Below are positions 1-64,000 of a stretch of DNA of 64,000 bases, one piece after another. The first letter of the stretch is position 1; each line of letters begins with the position of its first letter. Below the pieces are notes generated by a model. That model saw nothing but the letters and a program-made list of their open reading frames with translations. It did no database searches and had not been told where the DNA came from. The translations under genes were made by a program, and so were the position numbers. This DNA comes from Gammaproteobacteria bacterium (GTDB lineage: Bacteria > Pseudomonadota > Gammaproteobacteria > JBCCGL01): NCBI GenBank assembly GCA_965277715.1, contig OZ255836.1:1888001-1952000 (forward strand), given 5' to 3'.

Positions 1-114
1 CGTCTTCCTTATCACCTAAAAGTATTGACGCCTTTAATTTCTAAAAAACCAACTTCATTAGCCTTTACTGTATTACTAACTAGCATTATTGATTTTTTTG
101 CATAGAATAATGTC

Positions 115-390
115 ATGATCACCTTAAACACACCACTCAAAGATATGGGCCGTAGCTTACGCGCGGCCCGCAAGCGCCGCTTCCCCAACGATACCCAGGC
201 AGATTTCTCCCGCCGTATCAGCGTGAGCCGTTACACCTATCAAAAAATGGAACAAGGCAACACCTCGGTAACCTTTGGGCACTACTACCAAGCCGCTGTT
301 TTGCTCGGCTGCGCGGAGCGTTTCAACACCTTCTTCGACCAGGTACAGCGTGGCCTGTTTGAAGAGTTTGCCGAGCTTCATGCTGAGTAA
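115..390 (+). CDS. XRE-family HTH antitoxin (HipB-like)
   Basis: 91 aa with HTH-XRE pattern (LRAARKRR..TQADFSRRISVSRYTYQKMEQG); overlaps the start of the downstream HipA-like kinase. Confidence 0.8.
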   Translation: MITLNTPLKDMGRSLRAARKRRFPNDTQADFSRRISVSRYTYQKMEQGNTSVTFGHYYQAAVLLGCAERFNTFFDQVQRGLFEEFAELHAE

Positions 391-1594
391 ACCCTATACC
401 TATTGGTGGGTCAGCCCAGGGGGAGCCCTGCATTCGGTAGCCGACGCCATTTTGCAAACCGATGGCCGTGGGCGCTTTGTGCGTTTCGCGCTGCGCTACC
501 ACAGCGATTACCTTAACCTTGCCGATAGCCCGGCACTCAACCCCGTGCACTGCCCCAAAAGCATCGACACATTTGAATGGCCCGGCCCCGATATACCCGC
601 CGTTTTGGATGAGGTTTTACCCGGCGTGTGGGAACGAAAACTCCTGCTGCGCTGGTGGCAACACCGGGGAGACCGTCGTGATGCCGATGACTTACACGCC
701 GTATTGAGCCATCGCCAGCAGTTCCCTATCGGTGCCTGGACACTACTCGAAAAAGGCCACACCCCCGTTATCAGTCCGGGGCGGAATATAGAAGAACTGG
801 GCGAGTTAACCACTGAGGCCGGGAAAGTAGCAATCGCCGCAGACCCCGAAGCCCATGCCCTGGATCGTTTGTTTAACGGTTCCAGCGTAGGTGGCGCCCG
901 CCCCAAGACTCTGGTATTCGATCACAATAGCAAGCGTCACTGGCTGGCAAAGTTTTCGCGTAAAGAGGATGCTTTCAACCACGTGCGTGTGGAATATGCC
1001 TGCCTGCGTTTGGCTGCAATCTGCGGCCTATCAGTACCGCAGGTAAATATTTGTAACGCGGGCCGGGAAATTCTGTTAGTCGAACGCTTTGATACCAGCG
1101 CAAAGGGACGCTATGCAATCATATCCGCCAACGCACTGCTAAAAGATACCCGCAACCAGGCAGATAAACTGCACGCCAGCTATAACGACCTAATCCATCT
1201 GGTTCAAACGCATTCAGAACAGGTGAGTCAAGATTTAAAACAACTGTTCTCGCAAATGTTATTTAACAATTGCATCAACAATCGCGATGACCATTTGAGG
1301 AATTTTTCTTTTTTGCACACAGGTAGCGGCTGGCGGTTGTCGCCTGCCTACGACCTGGTACCGTCTGATTCGGCAGGTGCATACCCCATCCTGGACTTCA
1401 ACTACTCACCCGTGCTGCCCTCACTGGCACAGGCCACAAAAGTGGCCAGATACTTTCAGCTAAGCCCCTCAGAGGCTCGGGATACTGTGCAACAACTGAA
1501 GGATGGGCTGGCAGATTGGCAGGCACAGTTTTTACGTGATGAAGTGAGTAAAAGAGATATAAAGTTATTGTCCATGCTGTTTCATAACGCTTAA
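380..1594 (+). CDS. HipA-family serine/threonine kinase toxin (type II TA)
   Basis: Motifs GSSVGGARPK, WLAKF, LLVERFD, NRDDHLRNFSF, LSPAYDL; ATG at 380 overlapping the antitoxin preferred over the TTG at 275. Confidence 0.9.
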   Translation: MLSKPYTYWWVSPGGALHSVADAILQTDGRGRFVRFALRYHSDYLNLADSPALNPVHCPKSIDTFEWPGPDIPAVLDEVLPGVWERKLLLRWWQHRGDRRDADDLHAVLSHRQQFPIGAWTLLEKGHTPVISPGRNIEELGELTTEAGKVAIAADPEAHALDRLFNGSSVGGARPKTLVFDHNSKRHWLAKFSRKEDAFNHVRVEYACLRLAAICGLSVPQVNICNAGREILLVERFDTSAKGRYAIISANALLKDTRNQADKLHASYNDLIHLVQTHSEQVSQDLKQLFSQMLFNNCINNRDDHLRNFSFLHTGSGWRLSPAYDLVPSDSAGAYPILDFNYSPVLPSLAQATKVARYFQLSPSEARDTVQQLKDGLADWQAQFLRDEVSKRDIKLLSMLFHNA

Positions 1595-1650
1595 CCCCAT
1601 GTATTAGCCAATAATAGACAGCGGGTGGAAAAGAGAATAATTATGGGCCA

Positions 1651-3075
1651 TCAATTAGCATATTGCCCACAACCCCGGCCACGGGTTGTCGCGTTATTTT
1701 TGGCTTGCACAAAAGCATTGACTGAACGCGTGATGTCTTCTTCCGTTGTTGCCCAAGAGCAAACACTGATGCGTATAACGGGTTTATCGAACCACTTCGA
1801 CCCACCAACCCAGGCCTCGCCGGATGCCTGGATGTCGCGAATAATTTTATTTGTTGTTTCTTCATCCCCGCAATCGACGAGAACCTGATTGAATTCAATA
1901 TCGTTTACAATGTTAAAGCCAGCCGACCTGAGTTCATCTGAAAACTGTTTTGCTCTTTCGTGTAATCCATAAACCAGCGCGTCAATTCCCGCCCGGCCAA
2001 GGTACTTCATAGCAGCCCACAACTCAATTGCCCGCGCCCGACGTGACATCTCAGGGGTGTAAAGCATGCCGTCCCGATGTTCTGAATACATAATGTAGGC
2101 GCCAGAATTTTGTAATGCCTTAACAAGTGCCTCGGGGTCGGCACACAACGCAATGCCATTGTCATACGGCGTATTGAGTGTTTTGTGTGCATCGACGCTC
2201 CATGAATCAGCCATTTCCAGCCCATCGGTTAAGTGCCTTAGCCTCTTGCTCGCGGCGGCCCAAATACCGAATGCACCATCCACATGCACCCAGGCACCGG
2301 CTTCTTTTGCTGCTTCACAACACACTCGTATAGGATCAAACGATCCAGAATTGACATTGCCAGCCTGTAGAATCAGGATTGTATTCTCGTCGAGCCTGGG
2401 CAAACCATCTGACTTCAAGCGACCCTTCTCATCCACATCCACCCATTCGATGCGGGCAGTGCCAAACCCTAACAGCGCTATCGCCTTTAGCACCGTACTG
2501 TGTGTGTGACGTCCAGTGACGAGACGAATTTTAGGTGCGCCATCCAGCCCCTGGTGGTTAATGTCCCATCCAGCCTTTTGACAGATTCGATAGCGTGCTG
2601 AAGCCAGCCCGCAAACAATCGCCATAGATGTGCCGCTAACGAAACCGGCGACAGTATTTTCAGGAAGCCCCAGCAGTTGACGTAACCAGGATTGGCATAC
2701 CTCTTCCAGCTTTGCATTCGTTGGAGAGATTGCATGGAGAACGGCGTTTTGATCCCAGGCATCGCCCAAAAAGCGCGCCGCAAGGGAAGTGGGTATAACC
2801 CCGCCGTTCACTAAACCAAAGAACCGGCCTCCGGTCTGCGCCATCGTTCCCGGCGACCCATACCGATGCAGTGTTTCGATAATCGATGATGCATCGCCTT
2901 TGCTTTCAGGCAGCGGCTCATCAAATGCTGAAAGCGCATCCTGATCACATTGGTGTGGCGCAACATGGCGACCGCACGCTTTCTGCAAATATTCTTTTCC
3001 GTAATTAATTGCTTGATCAAACAACGCGCCTGATTGCATTTGCGACTGCATCTCCTCCCGGACTTTATCTATCAT
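1651..3075 (-). CDS. Group II PLP-dependent decarboxylase (aromatic amino acid/glutamate decarboxylase family)
   Basis: GFVSGTSMA, WVHVDGAFG, DSWSVDAHK (PLP lysine), RISVCSWAT. Confidence 0.9.
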   Translation of the reverse strand: MIDKVREEMQSQMQSGALFDQAINYGKEYLQKACGRHVAPHQCDQDALSAFDEPLPESKGDASSIIETLHRYGSPGTMAQTGGRFFGLVNGGVIPTSLAARFLGDAWDQNAVLHAISPTNAKLEEVCQSWLRQLLGLPENTVAGFVSGTSMAIVCGLASARYRICQKAGWDINHQGLDGAPKIRLVTGRHTHSTVLKAIALLGFGTARIEWVDVDEKGRLKSDGLPRLDENTILILQAGNVNSGSFDPIRVCCEAAKEAGAWVHVDGAFGIWAAASKRLRHLTDGLEMADSWSVDAHKTLNTPYDNGIALCADPEALVKALQNSGAYIMYSEHRDGMLYTPEMSRRARAIELWAAMKYLGRAGIDALVYGLHERAKQFSDELRSAGFNIVNDIEFNQVLVDCGDEETTNKIIRDIQASGEAWVGGSKWFDKPVIRISVCSWATTEEDITRSVNAFVQAKNNATTRGRGCGQYAN

Positions 3076-4765
3076 TGTCTATTTCTACCTCGTACAAAAA
3101 AGGGGGTGTAGCCGGTTTGGCCTTATTTTCGCTGAACTCCTGTAGCGCTTGCGCGACCTCGTCGATGACCACCGACCAGTCCTGCCCTTCAGCCTGCCTA
3201 AACAGCCGCATAACGCCGGGATACCAGGGAGAGTCCTTTCGTTCCAACAGCCAGCGCCAATCCACCGCAGCGAAGGGCAACAATACCCAGCAGTTGACCC
3301 CCAAAGCGCCAGCCAGGTGAGCAATTGCGGTATCTACGCTAATCACCAGATCCAAATGGGAGATAATCGCCGCAGTATCGGCAAAATCGGCTATCTGATC
3401 ATCCAACTGAGTAATAGTGTTTTTGCTGGACAATAGCACGCCCGAACGCCCGGCCTTTTTTTGTATGCTGAAAAAGCGCACTTTCGGCACCGCCCACAGC
3501 GGCTTTAGCTGGCCCGGTGAAGCCAGCGAACGATTATTGTCGTTACTGTGCTTGGGATTACCCGCCCAGACCAGACCCACTCGCAAGTGCCCAGGGGGGG
3601 AATAGGCAGCGAGCTCAGATGCCCATCGCTGGCTGTGGCCAGCGGGTGCGTACAGGTAAGGCAGTTGTGCCGGAATCGTATCCAGCCGAGTACCAAAATA
3701 CAGCGGCAGGCTCATAATAAAACACCAATAGTCCACCGAGTCCGCCATATCCGCCCGCCAGTGCTGCTTGGCAATTACCCGGTCGGCGCCCTGAATACCA
3801 GTGAACAAGTGTTTCAGTGGGTCTTTGCAAACCAGGCTAAGGCATTTTACACCCCAGCGTTTTAGCAACGGCAGGTAGCGGACAAACTGAATTTCGTCAC
3901 CAAAGCCCTGTTCGTACCAGACCAACAGGTTTTTGCCCTGTAACGGCTCACCAGACCACCGGGGAGCTGTTATTTCTGGCGGTGGGATAGAGTGATTTTC
4001 ACGCCGCGAATCAAAGCGCGCCTCGTAAGCCTGCCAGCCTTCCTCGAAATCGCCCTGGCGCAATAACCCACAGGCCAGATTGAAGCGTGCACCGGGATAG
4101 TCGGCCTCCAATTCCAGCGCCCGCCGGTAGCAATCTACAGCCTCTGCGTAACGGCCTAACCAACACAAAACCGCACCACGATTGTTAACCGCCGGGGCAA
4201 AACGGCTATCAATCTCAAGCGCCCTATCGTAGCTCGCCAACGCCTCCCCATATCGATGAGTCTGCTGTAACGCCCGGCCCAGGTTATTGTGTATGGGAGC
4301 ATAACCCGGGTTAAGCACTAATGCGCGGGTAAAACATTCTATTGCCTCGTCATGCCGATTTAACGACAGCAGGACATCACCCTTGTTGTTAGATGCTTTA
4401 ACTTCCCGGGGGTTTAACGCCAGTGCCTGGTTGTAGCTTACCAAGGCCTCTTTGTAGCGACGCAACGCCTGCTGGGCGACACCGTGGTTACAATAGGCCA
4501 CGGCATAGTCAGGCTGGATTTGATACGCCCGCTGAAAACTGTTCGCCGCTTCCTGGTAACGCCCGAGCATAACCCAGGCCCTCCCCTGAGCGTTGCAGGC
4601 TTTAGCGTGATTGGGGTCGAGAGCGAGTACTTCATCGTAGCAGGCAATAGCTTGTTGATAACGTTGCGCTTTCTCGTGCGTGTTACCCCTTTGGTAGGCG
4701 CTGGATACGCTGTTACGGCGGACTGTTTTAACAGGACCCAGTGCAATTTTTAATCGGCCAGTCAT
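3065..4765 (-). CDS. TPR-repeat glycosyltransferase (GT9-like C-terminal domain)
   Basis: About 6-7 N-terminal TPR repeats; EQGFGDEIQF, LDLVISVDTAIAHLAGALG, DWRW, SPWYP. Confidence 0.88.
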   Translation of the reverse strand: MTGRLKIALGPVKTVRRNSVSSAYQRGNTHEKAQRYQQAIACYDEVLALDPNHAKACNAQGRAWVMLGRYQEAANSFQRAYQIQPDYAVAYCNHGVAQQALRRYKEALVSYNQALALNPREVKASNNKGDVLLSLNRHDEAIECFTRALVLNPGYAPIHNNLGRALQQTHRYGEALASYDRALEIDSRFAPAVNNRGAVLCWLGRYAEAVDCYRRALELEADYPGARFNLACGLLRQGDFEEGWQAYEARFDSRRENHSIPPPEITAPRWSGEPLQGKNLLVWYEQGFGDEIQFVRYLPLLKRWGVKCLSLVCKDPLKHLFTGIQGADRVIAKQHWRADMADSVDYWCFIMSLPLYFGTRLDTIPAQLPYLYAPAGHSQRWASELAAYSPPGHLRVGLVWAGNPKHSNDNNRSLASPGQLKPLWAVPKVRFFSIQKKAGRSGVLLSSKNTITQLDDQIADFADTAAIISHLDLVISVDTAIAHLAGALGVNCWVLLPFAAVDWRWLLERKDSPWYPGVMRLFRQAEGQDWSVVIDEVAQALQEFSENKAKPATPPFLYEVEIDNDR

Positions 4766-4989
4766 TTCGGACTCTTCTTAGTATCGTACACCGTCTACCT
4801 TATATTGTTGGGTTCAGCGTTGTTTTTACTCACCATAGCACCACAAATATTGCCCTTTGACGATAAAAAATTTGCCCGGCGGGCAAATAAACCGGTGATA
4901 TTACCGCGAGTTGTTGTGCCAAAACAGTTAACTTTCCAAAGCGATGGTTTGCAGAAAATAAAGGCACAATAAGACCAACAGAAATTTCC

Positions 4990-5145
4990 CGAAACCTCTG
5001 CAATAACATCCTCGTATTCCGGCCACCAGCCTAACTGCAACCGGGCTTTTTCCCCGCTCATCCGTTGATCTAATGGATAACCTTCAGCCCAACTGCCGAT
5101 CTCAGAAACCGCTGTCTTTATATCGCAGAATTGCATCGCCACTGC
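4990..5145 (-). pseudogene. C-terminal remnant of an NAD-dependent epimerase/dehydratase-family gene
   Basis: AVSEIGSWAEGYPLDQRMSGEKARLQLGWWP resembles the C-terminus of extended SDR epimerases; no Rossmann N-terminus; boundaries approximate. Confidence 0.45.
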
Positions 5146-5226
5146 ATACGACGGGGAAAAAAACAATTTGACCCACCAGTCACCTGAAATATACCGTATG
5201 CAGTCTTTTGCCAAACCAACCCACTG

Positions 5227-6645
5227 ATGCCTGAGTTTTTTCACCACGACACCCCACCGAATACTCTATTTGATGTGATCGTCGTGGGTGCTGGCGTAGT
5301 CGGTTGTGCGGTTGCGCGCCGCTTTACCCTGGAAGGCGCCAATGTACTGCTGATCGAAAAATCATCTGATCCACTGGACGGTGCCAGCAAAGGCAATAGC
5401 GCAATTTTGCACACCGGCTTTGACGCACCACCACCAGAAAGCCAGGAACACGGCTGCATTGTTGCGGGTTACCACGAGTACCTGGAAATTCGTGCGCAAT
5501 TGAATCTGCCGCTGCTAGCGTGTGGCGCGCTGGTACTGGCCTGGAGTGAAGCAGAGGCAGCTCAGCTCGATAAGCTGCGACAACATGCACACCACAACGG
5601 CATTGATAACACCAGCATCATCAGCGCCAGCCAGGTGTTGTGCCGGGAACCCCAGCTCGATAACTCAGTCTGCGCCGCCATTGCCGTGCCGGGTGAATCG
5701 TTAATTGACCCGTGGAGCGCACCCCATGCATACCTGCTGCAAGCGCTCGAAAACGGCGCGGGCCTGATGCGTGACTGCGCATTGCTCGGCGGCACATTTG
5801 ATGGCGGCGCCTGGACGCTTGAGACCAGCCGTGGCAGCCTGCGTGGCCGACAGGTCATCAACTGCGCCGGTCTCTACGGCGATCACGTCAACCGCTTACT
5901 GATGGGTGAAGCCCCCTTTACAATCCGGCCACGCAAAGGCCAGTTTGTTGTTTTCGATAAATCAGCGCGGGCGCTTACTCAATCGATTCTGCTGCCAGTG
6001 CCCAATAAGGTGACCAAAGGCGTTGTGGTTTGCCCGACAATGTTTGGCAACCTATTGGTCGGGCCAACGGCGGAAGAACAATCAAGCCGCGATGATGCCA
6101 GCGTCGATACCGCCGCACTCAAACAGCTAATCGCAACCGGCCAATCCATCCTCCCCGCTTTGCGTGAACAGGCGGTGACTGCCGTTTACGCCGGCATCCG
6201 GCCCGCGACCGAATTCAAAGATTACCAAATTCAGTGGCACCACCAACACCAATACTGCTGTGTGGGCGGTATCCGCTCCACTGGGTTGAGCGCGGCACTG
6301 GGCATCGCCCGGCTGGTTTTCAGGCAATACGCAGCATCCGGCGCGCAGCACACACCCCCCGCTTCGATTCGATGGCCACGACTGCCGACGCTGGCCGAAC
6401 ACGAACAGCGCGACTGGCAACAGGCCGGAAACCAAGGCATCGTCTGCCACTGCGAGCAGGTGACCCGGCGTGAAATTCAGCGGGCGCTCGACGGGCCAAT
6501 GCCACCGCGTAGCCTGGCCGGATTGAAACGCCGCACCCGAGCCACTATGGGCCGCTGCCAGGGGTTCTACTGCACAGCGGCCTTGAGTGAACTCACCGAT
6601 GGGCGCTTTACACAAGCGCTCAGTGAAAGGATGGCGAAAACATGA
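5227..6645 (+). CDS. FAD-dependent oxidoreductase with C-terminal BFD-like [2Fe-2S] domain (GlpA/LhgO-like)
   Basis: VIVVGAGVVG, GASKGNSAILHTG, GIRSTGLS, CHCEQVT...RATMGRCQGFYC. Confidence 0.88.
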   Translation: MPEFFHHDTPPNTLFDVIVVGAGVVGCAVARRFTLEGANVLLIEKSSDPLDGASKGNSAILHTGFDAPPPESQEHGCIVAGYHEYLEIRAQLNLPLLACGALVLAWSEAEAAQLDKLRQHAHHNGIDNTSIISASQVLCREPQLDNSVCAAIAVPGESLIDPWSAPHAYLLQALENGAGLMRDCALLGGTFDGGAWTLETSRGSLRGRQVINCAGLYGDHVNRLLMGEAPFTIRPRKGQFVVFDKSARALTQSILLPVPNKVTKGVVVCPTMFGNLLVGPTAEEQSSRDDASVDTAALKQLIATGQSILPALREQAVTAVYAGIRPATEFKDYQIQWHHQHQYCCVGGIRSTGLSAALGIARLVFRQYAASGAQHTPPASIRWPRLPTLAEHEQRDWQQAGNQGIVCHCEQVTRREIQRALDGPMPPRSLAGLKRRTRATMGRCQGFYCTAALSELTDGRFTQALSERMAKT

Positions 6646-7904
6646 AACAGGCGCACTGCCAAGTGGCGATTGTGGGCGCGGGGCCGGGCGGTTTAGCGGC
6701 GGCCATTGAACTCAAACGGCTGGGTGTAAGGGACGTGGTGCTTATCGATCGCGAGCCTGTAGCGGGCGGTATTCCCCGCCATTGCGGGCACTCACCGTTT
6801 GGCCTGCGTGAATTCCAGCGCATTCTCTCCGGGCCACAGTATGCACAACGATTGGTAAAACAGGCCATCACCGCCGGTATCAGTTTGCAATTAAACACCA
6901 CCGTGACCGCACTCAAACCCGGCGGCATGCTCAGCCTGTCAACGCCGGATGGCACGTGCAAACTAGCCGCAGAAAAAGTCATACTGTGTACCGGCAACCG
7001 CGAATCACCGCGCTCGGCGAGACTGGTTTCCGGCACGCGCCCCCTGGGCATCGTCACCACCAGCGCCTTACAGTCGATGGTCTACCTCAAACAACGGCGC
7101 CCGTTTAAATACCCGGTGATAATTGGTTCCGAGCTAGTGGCATTTTCAGCGCTGCTCACCTGCCGACACGCTGGCATTAACGTAGCCGCCATGGTCGAGC
7201 CTGAAACGCGTATCACCGCCCTCCGGGGCGCAAGCCTGTTGCCACGCCTGCTCGGCACGCCGTTACTGCTGGATACATCACTCCAGACAATCAACGGCCA
7301 GGAACGGCTTGAGTCAGTGACCCTGCTCACAGGGAGTGGTAAAACCCAAACGCTCCCGTGCGATGGCGTGATTTTTAGCGGTCAATTTGTACCGGAAGCC
7401 AGCCTGATTACCACCAGCCACCTGCACAAAGACCACCGCAGTGGTGGCCCGGTGGTCGATCAGTATTACCGCTGCTCCGATCCCGGCTACTTCGCCTGTG
7501 GCAACCTGCTACACCCCGTCGATACAGCGGGCTGGTGCTGGTCTGAAGGCCGCCGGGTTGCGGCATGTGTCAACGCGGCATTAAAGGGCGCCCTGCCCGC
7601 TGCCAGCCAATTTATTGCGATCAATACAGCGGATGAGCACATCAAATACGTTACGCCACAGCGTATTGCATTACCCGATAATGCGAAAAGCCGTGCGGTC
7701 GCCGCACCCACGCAGGCCTTTCAACTGCGCTTTGCAAGCAATACACGCGGCCACCTGCAATTGCGTGACGACAAGGGCGTTTCACTCATACGCCGTAAAT
7801 TGCGGGTGCTGCGTGAGCGGCGTGTTTTACTCCCCCTACCCACCACTAACGACCTGCATAAAACCTCCAGCCTGTCACTGGGCTTTCACCCTCAAAAAGC
7901 CTGA
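6642..7904 (+). CDS. NAD(P)/FAD-dependent oxidoreductase (pyridine nucleotide-disulfide family), partner of the upstream gene
   Basis: IVGAGPGGLAAA, GGIPRHCGHSPFG, FACGNLLHPVD; ATGA overlap with the upstream gene. Confidence 0.85.
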   Translation: MKQAHCQVAIVGAGPGGLAAAIELKRLGVRDVVLIDREPVAGGIPRHCGHSPFGLREFQRILSGPQYAQRLVKQAITAGISLQLNTTVTALKPGGMLSLSTPDGTCKLAAEKVILCTGNRESPRSARLVSGTRPLGIVTTSALQSMVYLKQRRPFKYPVIIGSELVAFSALLTCRHAGINVAAMVEPETRITALRGASLLPRLLGTPLLLDTSLQTINGQERLESVTLLTGSGKTQTLPCDGVIFSGQFVPEASLITTSHLHKDHRSGGPVVDQYYRCSDPGYFACGNLLHPVDTAGWCWSEGRRVAACVNAALKGALPAASQFIAINTADEHIKYVTPQRIALPDNAKSRAVAAPTQAFQLRFASNTRGHLQLRDDKGVSLIRRKLRVLRERRVLLPLPTTNDLHKTSSLSLGFHPQKA

Positions 7905-7924
7905 CTGAGGCAACGGTCTCCAGC

Positions 7925-9211
7925 ATGAGCAATAAACACATCGAATGGCCAGAGAGCCTGTGGAAAGCCACAGCGACACCACTACAGCCCCTACCCGCAT
8001 TGCCCGGCGATATGGAAACCGATTTATTGATAGTAGGTGCTGGTTACACGGGCCTATCGACCGCACTGCACGCGCTCGATAACACCTCAGATATTACCGT
8101 TATCGACCAGGCCCAGCCGGGCTGGGGGTGTTCCGGGCGCAACGGCGGCCAGGTAAACCCGCAGTGGAAGCCATCGGTAAACGCATTGCAGCAACTGTAT
8201 CCAGGCAAGGCGTTTGACCAATTTATCGCGACACTCGACGCCTCATCGCGTTTGGTATTCGACCTAATCGAACGCCACAATATCGACTGCCACACAGTCC
8301 GCAACGGCTGCCTTATTCCAACACGGGGGGCAAAAGGCCTGGCGTATTTAACACACTGGTCACAGCTTTGGCGGGAATACGGTGCCAATGTCACATTGCT
8401 CGATGCCAGGGCCAGCGCTGAATTGATCGGCACAAACGCCTACAGTGCCTGCATGTTCGACCGGCGTGGGGGTACGGTGCAGCCGTTATCCTATGCACGC
8501 GGGCTGGCGAAAGCGTGCCTGAAAAATAAGGTCAAACTATTCGCCGACACACAAGCCTTGTCCGTTACCCGCACAAACCAGATGTGGGTCGTAACAACCC
8601 GAAAAGGGCGGATCACATGCAAGCGCCTGCTTATCGCTACCAATGGTTACACCGATAAATTGTGGCCCGGCCTGGCGCAATCCATCATCCCGGTCGCCAG
8701 CATGTTAACCGCCACCAGACCACTCCCGCCGGATGTCGCCGATGGCATCTTGCCAGGGCGACAGCCCGTTGCCGAGTATGCCGGTGTGCCCGCTTATTAC
8801 CACATCGATGCATCCGGGCGTTTAGTCTTTGGTTGGCGGGGCACACGGCTGGGCGGTATAGGCGGGCTGAATACTGGCCACCTGAAAGCACAGGCAGTGA
8901 AAACCTTTCCGGCGTTGCAATCGGCGCAATGGGAGTACGACTGGGCGGGTTACGTCGGCGTCACCAGCCACCAACGCCCCATGCTGATCAGACTGGCCGA
9001 CAATGCCTATGCCGGTCTGGGCTACAACGGTCGCGGTATCACCATGGCGACGATGATGGGCAGACAACTGGCGCAGGCGTTAAACGGTGAAGATACCAGC
9101 GTACCGATCCAGGCATTGGAAAAAGTGCGCCTGCATTCGTTCTATCCACTGGGCGGCGCGGCGCGGATTGCCTACGGACATGCTTGTGATTTTATTGTTG
9201 ATCGATCCTGA
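7925..9211 (+). CDS. FAD-binding oxidoreductase, DadA/PuuB family
   Basis: IVGAGYTGLSTA, GWGCSGRNGGQ, IATNGYT, LGYNGRGI. Confidence 0.87.
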   Translation: MSNKHIEWPESLWKATATPLQPLPALPGDMETDLLIVGAGYTGLSTALHALDNTSDITVIDQAQPGWGCSGRNGGQVNPQWKPSVNALQQLYPGKAFDQFIATLDASSRLVFDLIERHNIDCHTVRNGCLIPTRGAKGLAYLTHWSQLWREYGANVTLLDARASAELIGTNAYSACMFDRRGGTVQPLSYARGLAKACLKNKVKLFADTQALSVTRTNQMWVVTTRKGRITCKRLLIATNGYTDKLWPGLAQSIIPVASMLTATRPLPPDVADGILPGRQPVAEYAGVPAYYHIDASGRLVFGWRGTRLGGIGGLNTGHLKAQAVKTFPALQSAQWEYDWAGYVGVTSHQRPMLIRLADNAYAGLGYNGRGITMATMMGRQLAQALNGEDTSVPIQALEKVRLHSFYPLGGAARIAYGHACDFIVDRS

Positions 9212-9220
9212 ACCAATCGC

Positions 9221-9430
9221 GGAATTTAGGTTCAACAACCCTCTTATCGCCCGGCCATGCCTCACCTTCCAGGCGCTTGCCAACGCACCTGAAAAAGACT
9301 CCAGATGCGGATTCAACGACGGCTTTTAAATCGAAAGCCCCCGCTGTCGAACACCCAGCGCGTCAGCTATACTGAATTACTCTCAAACACCCTGCAAAAA
9401 AACCACCCCGGAACCCGCTATGGACCAAAG
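9221..9430 (+). repeat. 210-bp direct repeat copy 1: duplicate of the hsdM upstream region and first codons (17708-17917)
   Basis: Aligns to 17708-17917 (offset 8487) with about 4 mismatches; ends in ATGGACCAAAG then joins the RAYT-element interior via AAG microhomology. Confidence 0.95.
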
Positions 9431-10040
9431 TAAAGGGTGTAACAGCAGATAAGCTCGATAGCTATTCCTGGTCGAGTTACCACGCTTACATCAACCAAGC
9501 CAAAGCACCAGAATGGTTGCATCGAGAGGCAACCTTATAGTGCACTCTGTGCTAAACAACGTTACGTTGCTTATAAGACATATGTTGGTCGAGGTATTGA
9601 TGAGGACATCAGCCGTTTTTATAACAAAGGCAATGTGGCGACGATACTGGGTGACAAATCCTTCAAGACGTATATTGCCGAAAACCGGGAGTCGATGCAC
9701 ATATCGGGGGACTTGTCCCGTATTGTGACGGACAAGCCAAACGGTGCAGCTATAGTCGATGCAGTGGCAGCGGTGTTTGGCGTTAACGCGAGTGATGTAC
9801 TTACGCGACAGCGGGGTAAACAACGGGCGAATCTGCCTCGTAAAGTAGCGATATATTGTTGTCAGCAATTGGGAGATATGCCGTTAAAAACGCTGGTTGA
9901 TATGTTTGGATATAGTCGTGTTAGTAGCCTTTCTCCTGCAATTGATTATGTAAAGAGTGGGCTGTCAGACGGCAGCTTGAAGGGCGTGTTTGAGCAGGTT
10001 TGCAAACGTTTGAAAGATATTAAATACGATTGACCCCTTT
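9431..10040 (+). mobile_element. RAYT-like element copy 1, 5'-truncated, retains right TIR
   Basis: Near-identical to about 15923-16531; carries a 1-nt insertion (gcaaccttatag vs gcaacctatag); ends ...attaaatacgattgaccccttt. Confidence 0.93.
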
Positions 10041-10043
10041 TTT

Positions 10044-10302
10044 TTAACGCGAGTGATGTACTTACACGACAGCGGGGGAGACAACGGGCGAATCTGCCTC
10101 GTAAAGTAGCGATATATTGTTGTCAGCAATTGGGAGATATGCCGTTAAAAACGCTGGTTGATATGTTTGGATATAGTCGTGTTAGTAGCCTTTCTCCTGC
10201 AACTGATTATGTAAAGAGTGGGCTGTCAGACGGCAGCTTGAAGGGCGTGTTTGAGCAGGTTTGCAACCGTTTGAAAAATATTAAATATGATTGACCCCTT
10301 TT
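10044..10302 (+). mobile_element. RAYT-like element copy 2, 3' ~260 bp only, tandem to copy 1, retains right TIR
   Basis: Near-identical to about 16274-16532; ends attgacccctttt. Confidence 0.93.
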
Positions 10303-10320
10303 CTTTTTTATTTTTTCACG

Positions 10321-10512
10321 CTACTTTTTACTTTTTATTATCGAACTACGTCCTGTTACTCCGTAGTAACCAAGAAAAAGGCCGACAATAATAAATATTG
10401 TCGCAGTCGATTTATTCAAAAATTCTGGAAACTGCGGTAGCAACGTCTCAAGCCCCATGAACAACATAGCACTAGAAATCAGAAGAGCACATAACCTAAG
10501 AACAATTTTCAT
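10321..10512 (-). CDS. Small two-TM membrane protein, putative immunity protein of the Rhs tip
   Basis: 63 aa MKIVLRLCALLISSAMLFMG...IFIIVGLFLGYYG; starts 10 bp after the toxin-tip stop; low GC. Confidence 0.6.
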   Translation of the reverse strand: MKIVLRLCALLISSAMLFMGLETLLPQFPEFLNKSTATIFIIVGLFLGYYGVTGRSSIIKSKK

Positions 10513-10522
10513 TTTGCTATTC

Positions 10523-10966
10523 TCAAAAATTTGTACATTCGACTCGACAATAACCTTGGGCTCCAAGTTGAAAGCCAATAGCTCCAGCACCTAAAATCAG
10601 ACTTGCCGCATTGAACTTCCTAAATTGCGACAATGTTCTTAACTGTCTCTGGCCAGTCTGAAACTGTTTACTATTGCCATAGGAATTTCTGTTCCCTTGC
10701 TTTTGCAACTCGGTATCAAGAGCTTCTGCAACTTCATTACCCACGATCCCCGACAGACTTAAAGGATTTAAAGCACCAGCAGTTTCATACAGGGCACCGT
10801 AATTGTCCATAATACAAGTAGCAACACATTGCTTAAATTCATTTTTCCCAGAAATTTGATTACCAGTTGGCTGTTGAGACTGATTGCTATCACCATCCGC
10901 CCTCCAAGCACTCAACTCCGCATTAAACAAATGAGTAAACGCCGCAGTCTGTGCCCCATTTGCAAA
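10523..10966 (-). pseudogene. Orphan C-terminal toxin tip of an Rhs/SpvB-TcdB-type polymorphic toxin
   Basis: Begins FANGAQTAAFTHLFN, matching the GGKFANGAxTxAFxxxFN motif that precedes variable tips in these proteins; followed by a Cys-containing variable tip; upstream frame is unrelated sequence. Confidence 0.6.
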
Positions 10967-11368
10967 GATAGGTACGCTTGACGTGCATCCTCGTACCGAT
11001 GCCACTTTTCCTTTGATAAAACAATTAGTTAAACGTATCTTTTCCTTGATGCCATCCTGTTCTTGCGATTTTTTCCCTTGAGGCGGTTTTGGCACCGAGA
11101 CGACCAGCGCGGTACTTTTTTTCTGGATAGAAGCCGCCATCAGGTACAGCCAGGCCAACCGCCACAGACAGAGAACCTGCGGGGCATTAAGTTGAAGGGG
11201 GGATTGAGTCAGACACGTCATGCCCGATAGTTTACGCGATGATGGCACGATCACGAAGGCTTCTGTTTTTAGCGGCTTTTTTCTGAACCTTCAGGCCGCT
11301 AAAAGGCCGGGATTGCACCGGCCTTTATTGATTACTTGCACGGCTTCCAGAAAAGAAAAAAAGCAAAA

Positions 11369-11939
11369 AAAAGGGGTCAATCTTAAACAAAAGAGGTCAA
11401 TCCTATTTAATATTTTCAAAATAGTATAAATTTAATAGTGCACTCGGTGCTAAACAACGTTACGTTGCTTATAAGACATATGTTGGTCGAGGTATTGATG
11501 AGGACATTAGCCGTTTTTATAACAAAGGCAATGTGGCGACGATACTGGGTGACAAATCCTTCAAGACGTATATTGCCGAAAACCGGGAGTCGATGTACAT
11601 ATCGGGGGACTTGTCCCGTATTGTGGCGGACAAGCCAAAGGGTGCAGCTATAGTCGATGCAGTGGCAGCGGTGTTTGGCGTTAACGCGAGTGATGTATTT
11701 ACGCGACAGCGGGGGAGACAACGGGCGAATCTGCCTCGTAAAGTAGCGATATATTGTTGTCAGCAATTGGGGGATATGCCGTTAAAAACGCTGGTTGATA
11801 TGTTTGGGTATAGTCGTGTTAGTAGCCTTTCTCCTGCAATTGATTATGTAAAGAGTGGGCTGTCAGACGGCAGCTTGAAGGGCGTGTTTGAGCAGGTTTG
11901 CAACCGTTTGAAAAATATTAAATACGATTGACCCCTTTT
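11369..11939 (+). mobile_element. RAYT-like element copy 3: internally deleted non-autonomous derivative with both TIRs (left TIR duplicated)
   Basis: aaaaggggtcaatctta, then aaaagaggtcaatcctatttaatattttcaaaatagtataaatttaa fused to tagtgcactcgg (about 16029 in the full copy); right TIR ends at 11939. Confidence 0.93.
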
Positions 11940-12595
11940 CGTCTGGCTAAACAAATAATTCCTACCCAGCGACAAAGAGGAAAACCGATCCCCACTTGCT
12001 GGCCTGACTGTTGCGGATAAACTACCTGATTTTCAGGCGTATCGGGCATTGTCACAGTGGTGCCGTCAACCAATTTAACTGAACGCCCTTGCCAGTGCCA
12101 GTGACTGGCCGCTTCATTCGCCACACACTCGCCTGTACAACGGCCAAGCCCTGAGACGAGGGGGGTTGGCAGCCTTTGTCGTGCTTTACAATAACTCCCT
12201 GTCTACGTATTACTCACTGATAAACCTTCACTTAATCGCTGTACAGCGAGTGTGTTGACAGCTTGTTGGCAGGACTGATCTGCACTCATTGTTTGGTATA
12301 AAAACAGCGATAAGGTGTCTAGAGGAGGATAGCGACGCGCTCGAAAATCCGGTTGTAATTCTTCCAGTTTCGTAAGTAACTGAGAGGATGTCAGCAAGTG
12401 ATAAAAACTCAATGCATCCGAGGATTGAGCTCGGCTTTTGATGCGACGTTGAAGAATGTTGACTTTTACATTACTCTGCATGATGGCTGGTTCCTGTGGG
12501 ATAAAGGGTATTTGTGTTGGCAACAAATAACCTACCATAGAACCAGCTTTTTTTGTAATTACTTCAAATACTTACAGCTTAAGGAAGTGCCATTC
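11940..12595 (-). mobile_element. Truncated IS4-family element (transposase pseudogene 12481-11940; left end 12578-12595)
   Basis: RARRYPPLDTLSLFLYQTMSADQSCQQAV, then in-frame TAG, then TGSYCKARQRLP and RSVKLVDGTTVTMPDTPENQ..YPQ (first DDE Asp); terminus GAATGGCACTTCCTTAAG; cut by the RAYT right TIR. Confidence 0.85.
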
Positions 12596-12667
12596 GGATC
12601 AAGGCAGTTATTTCCTATATTTCTTGCTGGAAACCACTGTTTTTATCCGTATTAGTCGTTGTATGGT

Positions 12668-12690
12668 GAATAATAAGCCTGACCCCCTTG
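12668..12690 (+). repeat. Variant HUH/RAYT-type terminus (aataataagcctgacccccttg)
   Basis: Shares the TGACCCC(C)TT core with the four right TIRs, but the inner sequence differs. Confidence 0.5.
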
Positions 12691-12731
12691 CTTTCGAGAT
12701 TGTGCGCTTACTGTAAGGGCGACTTGTACAC
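12691..12731 (-). pseudogene. intI: Probable N-terminal remnant of integron integrase
   Basis: Minus strand reads GTG-Y-K-S-P then, after a frameshift, Y-S-K-R-T-I-S, resembling IntI N-termini (KSPFL...YSKRTI); divergent from attI at the expected position; very short match. Confidence 0.5.
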
Positions 12732-12741
12732 GTATAAATCC

Positions 12742-12770
12742 TTGTAAAGCAGAGAGTGTTATATGATAAT
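12742..12770 (+). promoter_or_regulatory. Candidate integron cassette promoter (Pc)
   Basis: TTGTAA-N17-GATAAT pointing towards attI. Confidence 0.3.
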
Positions 12771-12904
12771 CCAAAACCAAAATTTTAGGGAGTCGTTCCA
12801 GCATTTTTTTGTCTGTTATTTGCGATTTTTGTAGGGTTTTGTCATATTAATCAATGTTTTAGTGTGTCTTTGTGAGCTCAGTCTCGCAAAATTATCGCGA
12901 TTCC

Positions 12905-12953
12905 ACATAATATTGTTATCGAGGATTCGTTCCTCGATAACAGGCTGTTAGCT
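12905..12953 (+). other. Putative integron attI site
   Basis: Palindrome TGTTATCGAGGA-ttcgt-TCCTCGATAACA followed by core GTTAGCT (12947-12953), the exact complement of cassette 1 R'' AGCTAAC. Confidence 0.7.
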
Positions 12954-12987
12954 GTAATCAAGTCAAATACCGATTCATGGTTTAACT

Positions 12988-13839
12988 ATGGAAAGATCAG
13001 CAATTTATTTAGATAGTAATGTTGTAATCGATACAATTGAGGGACGTGATGACGAGCTAATGGGATTATTGTTCCGCAGCTTATATCTTGGGCCTTATTG
13101 CTACCCTTTTTCTGCAGAGTTGGTTGGAGAAATTACTGACTTGGATAGAGAAGAGCGCAACCAAGCTCGGTTAATGTATGTAGAAGACCTTAGTAAAAGA
13201 GTTTATTTTGAAAACTCTTTTACTAATATCGGTTTTAGGACTGTGCGCCCGCAAGAGGTTTTTGCAACGATTAATGACGTTGATATCGGTATCGATTTTA
13301 ACGATACCTTTGCAAATATGATTTCATTTGACCAAGTTTTAGAGCTGCGAAAAGCTTACAACTTAGATCCTGACTCACTAAACAATATGAAACCACGTGA
13401 GGCTCTCACCTACATAGATAATGCGCTTGAAAACTATGAATACGAAGTCGCAGAAGGAGCACCGAATCCTCCAAGAAGTATGAAGGATATGATATCTACG
13501 GTGTCAGCTATCTGTGAGGAAAGCTTTAAAAATGTTGGAGAAGGGCTCGGTACAAAAGCCGAGCATGATGCGAGTAAAAAGGATTTGGTAATGTTTTTTT
13601 CTTTGCTAGATAGCTTTGGATATTGGGGCGATCCAAGAAAGAAATATAAAAGGGGTTCCAGGTTGGTAGATGCACAACATGCTCTAGTTGGTTCTTACTT
13701 TAGCGCAATTGTTTCTAGAGATCCTCACTTTGTCCGTAAAGCAGAAGCTGCTTACGAGTATATGGGTATTACTACAAAGGCTTATACTACGGATGAGTTC
13801 AAACAACATTTATTTGGCATTTTAAGTGGCAGCAGCTAA
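12988..13839 (+). CDS. Integron cassette 1: PIN-like domain protein
   Basis: IYLDSNVV at the N-terminus and LVDAQH..SYFSAIVSRDPHF near the C-terminus fit PIN acidic motifs; low GC; stop codon lies in the attC R''. Confidence 0.7.
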   Translation: MERSAIYLDSNVVIDTIEGRDDELMGLLFRSLYLGPYCYPFSAELVGEITDLDREERNQARLMYVEDLSKRVYFENSFTNIGFRTVRPQEVFATINDVDIGIDFNDTFANMISFDQVLELRKAYNLDPDSLNNMKPREALTYIDNALENYEYEVAEGAPNPPRSMKDMISTVSAICEESFKNVGEGLGTKAEHDASKKDLVMFFSLLDSFGYWGDPRKKYKRGSRLVDAQHALVGSYFSAIVSRDPHFVRKAEAAYEYMGITTKAYTTDEFKQHLFGILSGSS

Positions 13840-13947
13840 CAAAGCTGTCATAGGGACATTTTTTGCTTCGCTCCGTTTTGGGGTGGCTTCGCCACTTTAC
13901 CCCAAAACTCCACTACACAAAAAATGCCCCATACAGAGGCGTTAAGG
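13834..13947 (+). other. attC site 1
   Basis: R'' AGCTAAC ... R' GTTAAGG, 114 bp, imperfect palindrome (gttttggggt/accccaaaac). Confidence 0.92.
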
Positions 13948-14254
13948 TACACCAGCACTAAAAGCATTTAATCCCAAAAGTAAATAGCAGGCCCAAAGAA
14001 ATAAATATTAAAATACGCTCAAAATTGCATGCCACTGGTTTTGTTCTTGCTGCCAAACTTGAGCAAAATATAAGCATCAACTTTATGGTTTCAGTTGTGG
14101 TTGCCATTAAGAGAGTATAATTTTCGTGGCAAGTTTAACGCTTTTACTTTGTTCGTTCACGTAAGTTCAACGCGTAAGTAAAGCAAACACTCTTGCTATT
14201 ACACAAACTAAGCTGGCTTCGTCACACTCATTTTGTCGGTGTTCACGGGTGCCA
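13948..14254 (+). other. Integron cassette 2: ORF-less cassette
   Basis: Bounded by the matching cores GTTAAGG and CCTTAAC; no contained ORF of 60 aa or more in the supplied track. Confidence 0.75.
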
Positions 14255-14363
14255 CCTTAACCAAGCCATCGTGGCCGACCTAGGTAAACTGTCGTCTTTT
14301 TATGCACGCTTCGCGGCAAAAAAGCCGCCAGTTTACCTAGGCGCCACATGGCAGGCGTTAGAA
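14255..14363 (+). other. attC site 2
   Basis: R'' CCTTAAC ... R' GTTAGAA, 109 bp, stem cctaggtaaactg/cagtttacctagg. Confidence 0.93.
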
Positions 14364-14376
14364 CTCAGAGTACCCC

Positions 14377-14766
14377 ATGAATACATATCAAATAATAGAC
14401 ACTATCGAGAAACTGGAAACAAGGGTCAATAGCTATTGGAACTTCTACACCGTTGTAGTTCTGGCGGTTGTTGGTTGGGTCATAACTGAAGGGCTAGATT
14501 ACAGACAGTCAATAACAGTGTTCATTTCAAATTTTATTTTTTTTCTAATGAACTTGGTGCTAATTTTCGTTACTACTAAACAAATACTGGCATTTGAAGA
14601 AGATCTGAAGTTAATGATTGTTAACGAGCTTGCTGAAGAGTCTTTCATAAGAAAGTTTTTCAGCAAACGGAGGTTTTGGAAAAGATTGGAGTTTTCTTTT
14701 GTTCTTCATATTTCTGTGGATATAGCGCTATTTTATATGGTTCTTAAGTCCGGAGGGATTTTGTAG
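14377..14766 (+). CDS. Integron cassette 3: three-TM membrane protein of unknown function
   Basis: 129 aa with hydrophobic segments; low GC; lies between attC2 and attC3. Confidence 0.75.
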   Translation: MNTYQIIDTIEKLETRVNSYWNFYTVVVLAVVGWVITEGLDYRQSITVFISNFIFFLMNLVLIFVTTKQILAFEEDLKLMIVNELAEESFIRKFFSKRRFWKRLEFSFVLHISVDIALFYMVLKSGGIL

Positions 14767-14841
14767 CTAACTCTCTGAACCAGCAGGCCTGGTGTAAGAT
14801 TGTTGGTAAGAAATCGCTAATATGTTTATATTTAAATTCCA

Positions 14842-14950
14842 TTCTAACCAAGCCATCGTGCCGACCTACATAAACTGTCTTCTTTATTTGCACGCTTCGC
14901 GGCAAAAAAGCTGCCAGTTTATTCCGGCTGGCACATGGGCGGCGTTATAA
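14842..14950 (+). other. attC site 3
   Basis: R'' TTCTAAC ... R' GTTATAA; sequence closely related to attC2. Confidence 0.92.
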
Positions 14951-14956
14951 CGGTGT

Positions 14957-15280
14957 ATGAAGTATTCAACATTACTAGAATGGGCAGCAAAACCGGTAAC
15001 CGATGAAAATAAACAGTTCATTGATGAATGGTTTTCACGGCTCGATTCAAAGGCAGAGCTTGATGATCTAGCTATTTGGCTAGCTAAATCATTTGTTGCT
15101 GGCGAGGTCAGGTATGACATTGCAAATGTATTGTTTAATCAAATTATGCCGGTTGTCGGGTTTGAAGAGGCACCCAAAATATTTTGGATATTTTATAGCG
15201 CATTTGAAGACTTTGAATTTTCAGAAAAACCTGATGAAGATGCTGTGGGTAGAATTCGGAGTGAACTTGCAAGGTTATAA
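14957..15280 (+). CDS. Integron cassette 4: acidic 107-aa protein of unknown function (possibly immunity-like)
   Basis: Starts 6 bp after R'; stop codon lies in R'' TTATAAC. Confidence 0.75.
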   Translation: MKYSTLLEWAAKPVTDENKQFIDEWFSRLDSKAELDDLAIWLAKSFVAGEVRYDIANVLFNQIMPVVGFEEAPKIFWIFYSAFEDFEFSEKPDEDAVGRIRSELARL

Positions 15281-15385
15281 CAAACGGCTCAAATTGACCT
15301 ACACTGCGTTGCTCGTTTTGTGCTTTTCCGCTACGCTAGCACAAAACAATCAACTCCGTTCCGGCAACTTAGCCGGGCGTTAGGG
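15275..15385 (+). other. attC site 4
   Basis: R'' TTATAAC ... R' GTTAGGG, 111 bp, stem gttttgtgct/agcacaaaac. Confidence 0.92.
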
Positions 15386-15416
15386 TTTGGAACAAAAAAC
15401 TAGTAGACGAGAAATA

Positions 15417-15496
15417 ATGACCAATAAGAAGAAAGTTCAAATTGAAAGAGAGCGCCCTTTTTCACCACACCATATGTTACTTGGTGCTGCAAGACT
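15417..15496 (+). pseudogene. Integron cassette 5, truncated by the RAYT left TIR
   Basis: MTNKKKVQIERERPFSPHHMLLGAARL runs directly into aaaaggggtcaatc; no attC follows. Confidence 0.7.
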
Positions 15497-16533
15497 AAAA
15501 GGGGTCAATCTTATTTAATATTTTCAAAATAGTATAAATTTAAACGATACCTAGACCTACTCGAATACAATACGAAAATGCCTACTACCACGTTATGAAT
15601 CGTGGCAAAGCCAGACAGACCATCTTTCATGGCGAAATTTACTACCAGGCATTTCTACAAACGCTCGATGAAGCACATAAACGCTTTGATGCCTGCATCC
15701 ACGCTTACTGTTTGATGAGTAATCATTATCATCTATTGATCGAAACCCCTCGTGCTAATCTGGATCGCATCATGCGACATATCAATGGTATCTACACACA
15801 ACGCTACAACCTTAGACGCACGGATGGGCCTCTTTTTCGCGGTCGTTATAAAGCGATTATTGTGGATGCAGACGACTACTTATTACCCTTAAGCCGTTAC
15901 ATTCATCGTAACCCAATAGAAGTAAAGGGTGTAACAGCGGATAAGCTCGATACCTATTCCTGGTCGAGTTACCACGCTTACATCAACCAAGCCAAAGCAC
16001 CGGAATGGTTGTATCGAGAGGCAACCTATAGTGCACTCGGTGCTAAACAACGTTACGTTGCTTATAAGACATATGTTGGTCGAGGTATTGATGAGGACAT
16101 TAGCCGTTTTTATAACAAAGGCAATGTGGCGACGATACTGGGTGACAAATCCTTCAAGACGTATATTGCCGAAAACCGGGAGTCGATGCACATATCGGGG
16201 GACTTGTCCCGTATTGTGACGGACAAGCCAAAGGGTGCAGCTATAGTCGATGCAGTGGCAGCGGTGTTTGGCGTTAACGCGAGTGATGTACTTACGCGAC
16301 AGCGGGGGAGACAACGGGCGAATCTGCCTCGTAAAGTAGCGATATATTGTTGTCAGCAATTGGGAGATATGCCGTTAAAAACGCTGGTTGATATATTTGG
16401 ATATAGTCGTGTTAGTAGCCTTTCTCCTGCAACTGATTATGTAAAGAGTGGGCTGTCAGACGGCAGCTTGAAGGGCGTGTTTGAGCAGGTTTGCAACCGT
16501 TTGAAAAATATTAAATACGATTGACCCCTTTTT
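15497..16533 (+). mobile_element. RAYT-like element copy 4, full length (~1.04 kb), with ~32-bp terminal inverted repeats
   Basis: Left aaaaggggtcaatcttatttaatattttcaaa; right tttgaaaaatattaaatacgattgacccctttt (one mismatch and one indel); no target-site duplication. Confidence 0.9.
15547..16524 (+). CDS. HUH Y1 nuclease/transposase (RAYT/TnpA-REP-like) with C-terminal DnaA-C-like HTH; start codon appears mutated to ATA
   Basis: (I)PRPTRIQYENAYYHVMNRG, AYCLMSNHYHLL (HUH), GPLFRGRY, LSRYIHRNP (catalytic Tyr), YSWSSY, PRKVAIYCCQQL..PLKTLVDIFG; stop codon lies inside the right TIR. Confidence 0.88.
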   Translation: MPRPTRIQYENAYYHVMNRGKARQTIFHGEIYYQAFLQTLDEAHKRFDACIHAYCLMSNHYHLLIETPRANLDRIMRHINGIYTQRYNLRRTDGPLFRGRYKAIIVDADDYLLPLSRYIHRNPIEVKGVTADKLDTYSWSSYHAYINQAKAPEWLYREATYSALGAKQRYVAYKTYVGRGIDEDISRFYNKGNVATILGDKSFKTYIAENRESMHISGDLSRIVTDKPKGAAIVDAVAAVFGVNASDVLTRQRGRQRANLPRKVAIYCCQQLGDMPLKTLVDIFGYSRVSSLSPATDYVKSGLSDGSLKGVFEQVCNRLKNIKYD

Positions 16534-16580
16534 GGAGTCAAAAACGAGCGTGCGTCTTTTACCTGGTAGGGCTTGGCTTC

Positions 16581-17459
16581 TTAGCGCATACCACGCAAAG
16601 CCACCCACACACCCGACAATACCAATATCGACGCCAGGACAAAATAGGTATCGATATATTCATTCAACAACACCCAGGCCAGCACCACACCAGAGACCGG
16701 TTGCAGAAACTGAAACAACCCTACCCGTTCGATTCCCCCCTTGCCCAGCGCCCAATACCAACACATATAACCGACAATAGTGACCCCAACGGCGAGATAA
16801 GCCAGCCCCAGCCAGGCCTCGGTCGCAACGGCGTTAAGCGCAGCCGTGTCAGTAATCAACGGCAGGACCAGTAACAGTGGTAATGCATAGAGCGCGGCAC
16901 CCCAAAATGTAGTGCCCACCGCCGGGTAACCCTGTTGTTGCAAACGCCCCCCGGCCACATAACCCAGCGAGGCAAAGAGATTTGACGCCAACACCAATGT
17001 ATCACCGTAAACACTCGCGCCCGCATCACCCGCACTTCCCGGGCTGCTAATCAGTAAAAACTCGCCTGCCAGGGCAATCGCGCACCCCAGCCACCAGCGC
17101 GATTGCAATCGACGCCTATTCCAAGTCGCCGCGATTGCACCGGTAAACACAGGCAATGCCGCGAGAATCATCGATGCGTGATTTGCCGATGTATGCGCCA
17201 GCCCCCAAGTAAACAACAGCGGAAAACCAACAAAGCCGCAAAAACCGGACAGCAATAACAAATAGCGCTGCCGTGCAGACGATGGCAAGGGAATACGCAA
17301 CATCAAAGCCAACGGCAACGCCACCAAACCACCCAGCGCAGTGCGCAGCACAGCCACGGTCAGCGGCGCCATCGTCGCCACCGATATTTTCGCCGCCACT
17401 GCGGAGCCACCCCATATCACCACAGCGGCCAGCGCTGCCAGAACCACCGTTAAGTGCAT
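16581..17459 (-). CDS. DMT/EamA family transporter
   Basis: Ten-TM pattern; VIWGGS, GLAHTSANHAS, FQFLQPVSG. Confidence 0.9.
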   Translation of the reverse strand: MHLTVVLAALAAVVIWGGSAVAAKISVATMAPLTVAVLRTALGGLVALPLALMLRIPLPSSARQRYLLLLSGFCGFVGFPLLFTWGLAHTSANHASMILAALPVFTGAIAATWNRRRLQSRWWLGCAIALAGEFLLISSPGSAGDAGASVYGDTLVLASNLFASLGYVAGGRLQQQGYPAVGTTFWGAALYALPLLLVLPLITDTAALNAVATEAWLGLAYLAVGVTIVGYMCWYWALGKGGIERVGLFQFLQPVSGVVLAWVLLNEYIDTYFVLASILVLSGVWVALRGMR

Positions 17460-17594
17460 AAAAATTCCCCGGTTAATTGATACGGTATGATACTGGGCAT
17501 TGGGTACTGAAAGTCCCGGTTTAGATAGCGAATGTGTATAAAACCCATCTCAAACTACCAATACGTTTTCTAGGATAATGCACCGCAACCATCC

Positions 17595-17719
17595 AACCTA
17601 AATTCCGCAGTTGAGTCGTAGCGAGGGCGTCTAAGGTGCTGAAGCTGAAATCCTGGTAAAAGCACTTTAGATTCTGTGCACTAGGTGGTCGCAGTAGATT
17701 CAACTGAGGAATTCAGGTT
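17595..17719. mobile_element. ~125-bp MITE with ~23-bp imperfect TIRs (AACCTAAATTCCGCAGTTG family)
   Basis: aacctaaattccgcagttgagtc ... gattcaactgaggaattcaggtt; further ends at 9219, 22713 and 32750. Confidence 0.75.
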
Positions 17720-17917
17720 CAACAACCCCCTTATCGCCCGGCCATGCCTCACCTTCCAGGTGCTTGCCAACGCACCTGAAAAAGACTCCAGAGGCGGATT
17801 CAACGACGGCTTTTAAATCGAAAGCCCCCGCTGTCGAACACCCAGCGCGTCAGCTATACTGAATTACTCTCAAACACCCTGCAAAAAAACCACCCCGGAA
17901 CCCGCTATGGACCAAAG
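17708..17917 (+). repeat. 210-bp direct repeat copy 2 (native hsdM leader)
   Basis: Matches 9221-9430. Confidence 0.95.
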
Positions 17918-19586
17918 CCATGAGCAGCAATTTCTCCACGATTTAGAAAAAAAACTGTGGACCAGCGCCAACAAACTACTCCCCTCACTCGACGCCAGCC
18001 AATACAAACACGTACTGCTTGGCCTGATATTTATCAAATACGTATCAGACGCCTTTGACCTCCGGCGTGCCGGGCTAAAAGACCAACTGCAAGACCCGGA
18101 TCACGACTACTACTTAGACCCAGAAGATTTTGGTGGCCGTGAGAGCCAGGCGTATAAAACCGAAATTCAAACCGAGCTGGAAGTGCGGGACTATTACCGG
18201 GAAACCAACACCTTCTGGGTGCCAGCCCCCGCACGCTGGAAATTTTTACAAAACCAAAACAAAACCGTCATCACCGGCGAACTTGAAATTGGCCAGGGCA
18301 GGCAAAAGAAAAAAATCCGCAGCGTGGGCCAGCTTATCGACAACGCCCTGGAAACCATCGAGGCCGATAACCCCAAACTCAACGGCGTGCTCAACAAACG
18401 CTATACCCAACTGCAAATCGACCAGGCCAAATTGGGCGAATTGATCGACCTTATCGCCACCATTCCCTTCACCCACGCCAGCCTCAACGCCAAAGACATC
18501 CTCGGCCATGTCTACGAATACATGCTTGGCCAGTTCGCCCTGGCCGAGGGTAAAAAAGGCGGCCAGTTCTACACACCAAAATCCATCGTCAGCCTTATTG
18601 TACAAATGCTCGAACCCTTCAAAGGCCGCGTCTACGACCCCGCCATGGGTTCCGGTGGTTTCTTTGTGCAATCAGAAAACTTCATCACCGCCCACAAAGG
18701 CACCATGGGCAACGTCAGCATCTACGGGCAGGAAGCCAACCACACCACCTGGCAACTGGCCGCCATGAACATGGCAATAAGAGGCATCGACTTCAACTTT
18801 GGTAAACAACCCGCCAGCACCTACACCAACGACCAACACCCCGACTTACGCGCCGACTTCGTTATGGCCAACCCACCGTTCAACATGAAAGAGTGGGACG
18901 CCGGTGTCAGCGACGACGACCCGCGTTGGCAATACGGCACACCACCATCCGGCAACGCCAACTTCGCCTGGCTGCAACACATGCTCTACCACACCGCACC
19001 CAACGGCAGCGTCGGCCTATTGTTAGCCAACGGTTCCATGAGCTCCAACAGTTCAGGTGAAGGCGATATACGCAAGACACTGATCGAAGCAGACCTGATC
19101 GAGTGCATGGTCGCCCTGCCCGGCCAGTTATTTACCAATACCCAAATCCCCGCCTGTATCTGGTTCTTAACCAGGAATAAAAATAAGCGCACCAGTGCCG
19201 CAGGCAGAAAACTACGCACCCGCAAAGGTGAAATATTATTTATCGATGCCCGCAACCTCGGGTACATGAAAGACCGCGTACTGCGCGACTTCACCCAAGA
19301 TGACCTAAACCAAGTGACAGAGACATTCCACCACTGGCAGATAGGTGAGGGATATGCTGATATTGCGGGGTTTTGCCGCAGCGCCGGTTTAGAAGAAATT
19401 CAAAAACACGATTATGTACTCACCCCTGGGCGTTATGTTGGTGCCGCTGCCGAAGAAGATGATGGTGAACCCTTTGCCGATAAAATGGCGCGGTTAACCG
19501 CGACTTTAAAAATTCAGTTTGAGGATTCTGATCGTTTGGAAGCTGAGATTAAAAAGAACTTGGCGGGGTTGGGTTTCGATGTCTGA
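17907..19586 (+). CDS. hsdM: Type I restriction-modification methyltransferase subunit
   Basis: GQFYTP, VYDPAMGSGG, ANPPFN (m6A motif IV), LTPGRYVG. Confidence 0.96.
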   Translation: MDQSHEQQFLHDLEKKLWTSANKLLPSLDASQYKHVLLGLIFIKYVSDAFDLRRAGLKDQLQDPDHDYYLDPEDFGGRESQAYKTEIQTELEVRDYYRETNTFWVPAPARWKFLQNQNKTVITGELEIGQGRQKKKIRSVGQLIDNALETIEADNPKLNGVLNKRYTQLQIDQAKLGELIDLIATIPFTHASLNAKDILGHVYEYMLGQFALAEGKKGGQFYTPKSIVSLIVQMLEPFKGRVYDPAMGSGGFFVQSENFITAHKGTMGNVSIYGQEANHTTWQLAAMNMAIRGIDFNFGKQPASTYTNDQHPDLRADFVMANPPFNMKEWDAGVSDDDPRWQYGTPPSGNANFAWLQHMLYHTAPNGSVGLLLANGSMSSNSSGEGDIRKTLIEADLIECMVALPGQLFTNTQIPACIWFLTRNKNKRTSAAGRKLRTRKGEILFIDARNLGYMKDRVLRDFTQDDLNQVTETFHHWQIGEGYADIAGFCRSAGLEEIQKHDYVLTPGRYVGAAAEEDDGEPFADKMARLTATLKIQFEDSDRLEAEIKKNLAGLGFDV

Positions 19587-20940
19587 TTGGCCAATTGTTC
19601 AATTGAATGAGATTGTTGAAATAACCTCAAGCAAACGAGTTAAAAGAGTGGATTATGTTGAAGATGGCGTGCCATTTTTTAGATCGAAAGAAGTAATAGA
19701 ACGCTCCAAGGGTAACGATATATCCACAAAGTTATTCATCAAAGAAGATCACTTTCAAAAAATCGAAGAAAAATTTGGAGCCCCTTTAGTGGGGGATATT
19801 TTATTAACTTCTGTTGGCACTTTGGGTGTTCCATACCAAGTACAAACGAGAGATAGGTTCTATTTTAAAGATGGAAACCTAACTTGGTTCAGAAATTTTA
19901 GTGAAAGAGTGAATCCCAAGTTTTTATTTTACTGGCTGACATCTCCTATAGCTAAGCGAAAGTTTGATGAAATCACGATTGGCTCGACTCAAAAAGCGCT
20001 TACTATTGTTGCTCTAAAGTCTTTAGACCTGCAGCTGCCTCCAATAAACATTCAGGATGGTATTGTTAAAATTTTAGATGCATTGAATGAAACGCTTACT
20101 AATAACCGCCAAACTAACCAAACCCTCGAACATATCGCCCAAGCCATCTTTAAAAGCTGGTTTGTCGATTTCGAACCCACTCGCGCCAAAATCGCCGCCA
20201 AACAAACAAGTCAAGACCCTGAACGCGCTGCTATGGCGGCCATCAGTGGCAAGGCGTTAGACGAACTTGATCAACTCAACCCAAAACAACTGGAACAACT
20301 CCAAGCCACTGCTGCTTTGTTTCCTGATGCGTTCGTTGATTCTGAGTTGGGTGAAATACCGGAGGGGTGGGATGCCTCAACGCTTGGTGAACATTTCAAC
20401 GTAGTTATGGGGCAATCCCCAACAGGCGATACTTATAATGAAGATGGTCAGGGCATGTTATTTTTTCAAGGACGTAGGGATTTTGGTTTTAGATACCCAA
20501 TGCCGCGAGTTTATACAACTAAACCAAAACGGCTGGCTAAGGCCGGGGATACGCTAATAAGTGTCAGAGCCCCAGTAGGTGACAGGAATATGGCCGCTCA
20601 AGAATGTTGTCTTGGTAGAGGAGTTGCCAGTATTAGGCATAAGTCAGAAGCAAGAAGCTTCACTTATGCATTTATTGGACACATAGAGAAGAACCTAAGC
20701 GATAGTGGTTCTGACGGCACGGTATTCAACTCTATCAATAAAAACGAACTAGGGGCCGTAGGATTTGTCGCACCACGTAGTAATTTATTGAATTTTTTTG
20801 AAGATAAGATTAAATCAATAGACCAACACATTGAAGTTAATTCGATAGAGATCAGGGTTCTTAAAAAGTTGCGTGATACGTTATTACCAAAACTCCTTTC
20901 TGGGAAATTTGCCATACAATCACCCCAAACAGAATTATAG
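19579..20940 (+). CDS. hsdS: Type I restriction-modification specificity subunit
   Basis: Two low-GC TRDs, AQAIFKSWFVDF, SELGEIPEGW, LRDTLLPKLLSG; ATG overlaps the hsdM stop. Confidence 0.95.
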   Translation: MSDWPIVQLNEIVEITSSKRVKRVDYVEDGVPFFRSKEVIERSKGNDISTKLFIKEDHFQKIEEKFGAPLVGDILLTSVGTLGVPYQVQTRDRFYFKDGNLTWFRNFSERVNPKFLFYWLTSPIAKRKFDEITIGSTQKALTIVALKSLDLQLPPINIQDGIVKILDALNETLTNNRQTNQTLEHIAQAIFKSWFVDFEPTRAKIAAKQTSQDPERAAMAAISGKALDELDQLNPKQLEQLQATAALFPDAFVDSELGEIPEGWDASTLGEHFNVVMGQSPTGDTYNEDGQGMLFFQGRRDFGFRYPMPRVYTTKPKRLAKAGDTLISVRAPVGDRNMAAQECCLGRGVASIRHKSEARSFTYAFIGHIEKNLSDSGSDGTVFNSINKNELGAVGFVAPRSNLLNFFEDKIKSIDQHIEVNSIEIRVLKKLRDTLLPKLLSGKFAIQSPQTEL

Positions 20941-20955
20941 AAGGCAGTTTAAAAA

Positions 20956-21105
20956 ATGGACTTCTCAGATTACATCATCTTTGTGAATGAAAGCGACACC
21001 AACCTCACAGATAAACAGAAAATATACCAGAGGCACAACCTCACACTACCAGCAATCAGCGTCAGCCCACTTTCCACAGAAACAGTTGGCGTACTACAGC
21101 ATTAA
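20956..21105 (+). pseudogene. Possible truncated DUF3800-family gene
   Basis: MDFSDYIIFVNES resembles DUF3800 N-termini (YxxFVDESG), then degenerates; operon position right after hsdS. Confidence 0.45.
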
Positions 21106-21278
21106 TTAGCAAGGTATGCTCACCGCCTGTACCGCACTCATTTTCAGCCCTAAAGAAACTCAGGATAGTCAAGGCAATATATGAGCCTGGTTAGATATTA
21201 CTTGCAGTGCGCATAGACAGTGCTAATAAGAACACTAATCTTTAGCGCACTGGACATCGAGAGAGGTACAAGATACAA

Positions 21279-21316
21279 GGGATACAGGAGCTAGAGCAAC
21301 GCAGGAGCAGTTGCCG
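21279..21316 (+). repeat. Single partial copy of the 47-bp repeat unit found in tandem at 31163
   Basis: gggatacaggagctagagcaacgcaggagcagttgccg. Confidence 0.85.
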
Positions 21317-21327
21317 GGGAGCAGTAG

Positions 21328-21379
21328 CTTGGCTCTGCAAAGCGCAAAGAAAAACACCAAAGTAACGCGAGTGAAACCC
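21328..21379 (+). repeat. 52-bp dispersed repeat; inverted copy at 57703-57754
   Basis: cttggctctgcaaagcgcaaagaaaaacaccaaagtaacgcgagtgaaaccc matches the reverse complement of 57703-57754 with a few mismatches. Confidence 0.8.
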
Positions 21380-21417
21380 AATACCCCTACACTACTCACA
21401 CAAAAAAACAAAACCCA

Positions 21418-22182
21418 TCAAAACTTCCCATTATCATTCTTCCACTCACCTCGCGCAGGAATACCCTCAACTGTATTCCAATGCTCAACAAGTCGCTTTT
21501 TAGAAACGCGAAAAAGATCATAAAAAGCCGTGTGAACCCCACCACGGAACCCCTCACTAACAGCAAGCACAAAACACCCCTCTGCAAACACACGGTGATT
21601 TTGCGAATACTCGACTCTCAAAATACCCCCATCCATCGCTTCCAACGCCAACCGCAGCGCAGGTAAACCATCGGCAACGTGTGGATCATGCTGAATATAA
21701 CCTTCCTCACCGATATAACTTTCGAGTTTCTCAAGCCTGCGATTGATAAGCACCTCATCAACAAACGATCTTACTATTTCCCGATTGTCCTCGGTTCTAT
21801 CAAGATCGGTTACCTCAACCGGGCCATCGACCATAGTGTGGCCCGATGGGCCAGGACCCAACCTCGGTTGAATATTATCCCAATGCTCCACGGCCAAGCC
21901 ATCCTCAAACCTGAAGACCTCAAAACCGACATTCGAACGATCAAAATTATATTCCGTATGGGCGAACACATAATCGCCATCCCCAAAAACCCGAACGATG
22001 TTAACCGTTGGGTTCGTTTTCGACAGGCGCTTAAACAGCGCCGCCAAACCTTCGCTACCCTCATGCGTTTGAGGGTTGTGTTGAATATATTTATCCTCGT
22101 TGACAACCGCCACCGTTGTCGCATCACCCGTTTCGATGCCTTTCAGTAAATTGCAAATTTGTTCTTTTCTTAATGCAGTCAT
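21418..22182 (-). CDS. Tandem SnoaL/NTF2-like domain protein
   Basis: Two repeats of YIQH(N/D)P...G..L and (E/D)xFR....VEHW. Confidence 0.85.
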   Translation of the reverse strand: MTALRKEQICNLLKGIETGDATTVAVVNEDKYIQHNPQTHEGSEGLAALFKRLSKTNPTVNIVRVFGDGDYVFAHTEYNFDRSNVGFEVFRFEDGLAVEHWDNIQPRLGPGPSGHTMVDGPVEVTDLDRTEDNREIVRSFVDEVLINRRLEKLESYIGEEGYIQHDPHVADGLPALRLALEAMDGGILRVEYSQNHRVFAEGCFVLAVSEGFRGGVHTAFYDLFRVSKKRLVEHWNTVEGIPARGEWKNDNGKF

Positions 22183-22246
22183 GGATAGTCAAGCCCCGGT
22201 TACTATTGCACACTAACGCCACTGGTACGCCTACCAGCGTATTTTG

Positions 22247-22633
22247 TCACGTTACCTCATGCCCAAAGGTAAGCTTGTTACCATCCGGGTCCATAACAGA
22301 AAACTCCTTCATGCCCCAGGTTTGCTCAACGGGGTGAATGACGACACATGGATAACCCTCCACAGTATTTGTCACCAATCCGCGCTTTACAAACTTTTGA
22401 TACAGCGTATCAACATCATCGACACGGACATAATTCAGGCTTCCGAATGCACCATCATTCGAGTGGGAAGACAAGTGAACAAGCCCCCCTTCTCTCCCAA
22501 TCAGCGAATATCTGGACATAAACGCCTCGGGATTAGGGTCTGGCGCGACTATTACAGTGAAATCCAGAACCGCTGTATAGAAAGCCAATGAGGTTTTTAA
22601 ATTGCTGCATTTAATAAAAGGTTCGATAGGCAT
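22247..22633 (-). CDS. VOC/glyoxalase-bleomycin resistance family protein
   Basis: SLAFYTAVLDF, VDDVD, QTWGMKEFSVMDPDGNKLTF. Confidence 0.88.
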   Translation of the reverse strand: MPIEPFIKCSNLKTSLAFYTAVLDFTVIVAPDPNPEAFMSRYSLIGREGGLVHLSSHSNDGAFGSLNYVRVDDVDTLYQKFVKRGLVTNTVEGYPCVVIHPVEQTWGMKEFSVMDPDGNKLTFGHEVT

Positions 22634-22712
22634 GGTTACAGTACTCCAGGAATCTGCCGGGTAATTATTTATACTGGTTACATATTGTCATCAATGTCAC
22701 CCGCCAGTTTAT

Positions 22713-22765
22713 CCTAAATTCCGCAGTTGGGTCGTAGCGAGGGCGTCTAAGGTGCTGAAGATGAA
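22713..22765 (+). repeat. Isolated left end of the AACCTAAATTCCGCAG MITE/IS family
   Basis: About 50-bp near-identity to 17597-17649. Confidence 0.8.
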
Positions 22766-22974
22766 GTGTTTTTACCAGCATTTTAGCCATCCTGCCTGAA
22801 AAACCACTGCCCTATCAATTTATCAGCAACAGCACATAAAATACGGTAAGTTACCCACCGTTTAAATATTCAGCACCTTATACCCACATCAATGAGGCCA
22901 TTTTGATAAACACACGTAAAACAACGAACTATTGTCTGTCGATAACCTATGTGCCATTGGTATAGGTCGATACC

Positions 22975-25900
22975 ATGATCACCGAAGACCAACTGGAACA
23001 ACTCTGCCTCGATTGGTTTCAACTCACCGGCTATAACACGCTCTGCGGTTATGACATCGCCCCCGATGGCGATAACCCGGAACGCAGCGATTACCGTCAA
23101 ATCATTTTGCATAATCGCCTGCTTGACCAATTGGCAATCATTAATCCCCATATCCCCAGCGCCACACTGGAACAGGTGGCTTTCCAAATCGCCAAACCAG
23201 AAACCCCTGTTCTGATTAACAATAACAAAATCTTTCACCAACTATTGCTGCAAGGGGTAAAGGTAGACTTTAAGCAGAATGGCAAGGCAAAGACCGACTA
23301 TGTGCAGTTGGTGGATTTTGCCACGGTAGACAATAACCAGTTTTTAGTGGTGAACCAATACACCATCACCGGCAGCAAAGGTAACCGCCGCCCGGATGTG
23401 ATTGTATTTATTAACGGCCTACCACTGGCCGTGTTAGAACTGAAAAACCCCGCCGATAGCAATGCCGATATCTGGTCTGCCTATCAGCAGTTGCAAACCT
23501 ATAAAGAGGAAATACCCGGTTTATTTGCGTTTAATGAAGCCCTGGTGGTGAGTGATGGCTTAAATGCGCGGGTCGGTTCGCTCACCGCCAATAAGGAGCG
23601 TTTTTTGCCCTGGCGGGTGGTCAATAACGAAAACGATAAACCCCTGTTTGAATACTTTCTGGAAACTTTGGTAAAAGGCTTTTTTAAACCCGCGCTGTTT
23701 TTAGATTACATTCGCCATTTTGTGCTGTTTGAACAGGACGGCGATACGCTGATTAAAAAAATTGCCGGTTACCATCAATTCCATGCCGTGCGTGAAGCGG
23801 TAAAAGCCACGGTGATTGCCGCACAGCGGCCCGAGCAGGGCACGGTTGCCCAGCCCAGAGCGAATTATGCCAATAAAGTCGAACCGGGTTCCGGTAAAGC
23901 TGGCGTGATATGGCATACCCAGGGGTCTGGTAAATCGATCTCGATGGTGTGCTATGCCGGTAAATTATTGGCACAGCCTGAAATGAATAACCCCACCATT
24001 GTAGTGGTGACCGACCGCAATGATTTAGACGGCCAGCTATATAACACCTTTAGTATGGCGACAGACGCGCTAAAACAAACACCCATACAAGCCGGTGGCA
24101 GGGATGAACTGCGTGCGGTATTAGCGGCGCGCCAATCCGGCGGTATTATTTTTACCACGGTGCAAAAATTTGCTCTCCGCAAAGATGAGCAAGGGCGTGA
24201 TGAAGCCACCCACCCGGTACTGAGCACCCGCCATAATATTGTGGTGGTGAGTGATGAAGCCCACCGCAGTCAATACGGTGATAAAGCCAAGCTCAACGCA
24301 AAAACCGGGCAGTACACTTTTGGTTACTCCAAACACCTGCGCGATGCCTTGCCTGAAGCCTCATTTATTGGTTTTACCGGCACACCAATCGACGCGGCGG
24401 ATAAAGACACCCGCGCAGTATTTGGCGACTATGTTTCCATCTATGATATTCAGGATGCCGTCGAAGACGGCGCCACCGTACCGATCTATTACGAATCCCG
24501 TTTAGCCAAGCTGGATATCCATGCCGCCGATATTGAGGCGTTAAACGATGAAGTCGAGGAGGTGATCGAAGACGAGGAGGATGTCGCCACCCGTGAAAGC
24601 ACTAAATCGAAATGGGCGGCACTGGAAAAGCTGGTGGGCAGCGAGCCGCGTATGCAGCAAGTGGGTAAAGATTTGGTCGATCATTTTGAAAGCCGCACCG
24701 CCACCATGCCCGGCAAGGGCATGATTGTGTGCATGAGCCGCGAAATCTGTGTGGATATGTACGCGGCCATCGTCGCGATTAAACCCGAATGGCACGACCC
24801 GAATCCCGCCGGTGGCGCGATCAAGATTGTGATGACCGGTTCCGCCGCCGATAAAGAAAAACTGCAACCGCATATTTATACTAAAGACACCCGAAAGCGG
24901 TTTGAAAAACGCTTTAAAGACATCGACGACCCGCTGCAATTGGTGATTGTGCGCGATATGTGGCTGACCGGTTTTGATGCGCCGGGCTGCCATACGATGT
25001 ATATCGATAAGCCCATGAAAGGCCATAATTTAATGCAGGCTATCGCCCGGGTAAACCGGGTGTTTAAAGACAAGCCCGGTGGTTTGGTGGTGGACTATAT
25101 CGGTATCGCCAATGAACTAAAACACGCGCTCAAGCGCTATACCAACGCTAACGGTAGAGGTGCGCCAACCATCGACACCCGCGAAGCGTTTGCGTTATTG
25201 AGGGAGAATATCGATAAATTGCACGCCATGATGCACGGCTGTGATTACAGTGATTATGCAACCCATGCACTGCAATTATTACCCCGGGTAATGAACCATA
25301 TCCTGCATTTACAAAACCCGGGCAATGGCGAGCTGGACGGGAAGAAACGCTTCCTCGATGTAATGGCCAGCATTCGCTCGGCGTTTACTCTGTGCAGCAC
25401 ACTCGATGAGGCCAGCGCCTACTCCAAAGAAATCGCATTTTGGGGTTATGTGAAAAATGCCATCACTAAATTCACCACTATCGATAAGCGCCGCACCGAT
25501 GAAGAAAAGAATTCGGCCCTTAAGCAAATAATCGACAACGCCATTATCGCCGAAGGTGTGGACGATATTTTTCAGCTAGTGGGGTTAGACAAGCCGAATG
25601 TTGGTTTGCTTTCACCCGAATTTCTTGAGGATGTAGCCAGGCTGAAAGAAAAAAACCTGGCGGTTAATTTATTGGAACGTTTACTGCGTGATGAAGTGAA
25701 GGCGCGGATGAAAACGGATGTGGTCTCTGAAAAGAAATACTCCGAGCGCATCATGGAAACGCTGCGCAAATACCACAACCGTGCCATAGAGACAGCGCAA
25801 GTGATTGAGGAGTTGATTCAGATGGCAAAGGACATGGCAGCAGATGCCGAACTCGCCCGGCGCTCTGGTTTAAATACCGATGAATTGGCGTTTTATCGTG

Positions 25901-26160
25901 CGCTTATTCAAAACCAAAGCGCTGTTAGAGAAATGGGTGACAACAAGCTGAAAGAGCTGGCGAAATACGTGACAGAGCAATTGAGAAATTCGACCACGGT
26001 TGACTGGCAGGTGAGAGAGAGTGTCCGCGCCAGGCTAAGAAATCTGGTTCGGCGGGCCTTGCGCACATGGAAATACCCACCCGATGGCTCGGATGAGGCG
26101 GTTGAGTTGTGCCTTGAACAGGCAAGAGCGTTAAGTGAGCATTGGAGTGCGGATGCTTAG
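22975..26160 (+). CDS. hsdR: Type I restriction endonuclease subunit R
   Basis: RRPD..NGLPLAVLELK nuclease motif, HTQGSGKS, DEAHRSQY, FTGTP, MWLTGFD, QAIARVNR. Confidence 0.97.
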   Translation: MITEDQLEQLCLDWFQLTGYNTLCGYDIAPDGDNPERSDYRQIILHNRLLDQLAIINPHIPSATLEQVAFQIAKPETPVLINNNKIFHQLLLQGVKVDFKQNGKAKTDYVQLVDFATVDNNQFLVVNQYTITGSKGNRRPDVIVFINGLPLAVLELKNPADSNADIWSAYQQLQTYKEEIPGLFAFNEALVVSDGLNARVGSLTANKERFLPWRVVNNENDKPLFEYFLETLVKGFFKPALFLDYIRHFVLFEQDGDTLIKKIAGYHQFHAVREAVKATVIAAQRPEQGTVAQPRANYANKVEPGSGKAGVIWHTQGSGKSISMVCYAGKLLAQPEMNNPTIVVVTDRNDLDGQLYNTFSMATDALKQTPIQAGGRDELRAVLAARQSGGIIFTTVQKFALRKDEQGRDEATHPVLSTRHNIVVVSDEAHRSQYGDKAKLNAKTGQYTFGYSKHLRDALPEASFIGFTGTPIDAADKDTRAVFGDYVSIYDIQDAVEDGATVPIYYESRLAKLDIHAADIEALNDEVEEVIEDEEDVATRESTKSKWAALEKLVGSEPRMQQVGKDLVDHFESRTATMPGKGMIVCMSREICVDMYAAIVAIKPEWHDPNPAGGAIKIVMTGSAADKEKLQPHIYTKDTRKRFEKRFKDIDDPLQLVIVRDMWLTGFDAPGCHTMYIDKPMKGHNLMQAIARVNRVFKDKPGGLVVDYIGIANELKHALKRYTNANGRGAPTIDTREAFALLRENIDKLHAMMHGCDYSDYATHALQLLPRVMNHILHLQNPGNGELDGKKRFLDVMASIRSAFTLCSTLDEASAYSKEIAFWGYVKNAITKFTTIDKRRTDEEKNSALKQIIDNAIIAEGVDDIFQLVGLDKPNVGLLSPEFLEDVARLKEKNLAVNLLERLLRDEVKARMKTDVVSEKKYSERIMETLRKYHNRAIETAQVIEELIQMAKDMAADAELARRSGLNTDELAFYRALIQNQSAVREMGDNKLKELAKYVTEQLRNSTTVDWQVRESVRARLRNLVRRALRTWKYPPDGSDEAVELCLEQARALSEHWSADA

Positions 26161-26371
26161 GGGCCAGGTTGTTCTGGTTCTGGTCTGGCTTGGTCTGGCA
26201 TTTCCTAATAGTTATTTGCAATATCTTCGTTTTTGCCTGTTCAAAAATAAGTGTTTTTTCTTGTGGGTTAATGGTTCATCGGTTTTTAATTTGTTTACTT
26301 TTTTCTTTTTCTATGTGGGTAGTGTAGATTCCTAATCAATTTAGAGTTGGGTGAGTATTGGGATAATCATG

Positions 26372-27949
26372 CTACTTCCAGCGCGGATCAAAACGGGGCG
26401 GTCTCGGGTAGCGCGAAGTCACATCAAAATCGGTTAGTTCCATATGGCTGCGTGTATATTCATTGGCCGCATCACGCTGTGGTTGAAAATCCCAGCTTTG
26501 ATAACGCCCAATACGCAGCGCCGCGTGTACCGAGCGACGGCGTTGCTGATCGGCAATCACCTTTGCCTGTAGAGCCTCAGCATCCCAGTGCGCATCGCGC
26601 TGCGCCCTAAAACCCGCCAACACCGATGCCATTTGAGGGTCATCAGCCCGGTTGTGCAATTCGTCGGGGTCCGCGTGTAAATCGAATAACTGTTCCGGGT
26701 CGGTCTGGCAGTGCGTGTATTTATAACCACCGTTACGGATCATCAACATCGGCGCCGCTGTTCCCTCGGCCAGGTATTCACTGATAGTGGTATTAGCGTC
26801 ACCCGCCGTATCACCCTCACACAAACGCAATAAACTGCGCCCGGCGAGTGGGTCAATAGGCTCAGGTTTCACTACGCCGGTATTTTCAGCGGCAATATCG
26901 ACCAATGTGGGCAATACATCCACCTGCGACACGGGTTGTTCAACGCGCCGTGCCGCAAACCGATTGGGTTGCCAGATAATCATCGGAATACGGTTTGACC
27001 ACTCGTGAAATGACATTTTGTACCACAGTCCGCGCTCGCCCAGCATATCGCCGTGGTCGGCGGTAAAAATAATCGTCGTATCATCTGCCATACCGCACGC
27101 CTCCAAGGTCGAGCGCAAGCGGCCCAGCCATTCATCGACATACGATACATTAGCGTAATAGGCGCGCCGGGCACTGCGCACCTGTTCATCACTGACAGCG
27201 ACGGAATCGTGCGCAATCACCTGTAGCAGGCGCAGACTGTGTGGGTCATTTTCCGCTGGGGCCGGTCGGGGCACACGCGGCATATCAATCTCATCATCGC
27301 TGTACAAATCCCAATACTTTTGCCGTGCCGCGTAGGGGTCGTGTGGGTGGATAAAACTGGCAACCAGACACAGCGGTCGATCATCCTGGCTACACGCATG
27401 TTGATAAATCGCCCGCACGGCCTGGTGGCCAACTTCGTCATCGTAGTGCAATTGGTTGGTCGTTGCCGCCACCCCGGCCTGTACGACACTGGACATATTG
27501 TGGTACCACAAATCAATGCGCTCATGGGGGTTTGTCCAGTCGGGAATCCAGCCAAAGTCGGCGGGATATACATCGGTCGTCAGGCGATCCTCAAAACCGT
27601 GCAACTGGTCTGCGCCAACGAAATGCATCTTTCCTGACAGGCAGGTACGGTAGCCCTGCAAACGCAAATAGTGAGCAAAAGTAGGCATTGTCGACGGCAT
27701 ATAAGCGGCGTTATCGTAACCGCCACTGCGCGAACAGTACTGTCCCGTCATAAAGGCATAGCGCGCTGGCGTACACAAAGGGCTACTGCTGTAGGCCGCA
27801 TCAAAAACCACCCCCTCCTCTGCCAGCCTATCGATATGCGGGCTTTTCACCACCGGATGCCCATAGCACCCCAACGCCAGTGCGGTGAGCTGATCGGCCA
27901 TCACCACCAGTATATTTTTGTGTTTGATCGATGTATCAGTGGCGTTCAT
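26372..27949 (-). CDS. betC: Choline-sulfatase
   Basis: SSPLCTPAR sulfatase motif, GKMHFVG, RLTTDVYPADFGW, WYHNMSSV, C-terminal WDFQP..YTRSHM. Confidence 0.92.
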   Translation of the reverse strand: MNATDTSIKHKNILVVMADQLTALALGCYGHPVVKSPHIDRLAEEGVVFDAAYSSSPLCTPARYAFMTGQYCSRSGGYDNAAYMPSTMPTFAHYLRLQGYRTCLSGKMHFVGADQLHGFEDRLTTDVYPADFGWIPDWTNPHERIDLWYHNMSSVVQAGVAATTNQLHYDDEVGHQAVRAIYQHACSQDDRPLCLVASFIHPHDPYAARQKYWDLYSDDEIDMPRVPRPAPAENDPHSLRLLQVIAHDSVAVSDEQVRSARRAYYANVSYVDEWLGRLRSTLEACGMADDTTIIFTADHGDMLGERGLWYKMSFHEWSNRIPMIIWQPNRFAARRVEQPVSQVDVLPTLVDIAAENTGVVKPEPIDPLAGRSLLRLCEGDTAGDANTTISEYLAEGTAAPMLMIRNGGYKYTHCQTDPEQLFDLHADPDELHNRADDPQMASVLAGFRAQRDAHWDAEALQAKVIADQQRRRSVHAALRIGRYQSWDFQPQRDAANEYTRSHMELTDFDVTSRYPRPPRFDPRWK

Positions 27950-28072
27950 TGTGCAACCTGGTTGTTAAGTAATGTAGGGGGCAATACTATCTAAAATAAG
28001 CGCAAAACTGTTAACCCTAAAACACTACCACTGCCAGCCCCAACGTTGAATTGATCACTTACAGACAAATCA

Positions 28073-28621
28073 TTAATAATCCATGCACCGTTGCAACATT
28101 GCCGCCATAGCCTCAACCCCCAGGCTGCGGGCGCGCTGAATATTATCCTCCGGTATGGCATCGACATTGGGGTGGCACGCCAACGCCGTCTCAACACCCG
28201 ATTCACGTAACACATGCAACATCGGCCAGGGTGAGCGGTTAGTATAATTGGCCGCATCATCCCTATCCGCACCGGCAAAACAATACTGAGGATGAAAACT
28301 GGCCACCTGATAAACACCCTCGTAATCACTCACAACCAGCGCATCTTCAGCGGCGGCAAGCAAAGACAAATAATCATCGAACGAGGCAAAGCCATCGGCA
28401 AATACCAGCAAGGCGGTCTCCGCCGTATCGTCATCGTCGAGCGCCCTGCACAATGACAAAAAAGCGACCAGACCGGCTTCCAGTTCACCACTGAGGCACA
28501 CCCTGTAAACAATACTGTCACGCTGATACTCACGCTGTGCAAAGGGGCAAAAATTATGTTCAATGACCACTGTGCGCAGCCATTTTTTCGTCATCTCCAG
28601 GATTTTTTGCTCACTTGACAT
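28073..28621 (-). CDS. DUF1415 family protein
   Basis: NFCPFA, YEGVYQVASFHP, NYTNRSPWPMLHVLRE. Confidence 0.9.
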   Translation of the reverse strand: MSSEQKILEMTKKWLRTVVIEHNFCPFAQREYQRDSIVYRVCLSGELEAGLVAFLSLCRALDDDDTAETALLVFADGFASFDDYLSLLAAAEDALVVSDYEGVYQVASFHPQYCFAGADRDDAANYTNRSPWPMLHVLRESGVETALACHPNVDAIPEDNIQRARSLGVEAMAAMLQRCMDY

Positions 28622-28685
28622 GCACTACACCTTAACCCACGATGCAGGCCATTTTGCCATATTAAACAGCCCGTAGCGCAGCCCA

Positions 28686-29906
28686 ATGAATACCACCCAA
28701 ACCGCCACGCCATTTTGGCGCTCGCCTGCCATGATTATTAGCGCTGCCTGCCTGATTGCCATTATTGGTTTTGGCATTCGCTCAACATTTGGGCTGTTTG
28801 TCGAACCGATGAGCCTGGATAAAGGCTGGAACCGGGAAACCATTGCATTGGCATTTGCCCTGCAAAACCTGCTGTGGGGTATCGGTGTGCCAATAGCGGG
28901 GGCAATCAACGACAAATTTGGCCCGGTTAAAGTCATTAGCATCGGCGCCTTGATCTACGCACTCGGCACCTGGGGGATAAACCAGGCAGACAGCGGTTTT
29001 GCCCTGCACTTTTTCGCCGGTATTGTCACCGGTATTGGGGTGGCGTTTACCGCATTCTCACTGGCGATGGCAGCGATGGCCAAGGCAGTTGGCCCAGAGA
29101 AGCGTTCACTGGTACTGGGCCTGGGAACCGCTGCCGGCTCATTTGGGCAAGTGGTCTTCTCACCCAGCACCCAGGCACTGATCAATCAGTTCGGCTGGAA
29201 CGACACCCTGTCAATACTCGCACTGTGCACCTTGCTGATGGTGCCATTGGCGCTGCTGTTACCCAATACGACAGCCTCCACAGCCGCACAGGAAAGTGCC
29301 AGTCAAACACTCCGTCAGGCGCTCAATGAAGCACTGGCGCACCGGGGTTATTTGTTATTGACCGCCGGTTTTTTCGTCTGCGGATTCCAGGTTGCTTTTA
29401 TTACTGTGCACTTTCCCGCGTATGTCAGCAGCATTGGCCTCGAAGCCAAAATAGGCGCTTATGCCATCGCCATTGTCGGGCTGTTTAACATCGCCGGGTC
29501 TTTTTTATCTGGCATGGCCGGGCAGCGCTGGAGCAAACGCTATTCGCTGTCATTTATTTATTTTGGGCGTTCACTGGTTATTTTGTGGTTACTGTTTGCC
29601 CCCGTCTCGAATAACACCATCTATATTTTTTCAGCATTGATGGGGATTCTATGGCTGTCGACAGTGCCACTCACCACGGGCATCGTCGCACAGGTGTTTG
29701 GTGTACGTTATATGGCCACTTTGTTTGGCATTGTGTTTCTCGGCCACCAACTCGGCAGCTTTGTCGGCGTGTGGATGGGTGGCTGGATTTATGACGCCAC
29801 CGGCTCCTACGACCTGATGTGGTGGGCGGGCATAGGGTTGGGCGTGTTTGCAACGTTGATCCATCTGCCGATTAATGAACGGCCTTTACAGCGGCGTGCG
29901 ATTTAA
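28686..29906 (+). CDS. MFS transporter (oxalate/formate antiporter-like)
   Basis: 12-TM pattern; GFFVCGFQ, WLSTVPLT, HQLGSFVGVWMGG. Confidence 0.9.
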   Translation: MNTTQTATPFWRSPAMIISAACLIAIIGFGIRSTFGLFVEPMSLDKGWNRETIALAFALQNLLWGIGVPIAGAINDKFGPVKVISIGALIYALGTWGINQADSGFALHFFAGIVTGIGVAFTAFSLAMAAMAKAVGPEKRSLVLGLGTAAGSFGQVVFSPSTQALINQFGWNDTLSILALCTLLMVPLALLLPNTTASTAAQESASQTLRQALNEALAHRGYLLLTAGFFVCGFQVAFITVHFPAYVSSIGLEAKIGAYAIAIVGLFNIAGSFLSGMAGQRWSKRYSLSFIYFGRSLVILWLLFAPVSNNTIYIFSALMGILWLSTVPLTTGIVAQVFGVRYMATLFGIVFLGHQLGSFVGVWMGGWIYDATGSYDLMWWAGIGLGVFATLIHLPINERPLQRRAI

Positions 29907-29933
29907 GCAATCCCGGCTTAACAAATACTCTGG

Positions 29934-31040
29934 CTACTCGACACGTGCCGGAATCACTGGCACACCACTGTCGACATCCCCATTTTGCGCCCGGTGCCGC
30001 AAAGCGTGATCCATAAGCACCAACGCCAGCATCGCCTCCGCGATAGGTGTTGCGCGGATGCCCACGCAGGGGTCGTGCCGCCCTTTAGTGACCACCTCTA
30101 CCGGTTCACCTTTAACGTTAACGCCCCGCCCCGCCAGCCGAATACTGGATGTCGGCTTTAGCGCCAAATGCGCAACAATATCCTGGCCTGATGAAATTCC
30201 GCCGAGAACCCCACCGGCATTGTTGGATAAAAACCCTTCCGGTGTCATCTCATCGCGGTGTTCGGTGCCCTTTTGGGCAACGCTGTCAAATCCCGCCCCG
30301 ATTTCAACTCCCTTAACCGCATTGATGCTCATCAACGCGTGGGCAATCTCTGCGTCGAGCCGGTCAAATACTGGCTCGCCCCAGCCAGGCGGCACGCCTT
30401 CAGCCAGCACTGTAACCCTGGCCCCCACCGAGTTACCCTCTTTATTCAGCGCCTGCATATAGGCTTCAAGCGCAGGCACTTGCTCCGGGTTAGGCCAAAA
30501 AAATGGATTTTGCCCAACGGCCTCCCAAGCAAATGCCGTACTGTCCAACATAATGGGACCTAACTGAGACAAGTACCCGCGCACCACCACGGCGTATTTT
30601 TCATACAGGTATTTTTTTGCAATTGCGCCAGCGGCAACCCGCATCGCCGTCTCGCGTGCGGAAGCGCGACCACCCCCCCGATAGTCGCGCAGACCATACT
30701 TTTGCGTATACGTGTAATCAGCATGTGCAGGGCGAAACCGCTCAGCGATATTTGAATAGTCTTTAGACCGCTGATCGGTATTTTCAATCAGCAGGCCGAT
30801 GGGTGTGCCTGTGGTTCTCCCCTCAAACACACCGGACAGTATTTTCACCTGGTCACCCTCACGGCGTTGCGTGGTATAGCGCGAAGTACCCGGCTTACGC
30901 CTGTCCAGGTCTACCTGTAAATCGGCTTCATCAAGCGCAAGCCCTGGCGGGCAGCCATCGACAATACAGCCGAGCGCAGGCCCATGGCTCTCACCAAATG
31001 AAGTGACACTAAAAAGCTTTCCGAATGTATTTCCTGACAT
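29934..31040 (-). CDS. aroC: Chorismate synthase
   Basis: [27 protein letters not shown]. Confidence 0.98.
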
Positions 31041-31162
31041 AGCGCTTATTGTAGCCGCTCGCTCACCCCAGCGAAATCACCATTACCCTATAAACACAAC
31101 ATCACAAACAAAACCACATACAATCAACAATCCGCATCGGCCTGCCTTCCCCTTCCATAGAA

Positions 31163-31295
31163 GCAGTTGCCGACGACTGTAGGGACACAGGAGCTAGAGC
31201 AACGCAGGAGCAGTTGCCGACGACTGTAGGGACACAGGAGCTAGAGCAACGCAGGAGCAGTTGCCGACGACTGTATGGATACAGGAGATAGAGCG
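31163..31295 (+). repeat. Tandem 47-bp repeat, about 2.8 copies, intergenic
   Basis: Unit gcagttgccgacgactgtagggacacaggagctagagcaacgcagga starts at 31163, 31210 and 31257; no spacers. Confidence 0.95.
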
Positions 31296-31401
31296 AAGCC
31301 AATATAAATGGTCACCCACCAACCTAAAGCCGACGAAACACTAACGGAACATTTTCACTCCAGCACGCTCCAAGCCCCCAACGCCACCACTGGAAATACC
31401 C

Positions 31402-32160
31402 ATGCCAACGCTCCGCGCACTACTCCCAACCATCACCAGCACACTGTTCGCCATGACGCTATTCGCCACCTCTACCGCCAATGCCACCCGCTTTGAAAGC
31501 ACAGAAAAACAAACCAGCTTACTGGAACTTTACACCTCTGAGGGCTGTAGTAGCTGCCCACCCGCTGACCGCTGGTTGAGTACACTCAAACAGGAAGACG
31601 GTTTATGGCAGACGTTTATCCCCCTGGCCTTTCACGTCGATTACTGGGATTACATCGGCTGGGAAGACCGCTTCGCCAGCCCCGCCCACACAGCGCGCCA
31701 GCGCATACATGCACAAGAACAATCGATGCGCACAATCTACACTCCCGGATTTATGTACAACGGCAAGGAGTGGCGACAATGGTTTGTGCGCCGCTACCTG
31801 GATTTCCCTGAAACCGGCACAGTCGGCAAGCTGACCGTCGATATTAACCAGCAAACAGCTTCAGTGACATTCAATCCGGCAGCAGCGGACGGTGTCCATT
31901 TGGATGTCAATATCGCACTACTGGGCTTCGACCTCGAAACCCAGGTCAAAGCCGGTGAAAACGCAGGTGATGTGCTCAAACACGACTTTGTGGTGCTGGG
32001 GTCAGCGCGCAGCGCCCTGACCTCAGGCAGTGGTGAATATACCGGCACGATTCAGCTACCGGAAAGATCTAATGATGCCCCAAAATATGGCGTGGTAGTG
32101 TGGGTTAGCCCGGCGGGCAGCCAACGCCCATTACAGGCAGTTGGCGGCTGGCTGGAGTAA
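31402..32160 (+). CDS. DUF1223 family secreted thioredoxin-like protein
   Basis: Signal peptide; ELYTSEGCSSCPPAD, FHVDYWDYIGW, GENAG. Confidence 0.9.
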   Translation: MPTLRALLPTITSTLFAMTLFATSTANATRFESTEKQTSLLELYTSEGCSSCPPADRWLSTLKQEDGLWQTFIPLAFHVDYWDYIGWEDRFASPAHTARQRIHAQEQSMRTIYTPGFMYNGKEWRQWFVRRYLDFPETGTVGKLTVDINQQTASVTFNPAAADGVHLDVNIALLGFDLETQVKAGENAGDVLKHDFVVLGSARSALTSGSGEYTGTIQLPERSNDAPKYGVVVWVSPAGSQRPLQAVGGWLE

Positions 32161-32235
32161 ATGACACTGACAGTTGCCAATCGGTGTGTTTCAGGTAGGC
32201 TTGACGCCCAATTCAATCACGCACTACCCCCCAGG

Positions 32236-32757
32236 ATGAATAACACCGATACAACCCAAACCACCGGCAAGGTGATGATTTTCGCGACCTGGATACTGTT
32301 GATATTGGGGTTGACATTTTTCTTTCATCAGTGGCTGTCAGACCGTGACAACCCAAATCGACACATTGCCGCAAGCATTGGCGCCCAGGGCAACACACAA
32401 GTGGTACTGGAAAGAAGCCGCAGTGGGCACTTTATCAGCAATGGCCATATCAATGGCCACGCCGTTACTTTTTTGATCGATACCGGTGCCAGCGACGTGA
32501 ATATACCCGCTAAGGTGGCAAAACGTCTGGGCTTATCGGCTGGCCAACCATTCAACGCCACCACCGCCAACGGCATGATTACTGTTTATGCAACCCAACT
32601 GGACTCTATTGGTATTGATAAGCTGCGCCTGCACAATATCCGTGCCAGCATCAACCCACATATGCACACGGAAGAAATCCTACTCGGCATGTCTTTTCTA
32701 CAGCATCTTGAACTCAATCAAAAAGGGCGCTTGTTGACGTTGAGTGTGCCGCAGTAG
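32236..32757 (+). CDS. Clan AA (retropepsin-like) aspartic protease, TIGR02281 family
   Basis: N-terminal TM; FLIDTGAS, TANG, LLGMSFL; start chosen after an AGG ribosome-binding motif. Confidence 0.9.
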   Translation: MNNTDTTQTTGKVMIFATWILLILGLTFFFHQWLSDRDNPNRHIAASIGAQGNTQVVLERSRSGHFISNGHINGHAVTFLIDTGASDVNIPAKVAKRLGLSAGQPFNATTANGMITVYATQLDSIGIDKLRLHNIRASINPHMHTEEILLGMSFLQHLELNQKGRLLTLSVPQ

Positions 32758-32779
32758 ATGCAACTGCGGAATTTAGGTT
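32750..32779 (+). repeat. Isolated right end of the AACCTAAATTCCGCAG MITE/IS family
   Basis: cgcagtagatgcaactgcggaatttaggtt vs 17690-17719 cgcagtagattcaactgaggaattcaggtt. Confidence 0.75.
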
Positions 32780-32929
32780 TAACTGCCTCAAACAGCAGCT
32801 CTTCAAAATAAATCTGTGTTCAGTGCATTGGCATATATCCCGGTGCTTATATGTCGTACTGATACAACATGCCTTATCGCAGCGTGAAGTAACCCGGGTA
32901 ACACCGAAAAAATCAATATCAGACGGCCA

Positions 32930-33583
32930 TCACGCTTTGTTGATGACGACTGGCTTACGCCGAAGCGGATAACACGTTTGGCATATTTCACACACGGTGC
33001 CATCACAGCCACGCGCAGTGCAGTACTCCCGACCGTAAAAAATAATCTGCAAATGCAACCGGTTCCACTGCGCCATTGGGAATAGTTTTTTCAAATCATT
33101 CTCGGTTTGCACCACATTCCTGCCCTTGGTCAAACCCCAGCGCTGAGCCAGGCGGTGGATATGCGTATCGACCGGGAATGCAGGGTGCCCAAACCCCTGG
33201 CTCATCACCACCGAAGCCGTTTTGTGGCCGACACCCGGCAGTGCCTCCAGCGCGTCAAAATCCTCTGGTACTTCACCCGCGTGTTGTTCAACCAGCATTT
33301 GTGACAATACCGAGATAGCCTTTGATTTGCGCGGTGATAAACCACACGGGCGAATAATTTCACGGATGCTGTCAACGGGCACCGACGCCATAGCGTAGGG
33401 GTTGTCGGCCAACCGGAACAGCGCCGGTGTCACCTGGTTAACCCGCGCATCAGTGCACTGTGCCGATAACAGTACTGCTACCAGCAAGCTATAATTATCC
33501 TGGTGCGCCAGGGGCACAGGGGTTTCAGGGTATAACTCAGACAAGCGACGCAGGATATAGGCGACGCGCGATTTTTTATCCAT
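32930..33583 (-). CDS. nth: Endonuclease III
   Basis: LLSAQCTD, HhH motif LPGVGHKTA, VDTHIHR, C-terminal Cys cluster. Confidence 0.95.
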   Translation of the reverse strand: MDKKSRVAYILRRLSELYPETPVPLAHQDNYSLLVAVLLSAQCTDARVNQVTPALFRLADNPYAMASVPVDSIREIIRPCGLSPRKSKAISVLSQMLVEQHAGEVPEDFDALEALPGVGHKTASVVMSQGFGHPAFPVDTHIHRLAQRWGLTKGRNVVQTENDLKKLFPMAQWNRLHLQIIFYGREYCTARGCDGTVCEICQTCYPLRRKPVVINKA

Positions 33584-33674
33584 CTATATCACTACCTCGG
33601 TTGGCGTGGAAAATACGGTTGATGCGACGACAAACACCTCATGCAGAAAATATAGAGCGAAGCTGCATTGCGCC

Positions 33675-35870
33675 TCACTTTCGCCGCTCAACCTGCAATA
33701 CATTGGATAACTGGCGCAATTTATCCATCGTGCGGGAGAGTTGTTCGACATCTGAAAGTTCGACTGTCAAGTTCATACAGGCGGTTTGCTCATCGGCATC
33801 AGACTGGGTATTAACAGCCGTCACATTGAGGTTTTGATCCGCCATTATCTGTGAAATATCACGCAATAAGGCCGGGCGGTCGTAGGCGATAACCTGTAGG
33901 TCAACCGGGTAGGCCTGTGTGCGTTCATCGCCCCACTCCACTTCGATCATCCGCAACTGATCACCCTCACTCAGATTGAGTATATTGGCACAGTCGCGGC
34001 GATGCACCGAAACCCCTTTACCCCGGGTGATATACCCCACAATAGGGTCGTAGGGTACAGGTTTGCAACAACGTGATATTTGCGTCAGCAAACTGCCCAC
34101 ACCCCGCACACTGATCCCCTCGGTACTGCCACTACTGCCCACACTGCTGCGTTTTGTCCGGCGCACCGGCAACAGGGCCTGCTCCGGGTGTGGTGTCTCC
34201 AGGGCGTAAACGGCGGCGTCAACCTGTGCCGTTGAGATAAGGTTTCGACCAATCGCGGCAAACAGTTCGCTCTGTTTTTCAAAATTCAGTTTATGGGTCA
34301 GTTTTTCCAGCGATACGGCGTGTGCATTAAGGCGTTTGAGTGTGCGTTCGAGAATATTCCGACCGTCTTCAATATGCTGTTCGTGATCCTGAATATTGAA
34401 CCAGCTACGCACTTTGGCACGCGCCCGGCTGGTGGCCAGGTAACCCAGGCTACGGTTGAGCCAGTCGCGGCTGGGCCGTGACTCGCGAGTGGTGAGAATA
34501 TTCACTTGATCGCCGTTTTGCAGTACCTGCGTCAGGGTGGTAATACTACCGTTGATCTTCGCCCCCCGGCAGCGATGGCCAACCTGCGTATGAATCTGAT
34601 ACGCGAAGTCCAGCGGTGTCGAACCCTGTGGCAAATCGACAATTTTGCCTTTGGGCGTCAGTACAAACACCCGGTCGGAAAAAAAATCAGAACTGACACT
34701 ATCGAACAGATCGGTGTCATCGCTCTCAACCTCTAACAACTGACGCAATGCATTAATACTGCGCTGTAAACTTTCATCCAGCGCACCGCCCTCTTTGTAG
34801 CGCCAGTGGGCGGCAACCCCTAACTCGGCATCGTCATCCATCTGTCGGGTGCGAATCTGCACTTCAATCGCCTTACCGCCCGGCCCGATAACCGCCGTAT
34901 GCAGCGATTGATAACCGTTTTCCTTGGGGTTGGCAATATAGTCATCAAACTCACGCGGAATGTGCTGCCAATTGCCGTGTACCAACCCCAGCACGGCATA
35001 ACATTCACTGACTTCACTGACCAGCACACGCACTGCACGCACATCAAACACCTCGGCAAATTCGATTTGCTTGCGCTGCATTTTTTTCCAGATACTGTAA
35101 ATGTGCTTCGCCCGGCCAAATACCCCCGCTTTGTCGATACCGGCCTCAGCGAGCTGCGCCCGCAAGCGCGTGACCAAATCATCGACATAAACTTCGCGCT
35201 CGACGCGGCGCTCTTCCAGTGAGGTAGCCAGACGTTTGTAAGCCTGTGGCTCCAATGCGCGAAACGCGAGATCTTCCATCTGCCATTTCAGTTGGCCAAC
35301 GCCGAGCCGGTTAGCCAGTGGTGCGTAAAGTGTCAGGGATTCGTGAGCAATACGCCGACGTTCATCGTAGCTCACATGGGCCAGCATTTTTAATCGCACC
35401 ACAACGTGTGCGAGCTTGATCAGCACAGCGCGTACATCCTCAACCATGGCCAACACCATGCGCCGCAGTCGCTCTGACTGCTCGGCACTATCGGCATCCT
35501 CCTGCTGAACCAACGTGCCTTCGCGAAAGCTGTGTAGCCAGCGCACGCTTTTGACCAGCGCGGCAATTTTTTCACCGAACGCTTCGTTAATCTTCTCAAT
35601 CGGCAGGCTGGCCTCGCAGACACTGGCCGCCAACAAAGAGGCACTGAGTGTATGGCAATCGATACCCAGCGCTTTGAGCTCCCCCGCTACTGCAAAAGGG
35701 TCAGGGTGCTTGGGGGTTTGCTTGTGTGTTTTATTGCACAGCGGCCAGGTATAGCCAACAGCACGGTACACCAGATCACTCCCCTGGGGGTCGTAGCCGA
35801 CACACAGTGCATTGGCAACAGTGGCCAGGTCACCGTGTGTCGTTTTGTCCTTGGTTTCGATTGTTTTCAT
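33675..35870 (-). CDS. relA: GTP pyrophosphokinase (RelA-type RSH with degenerate hydrolase domain)
   Basis: YAPLANRLG, GRAKHIYSI, EFDDY, NGYQSLHT, AAHWRYKE, TGS and ACT domains; HD motif absent. Confidence 0.93.
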   Translation of the reverse strand: MKTIETKDKTTHGDLATVANALCVGYDPQGSDLVYRAVGYTWPLCNKTHKQTPKHPDPFAVAGELKALGIDCHTLSASLLAASVCEASLPIEKINEAFGEKIAALVKSVRWLHSFREGTLVQQEDADSAEQSERLRRMVLAMVEDVRAVLIKLAHVVVRLKMLAHVSYDERRRIAHESLTLYAPLANRLGVGQLKWQMEDLAFRALEPQAYKRLATSLEERRVEREVYVDDLVTRLRAQLAEAGIDKAGVFGRAKHIYSIWKKMQRKQIEFAEVFDVRAVRVLVSEVSECYAVLGLVHGNWQHIPREFDDYIANPKENGYQSLHTAVIGPGGKAIEVQIRTRQMDDDAELGVAAHWRYKEGGALDESLQRSINALRQLLEVESDDTDLFDSVSSDFFSDRVFVLTPKGKIVDLPQGSTPLDFAYQIHTQVGHRCRGAKINGSITTLTQVLQNGDQVNILTTRESRPSRDWLNRSLGYLATSRARAKVRSWFNIQDHEQHIEDGRNILERTLKRLNAHAVSLEKLTHKLNFEKQSELFAAIGRNLISTAQVDAAVYALETPHPEQALLPVRRTKRSSVGSSGSTEGISVRGVGSLLTQISRCCKPVPYDPIVGYITRGKGVSVHRRDCANILNLSEGDQLRMIEVEWGDERTQAYPVDLQVIAYDRPALLRDISQIMADQNLNVTAVNTQSDADEQTACMNLTVELSDVEQLSRTMDKLRQLSNVLQVERRK

Positions 35871-35953
35871 TGGCGTTTTACCGGGCTTTCATTGGGCCTT
35901 CACTGGCCAGTGTTAGAGGGTGTTTAAATGTGCAGCGGTTTTAAGGCATTCTC

Positions 35954-38557
35954 TTATGTGCGATGGTCATTCAATAGGCGCATGGGCGAGCGTTTAAGTA
36001 CTTGCCGGGTGACCAGAACACCACACAAACCAATGCCCACTGCACCGGCCAGAGTGCCGATCAATAACAAACTAACGGGGGGCTGGTAGCTCAATTCAAA
36101 CAATTGATTAGAAACCACCCAGGCAAGTGCAGCGGCAATCACGGCGGCCACCAGCCCGGCCAGCGCGCCCAGCATCACAAATTCAGCCAGCAAACCGGTA
36201 AACAACGTGGCATAGCGTGCGCCCAGGGCTTTCAACAACGCAGACTCGCGCATACGCGCCTGGCGGCTGGCCTGAACCGTGGCAACCAATACAATCAAAC
36301 CCGCGAGCAAGGTAAACCCGAGCACATACTCCACCGCCCGCGAGACGTTATCAATCAGGCCACGAATACGGGATAACAGTGCGTCGAGATCAATAACCGT
36401 AGCCCCCGGTATCGTGCGCACCAACTGGCTGGTCAATGCGGCATTGCCCTGTTTCACCCGGAAGCTGGTAATAAAAGTGGTCGGCACATCACGGAGCAAA
36501 CCCGGCGTTGCAATCACATAAAAATTGGGCTTGAACGAATCCCAGTTGACTGTGCGAATATTGGCGATGCGCGCCTCGACCCGCGCCCCGGCAATACGAA
36601 ACGCCAGGCGATCACCCAGCGACAGGCCAAAGGTCTGCATAACACTCGACTCGACCGATATCAGCGGTTCATCGTACTGTTCTTCACCCCACCACTGGCC
36701 CGCGTCGATACTGTAATCGGCGCGCATTTGTGCGGCGTAACTCAGATTAAAATCCCGGTTCAACAAGTGGCGGGCGCGGCCACTGACCGGATAGGTTTCA
36801 GGGTTGATCGTCTCGCCATTAATCTCAATCATCCGCCCGCGTGCCATTGGGTAAAATGTTGTCGTGGCAACACCGGCATCGGCAATCAACTGTCGGGCAG
36901 TCGCCACCTCTTGTGGTTGTATATTAAACGCGAAGTGATTCGGCGCATCCGGTGGAATCTGCTCACGCCAGGTATCGAGTATATCGTTGCCAACAATGGC
37001 GATTAATAACAGCGCCATAATGCCCACGCAAAACGCCGACAGTTGCAGCACGACACTTTTGCCCCGGCGCAGCAGGCTGCTGATGCCAAAACGCCACCCA
37101 GGCGTTGCGCGCACACCAAAACGGCGCAACCCATACAACAACACCCCGGCGACACCCACAATCAGCAACAGCAGTACCAGTACGCCGACCATCACCAGGC
37201 CAGCCAAACGCAAATCGTTCGACTGCCACACCATCAACAGACACAAAGCGATAAATGCCAGCAACACCGTGACCCCCATCGACACCGAAGGGGCCAGTAA
37301 ATCGCGCCGTAATACCCGCAAAACGGGTACGCGGTCAATATTCACAATTGCCGGTAACCCAAAACCGAGCAGGCAGGTAAACCCCGTCAGGCCACCCAGG
37401 AACAATGGATACCAGCCCGCCCCCGGCAGCGCAGCGTAAATGCCGCTGGCAAAATACGCCACTAACACCCACTGGGCGCTATACCCCAACAACACACCGA
37501 TGCCACTGGCGACAGTACCCAGCACCATCATGCGCACCAGCATCAGTCGAAACACCATTCGCCGGGTGGCGCCAAAGGTACGCAATATCGCACTGGTATC
37601 GGCCTGGCGGGTGGCAAACCCCTGCGCTGCCACCGCCACCGCCGCCCCGGCTAACAACACACAGACAATCGAAGTCAGGCCGAGAAACTGATCGGCCCGC
37701 TGCAGGGCGCGGCGCAATTCCGGGCGACCGTTGCGCACATCCTCTACACGGATATCTGCCAATGTGTCTTTTGCCCCCGCCTGATGTGTACCCTCCTGGC
37801 CGGTATTCACACGACCGGCATTAGATTCCACAAAATCGCGAAAATCGACAACGGCCCCGGCTTCACCGGCAAGCTGTAAACGGTAACTGACACGGCTCGC
37901 CGGGGTAATCAGGCCGGTGCTGTCAAGGTCTTCACTGTTCAGCAGCACACGCGGCGCCAGTTGAAATAAAAAACCACTGCGATCTGGCTCACTTTCGATT
38001 ATTTTGCGGGCAAAAAAGCTGCGTTCACCCAATACAATCGCATCGCCTGGTTGAATACCCAGCAATAAAAACAAACGCTTTTCCAGCCACACATCACCCG
38101 GAGACGGAATTTCCGCTGCATCTCGGGGAGGCGTATCGAAGGTGTCGCGAATTTTTAACGCGCCACGCAGTGGATACCCGTGGCTCACCGCTTTTACCGC
38201 CACCAGTTGTGCATCATCGCGTTGGTTGAGCACCACGCTGGGAAACTGCACCAAACGCACAGCCTGTAAAGCGGATTGTTTGGCGCGGTTCAGCAATTCC
38301 TCCGGCAGTGGTGAGGAGCGGATTAACAATAAATCGCCACCGAGCAGAGTACTGGCTTGTAATTCGAGCGCATTCCCGGCCCGCTCGGTAAAAAAATTCA
38401 CCGCACTCACCGCGCTCACCGCAACCACCAGCGCCAGCGCAACCACACGCAGCTCACCACTGCGCCAGTCGCGCAGCAGATAAGCGGCGGCCATGCGCAA
38501 TACGAAACCCCAGCTATACAGGGTTGGTGCGCGCTTCGACAAAGTATCCGCCATCAA
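35954..38557 (-). CDS. ybbP: ABC transporter permease, YbbP-like
   Basis: RDWRSGEL, YPLRG, FYPMARGR, VNWDSFKPNF; operon with ybbA. Confidence 0.85.
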   Translation of the reverse strand: MMADTLSKRAPTLYSWGFVLRMAAAYLLRDWRSGELRVVALALVVAVSAVSAVNFFTERAGNALELQASTLLGGDLLLIRSSPLPEELLNRAKQSALQAVRLVQFPSVVLNQRDDAQLVAVKAVSHGYPLRGALKIRDTFDTPPRDAAEIPSPGDVWLEKRLFLLLGIQPGDAIVLGERSFFARKIIESEPDRSGFLFQLAPRVLLNSEDLDSTGLITPASRVSYRLQLAGEAGAVVDFRDFVESNAGRVNTGQEGTHQAGAKDTLADIRVEDVRNGRPELRRALQRADQFLGLTSIVCVLLAGAAVAVAAQGFATRQADTSAILRTFGATRRMVFRLMLVRMMVLGTVASGIGVLLGYSAQWVLVAYFASGIYAALPGAGWYPLFLGGLTGFTCLLGFGLPAIVNIDRVPVLRVLRRDLLAPSVSMGVTVLLAFIALCLLMVWQSNDLRLAGLVMVGVLVLLLLIVGVAGVLLYGLRRFGVRATPGWRFGISSLLRRGKSVVLQLSAFCVGIMALLLIAIVGNDILDTWREQIPPDAPNHFAFNIQPQEVATARQLIADAGVATTTFYPMARGRMIEINGETINPETYPVSGRARHLLNRDFNLSYAAQMRADYSIDAGQWWGEEQYDEPLISVESSVMQTFGLSLGDRLAFRIAGARVEARIANIRTVNWDSFKPNFYVIATPGLLRDVPTTFITSFRVKQGNAALTSQLVRTIPGATVIDLDALLSRIRGLIDNVSRAVEYVLGFTLLAGLIVLVATVQASRQARMRESALLKALGARYATLFTGLLAEFVMLGALAGLVAAVIAAALAWVVSNQLFELSYQPPVSLLLIGTLAGAVGIGLCGVLVTRQVLKRSPMRLLNDHRT

Positions 38558-39255
38558 CGTGACTCACACATTTTGCCAGAGGCCATACTCAGCACGCGGT
38601 CGCAACGCGAGGCCAACTGCGCATCGTGCGTCACCAGTATCAGCGTGGTGTTATTGTCGCTGCGCAATGAAAACAGGCTGTCGGCGATTTGCTCGCCGTT
38701 GGCCTGGTCGAGGTTACCGGTTGGCTCATCCGCAAACAGGATTTTCGGTTTCACCACAAACGCACGCGCCAGCGCCACACGCTGCTGCTCGCCACCGGAA
38801 AGCTGATTGGGGTAGTGGTGAATGCGTTCAGCCAGGCCGACCATTTCCAGCATTGCGCTGGCCTGCTGATCCGCTGAACGCTGCCCCGCCAGCTCCAGTG
38901 GCAATATCACATTTTCCAGCGCGGTCAGCCCGGGGAGTAAATGAAACGACTGAAATACAAAGCCTACACGCCCGGCGCGCAACTGCGCCCGGGCATCTTC
39001 ATCCATAGTGGTAATATTTTCACCGTCCAGCCACACATCACCTGCCGTGGCATCATCCAGGCCCGCCAACAAACCCAACAGCGTCGACTTACCCGAACCC
39101 GACGGGCCGACAATCGCCACCGCCTCACCCGCTGAAACAGCGAGATGTACATCATCGACAATGGTAAGATTCCCTCTCGGCGACGCCACACGACGGCTTA
39201 GCCCACTGGTTTTCAAAATACAGGCTTTCAAAATACTGGCTTCGGAGTCACCCAT
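38554..39255 (-). CDS. ybbA: ABC transporter ATP-binding protein, YbbA-like
   Basis: GPSGSGKST, LSGGEQQRV, ADEPTGNLD; divergent from tesA. Confidence 0.88.
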   Translation of the reverse strand: MGDSEASILKACILKTSGLSRRVASPRGNLTIVDDVHLAVSAGEAVAIVGPSGSGKSTLLGLLAGLDDATAGDVWLDGENITTMDEDARAQLRAGRVGFVFQSFHLLPGLTALENVILPLELAGQRSADQQASAMLEMVGLAERIHHYPNQLSGGEQQRVALARAFVVKPKILFADEPTGNLDQANGEQIADSLFSLRSDNNTTLILVTHDAQLASRCDRVLSMASGKMCESR

Positions 39256-39287
39256 TGTTGCTCCCACTATTGTTCTCACTATTACTC

Positions 39288-39956
39288 ATGCGCAAAAAAA
39301 CCACCTCTTTTACCACGATCTTTACCTGTTTAAAGTCGATTCTATTTGCACTGGCATTGATACTTTCACCCACGCTGCTGACCATCGCCAGTACCGCAGA
39401 CCAGAGCAAGGCAACGATTTTGATTATTGGCGACAGCATCAGCGCCGCCTACGGCATACCAGAAGATGCGGGATGGGTGGCACTTTTACAAGAAAAACTG
39501 GAACAGAATCATTACAAATTCAACACCATTAACGCCAGCATTACCGGAGAGACCAGCAGTGGTGGCGTCAACCGTATCGACACACTCCTGGCACAGTACC
39601 AACCCAGCATTGTCATCCTCGAATTGGGCGGCAACGACGGCTTGCGTGGCCTATCACTGACAGCCATGCGGAAAAACCTGCAACAGATAATCCAGCGTAG
39701 CCAAAAACAACACGCACAGGTACTGCTGTTAGGTATGCACATACCGCCCAACTATGGCAGCCGCTACACAGCACAATTTCATCAAACCTACCACCAGCTC
39801 GCCGGGGAGCACGCGGTAGCGTTTGAACCCTTTTTTCTCGATGGTGTTGCACAAGACCCACAGCTTATGCAGAGCGATGGCATTCACCCCGCCGCTGCCG
39901 CGCAGCCGATAATGTTGAATCATGTGTGGGCAGTGCTGGAACCGCTGCTACATTAA
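39288..39956 (+). CDS. tesA: Arylesterase/acyl-CoA thioesterase I (GDSL family)
   Basis: GDSISAAYG, ELGGNDGLRG, PPNYG, DGIHP. Confidence 0.92.
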   Translation: MRKKTTSFTTIFTCLKSILFALALILSPTLLTIASTADQSKATILIIGDSISAAYGIPEDAGWVALLQEKLEQNHYKFNTINASITGETSSGGVNRIDTLLAQYQPSIVILELGGNDGLRGLSLTAMRKNLQQIIQRSQKQHAQVLLLGMHIPPNYGSRYTAQFHQTYHQLAGEHAVAFEPFFLDGVAQDPQLMQSDGIHPAAAAQPIMLNHVWAVLEPLLH

Positions 39957-40017
39957 AAGTGGCGATAAACCCCTCTCCAGCGCCTTATCCCCCAGCGCTT
40001 TATTCCTGAGTAACCGA

Positions 40018-40917
40018 ATGCTCGCACTGCACATTATTGAAATTGTCTTCCCATTATTTTTTATTGCGGCGCTGGGGGCATTTTATGCCCTCCGCTACAA
40101 ACCGGATATGACCGTTGTCAATACACTCAACCTGACTGTTTTTGTCCCCGCCTTAATTTTCACCTCACTGGTTAATCACAAAGTGGAGCTGGCCAGTTTT
40201 CAACCGTTGATTATTGGTGCCGTCATCGTGATATTGGGATCGGGTGTACTGGGGTGCTTAATCGCACGGTTGTTTGCATTTGAAATAAAAACCTTTGTGC
40301 CACCCATGATGTTCAGCAACACCGGCAATATGGGCCTGCCGCTGCTGGTGCTCGCGTTTGGCAGCGCGGCCCTGCCTGCCGCGACGATTTTATTTGTGGT
40401 CGAAAATTCACTGCATTTTACCCTTGGCAGTTACCTGCTCAATAAACGCGAGAACCTGATTAAAAATATTTTATCCCCGATAATCCTCGCCACCGCCGCT
40501 GCATTTGCAGTCAACGCGCTGCACATCCCCCTTAACAATACACTGATGCAGCCCATTAATATGATGGGCAATGTATCGATTCCCATTATGTTGTTTTCAC
40601 TGGGCACACGCCTGGCACACGCTAATTTTGCCGAATGGAAAATTGGCCTCGTGGCCGCAATAGCCGCACCGGTTTGCGGCATTCTATTGGCGTTTGCGCT
40701 ACTCCCCTGGTTAGAGCTAACGCGTATGCAGGCCGGTATGTTATTACTATTTGCTGTGCTGCCGCCCGCTGTACTCAACTTTCTACTGGCAGAGCGCTAC
40801 CGACAGCAACCCGCCAAAGTCGCGTCAATTGTGGTTATCAGCCATTTAATCACGTTCATTTCGCTACCGATGGCATTGGCTTACGTATTACCCCGGTTTG
40901 TCTCGCCAATAAGCTAA
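40018..40917 (+). CDS. AEC (auxin efflux carrier) family transporter
   Basis: FSNTGNMGLP, MLFSLG, LPPAVLNFLLAERY. Confidence 0.9.
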   Translation: MLALHIIEIVFPLFFIAALGAFYALRYKPDMTVVNTLNLTVFVPALIFTSLVNHKVELASFQPLIIGAVIVILGSGVLGCLIARLFAFEIKTFVPPMMFSNTGNMGLPLLVLAFGSAALPAATILFVVENSLHFTLGSYLLNKRENLIKNILSPIILATAAAFAVNALHIPLNNTLMQPINMMGNVSIPIMLFSLGTRLAHANFAEWKIGLVAAIAAPVCGILLAFALLPWLELTRMQAGMLLLFAVLPPAVLNFLLAERYRQQPAKVASIVVISHLITFISLPMALAYVLPRFVSPIS

Positions 40918-40926
40918 ATTAAAATG

Positions 40927-41074
40927 GTTACTCTTTAGCGCGCCCACTTTGCCCGGTTTCGGCGTTACGGGTACTCATTGACACATGTAAACTGCACCTC
41001 TTGCCTTGAACCCGGGCAAAGCAGGCGCACCCCAAACAGTTACAAATGAAAACAACATTGGTTTGAATAGTTAC
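40927..41074. repeat. Intergenic imperfect inverted repeat, REP/MITE-like
   Basis: gcgcccactttgcccggtttc (40940) pairs with gaacccgggcaaagcaggcgc (ends 41028); outer gttac-type ends. Confidence 0.55.
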
Positions 41075-41114
41075 TTAAAATATCACTTACGCATACCCTG
41101 CAAAGGCCCAAAAA

Positions 41115-42257
41115 ATGAATTACGACACACGCTACCCCAGCGTCGCCGATTTAAAAATTAAAGCTAAAAAGCGTATACCAAACTTTGCCTTCGACTACGT
41201 GGACGGTGCCATTGACGATGAAAATGGTAAACACAGAAACCGTGAATCCTTTCATCAGATCCACCTGACACCGCGTTACATGCACGATGTTACCGCCACC
41301 GACACATCGGCAGAACTGTTTGGCAAACGGTACGACCTGGCCTTTGGTGTGCCACCTATCGGGCTGGGCAATATGATGTGGCCGGGTGCAGAAAAAGCCC
41401 TGGCAACAGCGGCACAGGCGGCCAATATCCCGTATATATTGAGCACATTCAGCACAACCCTGATGGAGGAAATAGCACAGGCAGCGCCCGATGTGTGCTG
41501 GTTTCAACTTTATGTGCCTAAAAAAATCGAGGCAATGGAAGCACTGATTGGCCGCGCCAAAACCGCCGGGTTTAATGCACTGGTGGTCACCCTGGATATC
41601 CCGGTAGGTGCCAAGCGCAACCGCGAATTGAAAAACGGTTTAAAACTGCCCTTTAGTTTCACACCCAATATCGTCTGGCAAAGCATAATTCACCCGCGCT
41701 GGGCACTTGAAAGCCTGCGCCATGGCGCCCCGGATTTTGTCAATGTACTCCCCTACAAAGAAGGCCCGGATCAGGGGCTGGCAGAATTTATTTCAAATTT
41801 CACTATGGCGGGTGTGCCACTGGAGCGCATCGAACAAATTCGCGCACTGTGGGATGGCCCCTTGATTTTAAAAGGCGTTCAGTATCTGCAAAATGTTCTG
41901 GATGCGATTGCCATCGGCGTGGACGGCATCATCGTATCCAATCATGGCGGGCGCCAACTGGATGCGGCACCCAGCTCTATCGACACCTTAAAAAGCCTCC
42001 CCGCATCCGTAATGGATGATGCCACGATAATGATCGACAGCGGCGTGCGCACCGGGCTGGATGTGGTGCGTGCAAAAGCCTTGGGGGCACAATTTGCCTT
42101 TTCCGGGCGTTCGTTCTTCTACGGAATGGGGGCAATGGGCACTCAAGGCGCCAACCAGGTGATTGAAATCTACCGGGATGAAATCACCCGTACCCTGCAA
42201 CAAATGGGCTGCAACAACTTCACCGATGTGGATGCGAGCTGGTTAAGCCACGAATAG
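41115..42257 (+). CDS. FMN-dependent alpha-hydroxy acid dehydrogenase (LldD-like)
   Basis: WFQLY, LILKG, VSNHGGRQLD, IDSGVRTG. Confidence 0.92.
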   Translation: MNYDTRYPSVADLKIKAKKRIPNFAFDYVDGAIDDENGKHRNRESFHQIHLTPRYMHDVTATDTSAELFGKRYDLAFGVPPIGLGNMMWPGAEKALATAAQAANIPYILSTFSTTLMEEIAQAAPDVCWFQLYVPKKIEAMEALIGRAKTAGFNALVVTLDIPVGAKRNRELKNGLKLPFSFTPNIVWQSIIHPRWALESLRHGAPDFVNVLPYKEGPDQGLAEFISNFTMAGVPLERIEQIRALWDGPLILKGVQYLQNVLDAIAIGVDGIIVSNHGGRQLDAAPSSIDTLKSLPASVMDDATIMIDSGVRTGLDVVRAKALGAQFAFSGRSFFYGMGAMGTQGANQVIEIYRDEITRTLQQMGCNNFTDVDASWLSHE

Positions 42258-42277
42258 CCCCTCAAAAGTAATAACCT

Positions 42278-43036
42278 ATGCTAACCACCCGGTACATCGA
42301 AGCCAACCAGCGCCGCTGTGCCTACGCGCATACGCCAGGTTCTCTTTCAGATCAGCGCCCGGGGTTGTTTTTTCTGGGTGGATTTAACTCGTCGATGCAA
42401 GGACTAAAAGCGATGGCGGTGGAACGCTATTGCCAGGAAAAAGCCATCAGCTTCACGCGTTTCGACTACAGCGGTCACGGGCAATCATCCGGTGAATTTG
42501 CCGATGGCTGCATCAGTGACTGGCTGGCAGACGCATTGACTGTCTTCGATCAAGTGACCGGGGGGCCGCAGATCCTCGTCGGTTCCAGCATGGGCGCCTG
42601 GATCGGCACCTTATTGGCACTGCGACGGGCAGCGCGCACTCGGGGGTTTATCGGCGTGGCATCCGCACTGGATTTCACCCGGCGTTTGGCGCTGGATCAT
42701 CTGAACAAACAACAGCGTAAGGAATTGCAAGCGCAGGGGGAAACCCGCCTACTGTCCTGCTACGACAATGAAACGCCTTATATCATCACGCAGAAACTGA
42801 TCGATGATGGCAATAGGCACTTATTACTAAACCGGCCTATTCCACTGATGGTTCCCGTGCACCTGTTGCACGGCATGAATGACCGGGATATTAGTTGGAA
42901 AACATCAGTGTACTTTGCGCGCTGGTTACAGCATAGCCCCGCAACGCTTACCCTTATCAGGCAGGGTGATCATCGCCTTTCCTCACCACAACACCTTACT
43001 GTTCTCTACCAGGCCATCGATGCGTTTTATAGGTAG
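42278..43036 (+). CDS. Alpha/beta hydrolase (ABHD10-like)
   Basis: RFDYSGHG, VGSSMGAW, LHGMND, GDHRLS. Confidence 0.9.
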   Translation: MLTTRYIEANQRRCAYAHTPGSLSDQRPGLFFLGGFNSSMQGLKAMAVERYCQEKAISFTRFDYSGHGQSSGEFADGCISDWLADALTVFDQVTGGPQILVGSSMGAWIGTLLALRRAARTRGFIGVASALDFTRRLALDHLNKQQRKELQAQGETRLLSCYDNETPYIITQKLIDDGNRHLLLNRPIPLMVPVHLLHGMNDRDISWKTSVYFARWLQHSPATLTLIRQGDHRLSSPQHLTVLYQAIDAFYR

Positions 43037-43349
43037 AAGGTGTTATTACAAGCTTTACGCTGAATCAACACTTTCAACCCTGATCACTTCCCCAAACCAC
43101 TGAAAATCCCTGGTGTAGCGCCGCACCCGCCAATCGAGCACAAATCGATACCAAAGTGTATCGACAGGTACGCCTTATCTGATTGAGATACCCTTAATCA
43201 CTCACTGACAGTACACTGGTTAATCAGACAATGTACCGGGGGTATAGCCTCATGCTATCAATAATTGACGCCAACCTGTCTTCCACAGCGACAGTTTTCG
43301 CTATAATGCATTGATTAATATAGTGAGATCTTTGATAAAGGCCAACCTG

Positions 43350-44180
43350 ATGCTAAAACCGAAAAACTGGCATCCAGGAGAATTGACTGCGGCGTTATCG
43401 GCAATAGACCATGAGACCGATAACCCGCGCATAAAACCCGATTTTCGAAAACCCGCCATTGCCTTGCTGACAATGGCCTTATGTTTGTTGTTAATCCATT
43501 ACCTTAAATATGCCTCAGTCTTTCAGCAGGTATTGCATGTCGTCTCACAGTGGTACTCAAACGATAATGCCCTGTTCGATAACGTAATAAGCAGCCAATG
43601 GTTTCAACTATATCAGCAAGCCTGGTGGGCCTCATGGCATCTGATAGGGTATGTACTCATTCCCTGGGGTGTTATTCATTGGGCATTTAAAGAAAATCTG
43701 CACGACTATGGTATTGGCCTGGGTGAAACACGCCGCTATATTCCCTATGCGATTGCCTTGGCCTCTCCCATTGTGTTTTTCGCTTTTTTAGTCAGCTTCA
43801 GGCAGGATTTTGCCAACCATTACCCGTTTTACCCGCTGGCTTCACGCAGCATCCTCGACCTTATTCTCTGGGAGTGTTTGTATATCAGCCAGTTTATTGC
43901 GCTTGAATTCTTTTTTCGGGGATTTGTATTACACGCCTGCAAGCCCACATTCGGTGCAAGTGCTATTTTTGTTATGTGTGTACCCTACCTGATGATTCAC
44001 TTTGGCAAGCCCTGGCTAGAGGCGACAGGCGCTATACCCTTTGGTATTTTATTAGGGGTACTGGCATTGCGTTCCCGGTCGATTTGGGGGGGCGCGGGGG
44101 TACATATCACCATTGCACTCAGCATGGATTTTATGGCATTAACACAGGCTGACAAGTTACCTGTTCGCTGGCTCCCATAA
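43350..44180 (+). CDS. CPBP (CAAX/Abi) family intramembrane metalloprotease
   Basis: LEFFFRG, IHFGKP, SIWGGAGVH. Confidence 0.88.
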   Translation: MLKPKNWHPGELTAALSAIDHETDNPRIKPDFRKPAIALLTMALCLLLIHYLKYASVFQQVLHVVSQWYSNDNALFDNVISSQWFQLYQQAWWASWHLIGYVLIPWGVIHWAFKENLHDYGIGLGETRRYIPYAIALASPIVFFAFLVSFRQDFANHYPFYPLASRSILDLILWECLYISQFIALEFFFRGFVLHACKPTFGASAIFVMCVPYLMIHFGKPWLEATGAIPFGILLGVLALRSRSIWGGAGVHITIALSMDFMALTQADKLPVRWLP

Positions 44181-44204
44181 CACTGAACCCGGAATTATTT
44201 TACT

Positions 44205-44951
44205 GTGCGAAGAAAACAACTCATCCCGTTTTATTGGTCTACCTTGTTTCTGTGCCTTTTTATCAGTGCTTTTTATGTAGCCTGGATAAGTCTGGCAAAA
44301 CTCAATTTTTTATACCCGCTAGGTTATGCCTTAATTGAAATTGACCAGACAATTACAGAGTTCGCACCGGCTAATTTATATAAAAAACAATTTTCACTCA
44401 CCACACAGGATGAACACATCCGCCTGTTCAATGCCATTGTTAAAGGCATTTTCAATAACGGCGAGGCGTTGGAGGAGATTTATTATCACCAGTCGAATGG
44501 AAAACCAATCGACACATTACTCACACCCGCCGAGATAATTCACCTGAATGATGTTGCAAAACTGATCGGGGTTATTGATGTTGTTGGTGTGATGATGTTA
44601 ATAATCACGTTTCTATTACTCATTCTTACTGCCTGGAAAAAATGGCAGCGCTTCTCTCTTTACAAATACCATTTGGGTGGGATATTACTACTAAGTGGTA
44701 TCATATTTTTAATTGTTGTTACCGGCGCAGAAAAGGTATTTTACGCAGCACACACATGGTTTTTCCCCGACGACCATCAATGGTTTTTTTATTACCAGGA
44801 ATCATTGATGACAACACTAATGAAAGCGCCGGATTTATTCGCGGTTATTGCCATAGAATTACTGGTGTTAGCCCTGTTTTTTTACGCAATAGCACTATGG
44901 GTGCTATGTAAAATGTACCCTGTTCACAATCGAAACGGGCACGCTCCTTAA
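44205..44951 (+). CDS. DUF1461 family membrane protein (Lit-like lipoprotein intramolecular transacylase)
   Basis: EIIHLNDV, FYAAHTWFFP, QWFFYYQESLM. Confidence 0.75.
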   Translation: MRRKQLIPFYWSTLFLCLFISAFYVAWISLAKLNFLYPLGYALIEIDQTITEFAPANLYKKQFSLTTQDEHIRLFNAIVKGIFNNGEALEEIYYHQSNGKPIDTLLTPAEIIHLNDVAKLIGVIDVVGVMMLIITFLLLILTAWKKWQRFSLYKYHLGGILLLSGIIFLIVVTGAEKVFYAAHTWFFPDDHQWFFYYQESLMTTLMKAPDLFAVIAIELLVLALFFYAIALWVLCKMYPVHNRNGHAP

Positions 44952-45133
44952 CTGTCTATTGAACCAATAACAATTTGCGACAATATAAACAAAAACAATA
45001 ACCCTAAGGCCGCACCCACCACATAAAAGACAGCCTGTAGTGTTTTGGCCATCACACCGTCCTTTGGCAATAGCCACGCTATTAACAAACACACGGCAAT
45101 ACCTATCAGGATAAATAGAATCTGCCGGATCAC
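44948..45133 (-). CDS. Small two-TM hypothetical protein
   Basis: 61 aa hydrophobic ORF immediately downstream of thrC. Confidence 0.55.
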   Translation of the reverse strand: MIRQILFILIGIAVCLLIAWLLPKDGVMAKTLQAVFYVVGAALGLLFLFILSQIVIGSIDS

Positions 45134-45153
45134 GATATTTTTGCCAACACCAT

Positions 45154-46227
45154 TTACTTCATATTACCGAGGATAGCATCACGCACCGAGGCAAGCGTGG
45201 CGTCAACACTCAACATCGGCGCGCTACTCTGGGCGATGGCGACATCCGGGTCTTTTAGCCCATGCCCTGTCAGGGTACACACCACCCTGCTACCGGCGGG
45301 AATTTTGCCACTGTGCAAATCGCGCAACGCGCCCGCCACCGAAATGGCCGATGCAGGCTCACAGAAAATACCCTCGCGCTCGGCCAACAGCTTTTGTGTG
45401 GCGAGAATATCCTCATCGCTGAATTCATCAAACCACCCATGTGATTGTTCGATGGCGTTCACCGCCTTATCCCAGCTCTGTGGGTTGCCAATGCGTATTG
45501 CCGTGGCGACTGTTTCCGGGGTCATTACTGGCTGACCGCGCAAAAAGGGCGCGGCACCTGCCGCCTGATAACCCAGCATGACGGGCCGTGAAATGGCAAT
45601 GTCTTTTTCGTAGTATTCGCTATACCCCATCCAATAAGCGCTAATATTACCGGCATTACCTACCGGCAGGCAGTGATAGTCTGGCGCCTCGTTCAATTCA
45701 TCGACAATTTCAAATGCAGCCGTTTTTTGCCCCTGCAACCGGTACGGGTTGATTGAATTGACGATTGAAACAGGTGCCTGTTCAGCCACTTCCTTGACCA
45801 GCCGCATACCATCGTCAAAATTACCCTTAATCTGAATCACCACGGCGCCGTGCATCATCGCCTGGGCCAGTTTGCCCATAGCGATCTTGCCCTCAGGAAT
45901 CAACACAAACGCCGCCATCCGGGCGCGCACCGCGTAGGCGGCGGCGGCGGCGGATGTATTGCCAGTAGAGGCACAGATGACCGCCCTGGAACCGGCTTCA
46001 TGGGCTTTGGTGATCGCCATTGTCATGCCACGGTCTTTGAAAGAGCCGGTGGGATTCAAACCTTCATATTTGATATAGAGTTCGGCATCGACCCCCTTAT
46101 CACCGGGAATATTATGCAGTTTGATCAACGGGGTATTGCCCTCCCCCAAACTCACAACAGGTGTATCTGCCGTGACGGGTAGCCACCCTCGGTAGCGCTC
46201 AATTAACCCTGTATATCTATTGCCCAT
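45154..46227 (-). CDS. thrC: Threonine synthase
   Basis: NPTGSFKDRG, ASTGNTS, PVGNAGN, LTGHGLKD. Confidence 0.97.
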   Translation of the reverse strand: MGNRYTGLIERYRGWLPVTADTPVVSLGEGNTPLIKLHNIPGDKGVDAELYIKYEGLNPTGSFKDRGMTMAITKAHEAGSRAVICASTGNTSAAAAAYAVRARMAAFVLIPEGKIAMGKLAQAMMHGAVVIQIKGNFDDGMRLVKEVAEQAPVSIVNSINPYRLQGQKTAAFEIVDELNEAPDYHCLPVGNAGNISAYWMGYSEYYEKDIAISRPVMLGYQAAGAAPFLRGQPVMTPETVATAIRIGNPQSWDKAVNAIEQSHGWFDEFSDEDILATQKLLAEREGIFCEPASAISVAGALRDLHSGKIPAGSRVVCTLTGHGLKDPDVAIAQSSAPMLSVDATLASVRDAILGNMK

Positions 46228-46284
46228 AAAACTGTTCCGGTTGATTTTAACGGTGTTTTAGAAAGTAAGTACTCTAGTATGACC

Positions 46285-47595
46285 CTATGCCAGCGACTCG
46301 ACGCGAATGCGTACCACATCACCTATTATCGATGGCAGCCCGGCCAACAATGCAATGGCGTTATTGACATCACCCTCTTTGACCTTATGCGTCAGCAAAA
46401 TAATCGGTACCGAGGTGCTGTCAGCCGCCGGTTCCTTTTGTAACATGGCTTCAATACTGATATTGCAGTCACTCAGTATACGGGTTACATCCGCCATGAC
46501 ACCGACGCGATCATCAACCTGTAAACGTAAATAATAAGCAGTCTCGACATTTTCCATCGGCAGTATTGGTCGGTCAGAGAGCGCATCCGCCTGAAAAGCC
46601 AGGTGAGGTACACGGTTTTCAGGATCGGCTGTCAGCGTGCGCACTACATCGACAATATCGGCGACCACTGCTGAAGCGGTCGGCTCTGAACCGGCGCCCG
46701 CACCGTAGTAGAGTGTCGGCCCCACGGCATCACTGTTAACCAATACAGCATTCATCACACCGTTGACATTGGCGATAAGCCGACACGCCGGAATCAAGGT
46801 AGGGTGTACCCGTAACTCAACGCCTGCCGGTGTCTGCCGGGCGATACCCAGATGTTTAATGCGATAGCCAAGTTGATCTGCGTATTCAACATCCACCCGG
46901 TTCACCGCGCTGATACCCTCGGTGTAAACCGCATCAAATTGCAGTGGAATACCAAACGCTATCGAGGCGAGAATGGTTAATTTATGCGCTGCATCGATGC
47001 CTTCAACATCAAAGGTAGGGTCGGCTTCGGCATAGCCTAACGCCTGTGCCTCGGTGAGCACATCGGTAAAATCACGGCCCTTCTCACGCATTTCAGTCAG
47101 AATAAAGTTACCGGTGCCATTGATAATCCCGGCCAGCCAATGGATGCGGTTACCCGATAGCCCCTCGCGAATGGCTTTGATCACCGGAATACCGCCTGCC
47201 ACAGCCGCTTCAAATGCCACCATGACGCCTTTTTTCTGCGCCGCCTTGAAAATTTCATTGCCGTGCAGCGCAATCAGCGCCTTATTAGCGGTAACGACGT
47301 GCTTGCCATTTTCTATTGCCGATAACACCAGGCTGCGCGCCGGTTCGTACCCGCCCATCAATTCGACGACAATATCGATATCCGGGTCATTGACCAATGC
47401 CTCCGGTTCCGTGGTCAACTCAAGCCCTGCATACCCCAGCGCCCGCGCCTTATCGGGATTGCGGATAGCAGCACAGCGGATAACGACACCCCGCCCTGCA
47501 CGGCGGGTGATCTCTTGTGCATTGCGTTGCAACACTGACCAGGTTCCCTGGCCAACGGTGCCCAACCCAAGTAAGCCGATTTTTACCGGTTTCAA
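46285..47595 (-). CDS. hom: Homoserine dehydrogenase with C-terminal ACT domain
   Basis: GLGTVG, VVTANK, EAAVAGGIP, GYAEADP; TTG start after a GGAGG ribosome-binding site. Confidence 0.96.
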   Translation of the reverse strand: MKPVKIGLLGLGTVGQGTWSVLQRNAQEITRRAGRGVVIRCAAIRNPDKARALGYAGLELTTEPEALVNDPDIDIVVELMGGYEPARSLVLSAIENGKHVVTANKALIALHGNEIFKAAQKKGVMVAFEAAVAGGIPVIKAIREGLSGNRIHWLAGIINGTGNFILTEMREKGRDFTDVLTEAQALGYAEADPTFDVEGIDAAHKLTILASIAFGIPLQFDAVYTEGISAVNRVDVEYADQLGYRIKHLGIARQTPAGVELRVHPTLIPACRLIANVNGVMNAVLVNSDAVGPTLYYGAGAGSEPTASAVVADIVDVVRTLTADPENRVPHLAFQADALSDRPILPMENVETAYYLRLQVDDRVGVMADVTRILSDCNISIEAMLQKEPAADSTSVPIILLTHKVKEGDVNNAIALLAGLPSIIGDVVRIRVESLA

Positions 47596-47711
47596 TGAAA
47601 TGCCTCCCAGAGGTAATGAGGGCGTACTAAAAGGGTGTAAATACACCCGTTTTATCGCTGCCTCATTGGTGATGTGCAAAATTCCGCTATTATATCGGGT
47701 TAATAAGGCAG

Positions 47712-48095
47712 ATGGCAGAGACGATGCAATTTAACCTAGAAAAAGGCGGGAACGGCAATGTAATCCAGCGGCACACGCCGGGTGCAGTGACAATTGACAA
47801 TCAGTGTTACCAAACGAGTTTGATCGTTTTCCCTGACAGAATAATCGATAACTGGCCCATTAGCCGTGTAGCGGCACTGAGTATACCGGCCCTTCAGGCT
47901 GTTATTGATGCAAAGCCTGAAGTGTTTTTACTGGGTACAGGTGACACCCAGATTTTTCCGCCCATTGCGTTGCTGGGTGAGCTGGCGCGTATCAACCGCA
48001 GTGTCGATGTAATGGATACCGCCGCCGCATGCCGCACATACAATGTATTGGTTTCAGAATTTCGGCAGGTAGTGGTTGCGCTGATATTGCCGTAG
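47712..48095 (+). CDS. Mth938-like (DUF498) protein
   Basis: LLGTG, VMDTAAACRTYNVL. Confidence 0.9.
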   Translation: MAETMQFNLEKGGNGNVIQRHTPGAVTIDNQCYQTSLIVFPDRIIDNWPISRVAALSIPALQAVIDAKPEVFLLGTGDTQIFPPIALLGELARINRSVDVMDTAAACRTYNVLVSEFRQVVVALILP

Positions 48096-48154
48096 AGCAA
48101 TAAATCGATAGACCAACACCTGGCCAATACCTATTGGCCAGGTGTTGAAACAAT

Positions 48155-49150
48155 TCAGGCGAAAAAAATCGATTCCCTCGAAAAGCCACTGCTTTCAAGA
48201 ATACGCCGCAACCGCCTAAGCGCCTCCATCTGGATCTGGCGTACACGCTCACGCGTCACCCCCAACTCTCTACCGACATCCTCCAGGGTAGAGCGCTCGT
48301 GGCCGTGTAAACCAAACCGACGCACCACCACCTCACGCTGTTTGGTTTCAAGCTCACCCAACCAGTTATCGATATTGGCGTTTACATTGGCGTTTTGCAG
48401 TTCGATGGAAGGGTCGAGATTGTAATCATCCGGGATAATTTCCAGCAGCGCTTTATCCCCTCCCTCACCGATAGGAATATCCACAGATGTAACGCGGTCT
48501 TTCAGACCCAATAAACGTTTCACATCCGCGACAGGTCTGTCTAATAGATTCGCTATTTCATCCGGTGTGGGTTCATGTTCGAGGGTTTGCTCTAAACGCC
48601 TCGCCGCCTTGAGGTAGATGTTCATTTCCTTGATGATGTGGATAGGCAAACGAATAGTGCGCGTGTGGTTCATCAAGCCGCGCTCAATGGTCTGACGAAT
48701 CCACCAGGTCGCGTAAGTCGAAAACCGAAACCCACGCTCGGGATCAAACTTCTCCACCGCATGAATTAAACCGAGATTACCTTCCTCAATAAGGTCCAGC
48801 AACGCCAATCCCCGATTCATATAACGACGGGAGATTTTTACCACCAAACGTAAATTGCACTCGATCATTTTGACCCTGGCAGGCTCATCGCCTTTTTGCG
48901 CAAGGCGCGAGTAGTATTTTTCCTCATCGGCCGTTAATAAGGGGGAAAATTCAATTTCTTTCAAGTAAATCCGCGTGGCATCCATCTCTCTTCGGGAAAC
49001 CCGGCCCACACTAAACCGGGTCTTTCCATCAGGTGCATTTGTGTTAGTGGGTTTACTTTTAGGTAGCTCCGAAGGCAGGGTTAATGCTTGAGTATTCTCT
49101 TCTTCGTCACAATCAGTTACATCCAGTTCTGCAAGGTTGGTGTTAGCCAT
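48155..49150 (-). CDS. rpoS: RNA polymerase sigma factor RpoS
   Basis: [42 protein letters not shown]; downstream of nlpD. Confidence 0.96.
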
Positions 49151-49457
49151 TATTTAGTTATCCCGGTTCGAGCCTATACCGAACACAACCCGCATAGCGA
49201 GTGTTATCGTCATATATCGGCCAGGAAGTTATAGCGTTTAAGAGAAATTCAGTGAAAAATCACACTAATCTGTCAATAATTTGGCGATTTCAGTCAAATA
49301 ACCGACACATGACTTGAGAATCATCAAAAAAATGACACAAGCCCGTGCCCTCTTTTCCAAAAATCACTTAAATTCAACAACTTCCTGTATGGTTTTTATT
49401 AGTGGTTTTTATCCGATAGGGACAGCAGCAGGTTTTGTGCCAAAAAAATGAGGCGAG

Positions 49458-50237
49458 TCAACGGGTTGGAAGGTATTTAAGCGGATCGACAGGTTTGCCG
49501 TTTTTACGAATTTCAAAATGGAGTTTGGCAACACCCTGGTTGCTGAGGCCGATCCTGGCAATGGCTTGTCCGGTTTTTACTGTATCACCTTCCTTAACCA
49601 GTAATTTGCTATTGTGTGCGTAGGCGCTCAAAAAAATTTCACTGTGCTTAATAATGATTAATCGGCCGTAAGTGCGTAAGCCACTGCCACTATAGACGAC
49701 CTTACCGCCAAGCGATGCCAACACCGTTGCACCTTTAACACCTTTTATATCGATACCCTGGCGGTCGATTGCCGACGCAGAGAAGCGCGACAATAATTTG
49801 CCCTTAGTGGGCCATTGCCAACGGCTATTAGTGGCGATAGGTTTGGGTTTAACCGCTGACCGGGTGTTCTTTTTTGCCGGTATATTTTTTTTCGGGGGAG
49901 CCGTTTTTTTCGACTTTGCAGATGAGGTGTTGGCAGTCGAGGATTTACCTGAATTTTGCCGTTTATCTGTTTGATTAGGCTTGAGTGCACCACGAATAGC
50001 CAGTTTTTGCCCTGGGTAGATGGTGTAAGGCGCCGACAATTTATTCCAGCGGATCACATCGCGAAAATCCTGGCCGTGGCGCCAGGAAATTGAATATACC
50101 GTGTCACCACGCTTGACCGTGTACACACCCGGCTTGAAATTGCCTTCAAATATCGGTGTGCTGCGAGCGCAGGCAACGATACTCACAACCAGAGCGAACA
50201 GCAAACACATCCGTGGCAATTTCAGCAATGCATTCAT
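49458..50237 (-). CDS. nlpD: LysM/M23 lipoprotein NlpD
   Basis: Lipobox-like IVAC, LysM YTVKRGDT, WQWPTKG, SAYAHN, LHFEIR. Confidence 0.92.
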   Translation of the reverse strand: MNALLKLPRMCLLFALVVSIVACARSTPIFEGNFKPGVYTVKRGDTVYSISWRHGQDFRDVIRWNKLSAPYTIYPGQKLAIRGALKPNQTDKRQNSGKSSTANTSSAKSKKTAPPKKNIPAKKNTRSAVKPKPIATNSRWQWPTKGKLLSRFSASAIDRQGIDIKGVKGATVLASLGGKVVYSGSGLRTYGRLIIIKHSEIFLSAYAHNSKLLVKEGDTVKTGQAIARIGLSNQGVAKLHFEIRKNGKPVDPLKYLPTR

Positions 50238-50242
50238 CTGCG

Positions 50243-50818
50243 TTATCGTGCCGTGTAATAAATAACAATTGCGGTAAAGAGTAAAACAGTGACCCAACCC
50301 AGCCATTCAATATACTTTCGAACAACTGGCTCCAGTTTTGGGCCAAACACCGCCACAACTTTTGCCACCAGATAAAACCGTGCCCCACGGGCGACCAGCG
50401 AGGCAAACACAAAAGGTAGCAACCCCAACGACAATGCCCCCGCTGCAACAGTGAATAACTTATAAGGCAATGGTGAAAACCCAGCAATAAAAATCACCCA
50501 AAAGCCCCACTGATCAAACCACCCAATAATCCGTTGATATTTTGCCCAATAACCCAATTCGTGTAGCCAGGGTGCCAACAACTCAAACCCATAGCTCCCT
50601 AGAAAATAACCGACCAGACCACCGGCAACGGATGCAACAGTCGTTAGCAGAGCCAGATAGAACGCACGCTTAGGTGAACGCAATACAATCGGCACCAACA
50701 TAACATCTGTTGGAATGGGAAAGAAAATCGACTCCGAGAAACTAAATAACAACAAAATCCTTACCGCATAGCGGTGCTCAGCCCAAGCCAGAACACGGTT
50801 ATAAAGCGATTCAAACAT
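50243..50818 (-). CDS. yqaA: YqaA/DedA family membrane protein
   Basis: SFSESIFFPIPTD, GFSPLPYK, RGARF. Confidence 0.88.
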   Translation of the reverse strand: MFESLYNRVLAWAEHRYAVRILLLFSFSESIFFPIPTDVMLVPIVLRSPKRAFYLALLTTVASVAGGLVGYFLGSYGFELLAPWLHELGYWAKYQRIIGWFDQWGFWVIFIAGFSPLPYKLFTVAAGALSLGLLPFVFASLVARGARFYLVAKVVAVFGPKLEPVVRKYIEWLGWVTVLLFTAIVIYYTAR

Positions 50819-50821
50819 AAC

Positions 50822-51499
50822 TCAAGCGCTGACTTTGCCAGGTAAAAAAGGGACAAAGTTAACGCTTTCAACCATTTTTTGTACATACCCATCGGATTGC
50901 CGAAGCACCTGTAACAGCGACTGTGCCTCGCCCTGCCTGCCAACCGGGATGATCAGCTTACCGCCTATCGCCAGTTGATCGAGTAGCGAACCGGGGATAC
51001 TTTCCGGGGCGGCGGTCACCACAATGGCATCATACGGTGCGTGTACCTGCCAACCCCACCCACCATCGGCATTATTGGTTTTAATGTTGTTATATTTAAG
51101 CGTATAAAACAGCGTGCGGGATTTTTTCAGCAAATCATCAATGCGCTCAACAGTGAACACCTGGGGTACTAACTGGGCTAACAAAGCCGCTTGATACCCT
51201 GACCCCGTACCGACCTCAAGCACCTTATGTGGTATGCCATCCTCCAGTATCGATTGTGTCATTAATGCCACCACATACGGTTGGGAGATAGTCTGGCCGT
51301 GCCCAATGGGCAGGGCAGTATCTTCGTAGGCACGGGTCTCAATCGCCTCATCGACAAATAAATGACGGGGCACGCGTGCCATTGCCGACAAGACACGCTC
51401 ATCGATAATCCCCTTTTCGCGCAACCTATCCACCAACCGCATCCGGGTGCGCTTTGAGGTCATGCCGATACCATCGATTTTCTGTTGCGCTATCATCAT
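50822..51499 (-). CDS. pcm: Protein-L-isoaspartate O-methyltransferase
   Basis: [32 protein letters not shown]. Confidence 0.96.
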
Positions 51500-52245
51500 T
51501 CCGCCAACCCCAGCCAGTGGTCGATGCCCTCAAGCGCATCGTGTTTAGTCATATCGATGTGAAGTGGGGTAATGGAAACAAAGCCATTGTTGACGGCGTG
51601 AAAATCGGTGCCTGCCTCCTGGTTATCAACCCTGCCCGGTGGCCCCAGCCAATAAACTTTGTCGCCGCGTGGGTCGTGTGATTCGACAAAGGCACCGGGC
51701 TTATAGCGGCGCCCCAACCGGGTGGCACGCATGCCCTTGAGTTGTTCAATGGGAACATCGGGTATATTGACGTTCAGAACTGTGCCCGCTGGCAATGGGT
51801 TCGCGAGTAATTGTTTGAGCAGGTTTGCCGCGACCAGGCCACCCGTTGCATAGTGGCGTGGTGTATAACTGCTCATTGAAAATGCCACGGCGGGGTAATC
51901 CAGAAAACGCCCTTCGACAGCAGCGGCAACAGTGCCGGAATACAGCACATCGTCCCCCATATTCATCCCGGAGTTGATACCACTCACCACCATATTGGGC
52001 GGCGTATCCAATAGTCCGCCAGTCGCCAGGTGAACACAGTCGGTGGGTGTGCCGTCAACCGCGATAAACCCATTCGCCTGGGTAGTCGCACGCAACGGTT
52101 TGCGCACGGTCAATGCGTGGCTTACAGCACTGCGGTTGCGATCCGGCGCGACCACGACACAATCGGCGAGCCGACATAATGACTGATGAAGCGCCAAAAG
52201 ACCCTCGGCCTGGTGGCCATCATCATTGGAAATCAGTATTTTCAT
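51496..52245 (-). CDS. surE: 5'/3'-nucleotidase SurE
   Basis: [28 protein letters not shown]. Confidence 0.97.
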
Positions 52246-52323
52246 TTAACCTGGCAGTGTAGTTTTTTTGCCGTATTTTATCAGGTTGCACACGTTGTAG
52301 GGCGGCTACATAATAGATTCGGC

Positions 52324-53289
52324 ATGATTATCGAAAGTCAATTTAAACCCGCCTGGTGGCTGCGCAACGCGCATGCACAAACACTCTGGTCAGGTTTCTT
52401 CCGCCGCACGCCAACCCCAACCAACCGGCACGAACGACTTGAACTACCAGATGGTGACTTTGTAGACTTGAATTTCTCCGGCGGTGATGCCGATACGCTG
52501 GTCTGTCTCTTTCACGGTTTGCAGGGGTGTATTCATTCACCGTATATTCGCGGCATAATGTCGGCATTGGCACAGCGCGGTTACCGTTCTGTGCTCATGC
52601 ATTTTCGCGGTTGTAGTGGTGTGCCAAATCGGCTGATAAGCAGTTACCACTCAGGCCATACCGATGATATGGCGTATTTATTTTCCACCTTGCGCAAGCG
52701 TTACCCCGCTATAAAGTTATGCGCTATTGGCTACTCTCTGGGTGCAAATGCCCTGTTAAAATATCAAGGCGAGCAGGGCAGTAATTCTCTATTGGATCTG
52801 GCTATCGCAATTTCCCCGCCCTTTTTATTGGCGTCGGGTGCGAATCGAATGAATAAAGGGTTTTCAAGTATTTACCAGTGGCACCTGGTAAATCTGCTAA
52901 AAAAATCGGTGGCGAAAAAAATGGCTTTATTGGATAACTATCCCGTCAAACAGGATGATGTAAAGCGTGTGCGCAGTTTCTGGGAATTTGATAACGTGGT
53001 CACCGCACCATTGCACGGTTTTAGTGGCGTGGATGAATATTACCAAAAATCGAGTTGCCGACAGTATTTGCGCTCGATTTACCGGGCTACACATATTATC
53101 CATGCACTGGATGATCCTTTATTTGATGAGCACATGATTCCAGGCGCTTTGGAATTATCCAGTTCGGTCACACTGGAGTTATCACAATACGGGGGGCATA
53201 TCGGGTTTATCGATGGCAACTTTCCAGGGCAGCCTGGCTATTGGCTCGATAGGCAGTTATGTCATTTACTGGACGTGCATTACCGATAA
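52324..53289 (+). CDS. YheT-family alpha/beta hydrolase
   Basis: NAHAQT, FHGLQG, FRGCSG, GYSLG, GGHIGF. Confidence 0.9.
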   Translation: MIIESQFKPAWWLRNAHAQTLWSGFFRRTPTPTNRHERLELPDGDFVDLNFSGGDADTLVCLFHGLQGCIHSPYIRGIMSALAQRGYRSVLMHFRGCSGVPNRLISSYHSGHTDDMAYLFSTLRKRYPAIKLCAIGYSLGANALLKYQGEQGSNSLLDLAIAISPPFLLASGANRMNKGFSSIYQWHLVNLLKKSVAKKMALLDNYPVKQDDVKRVRSFWEFDNVVTAPLHGFSGVDEYYQKSSCRQYLRSIYRATHIIHALDDPLFDEHMIPGALELSSSVTLELSQYGGHIGFIDGNFPGQPGYWLDRQLCHLLDVHYR

Positions 53290-53427
53290 GGAACGTGTAT
53301 AAAATAAGTTCCGGGACGCGTAAATGCACCAATTTACCTTATGGCTGAGTCGCCGTGAGTGTACTATTAAAAAATGACACACTATTGAAATAATATAATA
53401 AAAACGGAAGTTGTTTCGTGCACGTTC

Positions 53428-55047
53428 CTAAGCACTCGCTGATTTGGCAATTTTCTCAACAAACAGACCACCGTTACCTGCTTTCTGCTGAGGCATATTT
53501 TGTTGTGAAGCCCGTCGTTTTTTTGCAGCAAGCTGCGTATTGCTCACCTGAGAAATTGCCTTGCCGGTAAAAAACACCAGAGATTTCGTCTCCTTATACG
53601 CTTGTTCGTCAATCGATACCTCACCACCAACACAATCAGAATACACTAACCCCAATGGGCGATTACCACAAAAAAGCGATGTACAAATAAAATCTTCAGA
53701 ACACATACTGTGAAAAAAACCATCTGGAATTAAAGGGCGAAATTTAATGAAATTTTCAGCATTAATCCAAACACTGCCAGGTTTTTTCATCAACGAAGTA
53801 AATAAAGTATTACCAACACAGGAAAACCGAACCTTTTTAGCCAATGCAGCATCGACACCCTTAGACATTTTTACAGATAGATTTTCACGACCCGCATCAA
53901 ACATGGCAAAAGCTACGCGCTGCATATTGACCCCTTTATGCAACCCATCAATCATTGTATTGATCAACTCAGTAGCATTTGATTCGCCTGATATTGCACG
54001 CGCTTTAATTTTCTCAATACCCTGCGCATAAATTTTACTACGCTGTATTTTCTGCAAATCCTCTTCCCGGTTAGTTTCTATTGCCGCTTCAGTACTGGGG
54101 TTAGCCGTATCGGCCACATCAGATTCAGCCACCGCATTACGTTTTGCATTGTGTTTATCAGCGCATTCGCGTACCTCGTATGCCTCCTGCACCAGTTGCG
54201 CGGCAAACACAGGCGGTGCATGCAACAAAGACTGTCGTGCGATAGTTAATGTAGTTTGATACAGTTCACGGCATACGCGGTCAGGGCTTATATTCAAGTA
54301 ATCGGCGATGAGCGCCTGGCACTCGGCCATATCACGGTGGTGCCAACCAAATTCAGCCAACCGCACACACTCCGACGCTAACATAACACCTTGTGCACGG
54401 TAAAAATGGTAGCGTTGGGGGTTCATTGCATCGATGATTATATCGGCCAGAAACCAGTGCTGGGCAAGCTGCTCGCTCAGTTGCAGTAAACTAAAACCGA
54501 GCACTTGAATTGACGCAGACGACTGTGAAATATGTTTTTCACTGGCACAAAGGCGAATTTTTTCAAATATATCATGGTGGTGAACACAGAGCGCAAGCTC
54601 GCCTATATCCCTGAGTAAAGCCGCTACCCTGGGCTCTTCCGGCACCGGGTCATTTCTTAGTTTTGCCCAGTTATTGGAGAATTCAGCCGCGTGAAGTGAT
54701 CGATCAAGTAGTTGATAGTAATCGGACACTGTTTTTTCATCGGTAATTTTATGCTCCAGTACACTGACATGGCCAATCAGGTTGCTTACTGCATTTTCAC
54801 CCATTAAATTTATCGCGCTGATAACCGAAGAAATTTCCAGTGGATTTTCGGATTTGGAACGAATTCGGTTGACCCGGCGCAATACCAGCATACTCAAAGC
54901 CGGATCCAACATAATTAAATCAGCGGCAGCAGCTAAGCTACGTTTATTATACTTTAGCAGGCGTTGGCAGGTGGCAAAGCGGTTTTCAGCGACCGGAAGT
55001 GGTTTGTCCGCGAGCTTTCTGGCAAAAATATCGAGATCGTTCTTCAT
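53428..55047 (-). CDS. HDOD domain protein with C-terminal GAF-like region
   Basis: IMLDPALS, AINLMG, ALLRDIGEL, QLAQHW; C-terminal PLGLVYSD. Confidence 0.8.
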   Translation of the reverse strand: MKNDLDIFARKLADKPLPVAENRFATCQRLLKYNKRSLAAAADLIMLDPALSMLVLRRVNRIRSKSENPLEISSVISAINLMGENAVSNLIGHVSVLEHKITDEKTVSDYYQLLDRSLHAAEFSNNWAKLRNDPVPEEPRVAALLRDIGELALCVHHHDIFEKIRLCASEKHISQSSASIQVLGFSLLQLSEQLAQHWFLADIIIDAMNPQRYHFYRAQGVMLASECVRLAEFGWHHRDMAECQALIADYLNISPDRVCRELYQTTLTIARQSLLHAPPVFAAQLVQEAYEVRECADKHNAKRNAVAESDVADTANPSTEAAIETNREEDLQKIQRSKIYAQGIEKIKARAISGESNATELINTMIDGLHKGVNMQRVAFAMFDAGRENLSVKMSKGVDAALAKKVRFSCVGNTLFTSLMKKPGSVWINAENFIKFRPLIPDGFFHSMCSEDFICTSLFCGNRPLGLVYSDCVGGEVSIDEQAYKETKSLVFFTGKAISQVSNTQLAAKKRRASQQNMPQQKAGNGGLFVEKIAKSASA

Positions 55048-55094
55048 TGAAATACTATCACCAAATTCAATTAGCTAGGTCATACCAGGTATTT

Positions 55095-55712
55095 TTATGC
55101 GGTCGTACTGGGGGTATTTTTTGGTTGAAGCGATTTCATTTTCAGATAGTGGATGTGCCCTATTAATGCCTCGCGGTCGGTTTCATCAATACAGGTAAAT
55201 TTTGCACCCGTTGAAAAATTACCCAACAGCCGACCACTACCGGCCACATTACAATTAATGGTTTCGACAATTGCCATCATGCGCAAACGCCCAGGAAAAA
55301 ACTGCATTTTTAAAATATAGTGCTGGCCGATTGGCGACAAGGCATCTGTACCAAAGTTAATGCCGCTGGCAGAGATATTTACTCTATGGGTAGGAAACGG
55401 TTCCAATTGAACGCTGCGCCCGATAACGGTGTTGGCCAGCATATCGATGCGTGACTCCAATCCCGTTAAATATTCAACCACTTCAGGGTATCGCTCCTGT
55501 AAACCCTGCATTACCAGTGCACTTTTTTCTTGCTCCTGACGGATATAATACGGCAACATAAAGTGATGGCGCTCATGGTCAAAGTTTTCTATCGCTGCGC
55601 TCAATTCCTCTTCAGGCAAGGCATTAACATTGAGGGAAATCGCATCGTATATGCGGATATGCTGTCGCTTTTCTTCAGCTTTTTGTGGTTTTTCATTCAT
55701 ACATTTCTCCAC
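55095..55712 (-). CDS. PilZ domain protein
   Basis: RQHIR (RxxxR) and NISASG (D/NxSxxG). Confidence 0.8.
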   Translation of the reverse strand: MEKCMNEKPQKAEEKRQHIRIYDAISLNVNALPEEELSAAIENFDHERHHFMLPYYIRQEQEKSALVMQGLQERYPEVVEYLTGLESRIDMLANTVIGRSVQLEPFPTHRVNISASGINFGTDALSPIGQHYILKMQFFPGRLRMMAIVETINCNVAGSGRLLGNFSTGAKFTCIDETDREALIGHIHYLKMKSLQPKNTPSTTA

Positions 55713-55747
55713 TATGTGAATTTAAACGGCACTCAACCAAAATCATC

Positions 55748-56626
55748 TTATTGCCCCAGTTTAGATTTAATTGCCGACTGAGTGCTTTCATCGCCTATCA
55801 CCAGAATCTCCACACGACGGTTTTTTGCCCGGTTTGCGTTCGTTTTGTTGTCGACAAGCGGTAACATATCCGCATGGGCACGAATTTCTACACGTTGAGG
55901 TGAAACGCCGCCCTTGGATGTCATAAAGTGCACAACATTAGCAGCACGCGCAGCAGACAAAATCCAGTTAGAGGGAAATATTCTTGTTCGAATAGGTATA
56001 TTATCGGTATGCCCCGCTACCGAAATTTTTCCTTCTATTGTATTTAAGGCTTTACTCACACGCTGCATAACAGGGTAAAATTCTTTTTGTATTTCGGCAC
56101 TGCCTGATGAAAAAGACCCTTTCTCGCGGATGCGTATAACAATTTGTGTATCCTGCGTATCTACTTCGACCAACCCTTCCTCGATTTCTTTTTTCAATGC
56201 CTCCTTTATTTCCTCCGCTTTTTGCCTGGCCTTTTCAGCCAATTCTTCTTTCAAATTTTCCATATCCATACTGCCAGCATTTTTTGATGCATTATTCTTG
56301 GTTTCTGAATCGGTAAAATCCAAATTTTGTTTAAACTCTTTGGTCGTCACCTGGCGCACTTCGGGGATCGGTGTCGGTTTTGGCTTGCCAGGGCTGAATT
56401 CTTTGGCAATAACGCTTGTGCCTTTCGGTATTTCATCTGCTTTTATTTCACGCTGTACACCAAAAGCGAATTTCATCGAACCGGCAACCTGTTTGTACTT
56501 AAGTACGTCCATCTCGGAAAACGACAGTAGCAATACAAAGAAACACATTAGCAATGACATTAAATCGGCAAATGTCATAATCCAGCCAGCGGCCACTTCA
56601 CATTTTGGGCAATCGTCCTCTTCCAC
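55748..56626 (-). CDS. motB: Flagellar stator protein PomB/MotB
   Basis: WIMTFADLMSLLMCFFVLL; OmpA domain GHTDN, NWILSAARA, NRRVEI. Confidence 0.93.
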   Translation of the reverse strand: MEEDDCPKCEVAAGWIMTFADLMSLLMCFFVLLLSFSEMDVLKYKQVAGSMKFAFGVQREIKADEIPKGTSVIAKEFSPGKPKPTPIPEVRQVTTKEFKQNLDFTDSETKNNASKNAGSMDMENLKEELAEKARQKAEEIKEALKKEIEEGLVEVDTQDTQIVIRIREKGSFSSGSAEIQKEFYPVMQRVSKALNTIEGKISVAGHTDNIPIRTRIFPSNWILSAARAANVVHFMTSKGGVSPQRVEIRAHADMLPLVDNKTNANRAKNRRVEILVIGDESTQSAIKSKLGQ

Positions 56627-56665
56627 GGCTATATCACTCGCATTCGTCGTTGAAAGACCACTGAA

Positions 56666-57427
56666 TTACTTCGCTTCACTGGATTCGCGTTTACTTTCTG
56701 GCAGGAAGGCAAACAGTATTTGTTCGAGCACACGCGGGTTCATACCCTCCTGGATACCGGAAATGGATTCAAGGATGAGTACTTTATTGAGCTTTTCCTC
56801 GTTGTTTCTCAAGCTCAGTTTGTCTGCCATTGGCAGTGCCACGGCATTTGAAATGATCGCGCCATAGAGTGTTGTCAGTAGCGCAACAGCCATCGATGGC
56901 CCGATTGTTTTAGGGTCGTCCATATTGGCCAACATCGATACCAAACCAATCAGTGTACCGATCATTCCCATGGCGGGCGCCGCATCACCCGATGCTTTAA
57001 ACATGCCAATCCCGACATCGTGCCGCTCTATGGTCAGGTTGATGTCTTTGGCGAGCATTTTTTGCACAACTTCTGGTGGGTGTCCGTCGATACACAAACC
57101 AATTCCCTTTTTCAGAAATGGGTGGGTAATCTCTTTGCCCTCCAGGGCCAAAACGCCTTCTTTGCGGGCGATGTTTGCCAGGTCAACCGCTTCGGTAATT
57201 AAGTGATTGGGTGAGATGCTTTTAAATAAGAACGATTTCATCGCGATTTTAAAAGACCCGATAAACTGGCCTAAGGTAAAGCGAAACAGGGTGGCAAAGA
57301 TGGTTCCACCGATGACGATGACCAATGATGGTGTATCGACGAACCCCATTAGGTCGCCACCGAGGAGAATTGCCATAACAATTACTCCAAGTGCACCTAG
57401 AAGCCCGATAATTGTGGCTAAGTCCAC
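56666..57427 (-). CDS. pomA: Flagellar stator protein PomA/MotA
   Basis: MDLATIIG, ARKEGVLALE, APAMGMIGTLIGLV, MAVALLTTLYG. Confidence 0.93.
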   Translation of the reverse strand: MDLATIIGLLGALGVIVMAILLGGDLMGFVDTPSLVIVIGGTIFATLFRFTLGQFIGSFKIAMKSFLFKSISPNHLITEAVDLANIARKEGVLALEGKEITHPFLKKGIGLCIDGHPPEVVQKMLAKDINLTIERHDVGIGMFKASGDAAPAMGMIGTLIGLVSMLANMDDPKTIGPSMAVALLTTLYGAIISNAVALPMADKLSLRNNEEKLNKVLILESISGIQEGMNPRVLEQILFAFLPESKRESSEAK

Positions 57428-57702
57428 GGTATTACCCCTTTTGCATCGTTGTTTACATTTCGATGTGGCGCTTAGGCAATATGCCGGAGGCCAGGTATCG
57501 ACGGATTTGGTATTGACCCAGCAGTCATCGGCATGTGCGGTGTGTTCTTTAGGGGAATATTGGGTTTTCCCTGGTGGTTGGGTGGGTTTTTCCTGATGGT
57601 TGGGGTGGTAGGGAGAAGCTATAGGTGGTGCGTACTGAATGACTTAACGGGGGAGCTTTGTTAGAAAATCAGGTGGTAGTAAAGAATGTGGGAGGGGTTA
57701 CA

Positions 57703-57826
57703 GGGTTTCACTCGCGATGGTTTGGTGTTTTTCTTTACGCTTTGCAAAGCCAAGGCCCAAACACAGCTTTGCCTGGACAGTGGCTTTGCAGAGCGTATCA
57801 CTTGGCTATAAGCGATACGCCGCTAA
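57703..57826. repeat. Dispersed REP-like element with hairpins downstream of folD
   Basis: 57703-57754 is an inverted copy of 21328-21379; cgctttgcaaagcca/tggctttgcagagcg stem, then a gcgtatc/gatacgc stem. Confidence 0.7.
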
Positions 57827-57829
57827 AGA

Positions 57830-58708
57830 TTAGGCAGGTACTTCAACGCCATTCAGGCGGCAAGCCTGCTGCATGGCGTTGTGCAGTAATACGGCAATTG
57901 TCATGGGGCCAACGCCACCGGGTACCGGGGTAATCGCGCCCGCCACTTGCGCAGCGCTGGAAAATTCCACATCGCCCACTAGTTTGGCTTTGCCCTGCTC
58001 ACCATCAATGCGGTTGATGCCTACGTCGATCACGGTAGCGCCAGGTTTTATCCAGTCACCCTTCACCATTTCCGGACGGCCAACCGCAGCCACGACAATA
58101 TCGGCTTGCCGACACATGGCGGGCAGGTCTTTCGTGCGTGAATGTGCAACAGTCACCGTACAGTTTTCCTGCAATAACAAGGCGGCCATCGGTTTGCCGA
58201 CGATGTTTGAACGGCCGACGACAACGGCATGTTTACCCGACAAATCACCGAGCCGGTCTTTTAATAACATCAACGACCCCAGTGGAGTGCACGGTACAAT
58301 GCCTTCAGCACCAATCGACAGGCGGCCTACATTGGTCAGGTGAAAACCATCGACATCTTTATCAGCACTGATGGAATTGATTACCGCCTCAGAATCAATC
58401 TGCGCCGGGAGCGGCAGTTGCACCAGAATACCGTGTACTGCGCTGTCGTTATTCAGTTGATCGATCAGCGCCAGCAATGCCTGTTGTGTGGTTTCTACCG
58501 GCAGTTTGTGCTCATAGGAGTTCATGCCACACTCAATCGTTTGTTTGCCCTTGCTGCGCACATATACCTGGCTGGCCGGGTCTTCACCCACCAATACCAC
58601 GGCAAGGCCCGGGGTTATAGCGTGCTGTTGCCTTATCGCCGCCACTTTGCGGGTAATTTCCACGCGCAGGTCTGCGGCAAACGCTTTACCATCAATAATA
58701 TTGCTCAT
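57830..58708 (-). CDS. folD: Methylenetetrahydrofolate dehydrogenase/cyclohydrolase
   Basis: [32 protein letters not shown]. Confidence 0.98.
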
Positions 58709-58765
58709 TTGTTTTCTCTCTACTTTCTTGATTCAGAGCGCAGGCAACCCGGATGGTGGTTGAAT

Positions 58766-61519
58766 TTAAGCAACCATCAGGTTAACAGCACAAAACTTGA
58801 ATTCGGGTATCTTCCCAAACGGGTCGAGGGCATCGGTGGTCAATAGGTTAGCCGCCGCTTCGTGGTAGCAAAATGGGATAAATATCTCCCCCGGGTTAAC
58901 CCCTGTATCACTGCGGGCAAAAGCGGTGATACGCCCACGGCGCGAGGCGACGTTAATTTCCCCCCCCGCCTCAAGCCCCAACGAAACCAGATCGGCCGGG
59001 TTTACCGATACCACCGGCACTGGCTCCAGGGCATCGAGTATATTGGTGCGGCGTGTCATCGATCCCGTGTGCCAGTGTTCGAGCTGGCGCCCGGTGATCA
59101 GGACAAAGGGGTAGTCATCACTCGGTTGTTCATGGGCGCTGATTAGCTGGGCAGGTACTAGCCGCGCCCGGCCACTCGCCGTCGGGAAGTCCTGTTTGAA
59201 CACGACCGTTTGGCCGGGGTCTTCGGCACTGGCACATGGGTAGGTTACCGAGCCCTGCTGGTTGAGACGCTCCCAGGTAATGCCGCTGATGCTGGGCATC
59301 GCGCCACGCATTTCCTCGTAGACTTCACTGATATGCTGGTATTGCCAATCCAGCCCTAAGCGCTGGGCAATGTCGCGAATGATCCATATATCCTGACGCG
59401 CTTCGCCCGGCATCGGCACCGCCGCCCGCCCCAGTTGCACACGCCGGTCAGTATTGGTGACCGTGCCGTCTTTCTCCGCCCAGCCAGAGGCCGGCAGTAT
59501 TACGTCGGCATAGGCACAGGTTTCGGTGAGGAAGATATCCTGCACCACCAGGTGTTTGAGTGCCGCCAATGCGGCCCGCGCATGGTTGAGGTTAGGGTCT
59601 GACATGGCTGGGTTTTCGCCCATGATGTACATCCCGCTGATACTGCCCTCAAGCGCGGCGTGCATGATTTCAACCACGGTCAACCCCGGTGTATTGTCCA
59701 GTGAAGCCCCCCAGTATTGTTCAAAGCGGGCGTGCACATCGGTATTGTCAACCCGTTGATAGTCGGGGAATACCATCGGTATCAAGCCGGCATCCGAAGC
59801 GCCCTGCACATTGTTTTGGCCGCGCAATGGGTGCAAACCAGTGCCGGGGCGACCAATCTGGCCGGTGATCATCGATAAGGCAATCAGGCAGCGGGCATTG
59901 TCGGTGCCGTGTATATGCTGGGAAATCCCCATTCCCCAAAAGATCATTGAGCTTTTTGAGGTGGCATACAGGTGCGCCACTTCACGCACGGTCTCTGCCG
60001 GTATGCCGGTAATCGCCGCCATTTTTTCCGGGCTGAAGTCGGCCACATTGGCTTTCAATGCCTCAAAATCGGTGGTGCGGTTGGCGATAAATTCATCGTC
60101 AGTCAGGCCATCGGCAATAATCACATGCAGCATTGAATTCAGCAGGGCGACATCGGTATCCGGTTTGAATTGCAAAAAGTGGCTGGCGTGGCGCGCCACG
60201 TCGGTGCGCCGGGGGTCCATCAGTATCAGTTTCTTACCCTGTTTTACCGCATTTTTCATAAATGTGGCCGCTACCGGGTGGTTGGTGGTTGGGTTTGAGC
60301 CAATGACCACGATCACTTCGGCATTCGCCACATCGTCGACTTGGTTGGATACAGCCCCCGAGCCAATACCTTCCAATAAGGCGACAACGCTGGAGGCGTG
60401 GCACAAGCGGGTACAGTGGTCGACATTGTTAATGCCAAACCCCACGCGCACCAGTTTTTGGAATAAATACGCTTCTTCATTGCTGCCTTTGGCCGAGCCA
60501 AAGCCTGCCAACTGTGAGCTGCCTTGTGTATCGCGAATCGCTTGTAAACCGCCAGCGGCAAGCTCCAGTGCCTCTTCCCAGCTCGCCTCGCGGAACATGG
60601 TCAGCGGGTTGGCGGGGTCGAAGTGTTCATTCAATCCCTTGGGTATACCCTCCCGCCGGATCAGGGGTGTGGTCAGCCGGTTGGGGTGGGCGACATAGTC
60701 GAAACCATAGCGCCCTTTCACACACAAGCGGCTAAAGTTGGCCGGGCCGTCACGGCCTTCGACACGGACGATCTTGTCGTCTTTGACGTGGTAGGTAAGC
60801 AGGCAGCCAACGCCGCAGTAAGGGCACACCGAATCGACTTTTTTCTCCGCTTCCACCAGGTGCGCACCACTGGCATTGCTCAGCGCCCCTGTTGGACAGG
60901 CGGCCACGCACTCGCCGCAGGCGACGCAGGAGCTTTGCCCCATTGGGTCGCCAATATCAAACACAATCTCCGCGTGGTGGCCCCGCTGGGCCAGGCCGAT
61001 CACGTCGTTCACCTGGGTCTCCCGGCAGGCGCGCAGGCAGCGTGTGCATTGAATGCAGGCGTCGAGGTTGACGGCGATGGCCGGGTGCGAGTAATCGGCC
61101 TTTGGTTGTTCACGCGGCGCAAAGCGCGGCGCGCCAACATCGAGTTTTTTCGCCCAGCCGGTGAGTTCATTATCCAGGGTATAGGTCTGCTCTGGCATAT
61201 CACCCAGCAACAGTTCGAGCACCAGCTTTTGCGATTTACGCGCACGGGCATTGTGTGTGTGCACCACCATGCCGGGGCTTGGTTCGCGGATACAACTGGG
61301 CGCGAGTACGCGCTCGCCTTCAATTTCGACAACACAGGCACGGCAGTTGCCATCGGCGCGCAAGCCGTCGGTGTAGCACAGGTGGGGAATTTCTGTACCC
61401 AGGCGTTGGGCCGCTTTGAGAATTGTTTCACCCGGCAGTGCTTCTACACTGTGGCCGTCGAGGGTAAAGGCGACCGGTTCCAGATCGGGTAGTGGGTTGA
61501 TTTGTGCGTTGCTCGCCAT
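58766..61519 (-). CDS. fdhF: Formate dehydrogenase alpha subunit (Mo/W-bis-PGD, Cys ligand)
   Basis: N-terminal 2Fe-2S and two 4Fe-4S motifs, CPYCGVGC, NVDHCTRLCHASS, PLRGQNNVQG, IPEFKFCA. Confidence 0.93.
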   Translation of the reverse strand: MASNAQINPLPDLEPVAFTLDGHSVEALPGETILKAAQRLGTEIPHLCYTDGLRADGNCRACVVEIEGERVLAPSCIREPSPGMVVHTHNARARKSQKLVLELLLGDMPEQTYTLDNELTGWAKKLDVGAPRFAPREQPKADYSHPAIAVNLDACIQCTRCLRACRETQVNDVIGLAQRGHHAEIVFDIGDPMGQSSCVACGECVAACPTGALSNASGAHLVEAEKKVDSVCPYCGVGCLLTYHVKDDKIVRVEGRDGPANFSRLCVKGRYGFDYVAHPNRLTTPLIRREGIPKGLNEHFDPANPLTMFREASWEEALELAAGGLQAIRDTQGSSQLAGFGSAKGSNEEAYLFQKLVRVGFGINNVDHCTRLCHASSVVALLEGIGSGAVSNQVDDVANAEVIVVIGSNPTTNHPVAATFMKNAVKQGKKLILMDPRRTDVARHASHFLQFKPDTDVALLNSMLHVIIADGLTDDEFIANRTTDFEALKANVADFSPEKMAAITGIPAETVREVAHLYATSKSSMIFWGMGISQHIHGTDNARCLIALSMITGQIGRPGTGLHPLRGQNNVQGASDAGLIPMVFPDYQRVDNTDVHARFEQYWGASLDNTPGLTVVEIMHAALEGSISGMYIMGENPAMSDPNLNHARAALAALKHLVVQDIFLTETCAYADVILPASGWAEKDGTVTNTDRRVQLGRAAVPMPGEARQDIWIIRDIAQRLGLDWQYQHISEVYEEMRGAMPSISGITWERLNQQGSVTYPCASAEDPGQTVVFKQDFPTASGRARLVPAQLISAHEQPSDDYPFVLITGRQLEHWHTGSMTRRTNILDALEPVPVVSVNPADLVSLGLEAGGEINVASRRGRITAFARSDTGVNPGEIFIPFCYHEAAANLLTTDALDPFGKIPEFKFCAVNLMVA

Positions 61520-63228
61520 TAGTTGCTCTCCTCCACACCCACTTCGTGGGGGAAATATTTAATCACCGATAGCATCGGGTTGGGGGCCGCCTGGCCCAGG
61601 CCGCATATTGAGGCATCGACCATCACGGTGGTCAAATCGTTGAGCAATGCGACATCCCACTGTTCGGCCTGCATTAAACCACTGGCTTTTTCAGTGCCGA
61701 CCCGGCACGGGGTGCATTGGCCACAGGATTCGTGAGCGAAGAACTTCATCGAGTTTATCGCCGCCTGTTTAGCACTGTCTTTGTCAGACAGGACGATCAC
61801 CGCCGCCGAGCCAATAAAACTGCCGTAGGGCTGCAGGGTATCAAAATCGAGCGGCACATCACCCAGCGATGCAGGCAGAATACCGCCCGAAGCACCACCG
61901 GGAAAGTAACCGTAGAAGGTATGCCCATCGGGCATGCCACCGCAGTATTCATCGATCAGTTCACGCATGGTAATACCGGCTGGGGCCAGGTGTACGCCGG
62001 GCCTGTTCACGCGCCCGGACACAGAAAAACTGCGCAGACCTTTGCGGCCATTGCGCCCGTGCCCATCAAACCAGGCACTGCCCTTTTCAATCACATCGCG
62101 CACCCACCACAGGGTCTCGCAGTTGTGTTCCAGCGTGGGCCGGCCAAACAGACCCACTTGCGCCACATAGGGAGGGCGCAAACGGGGCATACCGCGCTTG
62201 CCTTCGATCGATTCGATCATCGCCGATTCTTCACCGCAGATATAAGCGCCCGCACCACGGCGAATATGGATAGCGGGGAGGTCGATTGCCAACCGGGACA
62301 AATCATCGACAGCGTGTTGCAGGGTGCGAATGACCGAGGGGTATTCATCGCGTATATAGATGTAACAGGTATCGATGCCGATAACGCGGGCGGCAATCAG
62401 CATACCTTCCAAAAAGCGGTGGGGGTCACTGAGCATATAGTGCCTGTCCTTAAAAGTGCCTGGCTCACCCTCGTCGATATTGACCGCCATCAGGCGCGGC
62501 GCCGACTGGCTGCGCAAAATACCCCATTTGCGTCCAACCGGGAAACCGGCACCTCCCAAGCCCCGCAGGGCGGTGTTTTCCAGCTCACTGATAATGGCGT
62601 CAGCCGTGGTTTCACCGTTGATGAGTTTGTGTAACAACGCGTAGCCACCCGCTGCCCGGTAGGCATCGAGGTGTACCGTATCGGCGCATAGGGGTTGTTC
62701 GGTGGTGCCATTGTCAACCGCCTGCTGCACGGTTTGCGGGTCGGCATTATCGACGGTGTATTGACCGACAACCGCTACCGGCGCTTTGTCGCAACGACCG
62801 ACACAGGGCACTCGCTGCACACGCACAGTTTCACCCAGCCCTTGCTCTAAGGCGGCAATCAATCCCTCGGCGCCCGCCATTTCACAACTGACCGATTCAC
62901 ACACGCGCACCGTCAGTGCGGGGGGGGCTGCCCCGGTCTCTCTGACGACATCGAAATGGTGATAAAAACTCGCCACTTCGTACACCTCTGTCGTCGACAG
63001 CTTCATCTCATGCGCCAGCGCCACCAGGTGTGTAGCGGATAAATGCTGGTAGTGATCCTGAATTTTGTGCAAGTGTTCAATCAGCAAATCCTTGTCCCGT
63101 GGGGTATCCTTTAACAGCGCTTTTACTTCCAATAGTGCATTGAGGTCGACTATCCGGCCTTTGGGTTTACCCCGTTTTTTTCTGCTGCGGTTGTCGGCAG
63201 GTTTATGACCGTTTTCTGCTGTCTGCAT
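61519..63228 (-). CDS. NuoE/NuoF-like fused diaphorase subunit of NAD-dependent formate dehydrogenase
   Basis: EVASFYHHF, CVGRC, GLGGAGFP, DEGEPGTFKDR, GAGAYICGEE, ESCGQCTPCRVG. Confidence 0.92.
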   Translation of the reverse strand: MQTAENGHKPADNRSRKKRGKPKGRIVDLNALLEVKALLKDTPRDKDLLIEHLHKIQDHYQHLSATHLVALAHEMKLSTTEVYEVASFYHHFDVVRETGAAPPALTVRVCESVSCEMAGAEGLIAALEQGLGETVRVQRVPCVGRCDKAPVAVVGQYTVDNADPQTVQQAVDNGTTEQPLCADTVHLDAYRAAGGYALLHKLINGETTADAIISELENTALRGLGGAGFPVGRKWGILRSQSAPRLMAVNIDEGEPGTFKDRHYMLSDPHRFLEGMLIAARVIGIDTCYIYIRDEYPSVIRTLQHAVDDLSRLAIDLPAIHIRRGAGAYICGEESAMIESIEGKRGMPRLRPPYVAQVGLFGRPTLEHNCETLWWVRDVIEKGSAWFDGHGRNGRKGLRSFSVSGRVNRPGVHLAPAGITMRELIDEYCGGMPDGHTFYGYFPGGASGGILPASLGDVPLDFDTLQPYGSFIGSAAVIVLSDKDSAKQAAINSMKFFAHESCGQCTPCRVGTEKASGLMQAEQWDVALLNDLTTVMVDASICGLGQAAPNPMLSVIKYFPHEVGVEESN

Positions 63229-63451
63229 GAATAATCTCTGTATGAATTCTGGAACCCCTATATGAGAGGGGTCACAATAGATGCCTTATTGAACGGTATT
63301 TGGCAAAGATGCTCAATAGTTTAGCTCAACAATGTTATGCACACCCTGTCATCTGCGGGCGCTATCATATCGACTGAAGCGACCCCTGCATAGTCAGTGT
63401 CTTTGCCAACATCGACCTGCCAGTATGAATACCCGACTACACCTTTGATCG

Positions 63452-64000
63452 TTACCGACACGCATTATCCTCCGCAAAAATGACTTGTGTCGTGTGTAAA
63501 TCGTCTATTTTTTGCGGCGTATAGCCTAATGCCAGGAGTTTCTCGCGGGTATCCTGCCCGGTGCGTGGTGCAGCCCGGTTTTTCGTGGCGCCTGCGTAAG
63601 CCGAGAATTTGATTGGATCGCCCATTTGTCGGAGCGTGGTGCCGTCTTCGAGCGTTTCTTCCACCACCATATCCCGCGCCTGAATCTGTTCGTGCTCAGC
63701 GGCCTGGTTAATACTCAGCACGGGCGTTACACAAACGTCGTGACCGGCAAACAGTTCAAGCCAGTGATCTCTGGGTTCTGTGGCAAAAATTTCCTGCAAC
63801 ACGGCCTTCCATTTCGCTTGCAGTGGTTTGTCGTATAACTGTTGTAAAGCGCGCAGTTGTGGCCGTTCAAGGCAGCTAGCCAATGCCTCGACAAATTGCG
63901 GTTCCAGGCCACTGACCGCTATATAGCAATCATCCGCACAGCGGTAGTAATCGTAAAAGCTACCGCCGTTGAGCCATTCGCTCTCGTTTTCCGGGTCGAC
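63452..64000 (-). CDS. CaiB/BaiF family CoA-transferase (C-terminal part; runs off the window)
   Basis: Frame open to the window edge: LNGGSFYDYYRCADD, LEPQF, CVTPVL, APRTGQDT. Confidence 0.88.
   Translation of the reverse strand, partial: VDPENESEWLNGGSFYDYYRCADDCYIAVSGLEPQFVEALASCLERPQLRALQQLYDKPLQAKWKAVLQEIFATEPRDHWLELFAGHDVCVTPVLSINQAAEHEQIQARDMVVEETLEDGTTLRQMGDPIKFSAYAGATKNRAAPRTGQDTREKLLALGYTPQKIDDLHTTQVIFAEDNACR

Follow-up and report, generated by a model that had tools for sequence, protein, structure and literature searches.

TIRtrons are units resembling insertion sequences, about 1 kb long, in which a single gene inside inverted repeats encodes a TIRYT, that is, a RAYT-like Y1 HUH nuclease with a helix-turn-helix resembling DnaA domain IV. 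TIRtrons, TIRYTs and the GGGGWSAS motif were named by Di Nocera, De Gregorio and Rocco in 2013 (BMC Genomics 14:522, PMC3733652). In the sections of a later paper that deal with this group (Quentin, Siguier, Chandler and Fichant 2018, BMC Genomics 19:475, PMC6006769), TIRYTs form subclass 2.1 of TnpA_REP/TnpA_Y1, with a Bac_DnaA_C tail in 2.1.2 and no REPs. The original prediction for the locus studied here presented its layout as new, a premise that fails because the layout had already been named TIRtron/TIRYT in 2013. Our study found that the cluster in the window (the whole 64-kb stretch of DNA analysed) consists of decaying copies of a TIRtron, a known kind of small mobile element, and scars at the element ends hint at how TIRtrons cut and copy DNA.

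Protein and inverted repeats of the element

The protein of copy D (Table 1) matched Pfam Y1_Tnp (E 2.3e-15) and Bac_DnaA_C (E 2.6e-7, 31.0 bits, cut-off 31.5), and a profile of the family matched DnaA domain IV among solved structures (E 1.1e-10). Both profile matches agree with the predicted Y1 HUH gene with a DnaA-C-like tail inside terminal inverted repeats. These repeats are 33 nt long in copy D (15497-15529 and 16500-16532, 91 % complementary), and the stop codon lies in the right one, as had been noted. The HUH motif H61-Y62-H63 and the block R118-Y119-I120-H121-N123-P124 were invariant in 13 aligned sequences. Relatives with E ≤0.001 numbered 7,115 among 8,000 scored, and were mostly about 324 aa in length with both domains.

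The inverted repeats of the element start with (A)AAAGGGGTCAA. The sequence GGGGTCAATC, allowing ≤1 mismatch, occurred 10 times in the 64-kb window, where 3.55 occurrences were expected and none of 100 shuffles gave more than 8, and 7 of these 10 occurrences fell within 10028-16528. Inverted repeats are a family-wide trait: among 74 testable loci out of 78, the best gene-flanking inverted repeat reached the score threshold of ≥13 in 56, and 50 of these (50/74 relatives) carried a GGTCA/GGGTC core of the GGGGTCA type, whereas none of the 74 shuffled controls reached a score of 13. A search for target-site duplications gave no signal across 47 elements at offsets of 0-12 and lengths of 3-8, and no direct repeat was found flanking any copy in the window, in accordance with the original observation. 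The framing of relatives by these repeats and the absence of target-site duplications indicate that the repeats belong to the HUH gene rather than to a separate DDE element.

The cluster and its surroundings

Table 1. Position and strand of the element copies and neighbouring features within the window
Feature	Position	Strand	Description
DR1, direct repeat of 217 nt	9214..9430	+	copy of 17701-17917: hsdM leader and first 11 nt of hsdM; 97 %
Copy A	9428..10045	+	5'-truncated; equals 15920-16533 of the full copy; 1-nt insertion
Copy A right inverted repeat	10009-10041	+	kept; followed by a T run
Copy B	10044..10302	+	last 259 nt of the element with right repeat; begins right after the right end of A
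Small ORF overlapping the Rhs tip ORF	10321-10590	-	putative immunity gene
Orphan Rhs-type C-terminal tip ORF	10523-11254	-	end domain resembles the C-terminus of an RHS_repeat protein
Partial left end ('end stutter')	11368..11385	+	18 nt, AAAAAGGGGTCAATCTTA; 3 nt upstream of where the full left end of copy C starts
Copy C	11389..11939	+	both inverted repeats; internal deletion equivalent to ~15544-16027
IS4-family transposase fragment	11940..12598	-	frameshifted; cut at the right end of copy C
Remainder of ~100-bp GGGGTCA-ended non-coding repeat (MITE-like)	12599..12692	+	IS4 in its left end
Repeated non-coding block before first cassette	12693..12987	+	no integrase gene
Four integron-type cassettes and start of a fifth	12988..15496	+	attC-like inverted repeats
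Copy D	15497..16533	+	full length, 1,037 bp
Copy D TIRYT frame	15547-16524	+	stop codon TGA 16522-16524 inside right repeat
EamA-family transporter gene	16581..17459	-	Pfam EamA, E 1.3e-37
DR2, native hsdM leader and start	17701..17917	+	partner of DR1; hsdM identified

All four same-orientation stretches of the element predicted within 7 kb were present (9428-10041, 10044-10302, 11389-11939 and 15497-16533) and were 96-99 % alike. They are three decayed copies, namely copy A with an appended end B, copy C, preceded by an 18-nt end stutter, and the full-length copy D. The inverted repeats of copy C (11389-11421 and 11907-11939) are 88 % complementary. Over its 259 positions copy B has 7 mismatches to A and 3 to D; as it is closer to D than to A's own end, it is not a fresh copy of that end, and may be what is left of an older element into which A inserted or to which it became joined. 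Copy D has ATA at 15547-15549, where relatives have ATG, and its frame is one codon short after 15810 compared to relatives, whereas contigs from the sequencing runs of related strains carry G at 15549 and an additional CGG behind 15810. Judged by this start and missing codon, copy D, which is the sole full-length copy of the window, probably has no activity.

The local junkyard comprises the TIRtron copies, a broken IS4, a GGGGTCA-ended repeat, integrase-less cassettes and an orphan Rhs tip. DR1 and DR2 bracket 8.3 kb of this accessory sequence as direct repeats (98 % by blastn, 9221-9427 against 17708-17914). The right edge of DR1 is the left break of copy A, at which base 11 of the duplicated hsdM start is joined to mid-gene via an AAG microhomology, and this break and the 217-nt bracket require a separate, non-element event. 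The claim that repeat ends abut unrelated DNA therefore stood in part: element ends match breaks in foreign genes exactly at the IS4 (11940) and at the cassette ORF (15497), but the left break of copy A is a microhomology joint and the proposed joint with intI is absent.

Only positions 7-60 and 96-146 of the NCBIfam NF033592 profile are left in the IS4 fragment, a match below the cut-off, and intact IS4 copies in the related-strain runs extend beyond 11943, which confirms the cut; loose contig ends occur in the runs at 11943, 12563 and 12599. The intact end of the fragment sits inside the adjoining GGGGTCA repeat, and in contigs of runs X1 and X3 ...AAAACAAAAGGGG precedes 12599. A supposed variant element end at 12690 was rejected, as it is the right end of this repeat. 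The putative intI said to be cut there was not recovered, with no integrase visible in six frames at 12540-13000 and no match in Pfam or NCBIfam for the ORF at 12652-12804. The block at 12693-12987 may be an orphan attI-like block; it is represented by several variant contigs, and the runs contain a variant with a 36-nt insertion at 12715/12716. The attC-like repeats of the cassettes end in GTTAAGG (13941), GTTAGAA (14357), GTTATAA (14944) and GTTAGGG (15379), and the ORF of the fifth cassette, from 15418, reads into the left repeat of copy D, as expected of a cassette cut at 15497. A third joint between an element end and foreign sequence was seen in protein P0125, in which the stop codon of another copy is read through into unrelated sequence.

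Between copies B and C, the end domain of the ORF at 10523-11254 showed 68 % identity to the C-terminal 136 residues of a 793-aa protein. That protein has a match to RHS_repeat (E 1.8e-4, 22.3 bits, cut-off 22), and the earlier label of an Rhs tip is therefore reasonable. The putative product of the overlapping ORF may provide immunity to this tip. Run contigs also carry a second, diverged copy of 10900-11326.

The host is a sponge-associated bacterium, and the cluster lies on its chromosome. This genome carries multiple copies of the element, most of them broken: 13 distinct protein versions were found on the same 4.29-Mb contig, one of them intact (P0127, 326 aa). The same internal deletion is found in P0012 and P0132 on this contig and in P0131 on another, and the deletion joint 15917 to 16254 is present in contigs of run X6.

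Related strains differ at the element-end joints. They were compared using the short-read contigs of their runs, including X1, X3, X4 and X6; such contigs break in repeats, so a joint is not always assignable to the window locus. In X4 an inverted element end adjoins 9211; in X1 and X3 such an end adjoins 9246. The joint between the right end of D and EamA, common to three of the four compared runs (X6, X1 and X4 show it), has 0 extra nt in the window, 17 in X1 and 18 in X4. A right end is joined to the IS4 at 12210 in X6, compared to 11941 in the window, and in the same run a right end meets a left end (10045 to 15497). The joint of copy B's right end with the Rhs block was present in 4/4 compared runs and is therefore old and stable.

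Scars at the element ends and their possible origin

In many relatives, part of the element's own end is duplicated in direct orientation. An extra GGGTC lay ≤40 nt outside the repeat at 29 of 123 ends (3.1 expected), a junction-spanning direct repeat of 11-20 nt was found at 25 of 123 ends, and 18 of 47 elements were directly adjoined by a copy, in the same orientation, of 14-152 nt from their own termini. Five of the 47 were duplicated at both ends, and several elements carry two or three stacked end units. In L003 the order is left end with 249 bp, full element, last 109 bp with right end. Both window layouts, the A to B arrangement and the partial left end before copy C, recur throughout the family. 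The duplicated lengths showed a strong bias towards the first 6-20 nt and were not distributed over the whole 1 kb. On their outer side, the units end between 4 and ~16 nt outside GGGG, a spread that is loose for one fixed nick site.

The best explanation, which we hold with a little more than even confidence, is a TIRtron cluster shaped by nicking, extension and misjoining at the element ends. The helix-turn-helix domain would bind the inverted repeat. In each repeat, the HUH domain would make a single-strand nick at the outer edge, which lies 5' of GGGG by a few A-rich bases. The enzyme would remain linked to the element strand at that strand's 5' end, and strand displacement would extend the 3'-OH released on the flank. 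Transfer of this 5' end to a 3'-OH of the target would move the element without target duplication, rejoining to the extended 3' end would directly duplicate the first or last 6 to ~260 nt, and joining to a nearby unrelated 3' end would yield an end-anchored deletion. Sequence scars are the sole basis on which we infer where the nick falls, which strand is cut and that the link is covalent. Polymerase slippage, or self-insertion with subsequent homologous recombination, could also explain the end duplications. The relevant part of PMC5703833 describes single-stranded DNA generated by rolling-circle replication as raising illegitimate recombination and cassette exchange.

An ordinary insertion sequence history, in which the element preferentially inserted in or beside its own copies, and homologous recombination between copies of the same orientation plus random deletions then gave rise to the partial ends, non-contiguous flanks and terminal duplications with no special end chemistry, appears unlikely. 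A nested insertion at position q with one crossover would give [1..q][full] or [full][q+1..end], both of which are observed; B is nearer to D than to A, and copies and fragments are plentiful both here and in other genomes. However, duplication at both ends, stacked units that would each require their own nested insertion and the skew towards the first nucleotides do not fit this history, and the genomes of L031, L042 and L077 have end scars yet only one close full-length copy each. Moreover, deletions that stop exactly at the last base of the repeat are improbable by chance. The original prediction had also argued that simple insertion does not suffice; ordinary insertion with end-anchored deletion and homologous recombination between same-orientation copies fits the layout as well as capture does.

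It is less probable still that the nuclease is a dedicated shuffling device, which cuts its repeats, joins them to new partners, and captures and concatenates toxin tips and cassettes. Of the shuffling hub originally proposed, what stood is that the ends adjoin unrelated, truncated foreign genes without target duplications and that the end joints vary between related strains, and the right-end-to-left-end joint in X6 is in keeping with it. No evidence of purposeful capture was found: the cassettes bring attC-like sites of their own and come after a repeated attI-like block, the B/Rhs joint is identical in all four compared runs, copy A's left break lies outside any repeat, no module was seen to move together with the element ends, and the element is a plain single-gene unit in most relatives. 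Our reading is that the appearance of a hub is a by-product of end chemistry and ordinary recombination between copies, and not a capture function.

It is very improbable that the gene is a RAYT-like host gene that has been domesticated and does not move, its repeats having a host function as is thought for REPs. Some relatives are single-copy, and RAYTs of REP-associated groups are characterized as domesticated in the part of Bertels et al. 2017 (PMC5581495) concerned with them, but the host genome has at least 13 versions, most of them broken, a deletion derivative has multiplied, and the window protein scored 53.5 against NCBIfam REP_Tyr_transpos, below the cut-off of 80. Other genomes also hold many copies and fragments, with 29, 11 and 6 element matches (matches rather than copy numbers) in G002, G003 and G001, respectively. 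An assembly artefact from collapsed or misjoined repeats is equally improbable, since, despite the richness of the region in repeats and the lack of a bridge over the A/B joint or D's left joint among the contigs listed, X6 contigs bridge DAO to DR1 (7000-9305), B's right end to the Rhs block (10258-11326) and D's right end to EamA (16505-17626), the latter two joints are bridged in other runs too, and each copy has private substitutions.

Comparison with known systems

IS91/ISCR, Helitrons/Helentrons and RCR plasmids use an HUH nick, 3'-OH extension and rejoining, with no target duplication, and rolling-circle HUH elements display multiple or tandem ends, together with rearrangements of which one endpoint is fixed where the nick is made. 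The proposed TIRtron mechanism would resemble these systems, although they are other HUH clades, most without inverted repeats, and membership is not claimed. IS200/IS605 elements (IS608, ISDra2) have a Y1 HUH domain and no target-site duplication; their ends are differing subterminal hairpins rather than inverted repeats, and both cuts are made on one strand. The window element shares the Y1_Tnp domain, the lack of target-site duplication and an expected tie to single-stranded DNA at replication forks, but it has inverted repeats at its ends, is without tnpB and scored 25.2 against the NCBIfam IS200 model, below the cut-off of 55. REPs are short hairpins in hundreds of dispersed copies, and the RAYT gene is single-copy. 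In the E. coli TnpA_REP system (REPtron/RAYT) of Ton-Hoang et al. 2012, the Y1 HUH gene reportedly lies between inverted copies of its substrate sequence, and a conserved tetranucleotide tag is said to sit on the outer side of the recognised sequence. In contrast, the window element has repeats that do not form a fold by themselves, and its gene is present in multiple copies.

The closest match is to the TIRYTs. Subgroup 2.1.2, as outlined in PMC6006769, shares the ~324-aa protein, the C-terminal Bac_DnaA_C-like helix-turn-helix and the lack of REP-like hairpins near the gene; the sections of that work on this subgroup are a protein phylogeny, with mobility, end structure and rearrangements outside their content. 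The TIRtron account in PMC3733652, in the sections describing these units, centres on repeat families and dimers, not on direct partial duplications of own ends or end-anchored deletions. As described there, TIRtrons have, like the window element, a RAYT-like Y1 HUH gene, terminal inverted repeats that take the place of REP hairpins, repeats at a fixed short distance that overlap the 3' end of the gene, a GGGGWSAS-type core, of which the window core GGGGTCAA fits 7/8 positions, and gene-less repeat dimers. Unlike the TIRtrons of those sections, the whole unit, including the gene, is multi-copy in the window element and decays like an insertion sequence.

Copies of a TIRtron and the protein that it encodes

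The repeated unit in this region is a TIRtron, a class already in print, in which a unit of about 1 kb carries a single TIRYT gene between terminal inverted repeats, and the cluster that it forms here is decayed and unusually informative. The original prediction had reported such repeats, and they do exist, as one full unit (copy D) and three further stretches (copies A, B and C) in the same orientation, each with 96-99% identity to the corresponding part of D. The inverted repeats of D consist of 33-nt arms (15497-15529 and 16500-16532) that are 91% complementary, and the TGA stop of its frame was located within the right repeat, as had been proposed. Allowing at most one mismatch, the core GGGGTCAATC was found 10 times in the window, compared to 3.55 expected, and seven of these ten lie within the copy region. 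Copy D reads ATA at the start codon, where its relatives begin MPRP, and is also one codon short. At 15549 the contigs from public sequencing runs carry a G, and after 15810 they have an additional CGG; both lesions therefore look private to D.

Coordinates of the TIRtron copies and of neighbouring repeats and cassettes in the window
Feature	Position	Length	Description
Copy D, full unit	15497-16533	1,037 bp	Single long frame at 15547-16524
Copy A	9428-10045		Corresponds to 15920-16533 of full copy D
Copy B, end appended to A	10044-10302		Last 259 nt of the element
Copy C	11389-11939		Both ends kept, internal deletion
Partial left end	11368-11385	18 nt	3 nt ahead of the full left end of C
GGGGTCA-ended repeat	12599-12692	~100 bp	IS4's own end sits in its left end
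Four integron-type cassettes	from 12988		attC-like inverted repeats ending GTTRRRY at 13941, 14357, 14944 and 15379

Within 16516-16545, the right end of D (TTGACCCC) is followed by five T and then by a left-end-like core, GGAGTCAA. These two sequences are able to pair as a small hairpin, and the second may be there by chance or as the remnant of an abutting end.

Both of the domains that had been predicted were recovered when the frame of D was compared to Pfam, with an E value of 2.3e-15 for Y1_Tnp and of 2.6e-7 for Bac_DnaA_C, the latter at 31.0 bits and so half a bit under the curated cut-off of 31.5. A profile of 13 family members matched solved DnaA domain IV in the PDB (E 1.1e-10); the solved structures found in this way were DnaA chains only, with no TnpA_REP or IS608 TnpA chain at E 0.01. 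The residues H61-Y62-H63 and R118-Y119-I120-H121-N123-P124 were invariant among the 13 aligned sequences. Scoring of 8,000 candidates yielded 7,115 relatives at E ≤ 0.001, typically of 324 aa and with both domains, and the closest non-self relative shared 63% identity.

This genome contains multiple, decaying copies of the element. A protein collection lists 13 distinct versions on one 4.29-Mb contig, the same contig as the window, of which one (P0127, 326 aa) is intact and the remainder are truncated, frameshifted or read-through. One of these, P0125, reads through its stop codon into unrelated sequence, which adds a 166-residue tail with no Pfam match at E 0.01; this tail may resemble the end of an rve-type transposase. 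The identical internal deletion was seen in two versions on this chromosome (P0012 and P0132) and in one on another contig (P0131), which indicates that the deletion derivative has multiplied, and a contig of the public run X6 carries that deletion joint (15917 to 16254). In X6, the contig depth summed over the element was 6-14x that of neighbouring unique bins, which is not a copy number but is compatible with many copies. Three other genomes (G002, G003 and G001) gave 29, 11 and 6 matches, respectively, and these likewise are not to be read as copy numbers.

Inverted repeats and duplicated ends across the family

In total, 78 loci encoding relatives were fetched, 74 of them with enough flank for an inverted-repeat test, which sought the best inverted repeat between the region upstream of the gene and its 3' end (score ≥ 13) alongside a shuffled control for each locus. 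An inverted repeat at this score was found in 56/74 relatives, compared to 0/74 shuffled controls, and 50 of those 56 carry a GGTCA/GGGTC core; the repeat core of the relatives reads GGGGTCAA or GGGGTCAG. These sequence comparisons indicate that the inverted repeats are a property of the HUH gene family. No target-site duplication was detected in 47 elements at offsets of 0-12 and lengths of 3-8, in agreement with what had been noted for the window, and the bases just outside the GGGG were A-rich at both ends. That the repeats might instead belong to a separate DDE element is not borne out, since the 47 elements give no duplication signal and the sole ORF between the repeats is the HUH gene.

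Scanning a metagenome with the repeat pattern returned 10 loci, none of which (0/10) encodes a relative of the TIRYT protein. These loci are other elements, among them three MITE-like pairs of ~134 bp on metagenome contigs (L112, L115 and L117), which are gene-less, have inverted AAAGGGGTCAA...TTTAATA ends and derive from a related type of repeat in another organism. A plasmid collection gave 20 matching records, none of which covers 80% of the protein and all of which fall below 60% identity, so no pair was usable for an empty site.

The ends of these elements are frequently duplicated. A second GGGTC within 40 nt outside the repeat was present at 29/123 ends, where random windows of these loci gave an expectation of 3.1. 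At 25/123 ends the junction is spanned by a direct repeat (11-20 nt, period 9-37 nt), which in places is stacked at least three times. Both cores and flanks were available for 47 elements, and 18 of these are abutted by a copy, in the same orientation, of their terminal 14-152 nt (9 left, 14 right and 5 on both sides). The clearest two-sided case, at locus L003 (4948-6350), consists of the left end with 249 bp, then the full element, then the last 109 bp with the right end; at L020 a copy beginning at internal position 236 comes after the right end. Three scarred genomes (those of L031, L042 and L077) hold only one close full-length copy each. In the window, this family pattern recurs in the A|B pair and in the partial end of 18 nt ahead of C. 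The TIRYT loci listed in the supplements of Di Nocera et al. 2013 and Quentin et al. 2018 might already show such end duplications.

The island and its joints in related strains

A direct repeat of 217 nt (9214-9430 and 17701-17917, 97% identity) encloses the 8.3 kb in which all the copies lie; it comprises the leader and the first 11 nt of hsdM, and Campbell-type circle integration, or tandem duplication followed by deletion, are candidate origins for it. The left break of A coincides with the right edge of this repeat, where the hsdM start ...ATGGACCAAAG runs into element ...TAAAGGGTG. The AAG at this break is common to both parent sequences, which marks it as an illegitimate joint formed through microhomology, as opposed to an end joint. 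The stretch 9212-9427 was considered as an older diverged copy of the TIRYT gene and rejected, being the hsdM-leader duplicate. A Type I restriction-modification system (hsdM, hsdS and hsdR) occupies 17907-26157, in which hsdS and hsdR are separated by SnoaL-like and glyoxalase-like genes of the opposite strand.

Elsewhere in the window, a HipA-like kinase gene stands at the start (275-1591; HipA_C, E 1.8e-45), and three tandem 47-nt units, 87-100% alike, occupy 31159-31299, with a weak copy at 21256-21302. A repeat of ~125 nt at 17595-17720, found also at 22713-22786 and 32750-32779, had very high summed contig depth in 4/4 runs and many different loose ends, and is a small, high-copy element with no relation to the TIRtron.

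Within the island, the ORF between B and C ends in 136 residues that share 68% identity with the C-terminus of an RHS-repeat protein of 793 aa, and its sequence fits an orphan Rhs tip. The upstream half of this Rhs-tip region (10900-11326) has a second, diverged copy (34-37 differences) in runs X1 and X6, which fits an orphan tip able to recombine with a main rhs gene. An IS4 fragment follows the right end of C and covers only positions 7-60 and 96-146 of the NCBIfam profile, and intact IS4 copies elsewhere extend beyond 11943.

The ~100-bp repeat behind this fragment shares 17/23 words with a repeat family of this genome. In X1 and X3 it reads ...AAAACAAAAGGGG immediately before 12599, and in this intact form it shows a TIRtron-like stutter of partial ends (AAAAGGGGTCA, then TATAAAAAC, then AAAAGGGGTCAAGG), which suggests that a TIRYT acts on it. 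The end of the same repeat explains what had been read as a variant element end cutting a putative intI gene at 12690; no integrase frame was found in six frames at 12540-13000, and the ORF at 12652-12804 has no Pfam or NCBIfam match. Following the four cassettes, a fifth cassette ORF runs into the left repeat of D, and the EamA gene is next after the right end of D. Targeting of attC by the element was dropped as an explanation, as the left joint of D falls inside this ORF and not at an attC.

Contigs of four public runs were compared over 7000-19000. One run (X6) is labelled as an organism. The other three (X1, X3 and X4) come from sponge metagenomes; their flanking genes differ by ~1% from the window, and they have no contig cover over parts of it, e.g. 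14218-15420. The joint between the right end of B and the Rhs block is common to 4/4 runs, and that between the right end of D and EamA to X6, X1 and X4, the latter joint with 17 additional nt in X1 and 18 in X4 that in each case repeat a portion of the end. The left joint of D, to judge from these contigs, is not shared, in keeping with a later deletion that had its fixed point at the left end. After the DAO gene, which lies left of the island, X4 runs into an inverted element end at 9211, as do X1 and X3 at 9246; in the window this place is taken by the hsdM-leader duplicate and the truncated copy A. In X6 a right end is joined to IS4 at 12210, where the window has 11941, and a right end also meets a left end (10045 to 15497); these two X6 joints may lie outside this locus, since repeats interrupt the contigs.

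Origin of the duplicated ends and comparison with known systems

We offer a tentative, and quite possibly mistaken, explanation of the partial end duplications (6 to ~260 nt, stacked 2-3 deep and present also in single-copy genomes), namely that they are scars of abortive replicative transposition, in which the TIRYT nicks the outer edge of either repeat, the flank 3'-OH primes strand-displacement synthesis and the displaced 5' end is rejoined. In the most likely mechanism, the HTH domain would position the enzyme on the inverted repeat, and the HUH domain would nick the strand 5'-(A-rich)GGGGTCAA at the outer repeat edge, a few bases 5' of the GGGG (strand reading AAAAGGGGTCAA), and stay bound to the 5' end. 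Once the flank 3'-OH had been extended, rejoining its new 3' end to the displaced 5' end would duplicate the first q nucleotides, which could explain why units occur at both ends and in stacks, why short q is favoured and why single-copy genomes are scarred. Were the 5' end joined to a target 3'-OH, the element would move without duplication, and joining to a nearby unrelated 3' end would leave a deletion anchored exactly at the element end, as the left joint of D (truncated cassette ORF) and the right joint of C (truncated IS4) appear to be.

Self-insertion followed by homologous recombination would also give single terminal duplications, and the closer match of B to D (3 differences) than to A's own end (7/259 positions) agrees with it; two-sided and stacked units, and scars in single-copy genomes, are less well accommodated by this explanation. 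That the cluster is an assembly artefact is unlikely for the joints bridged by independent contigs; the A|B and D left joints had no bridging contig among the records listed. The original prediction envisaged a shuffling hub, in which the nuclease joins its repeats to new partners and captures foreign modules. What remains of this idea is end-anchored rearrangement, with breaks that coincide with ends and joints that vary between strains. Purposeful module capture finds no support, as each cassette carries a site of its own and the joint to the Rhs block is an old one.

If abortive replicative transposition is the correct reading, TIRtrons would be a distinct two-ended, rolling-circle-like class of bacterial transposon and would, by the same misjoining, reshape symbiont genomes through end-anchored deletions, this island being an example. 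The window adds a case of a whole TIRtron unit proliferating and decaying like an insertion sequence and, together with the 78 related loci, a reproducible end scar that leads to a testable proposal for the cut site and for replication during the move. For the host genome, a scrambled accessory island is explained without a new capture system.

Rolling-circle replicons, in which nick-site deletions have been classically studied, are a functional analogue of the proposed end chemistry. According to a review, single-stranded DNA in such replicons raises illegitimate recombination and cassette exchange (PMC5703833). As with an autonomous insertion sequence, there are copies at multiple sites, a multiplied deletion derivative and ends at differing positions between related strains. 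The window element differs from IS200/IS605, with their dissimilar subterminal hairpin ends and IS200-type TnpA, in its inverted-repeat ends and in scoring 25.2 bits against the NCBIfam IS200 model NF033573 (cut-off 55). Nor does it resemble a classical RAYT/REPtron, which scores as a REP-associated transposase and has flanking REP hairpins: it scores 53.5 bits against the NCBIfam RAYT model NF047646 (REP-associated tyrosine transposase; cut-off 80), and no REP-like hairpin was found in either end, where single repeats fold no better than shuffles (z +1.14 to -1.19).

A literature search for 'TIRYT' found only two papers, and no bench study was found of TIRYTs, of RAYTs with terminal inverted repeats or of Bac_DnaA_C transposases. 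Di Nocera et al. 2013 (PMC3733652) named such units TIRtrons and their enzymes TIRYTs, with a GGGGWSAS core in many repeats, and Quentin et al. 2018 (PMC6006769) placed TIRYTs in TnpA_Y1 subclass 2.1, with a DnaA-like tail in 2.1.2 and REPs absent nearby. The window core GGGGTCAA fits 7/8 positions of this motif, the last being A where the motif has S. The window protein is likewise a RAYT-like Y1 HUH nuclease (HUH motif and Tyr in a YxHxNP-type helix), its gene likewise lies between terminal inverted repeats and not REP hairpins, and its C-terminal Bac_DnaA_C-like HTH likens it, by domain content and not by tree, to subclass 2.1.2.
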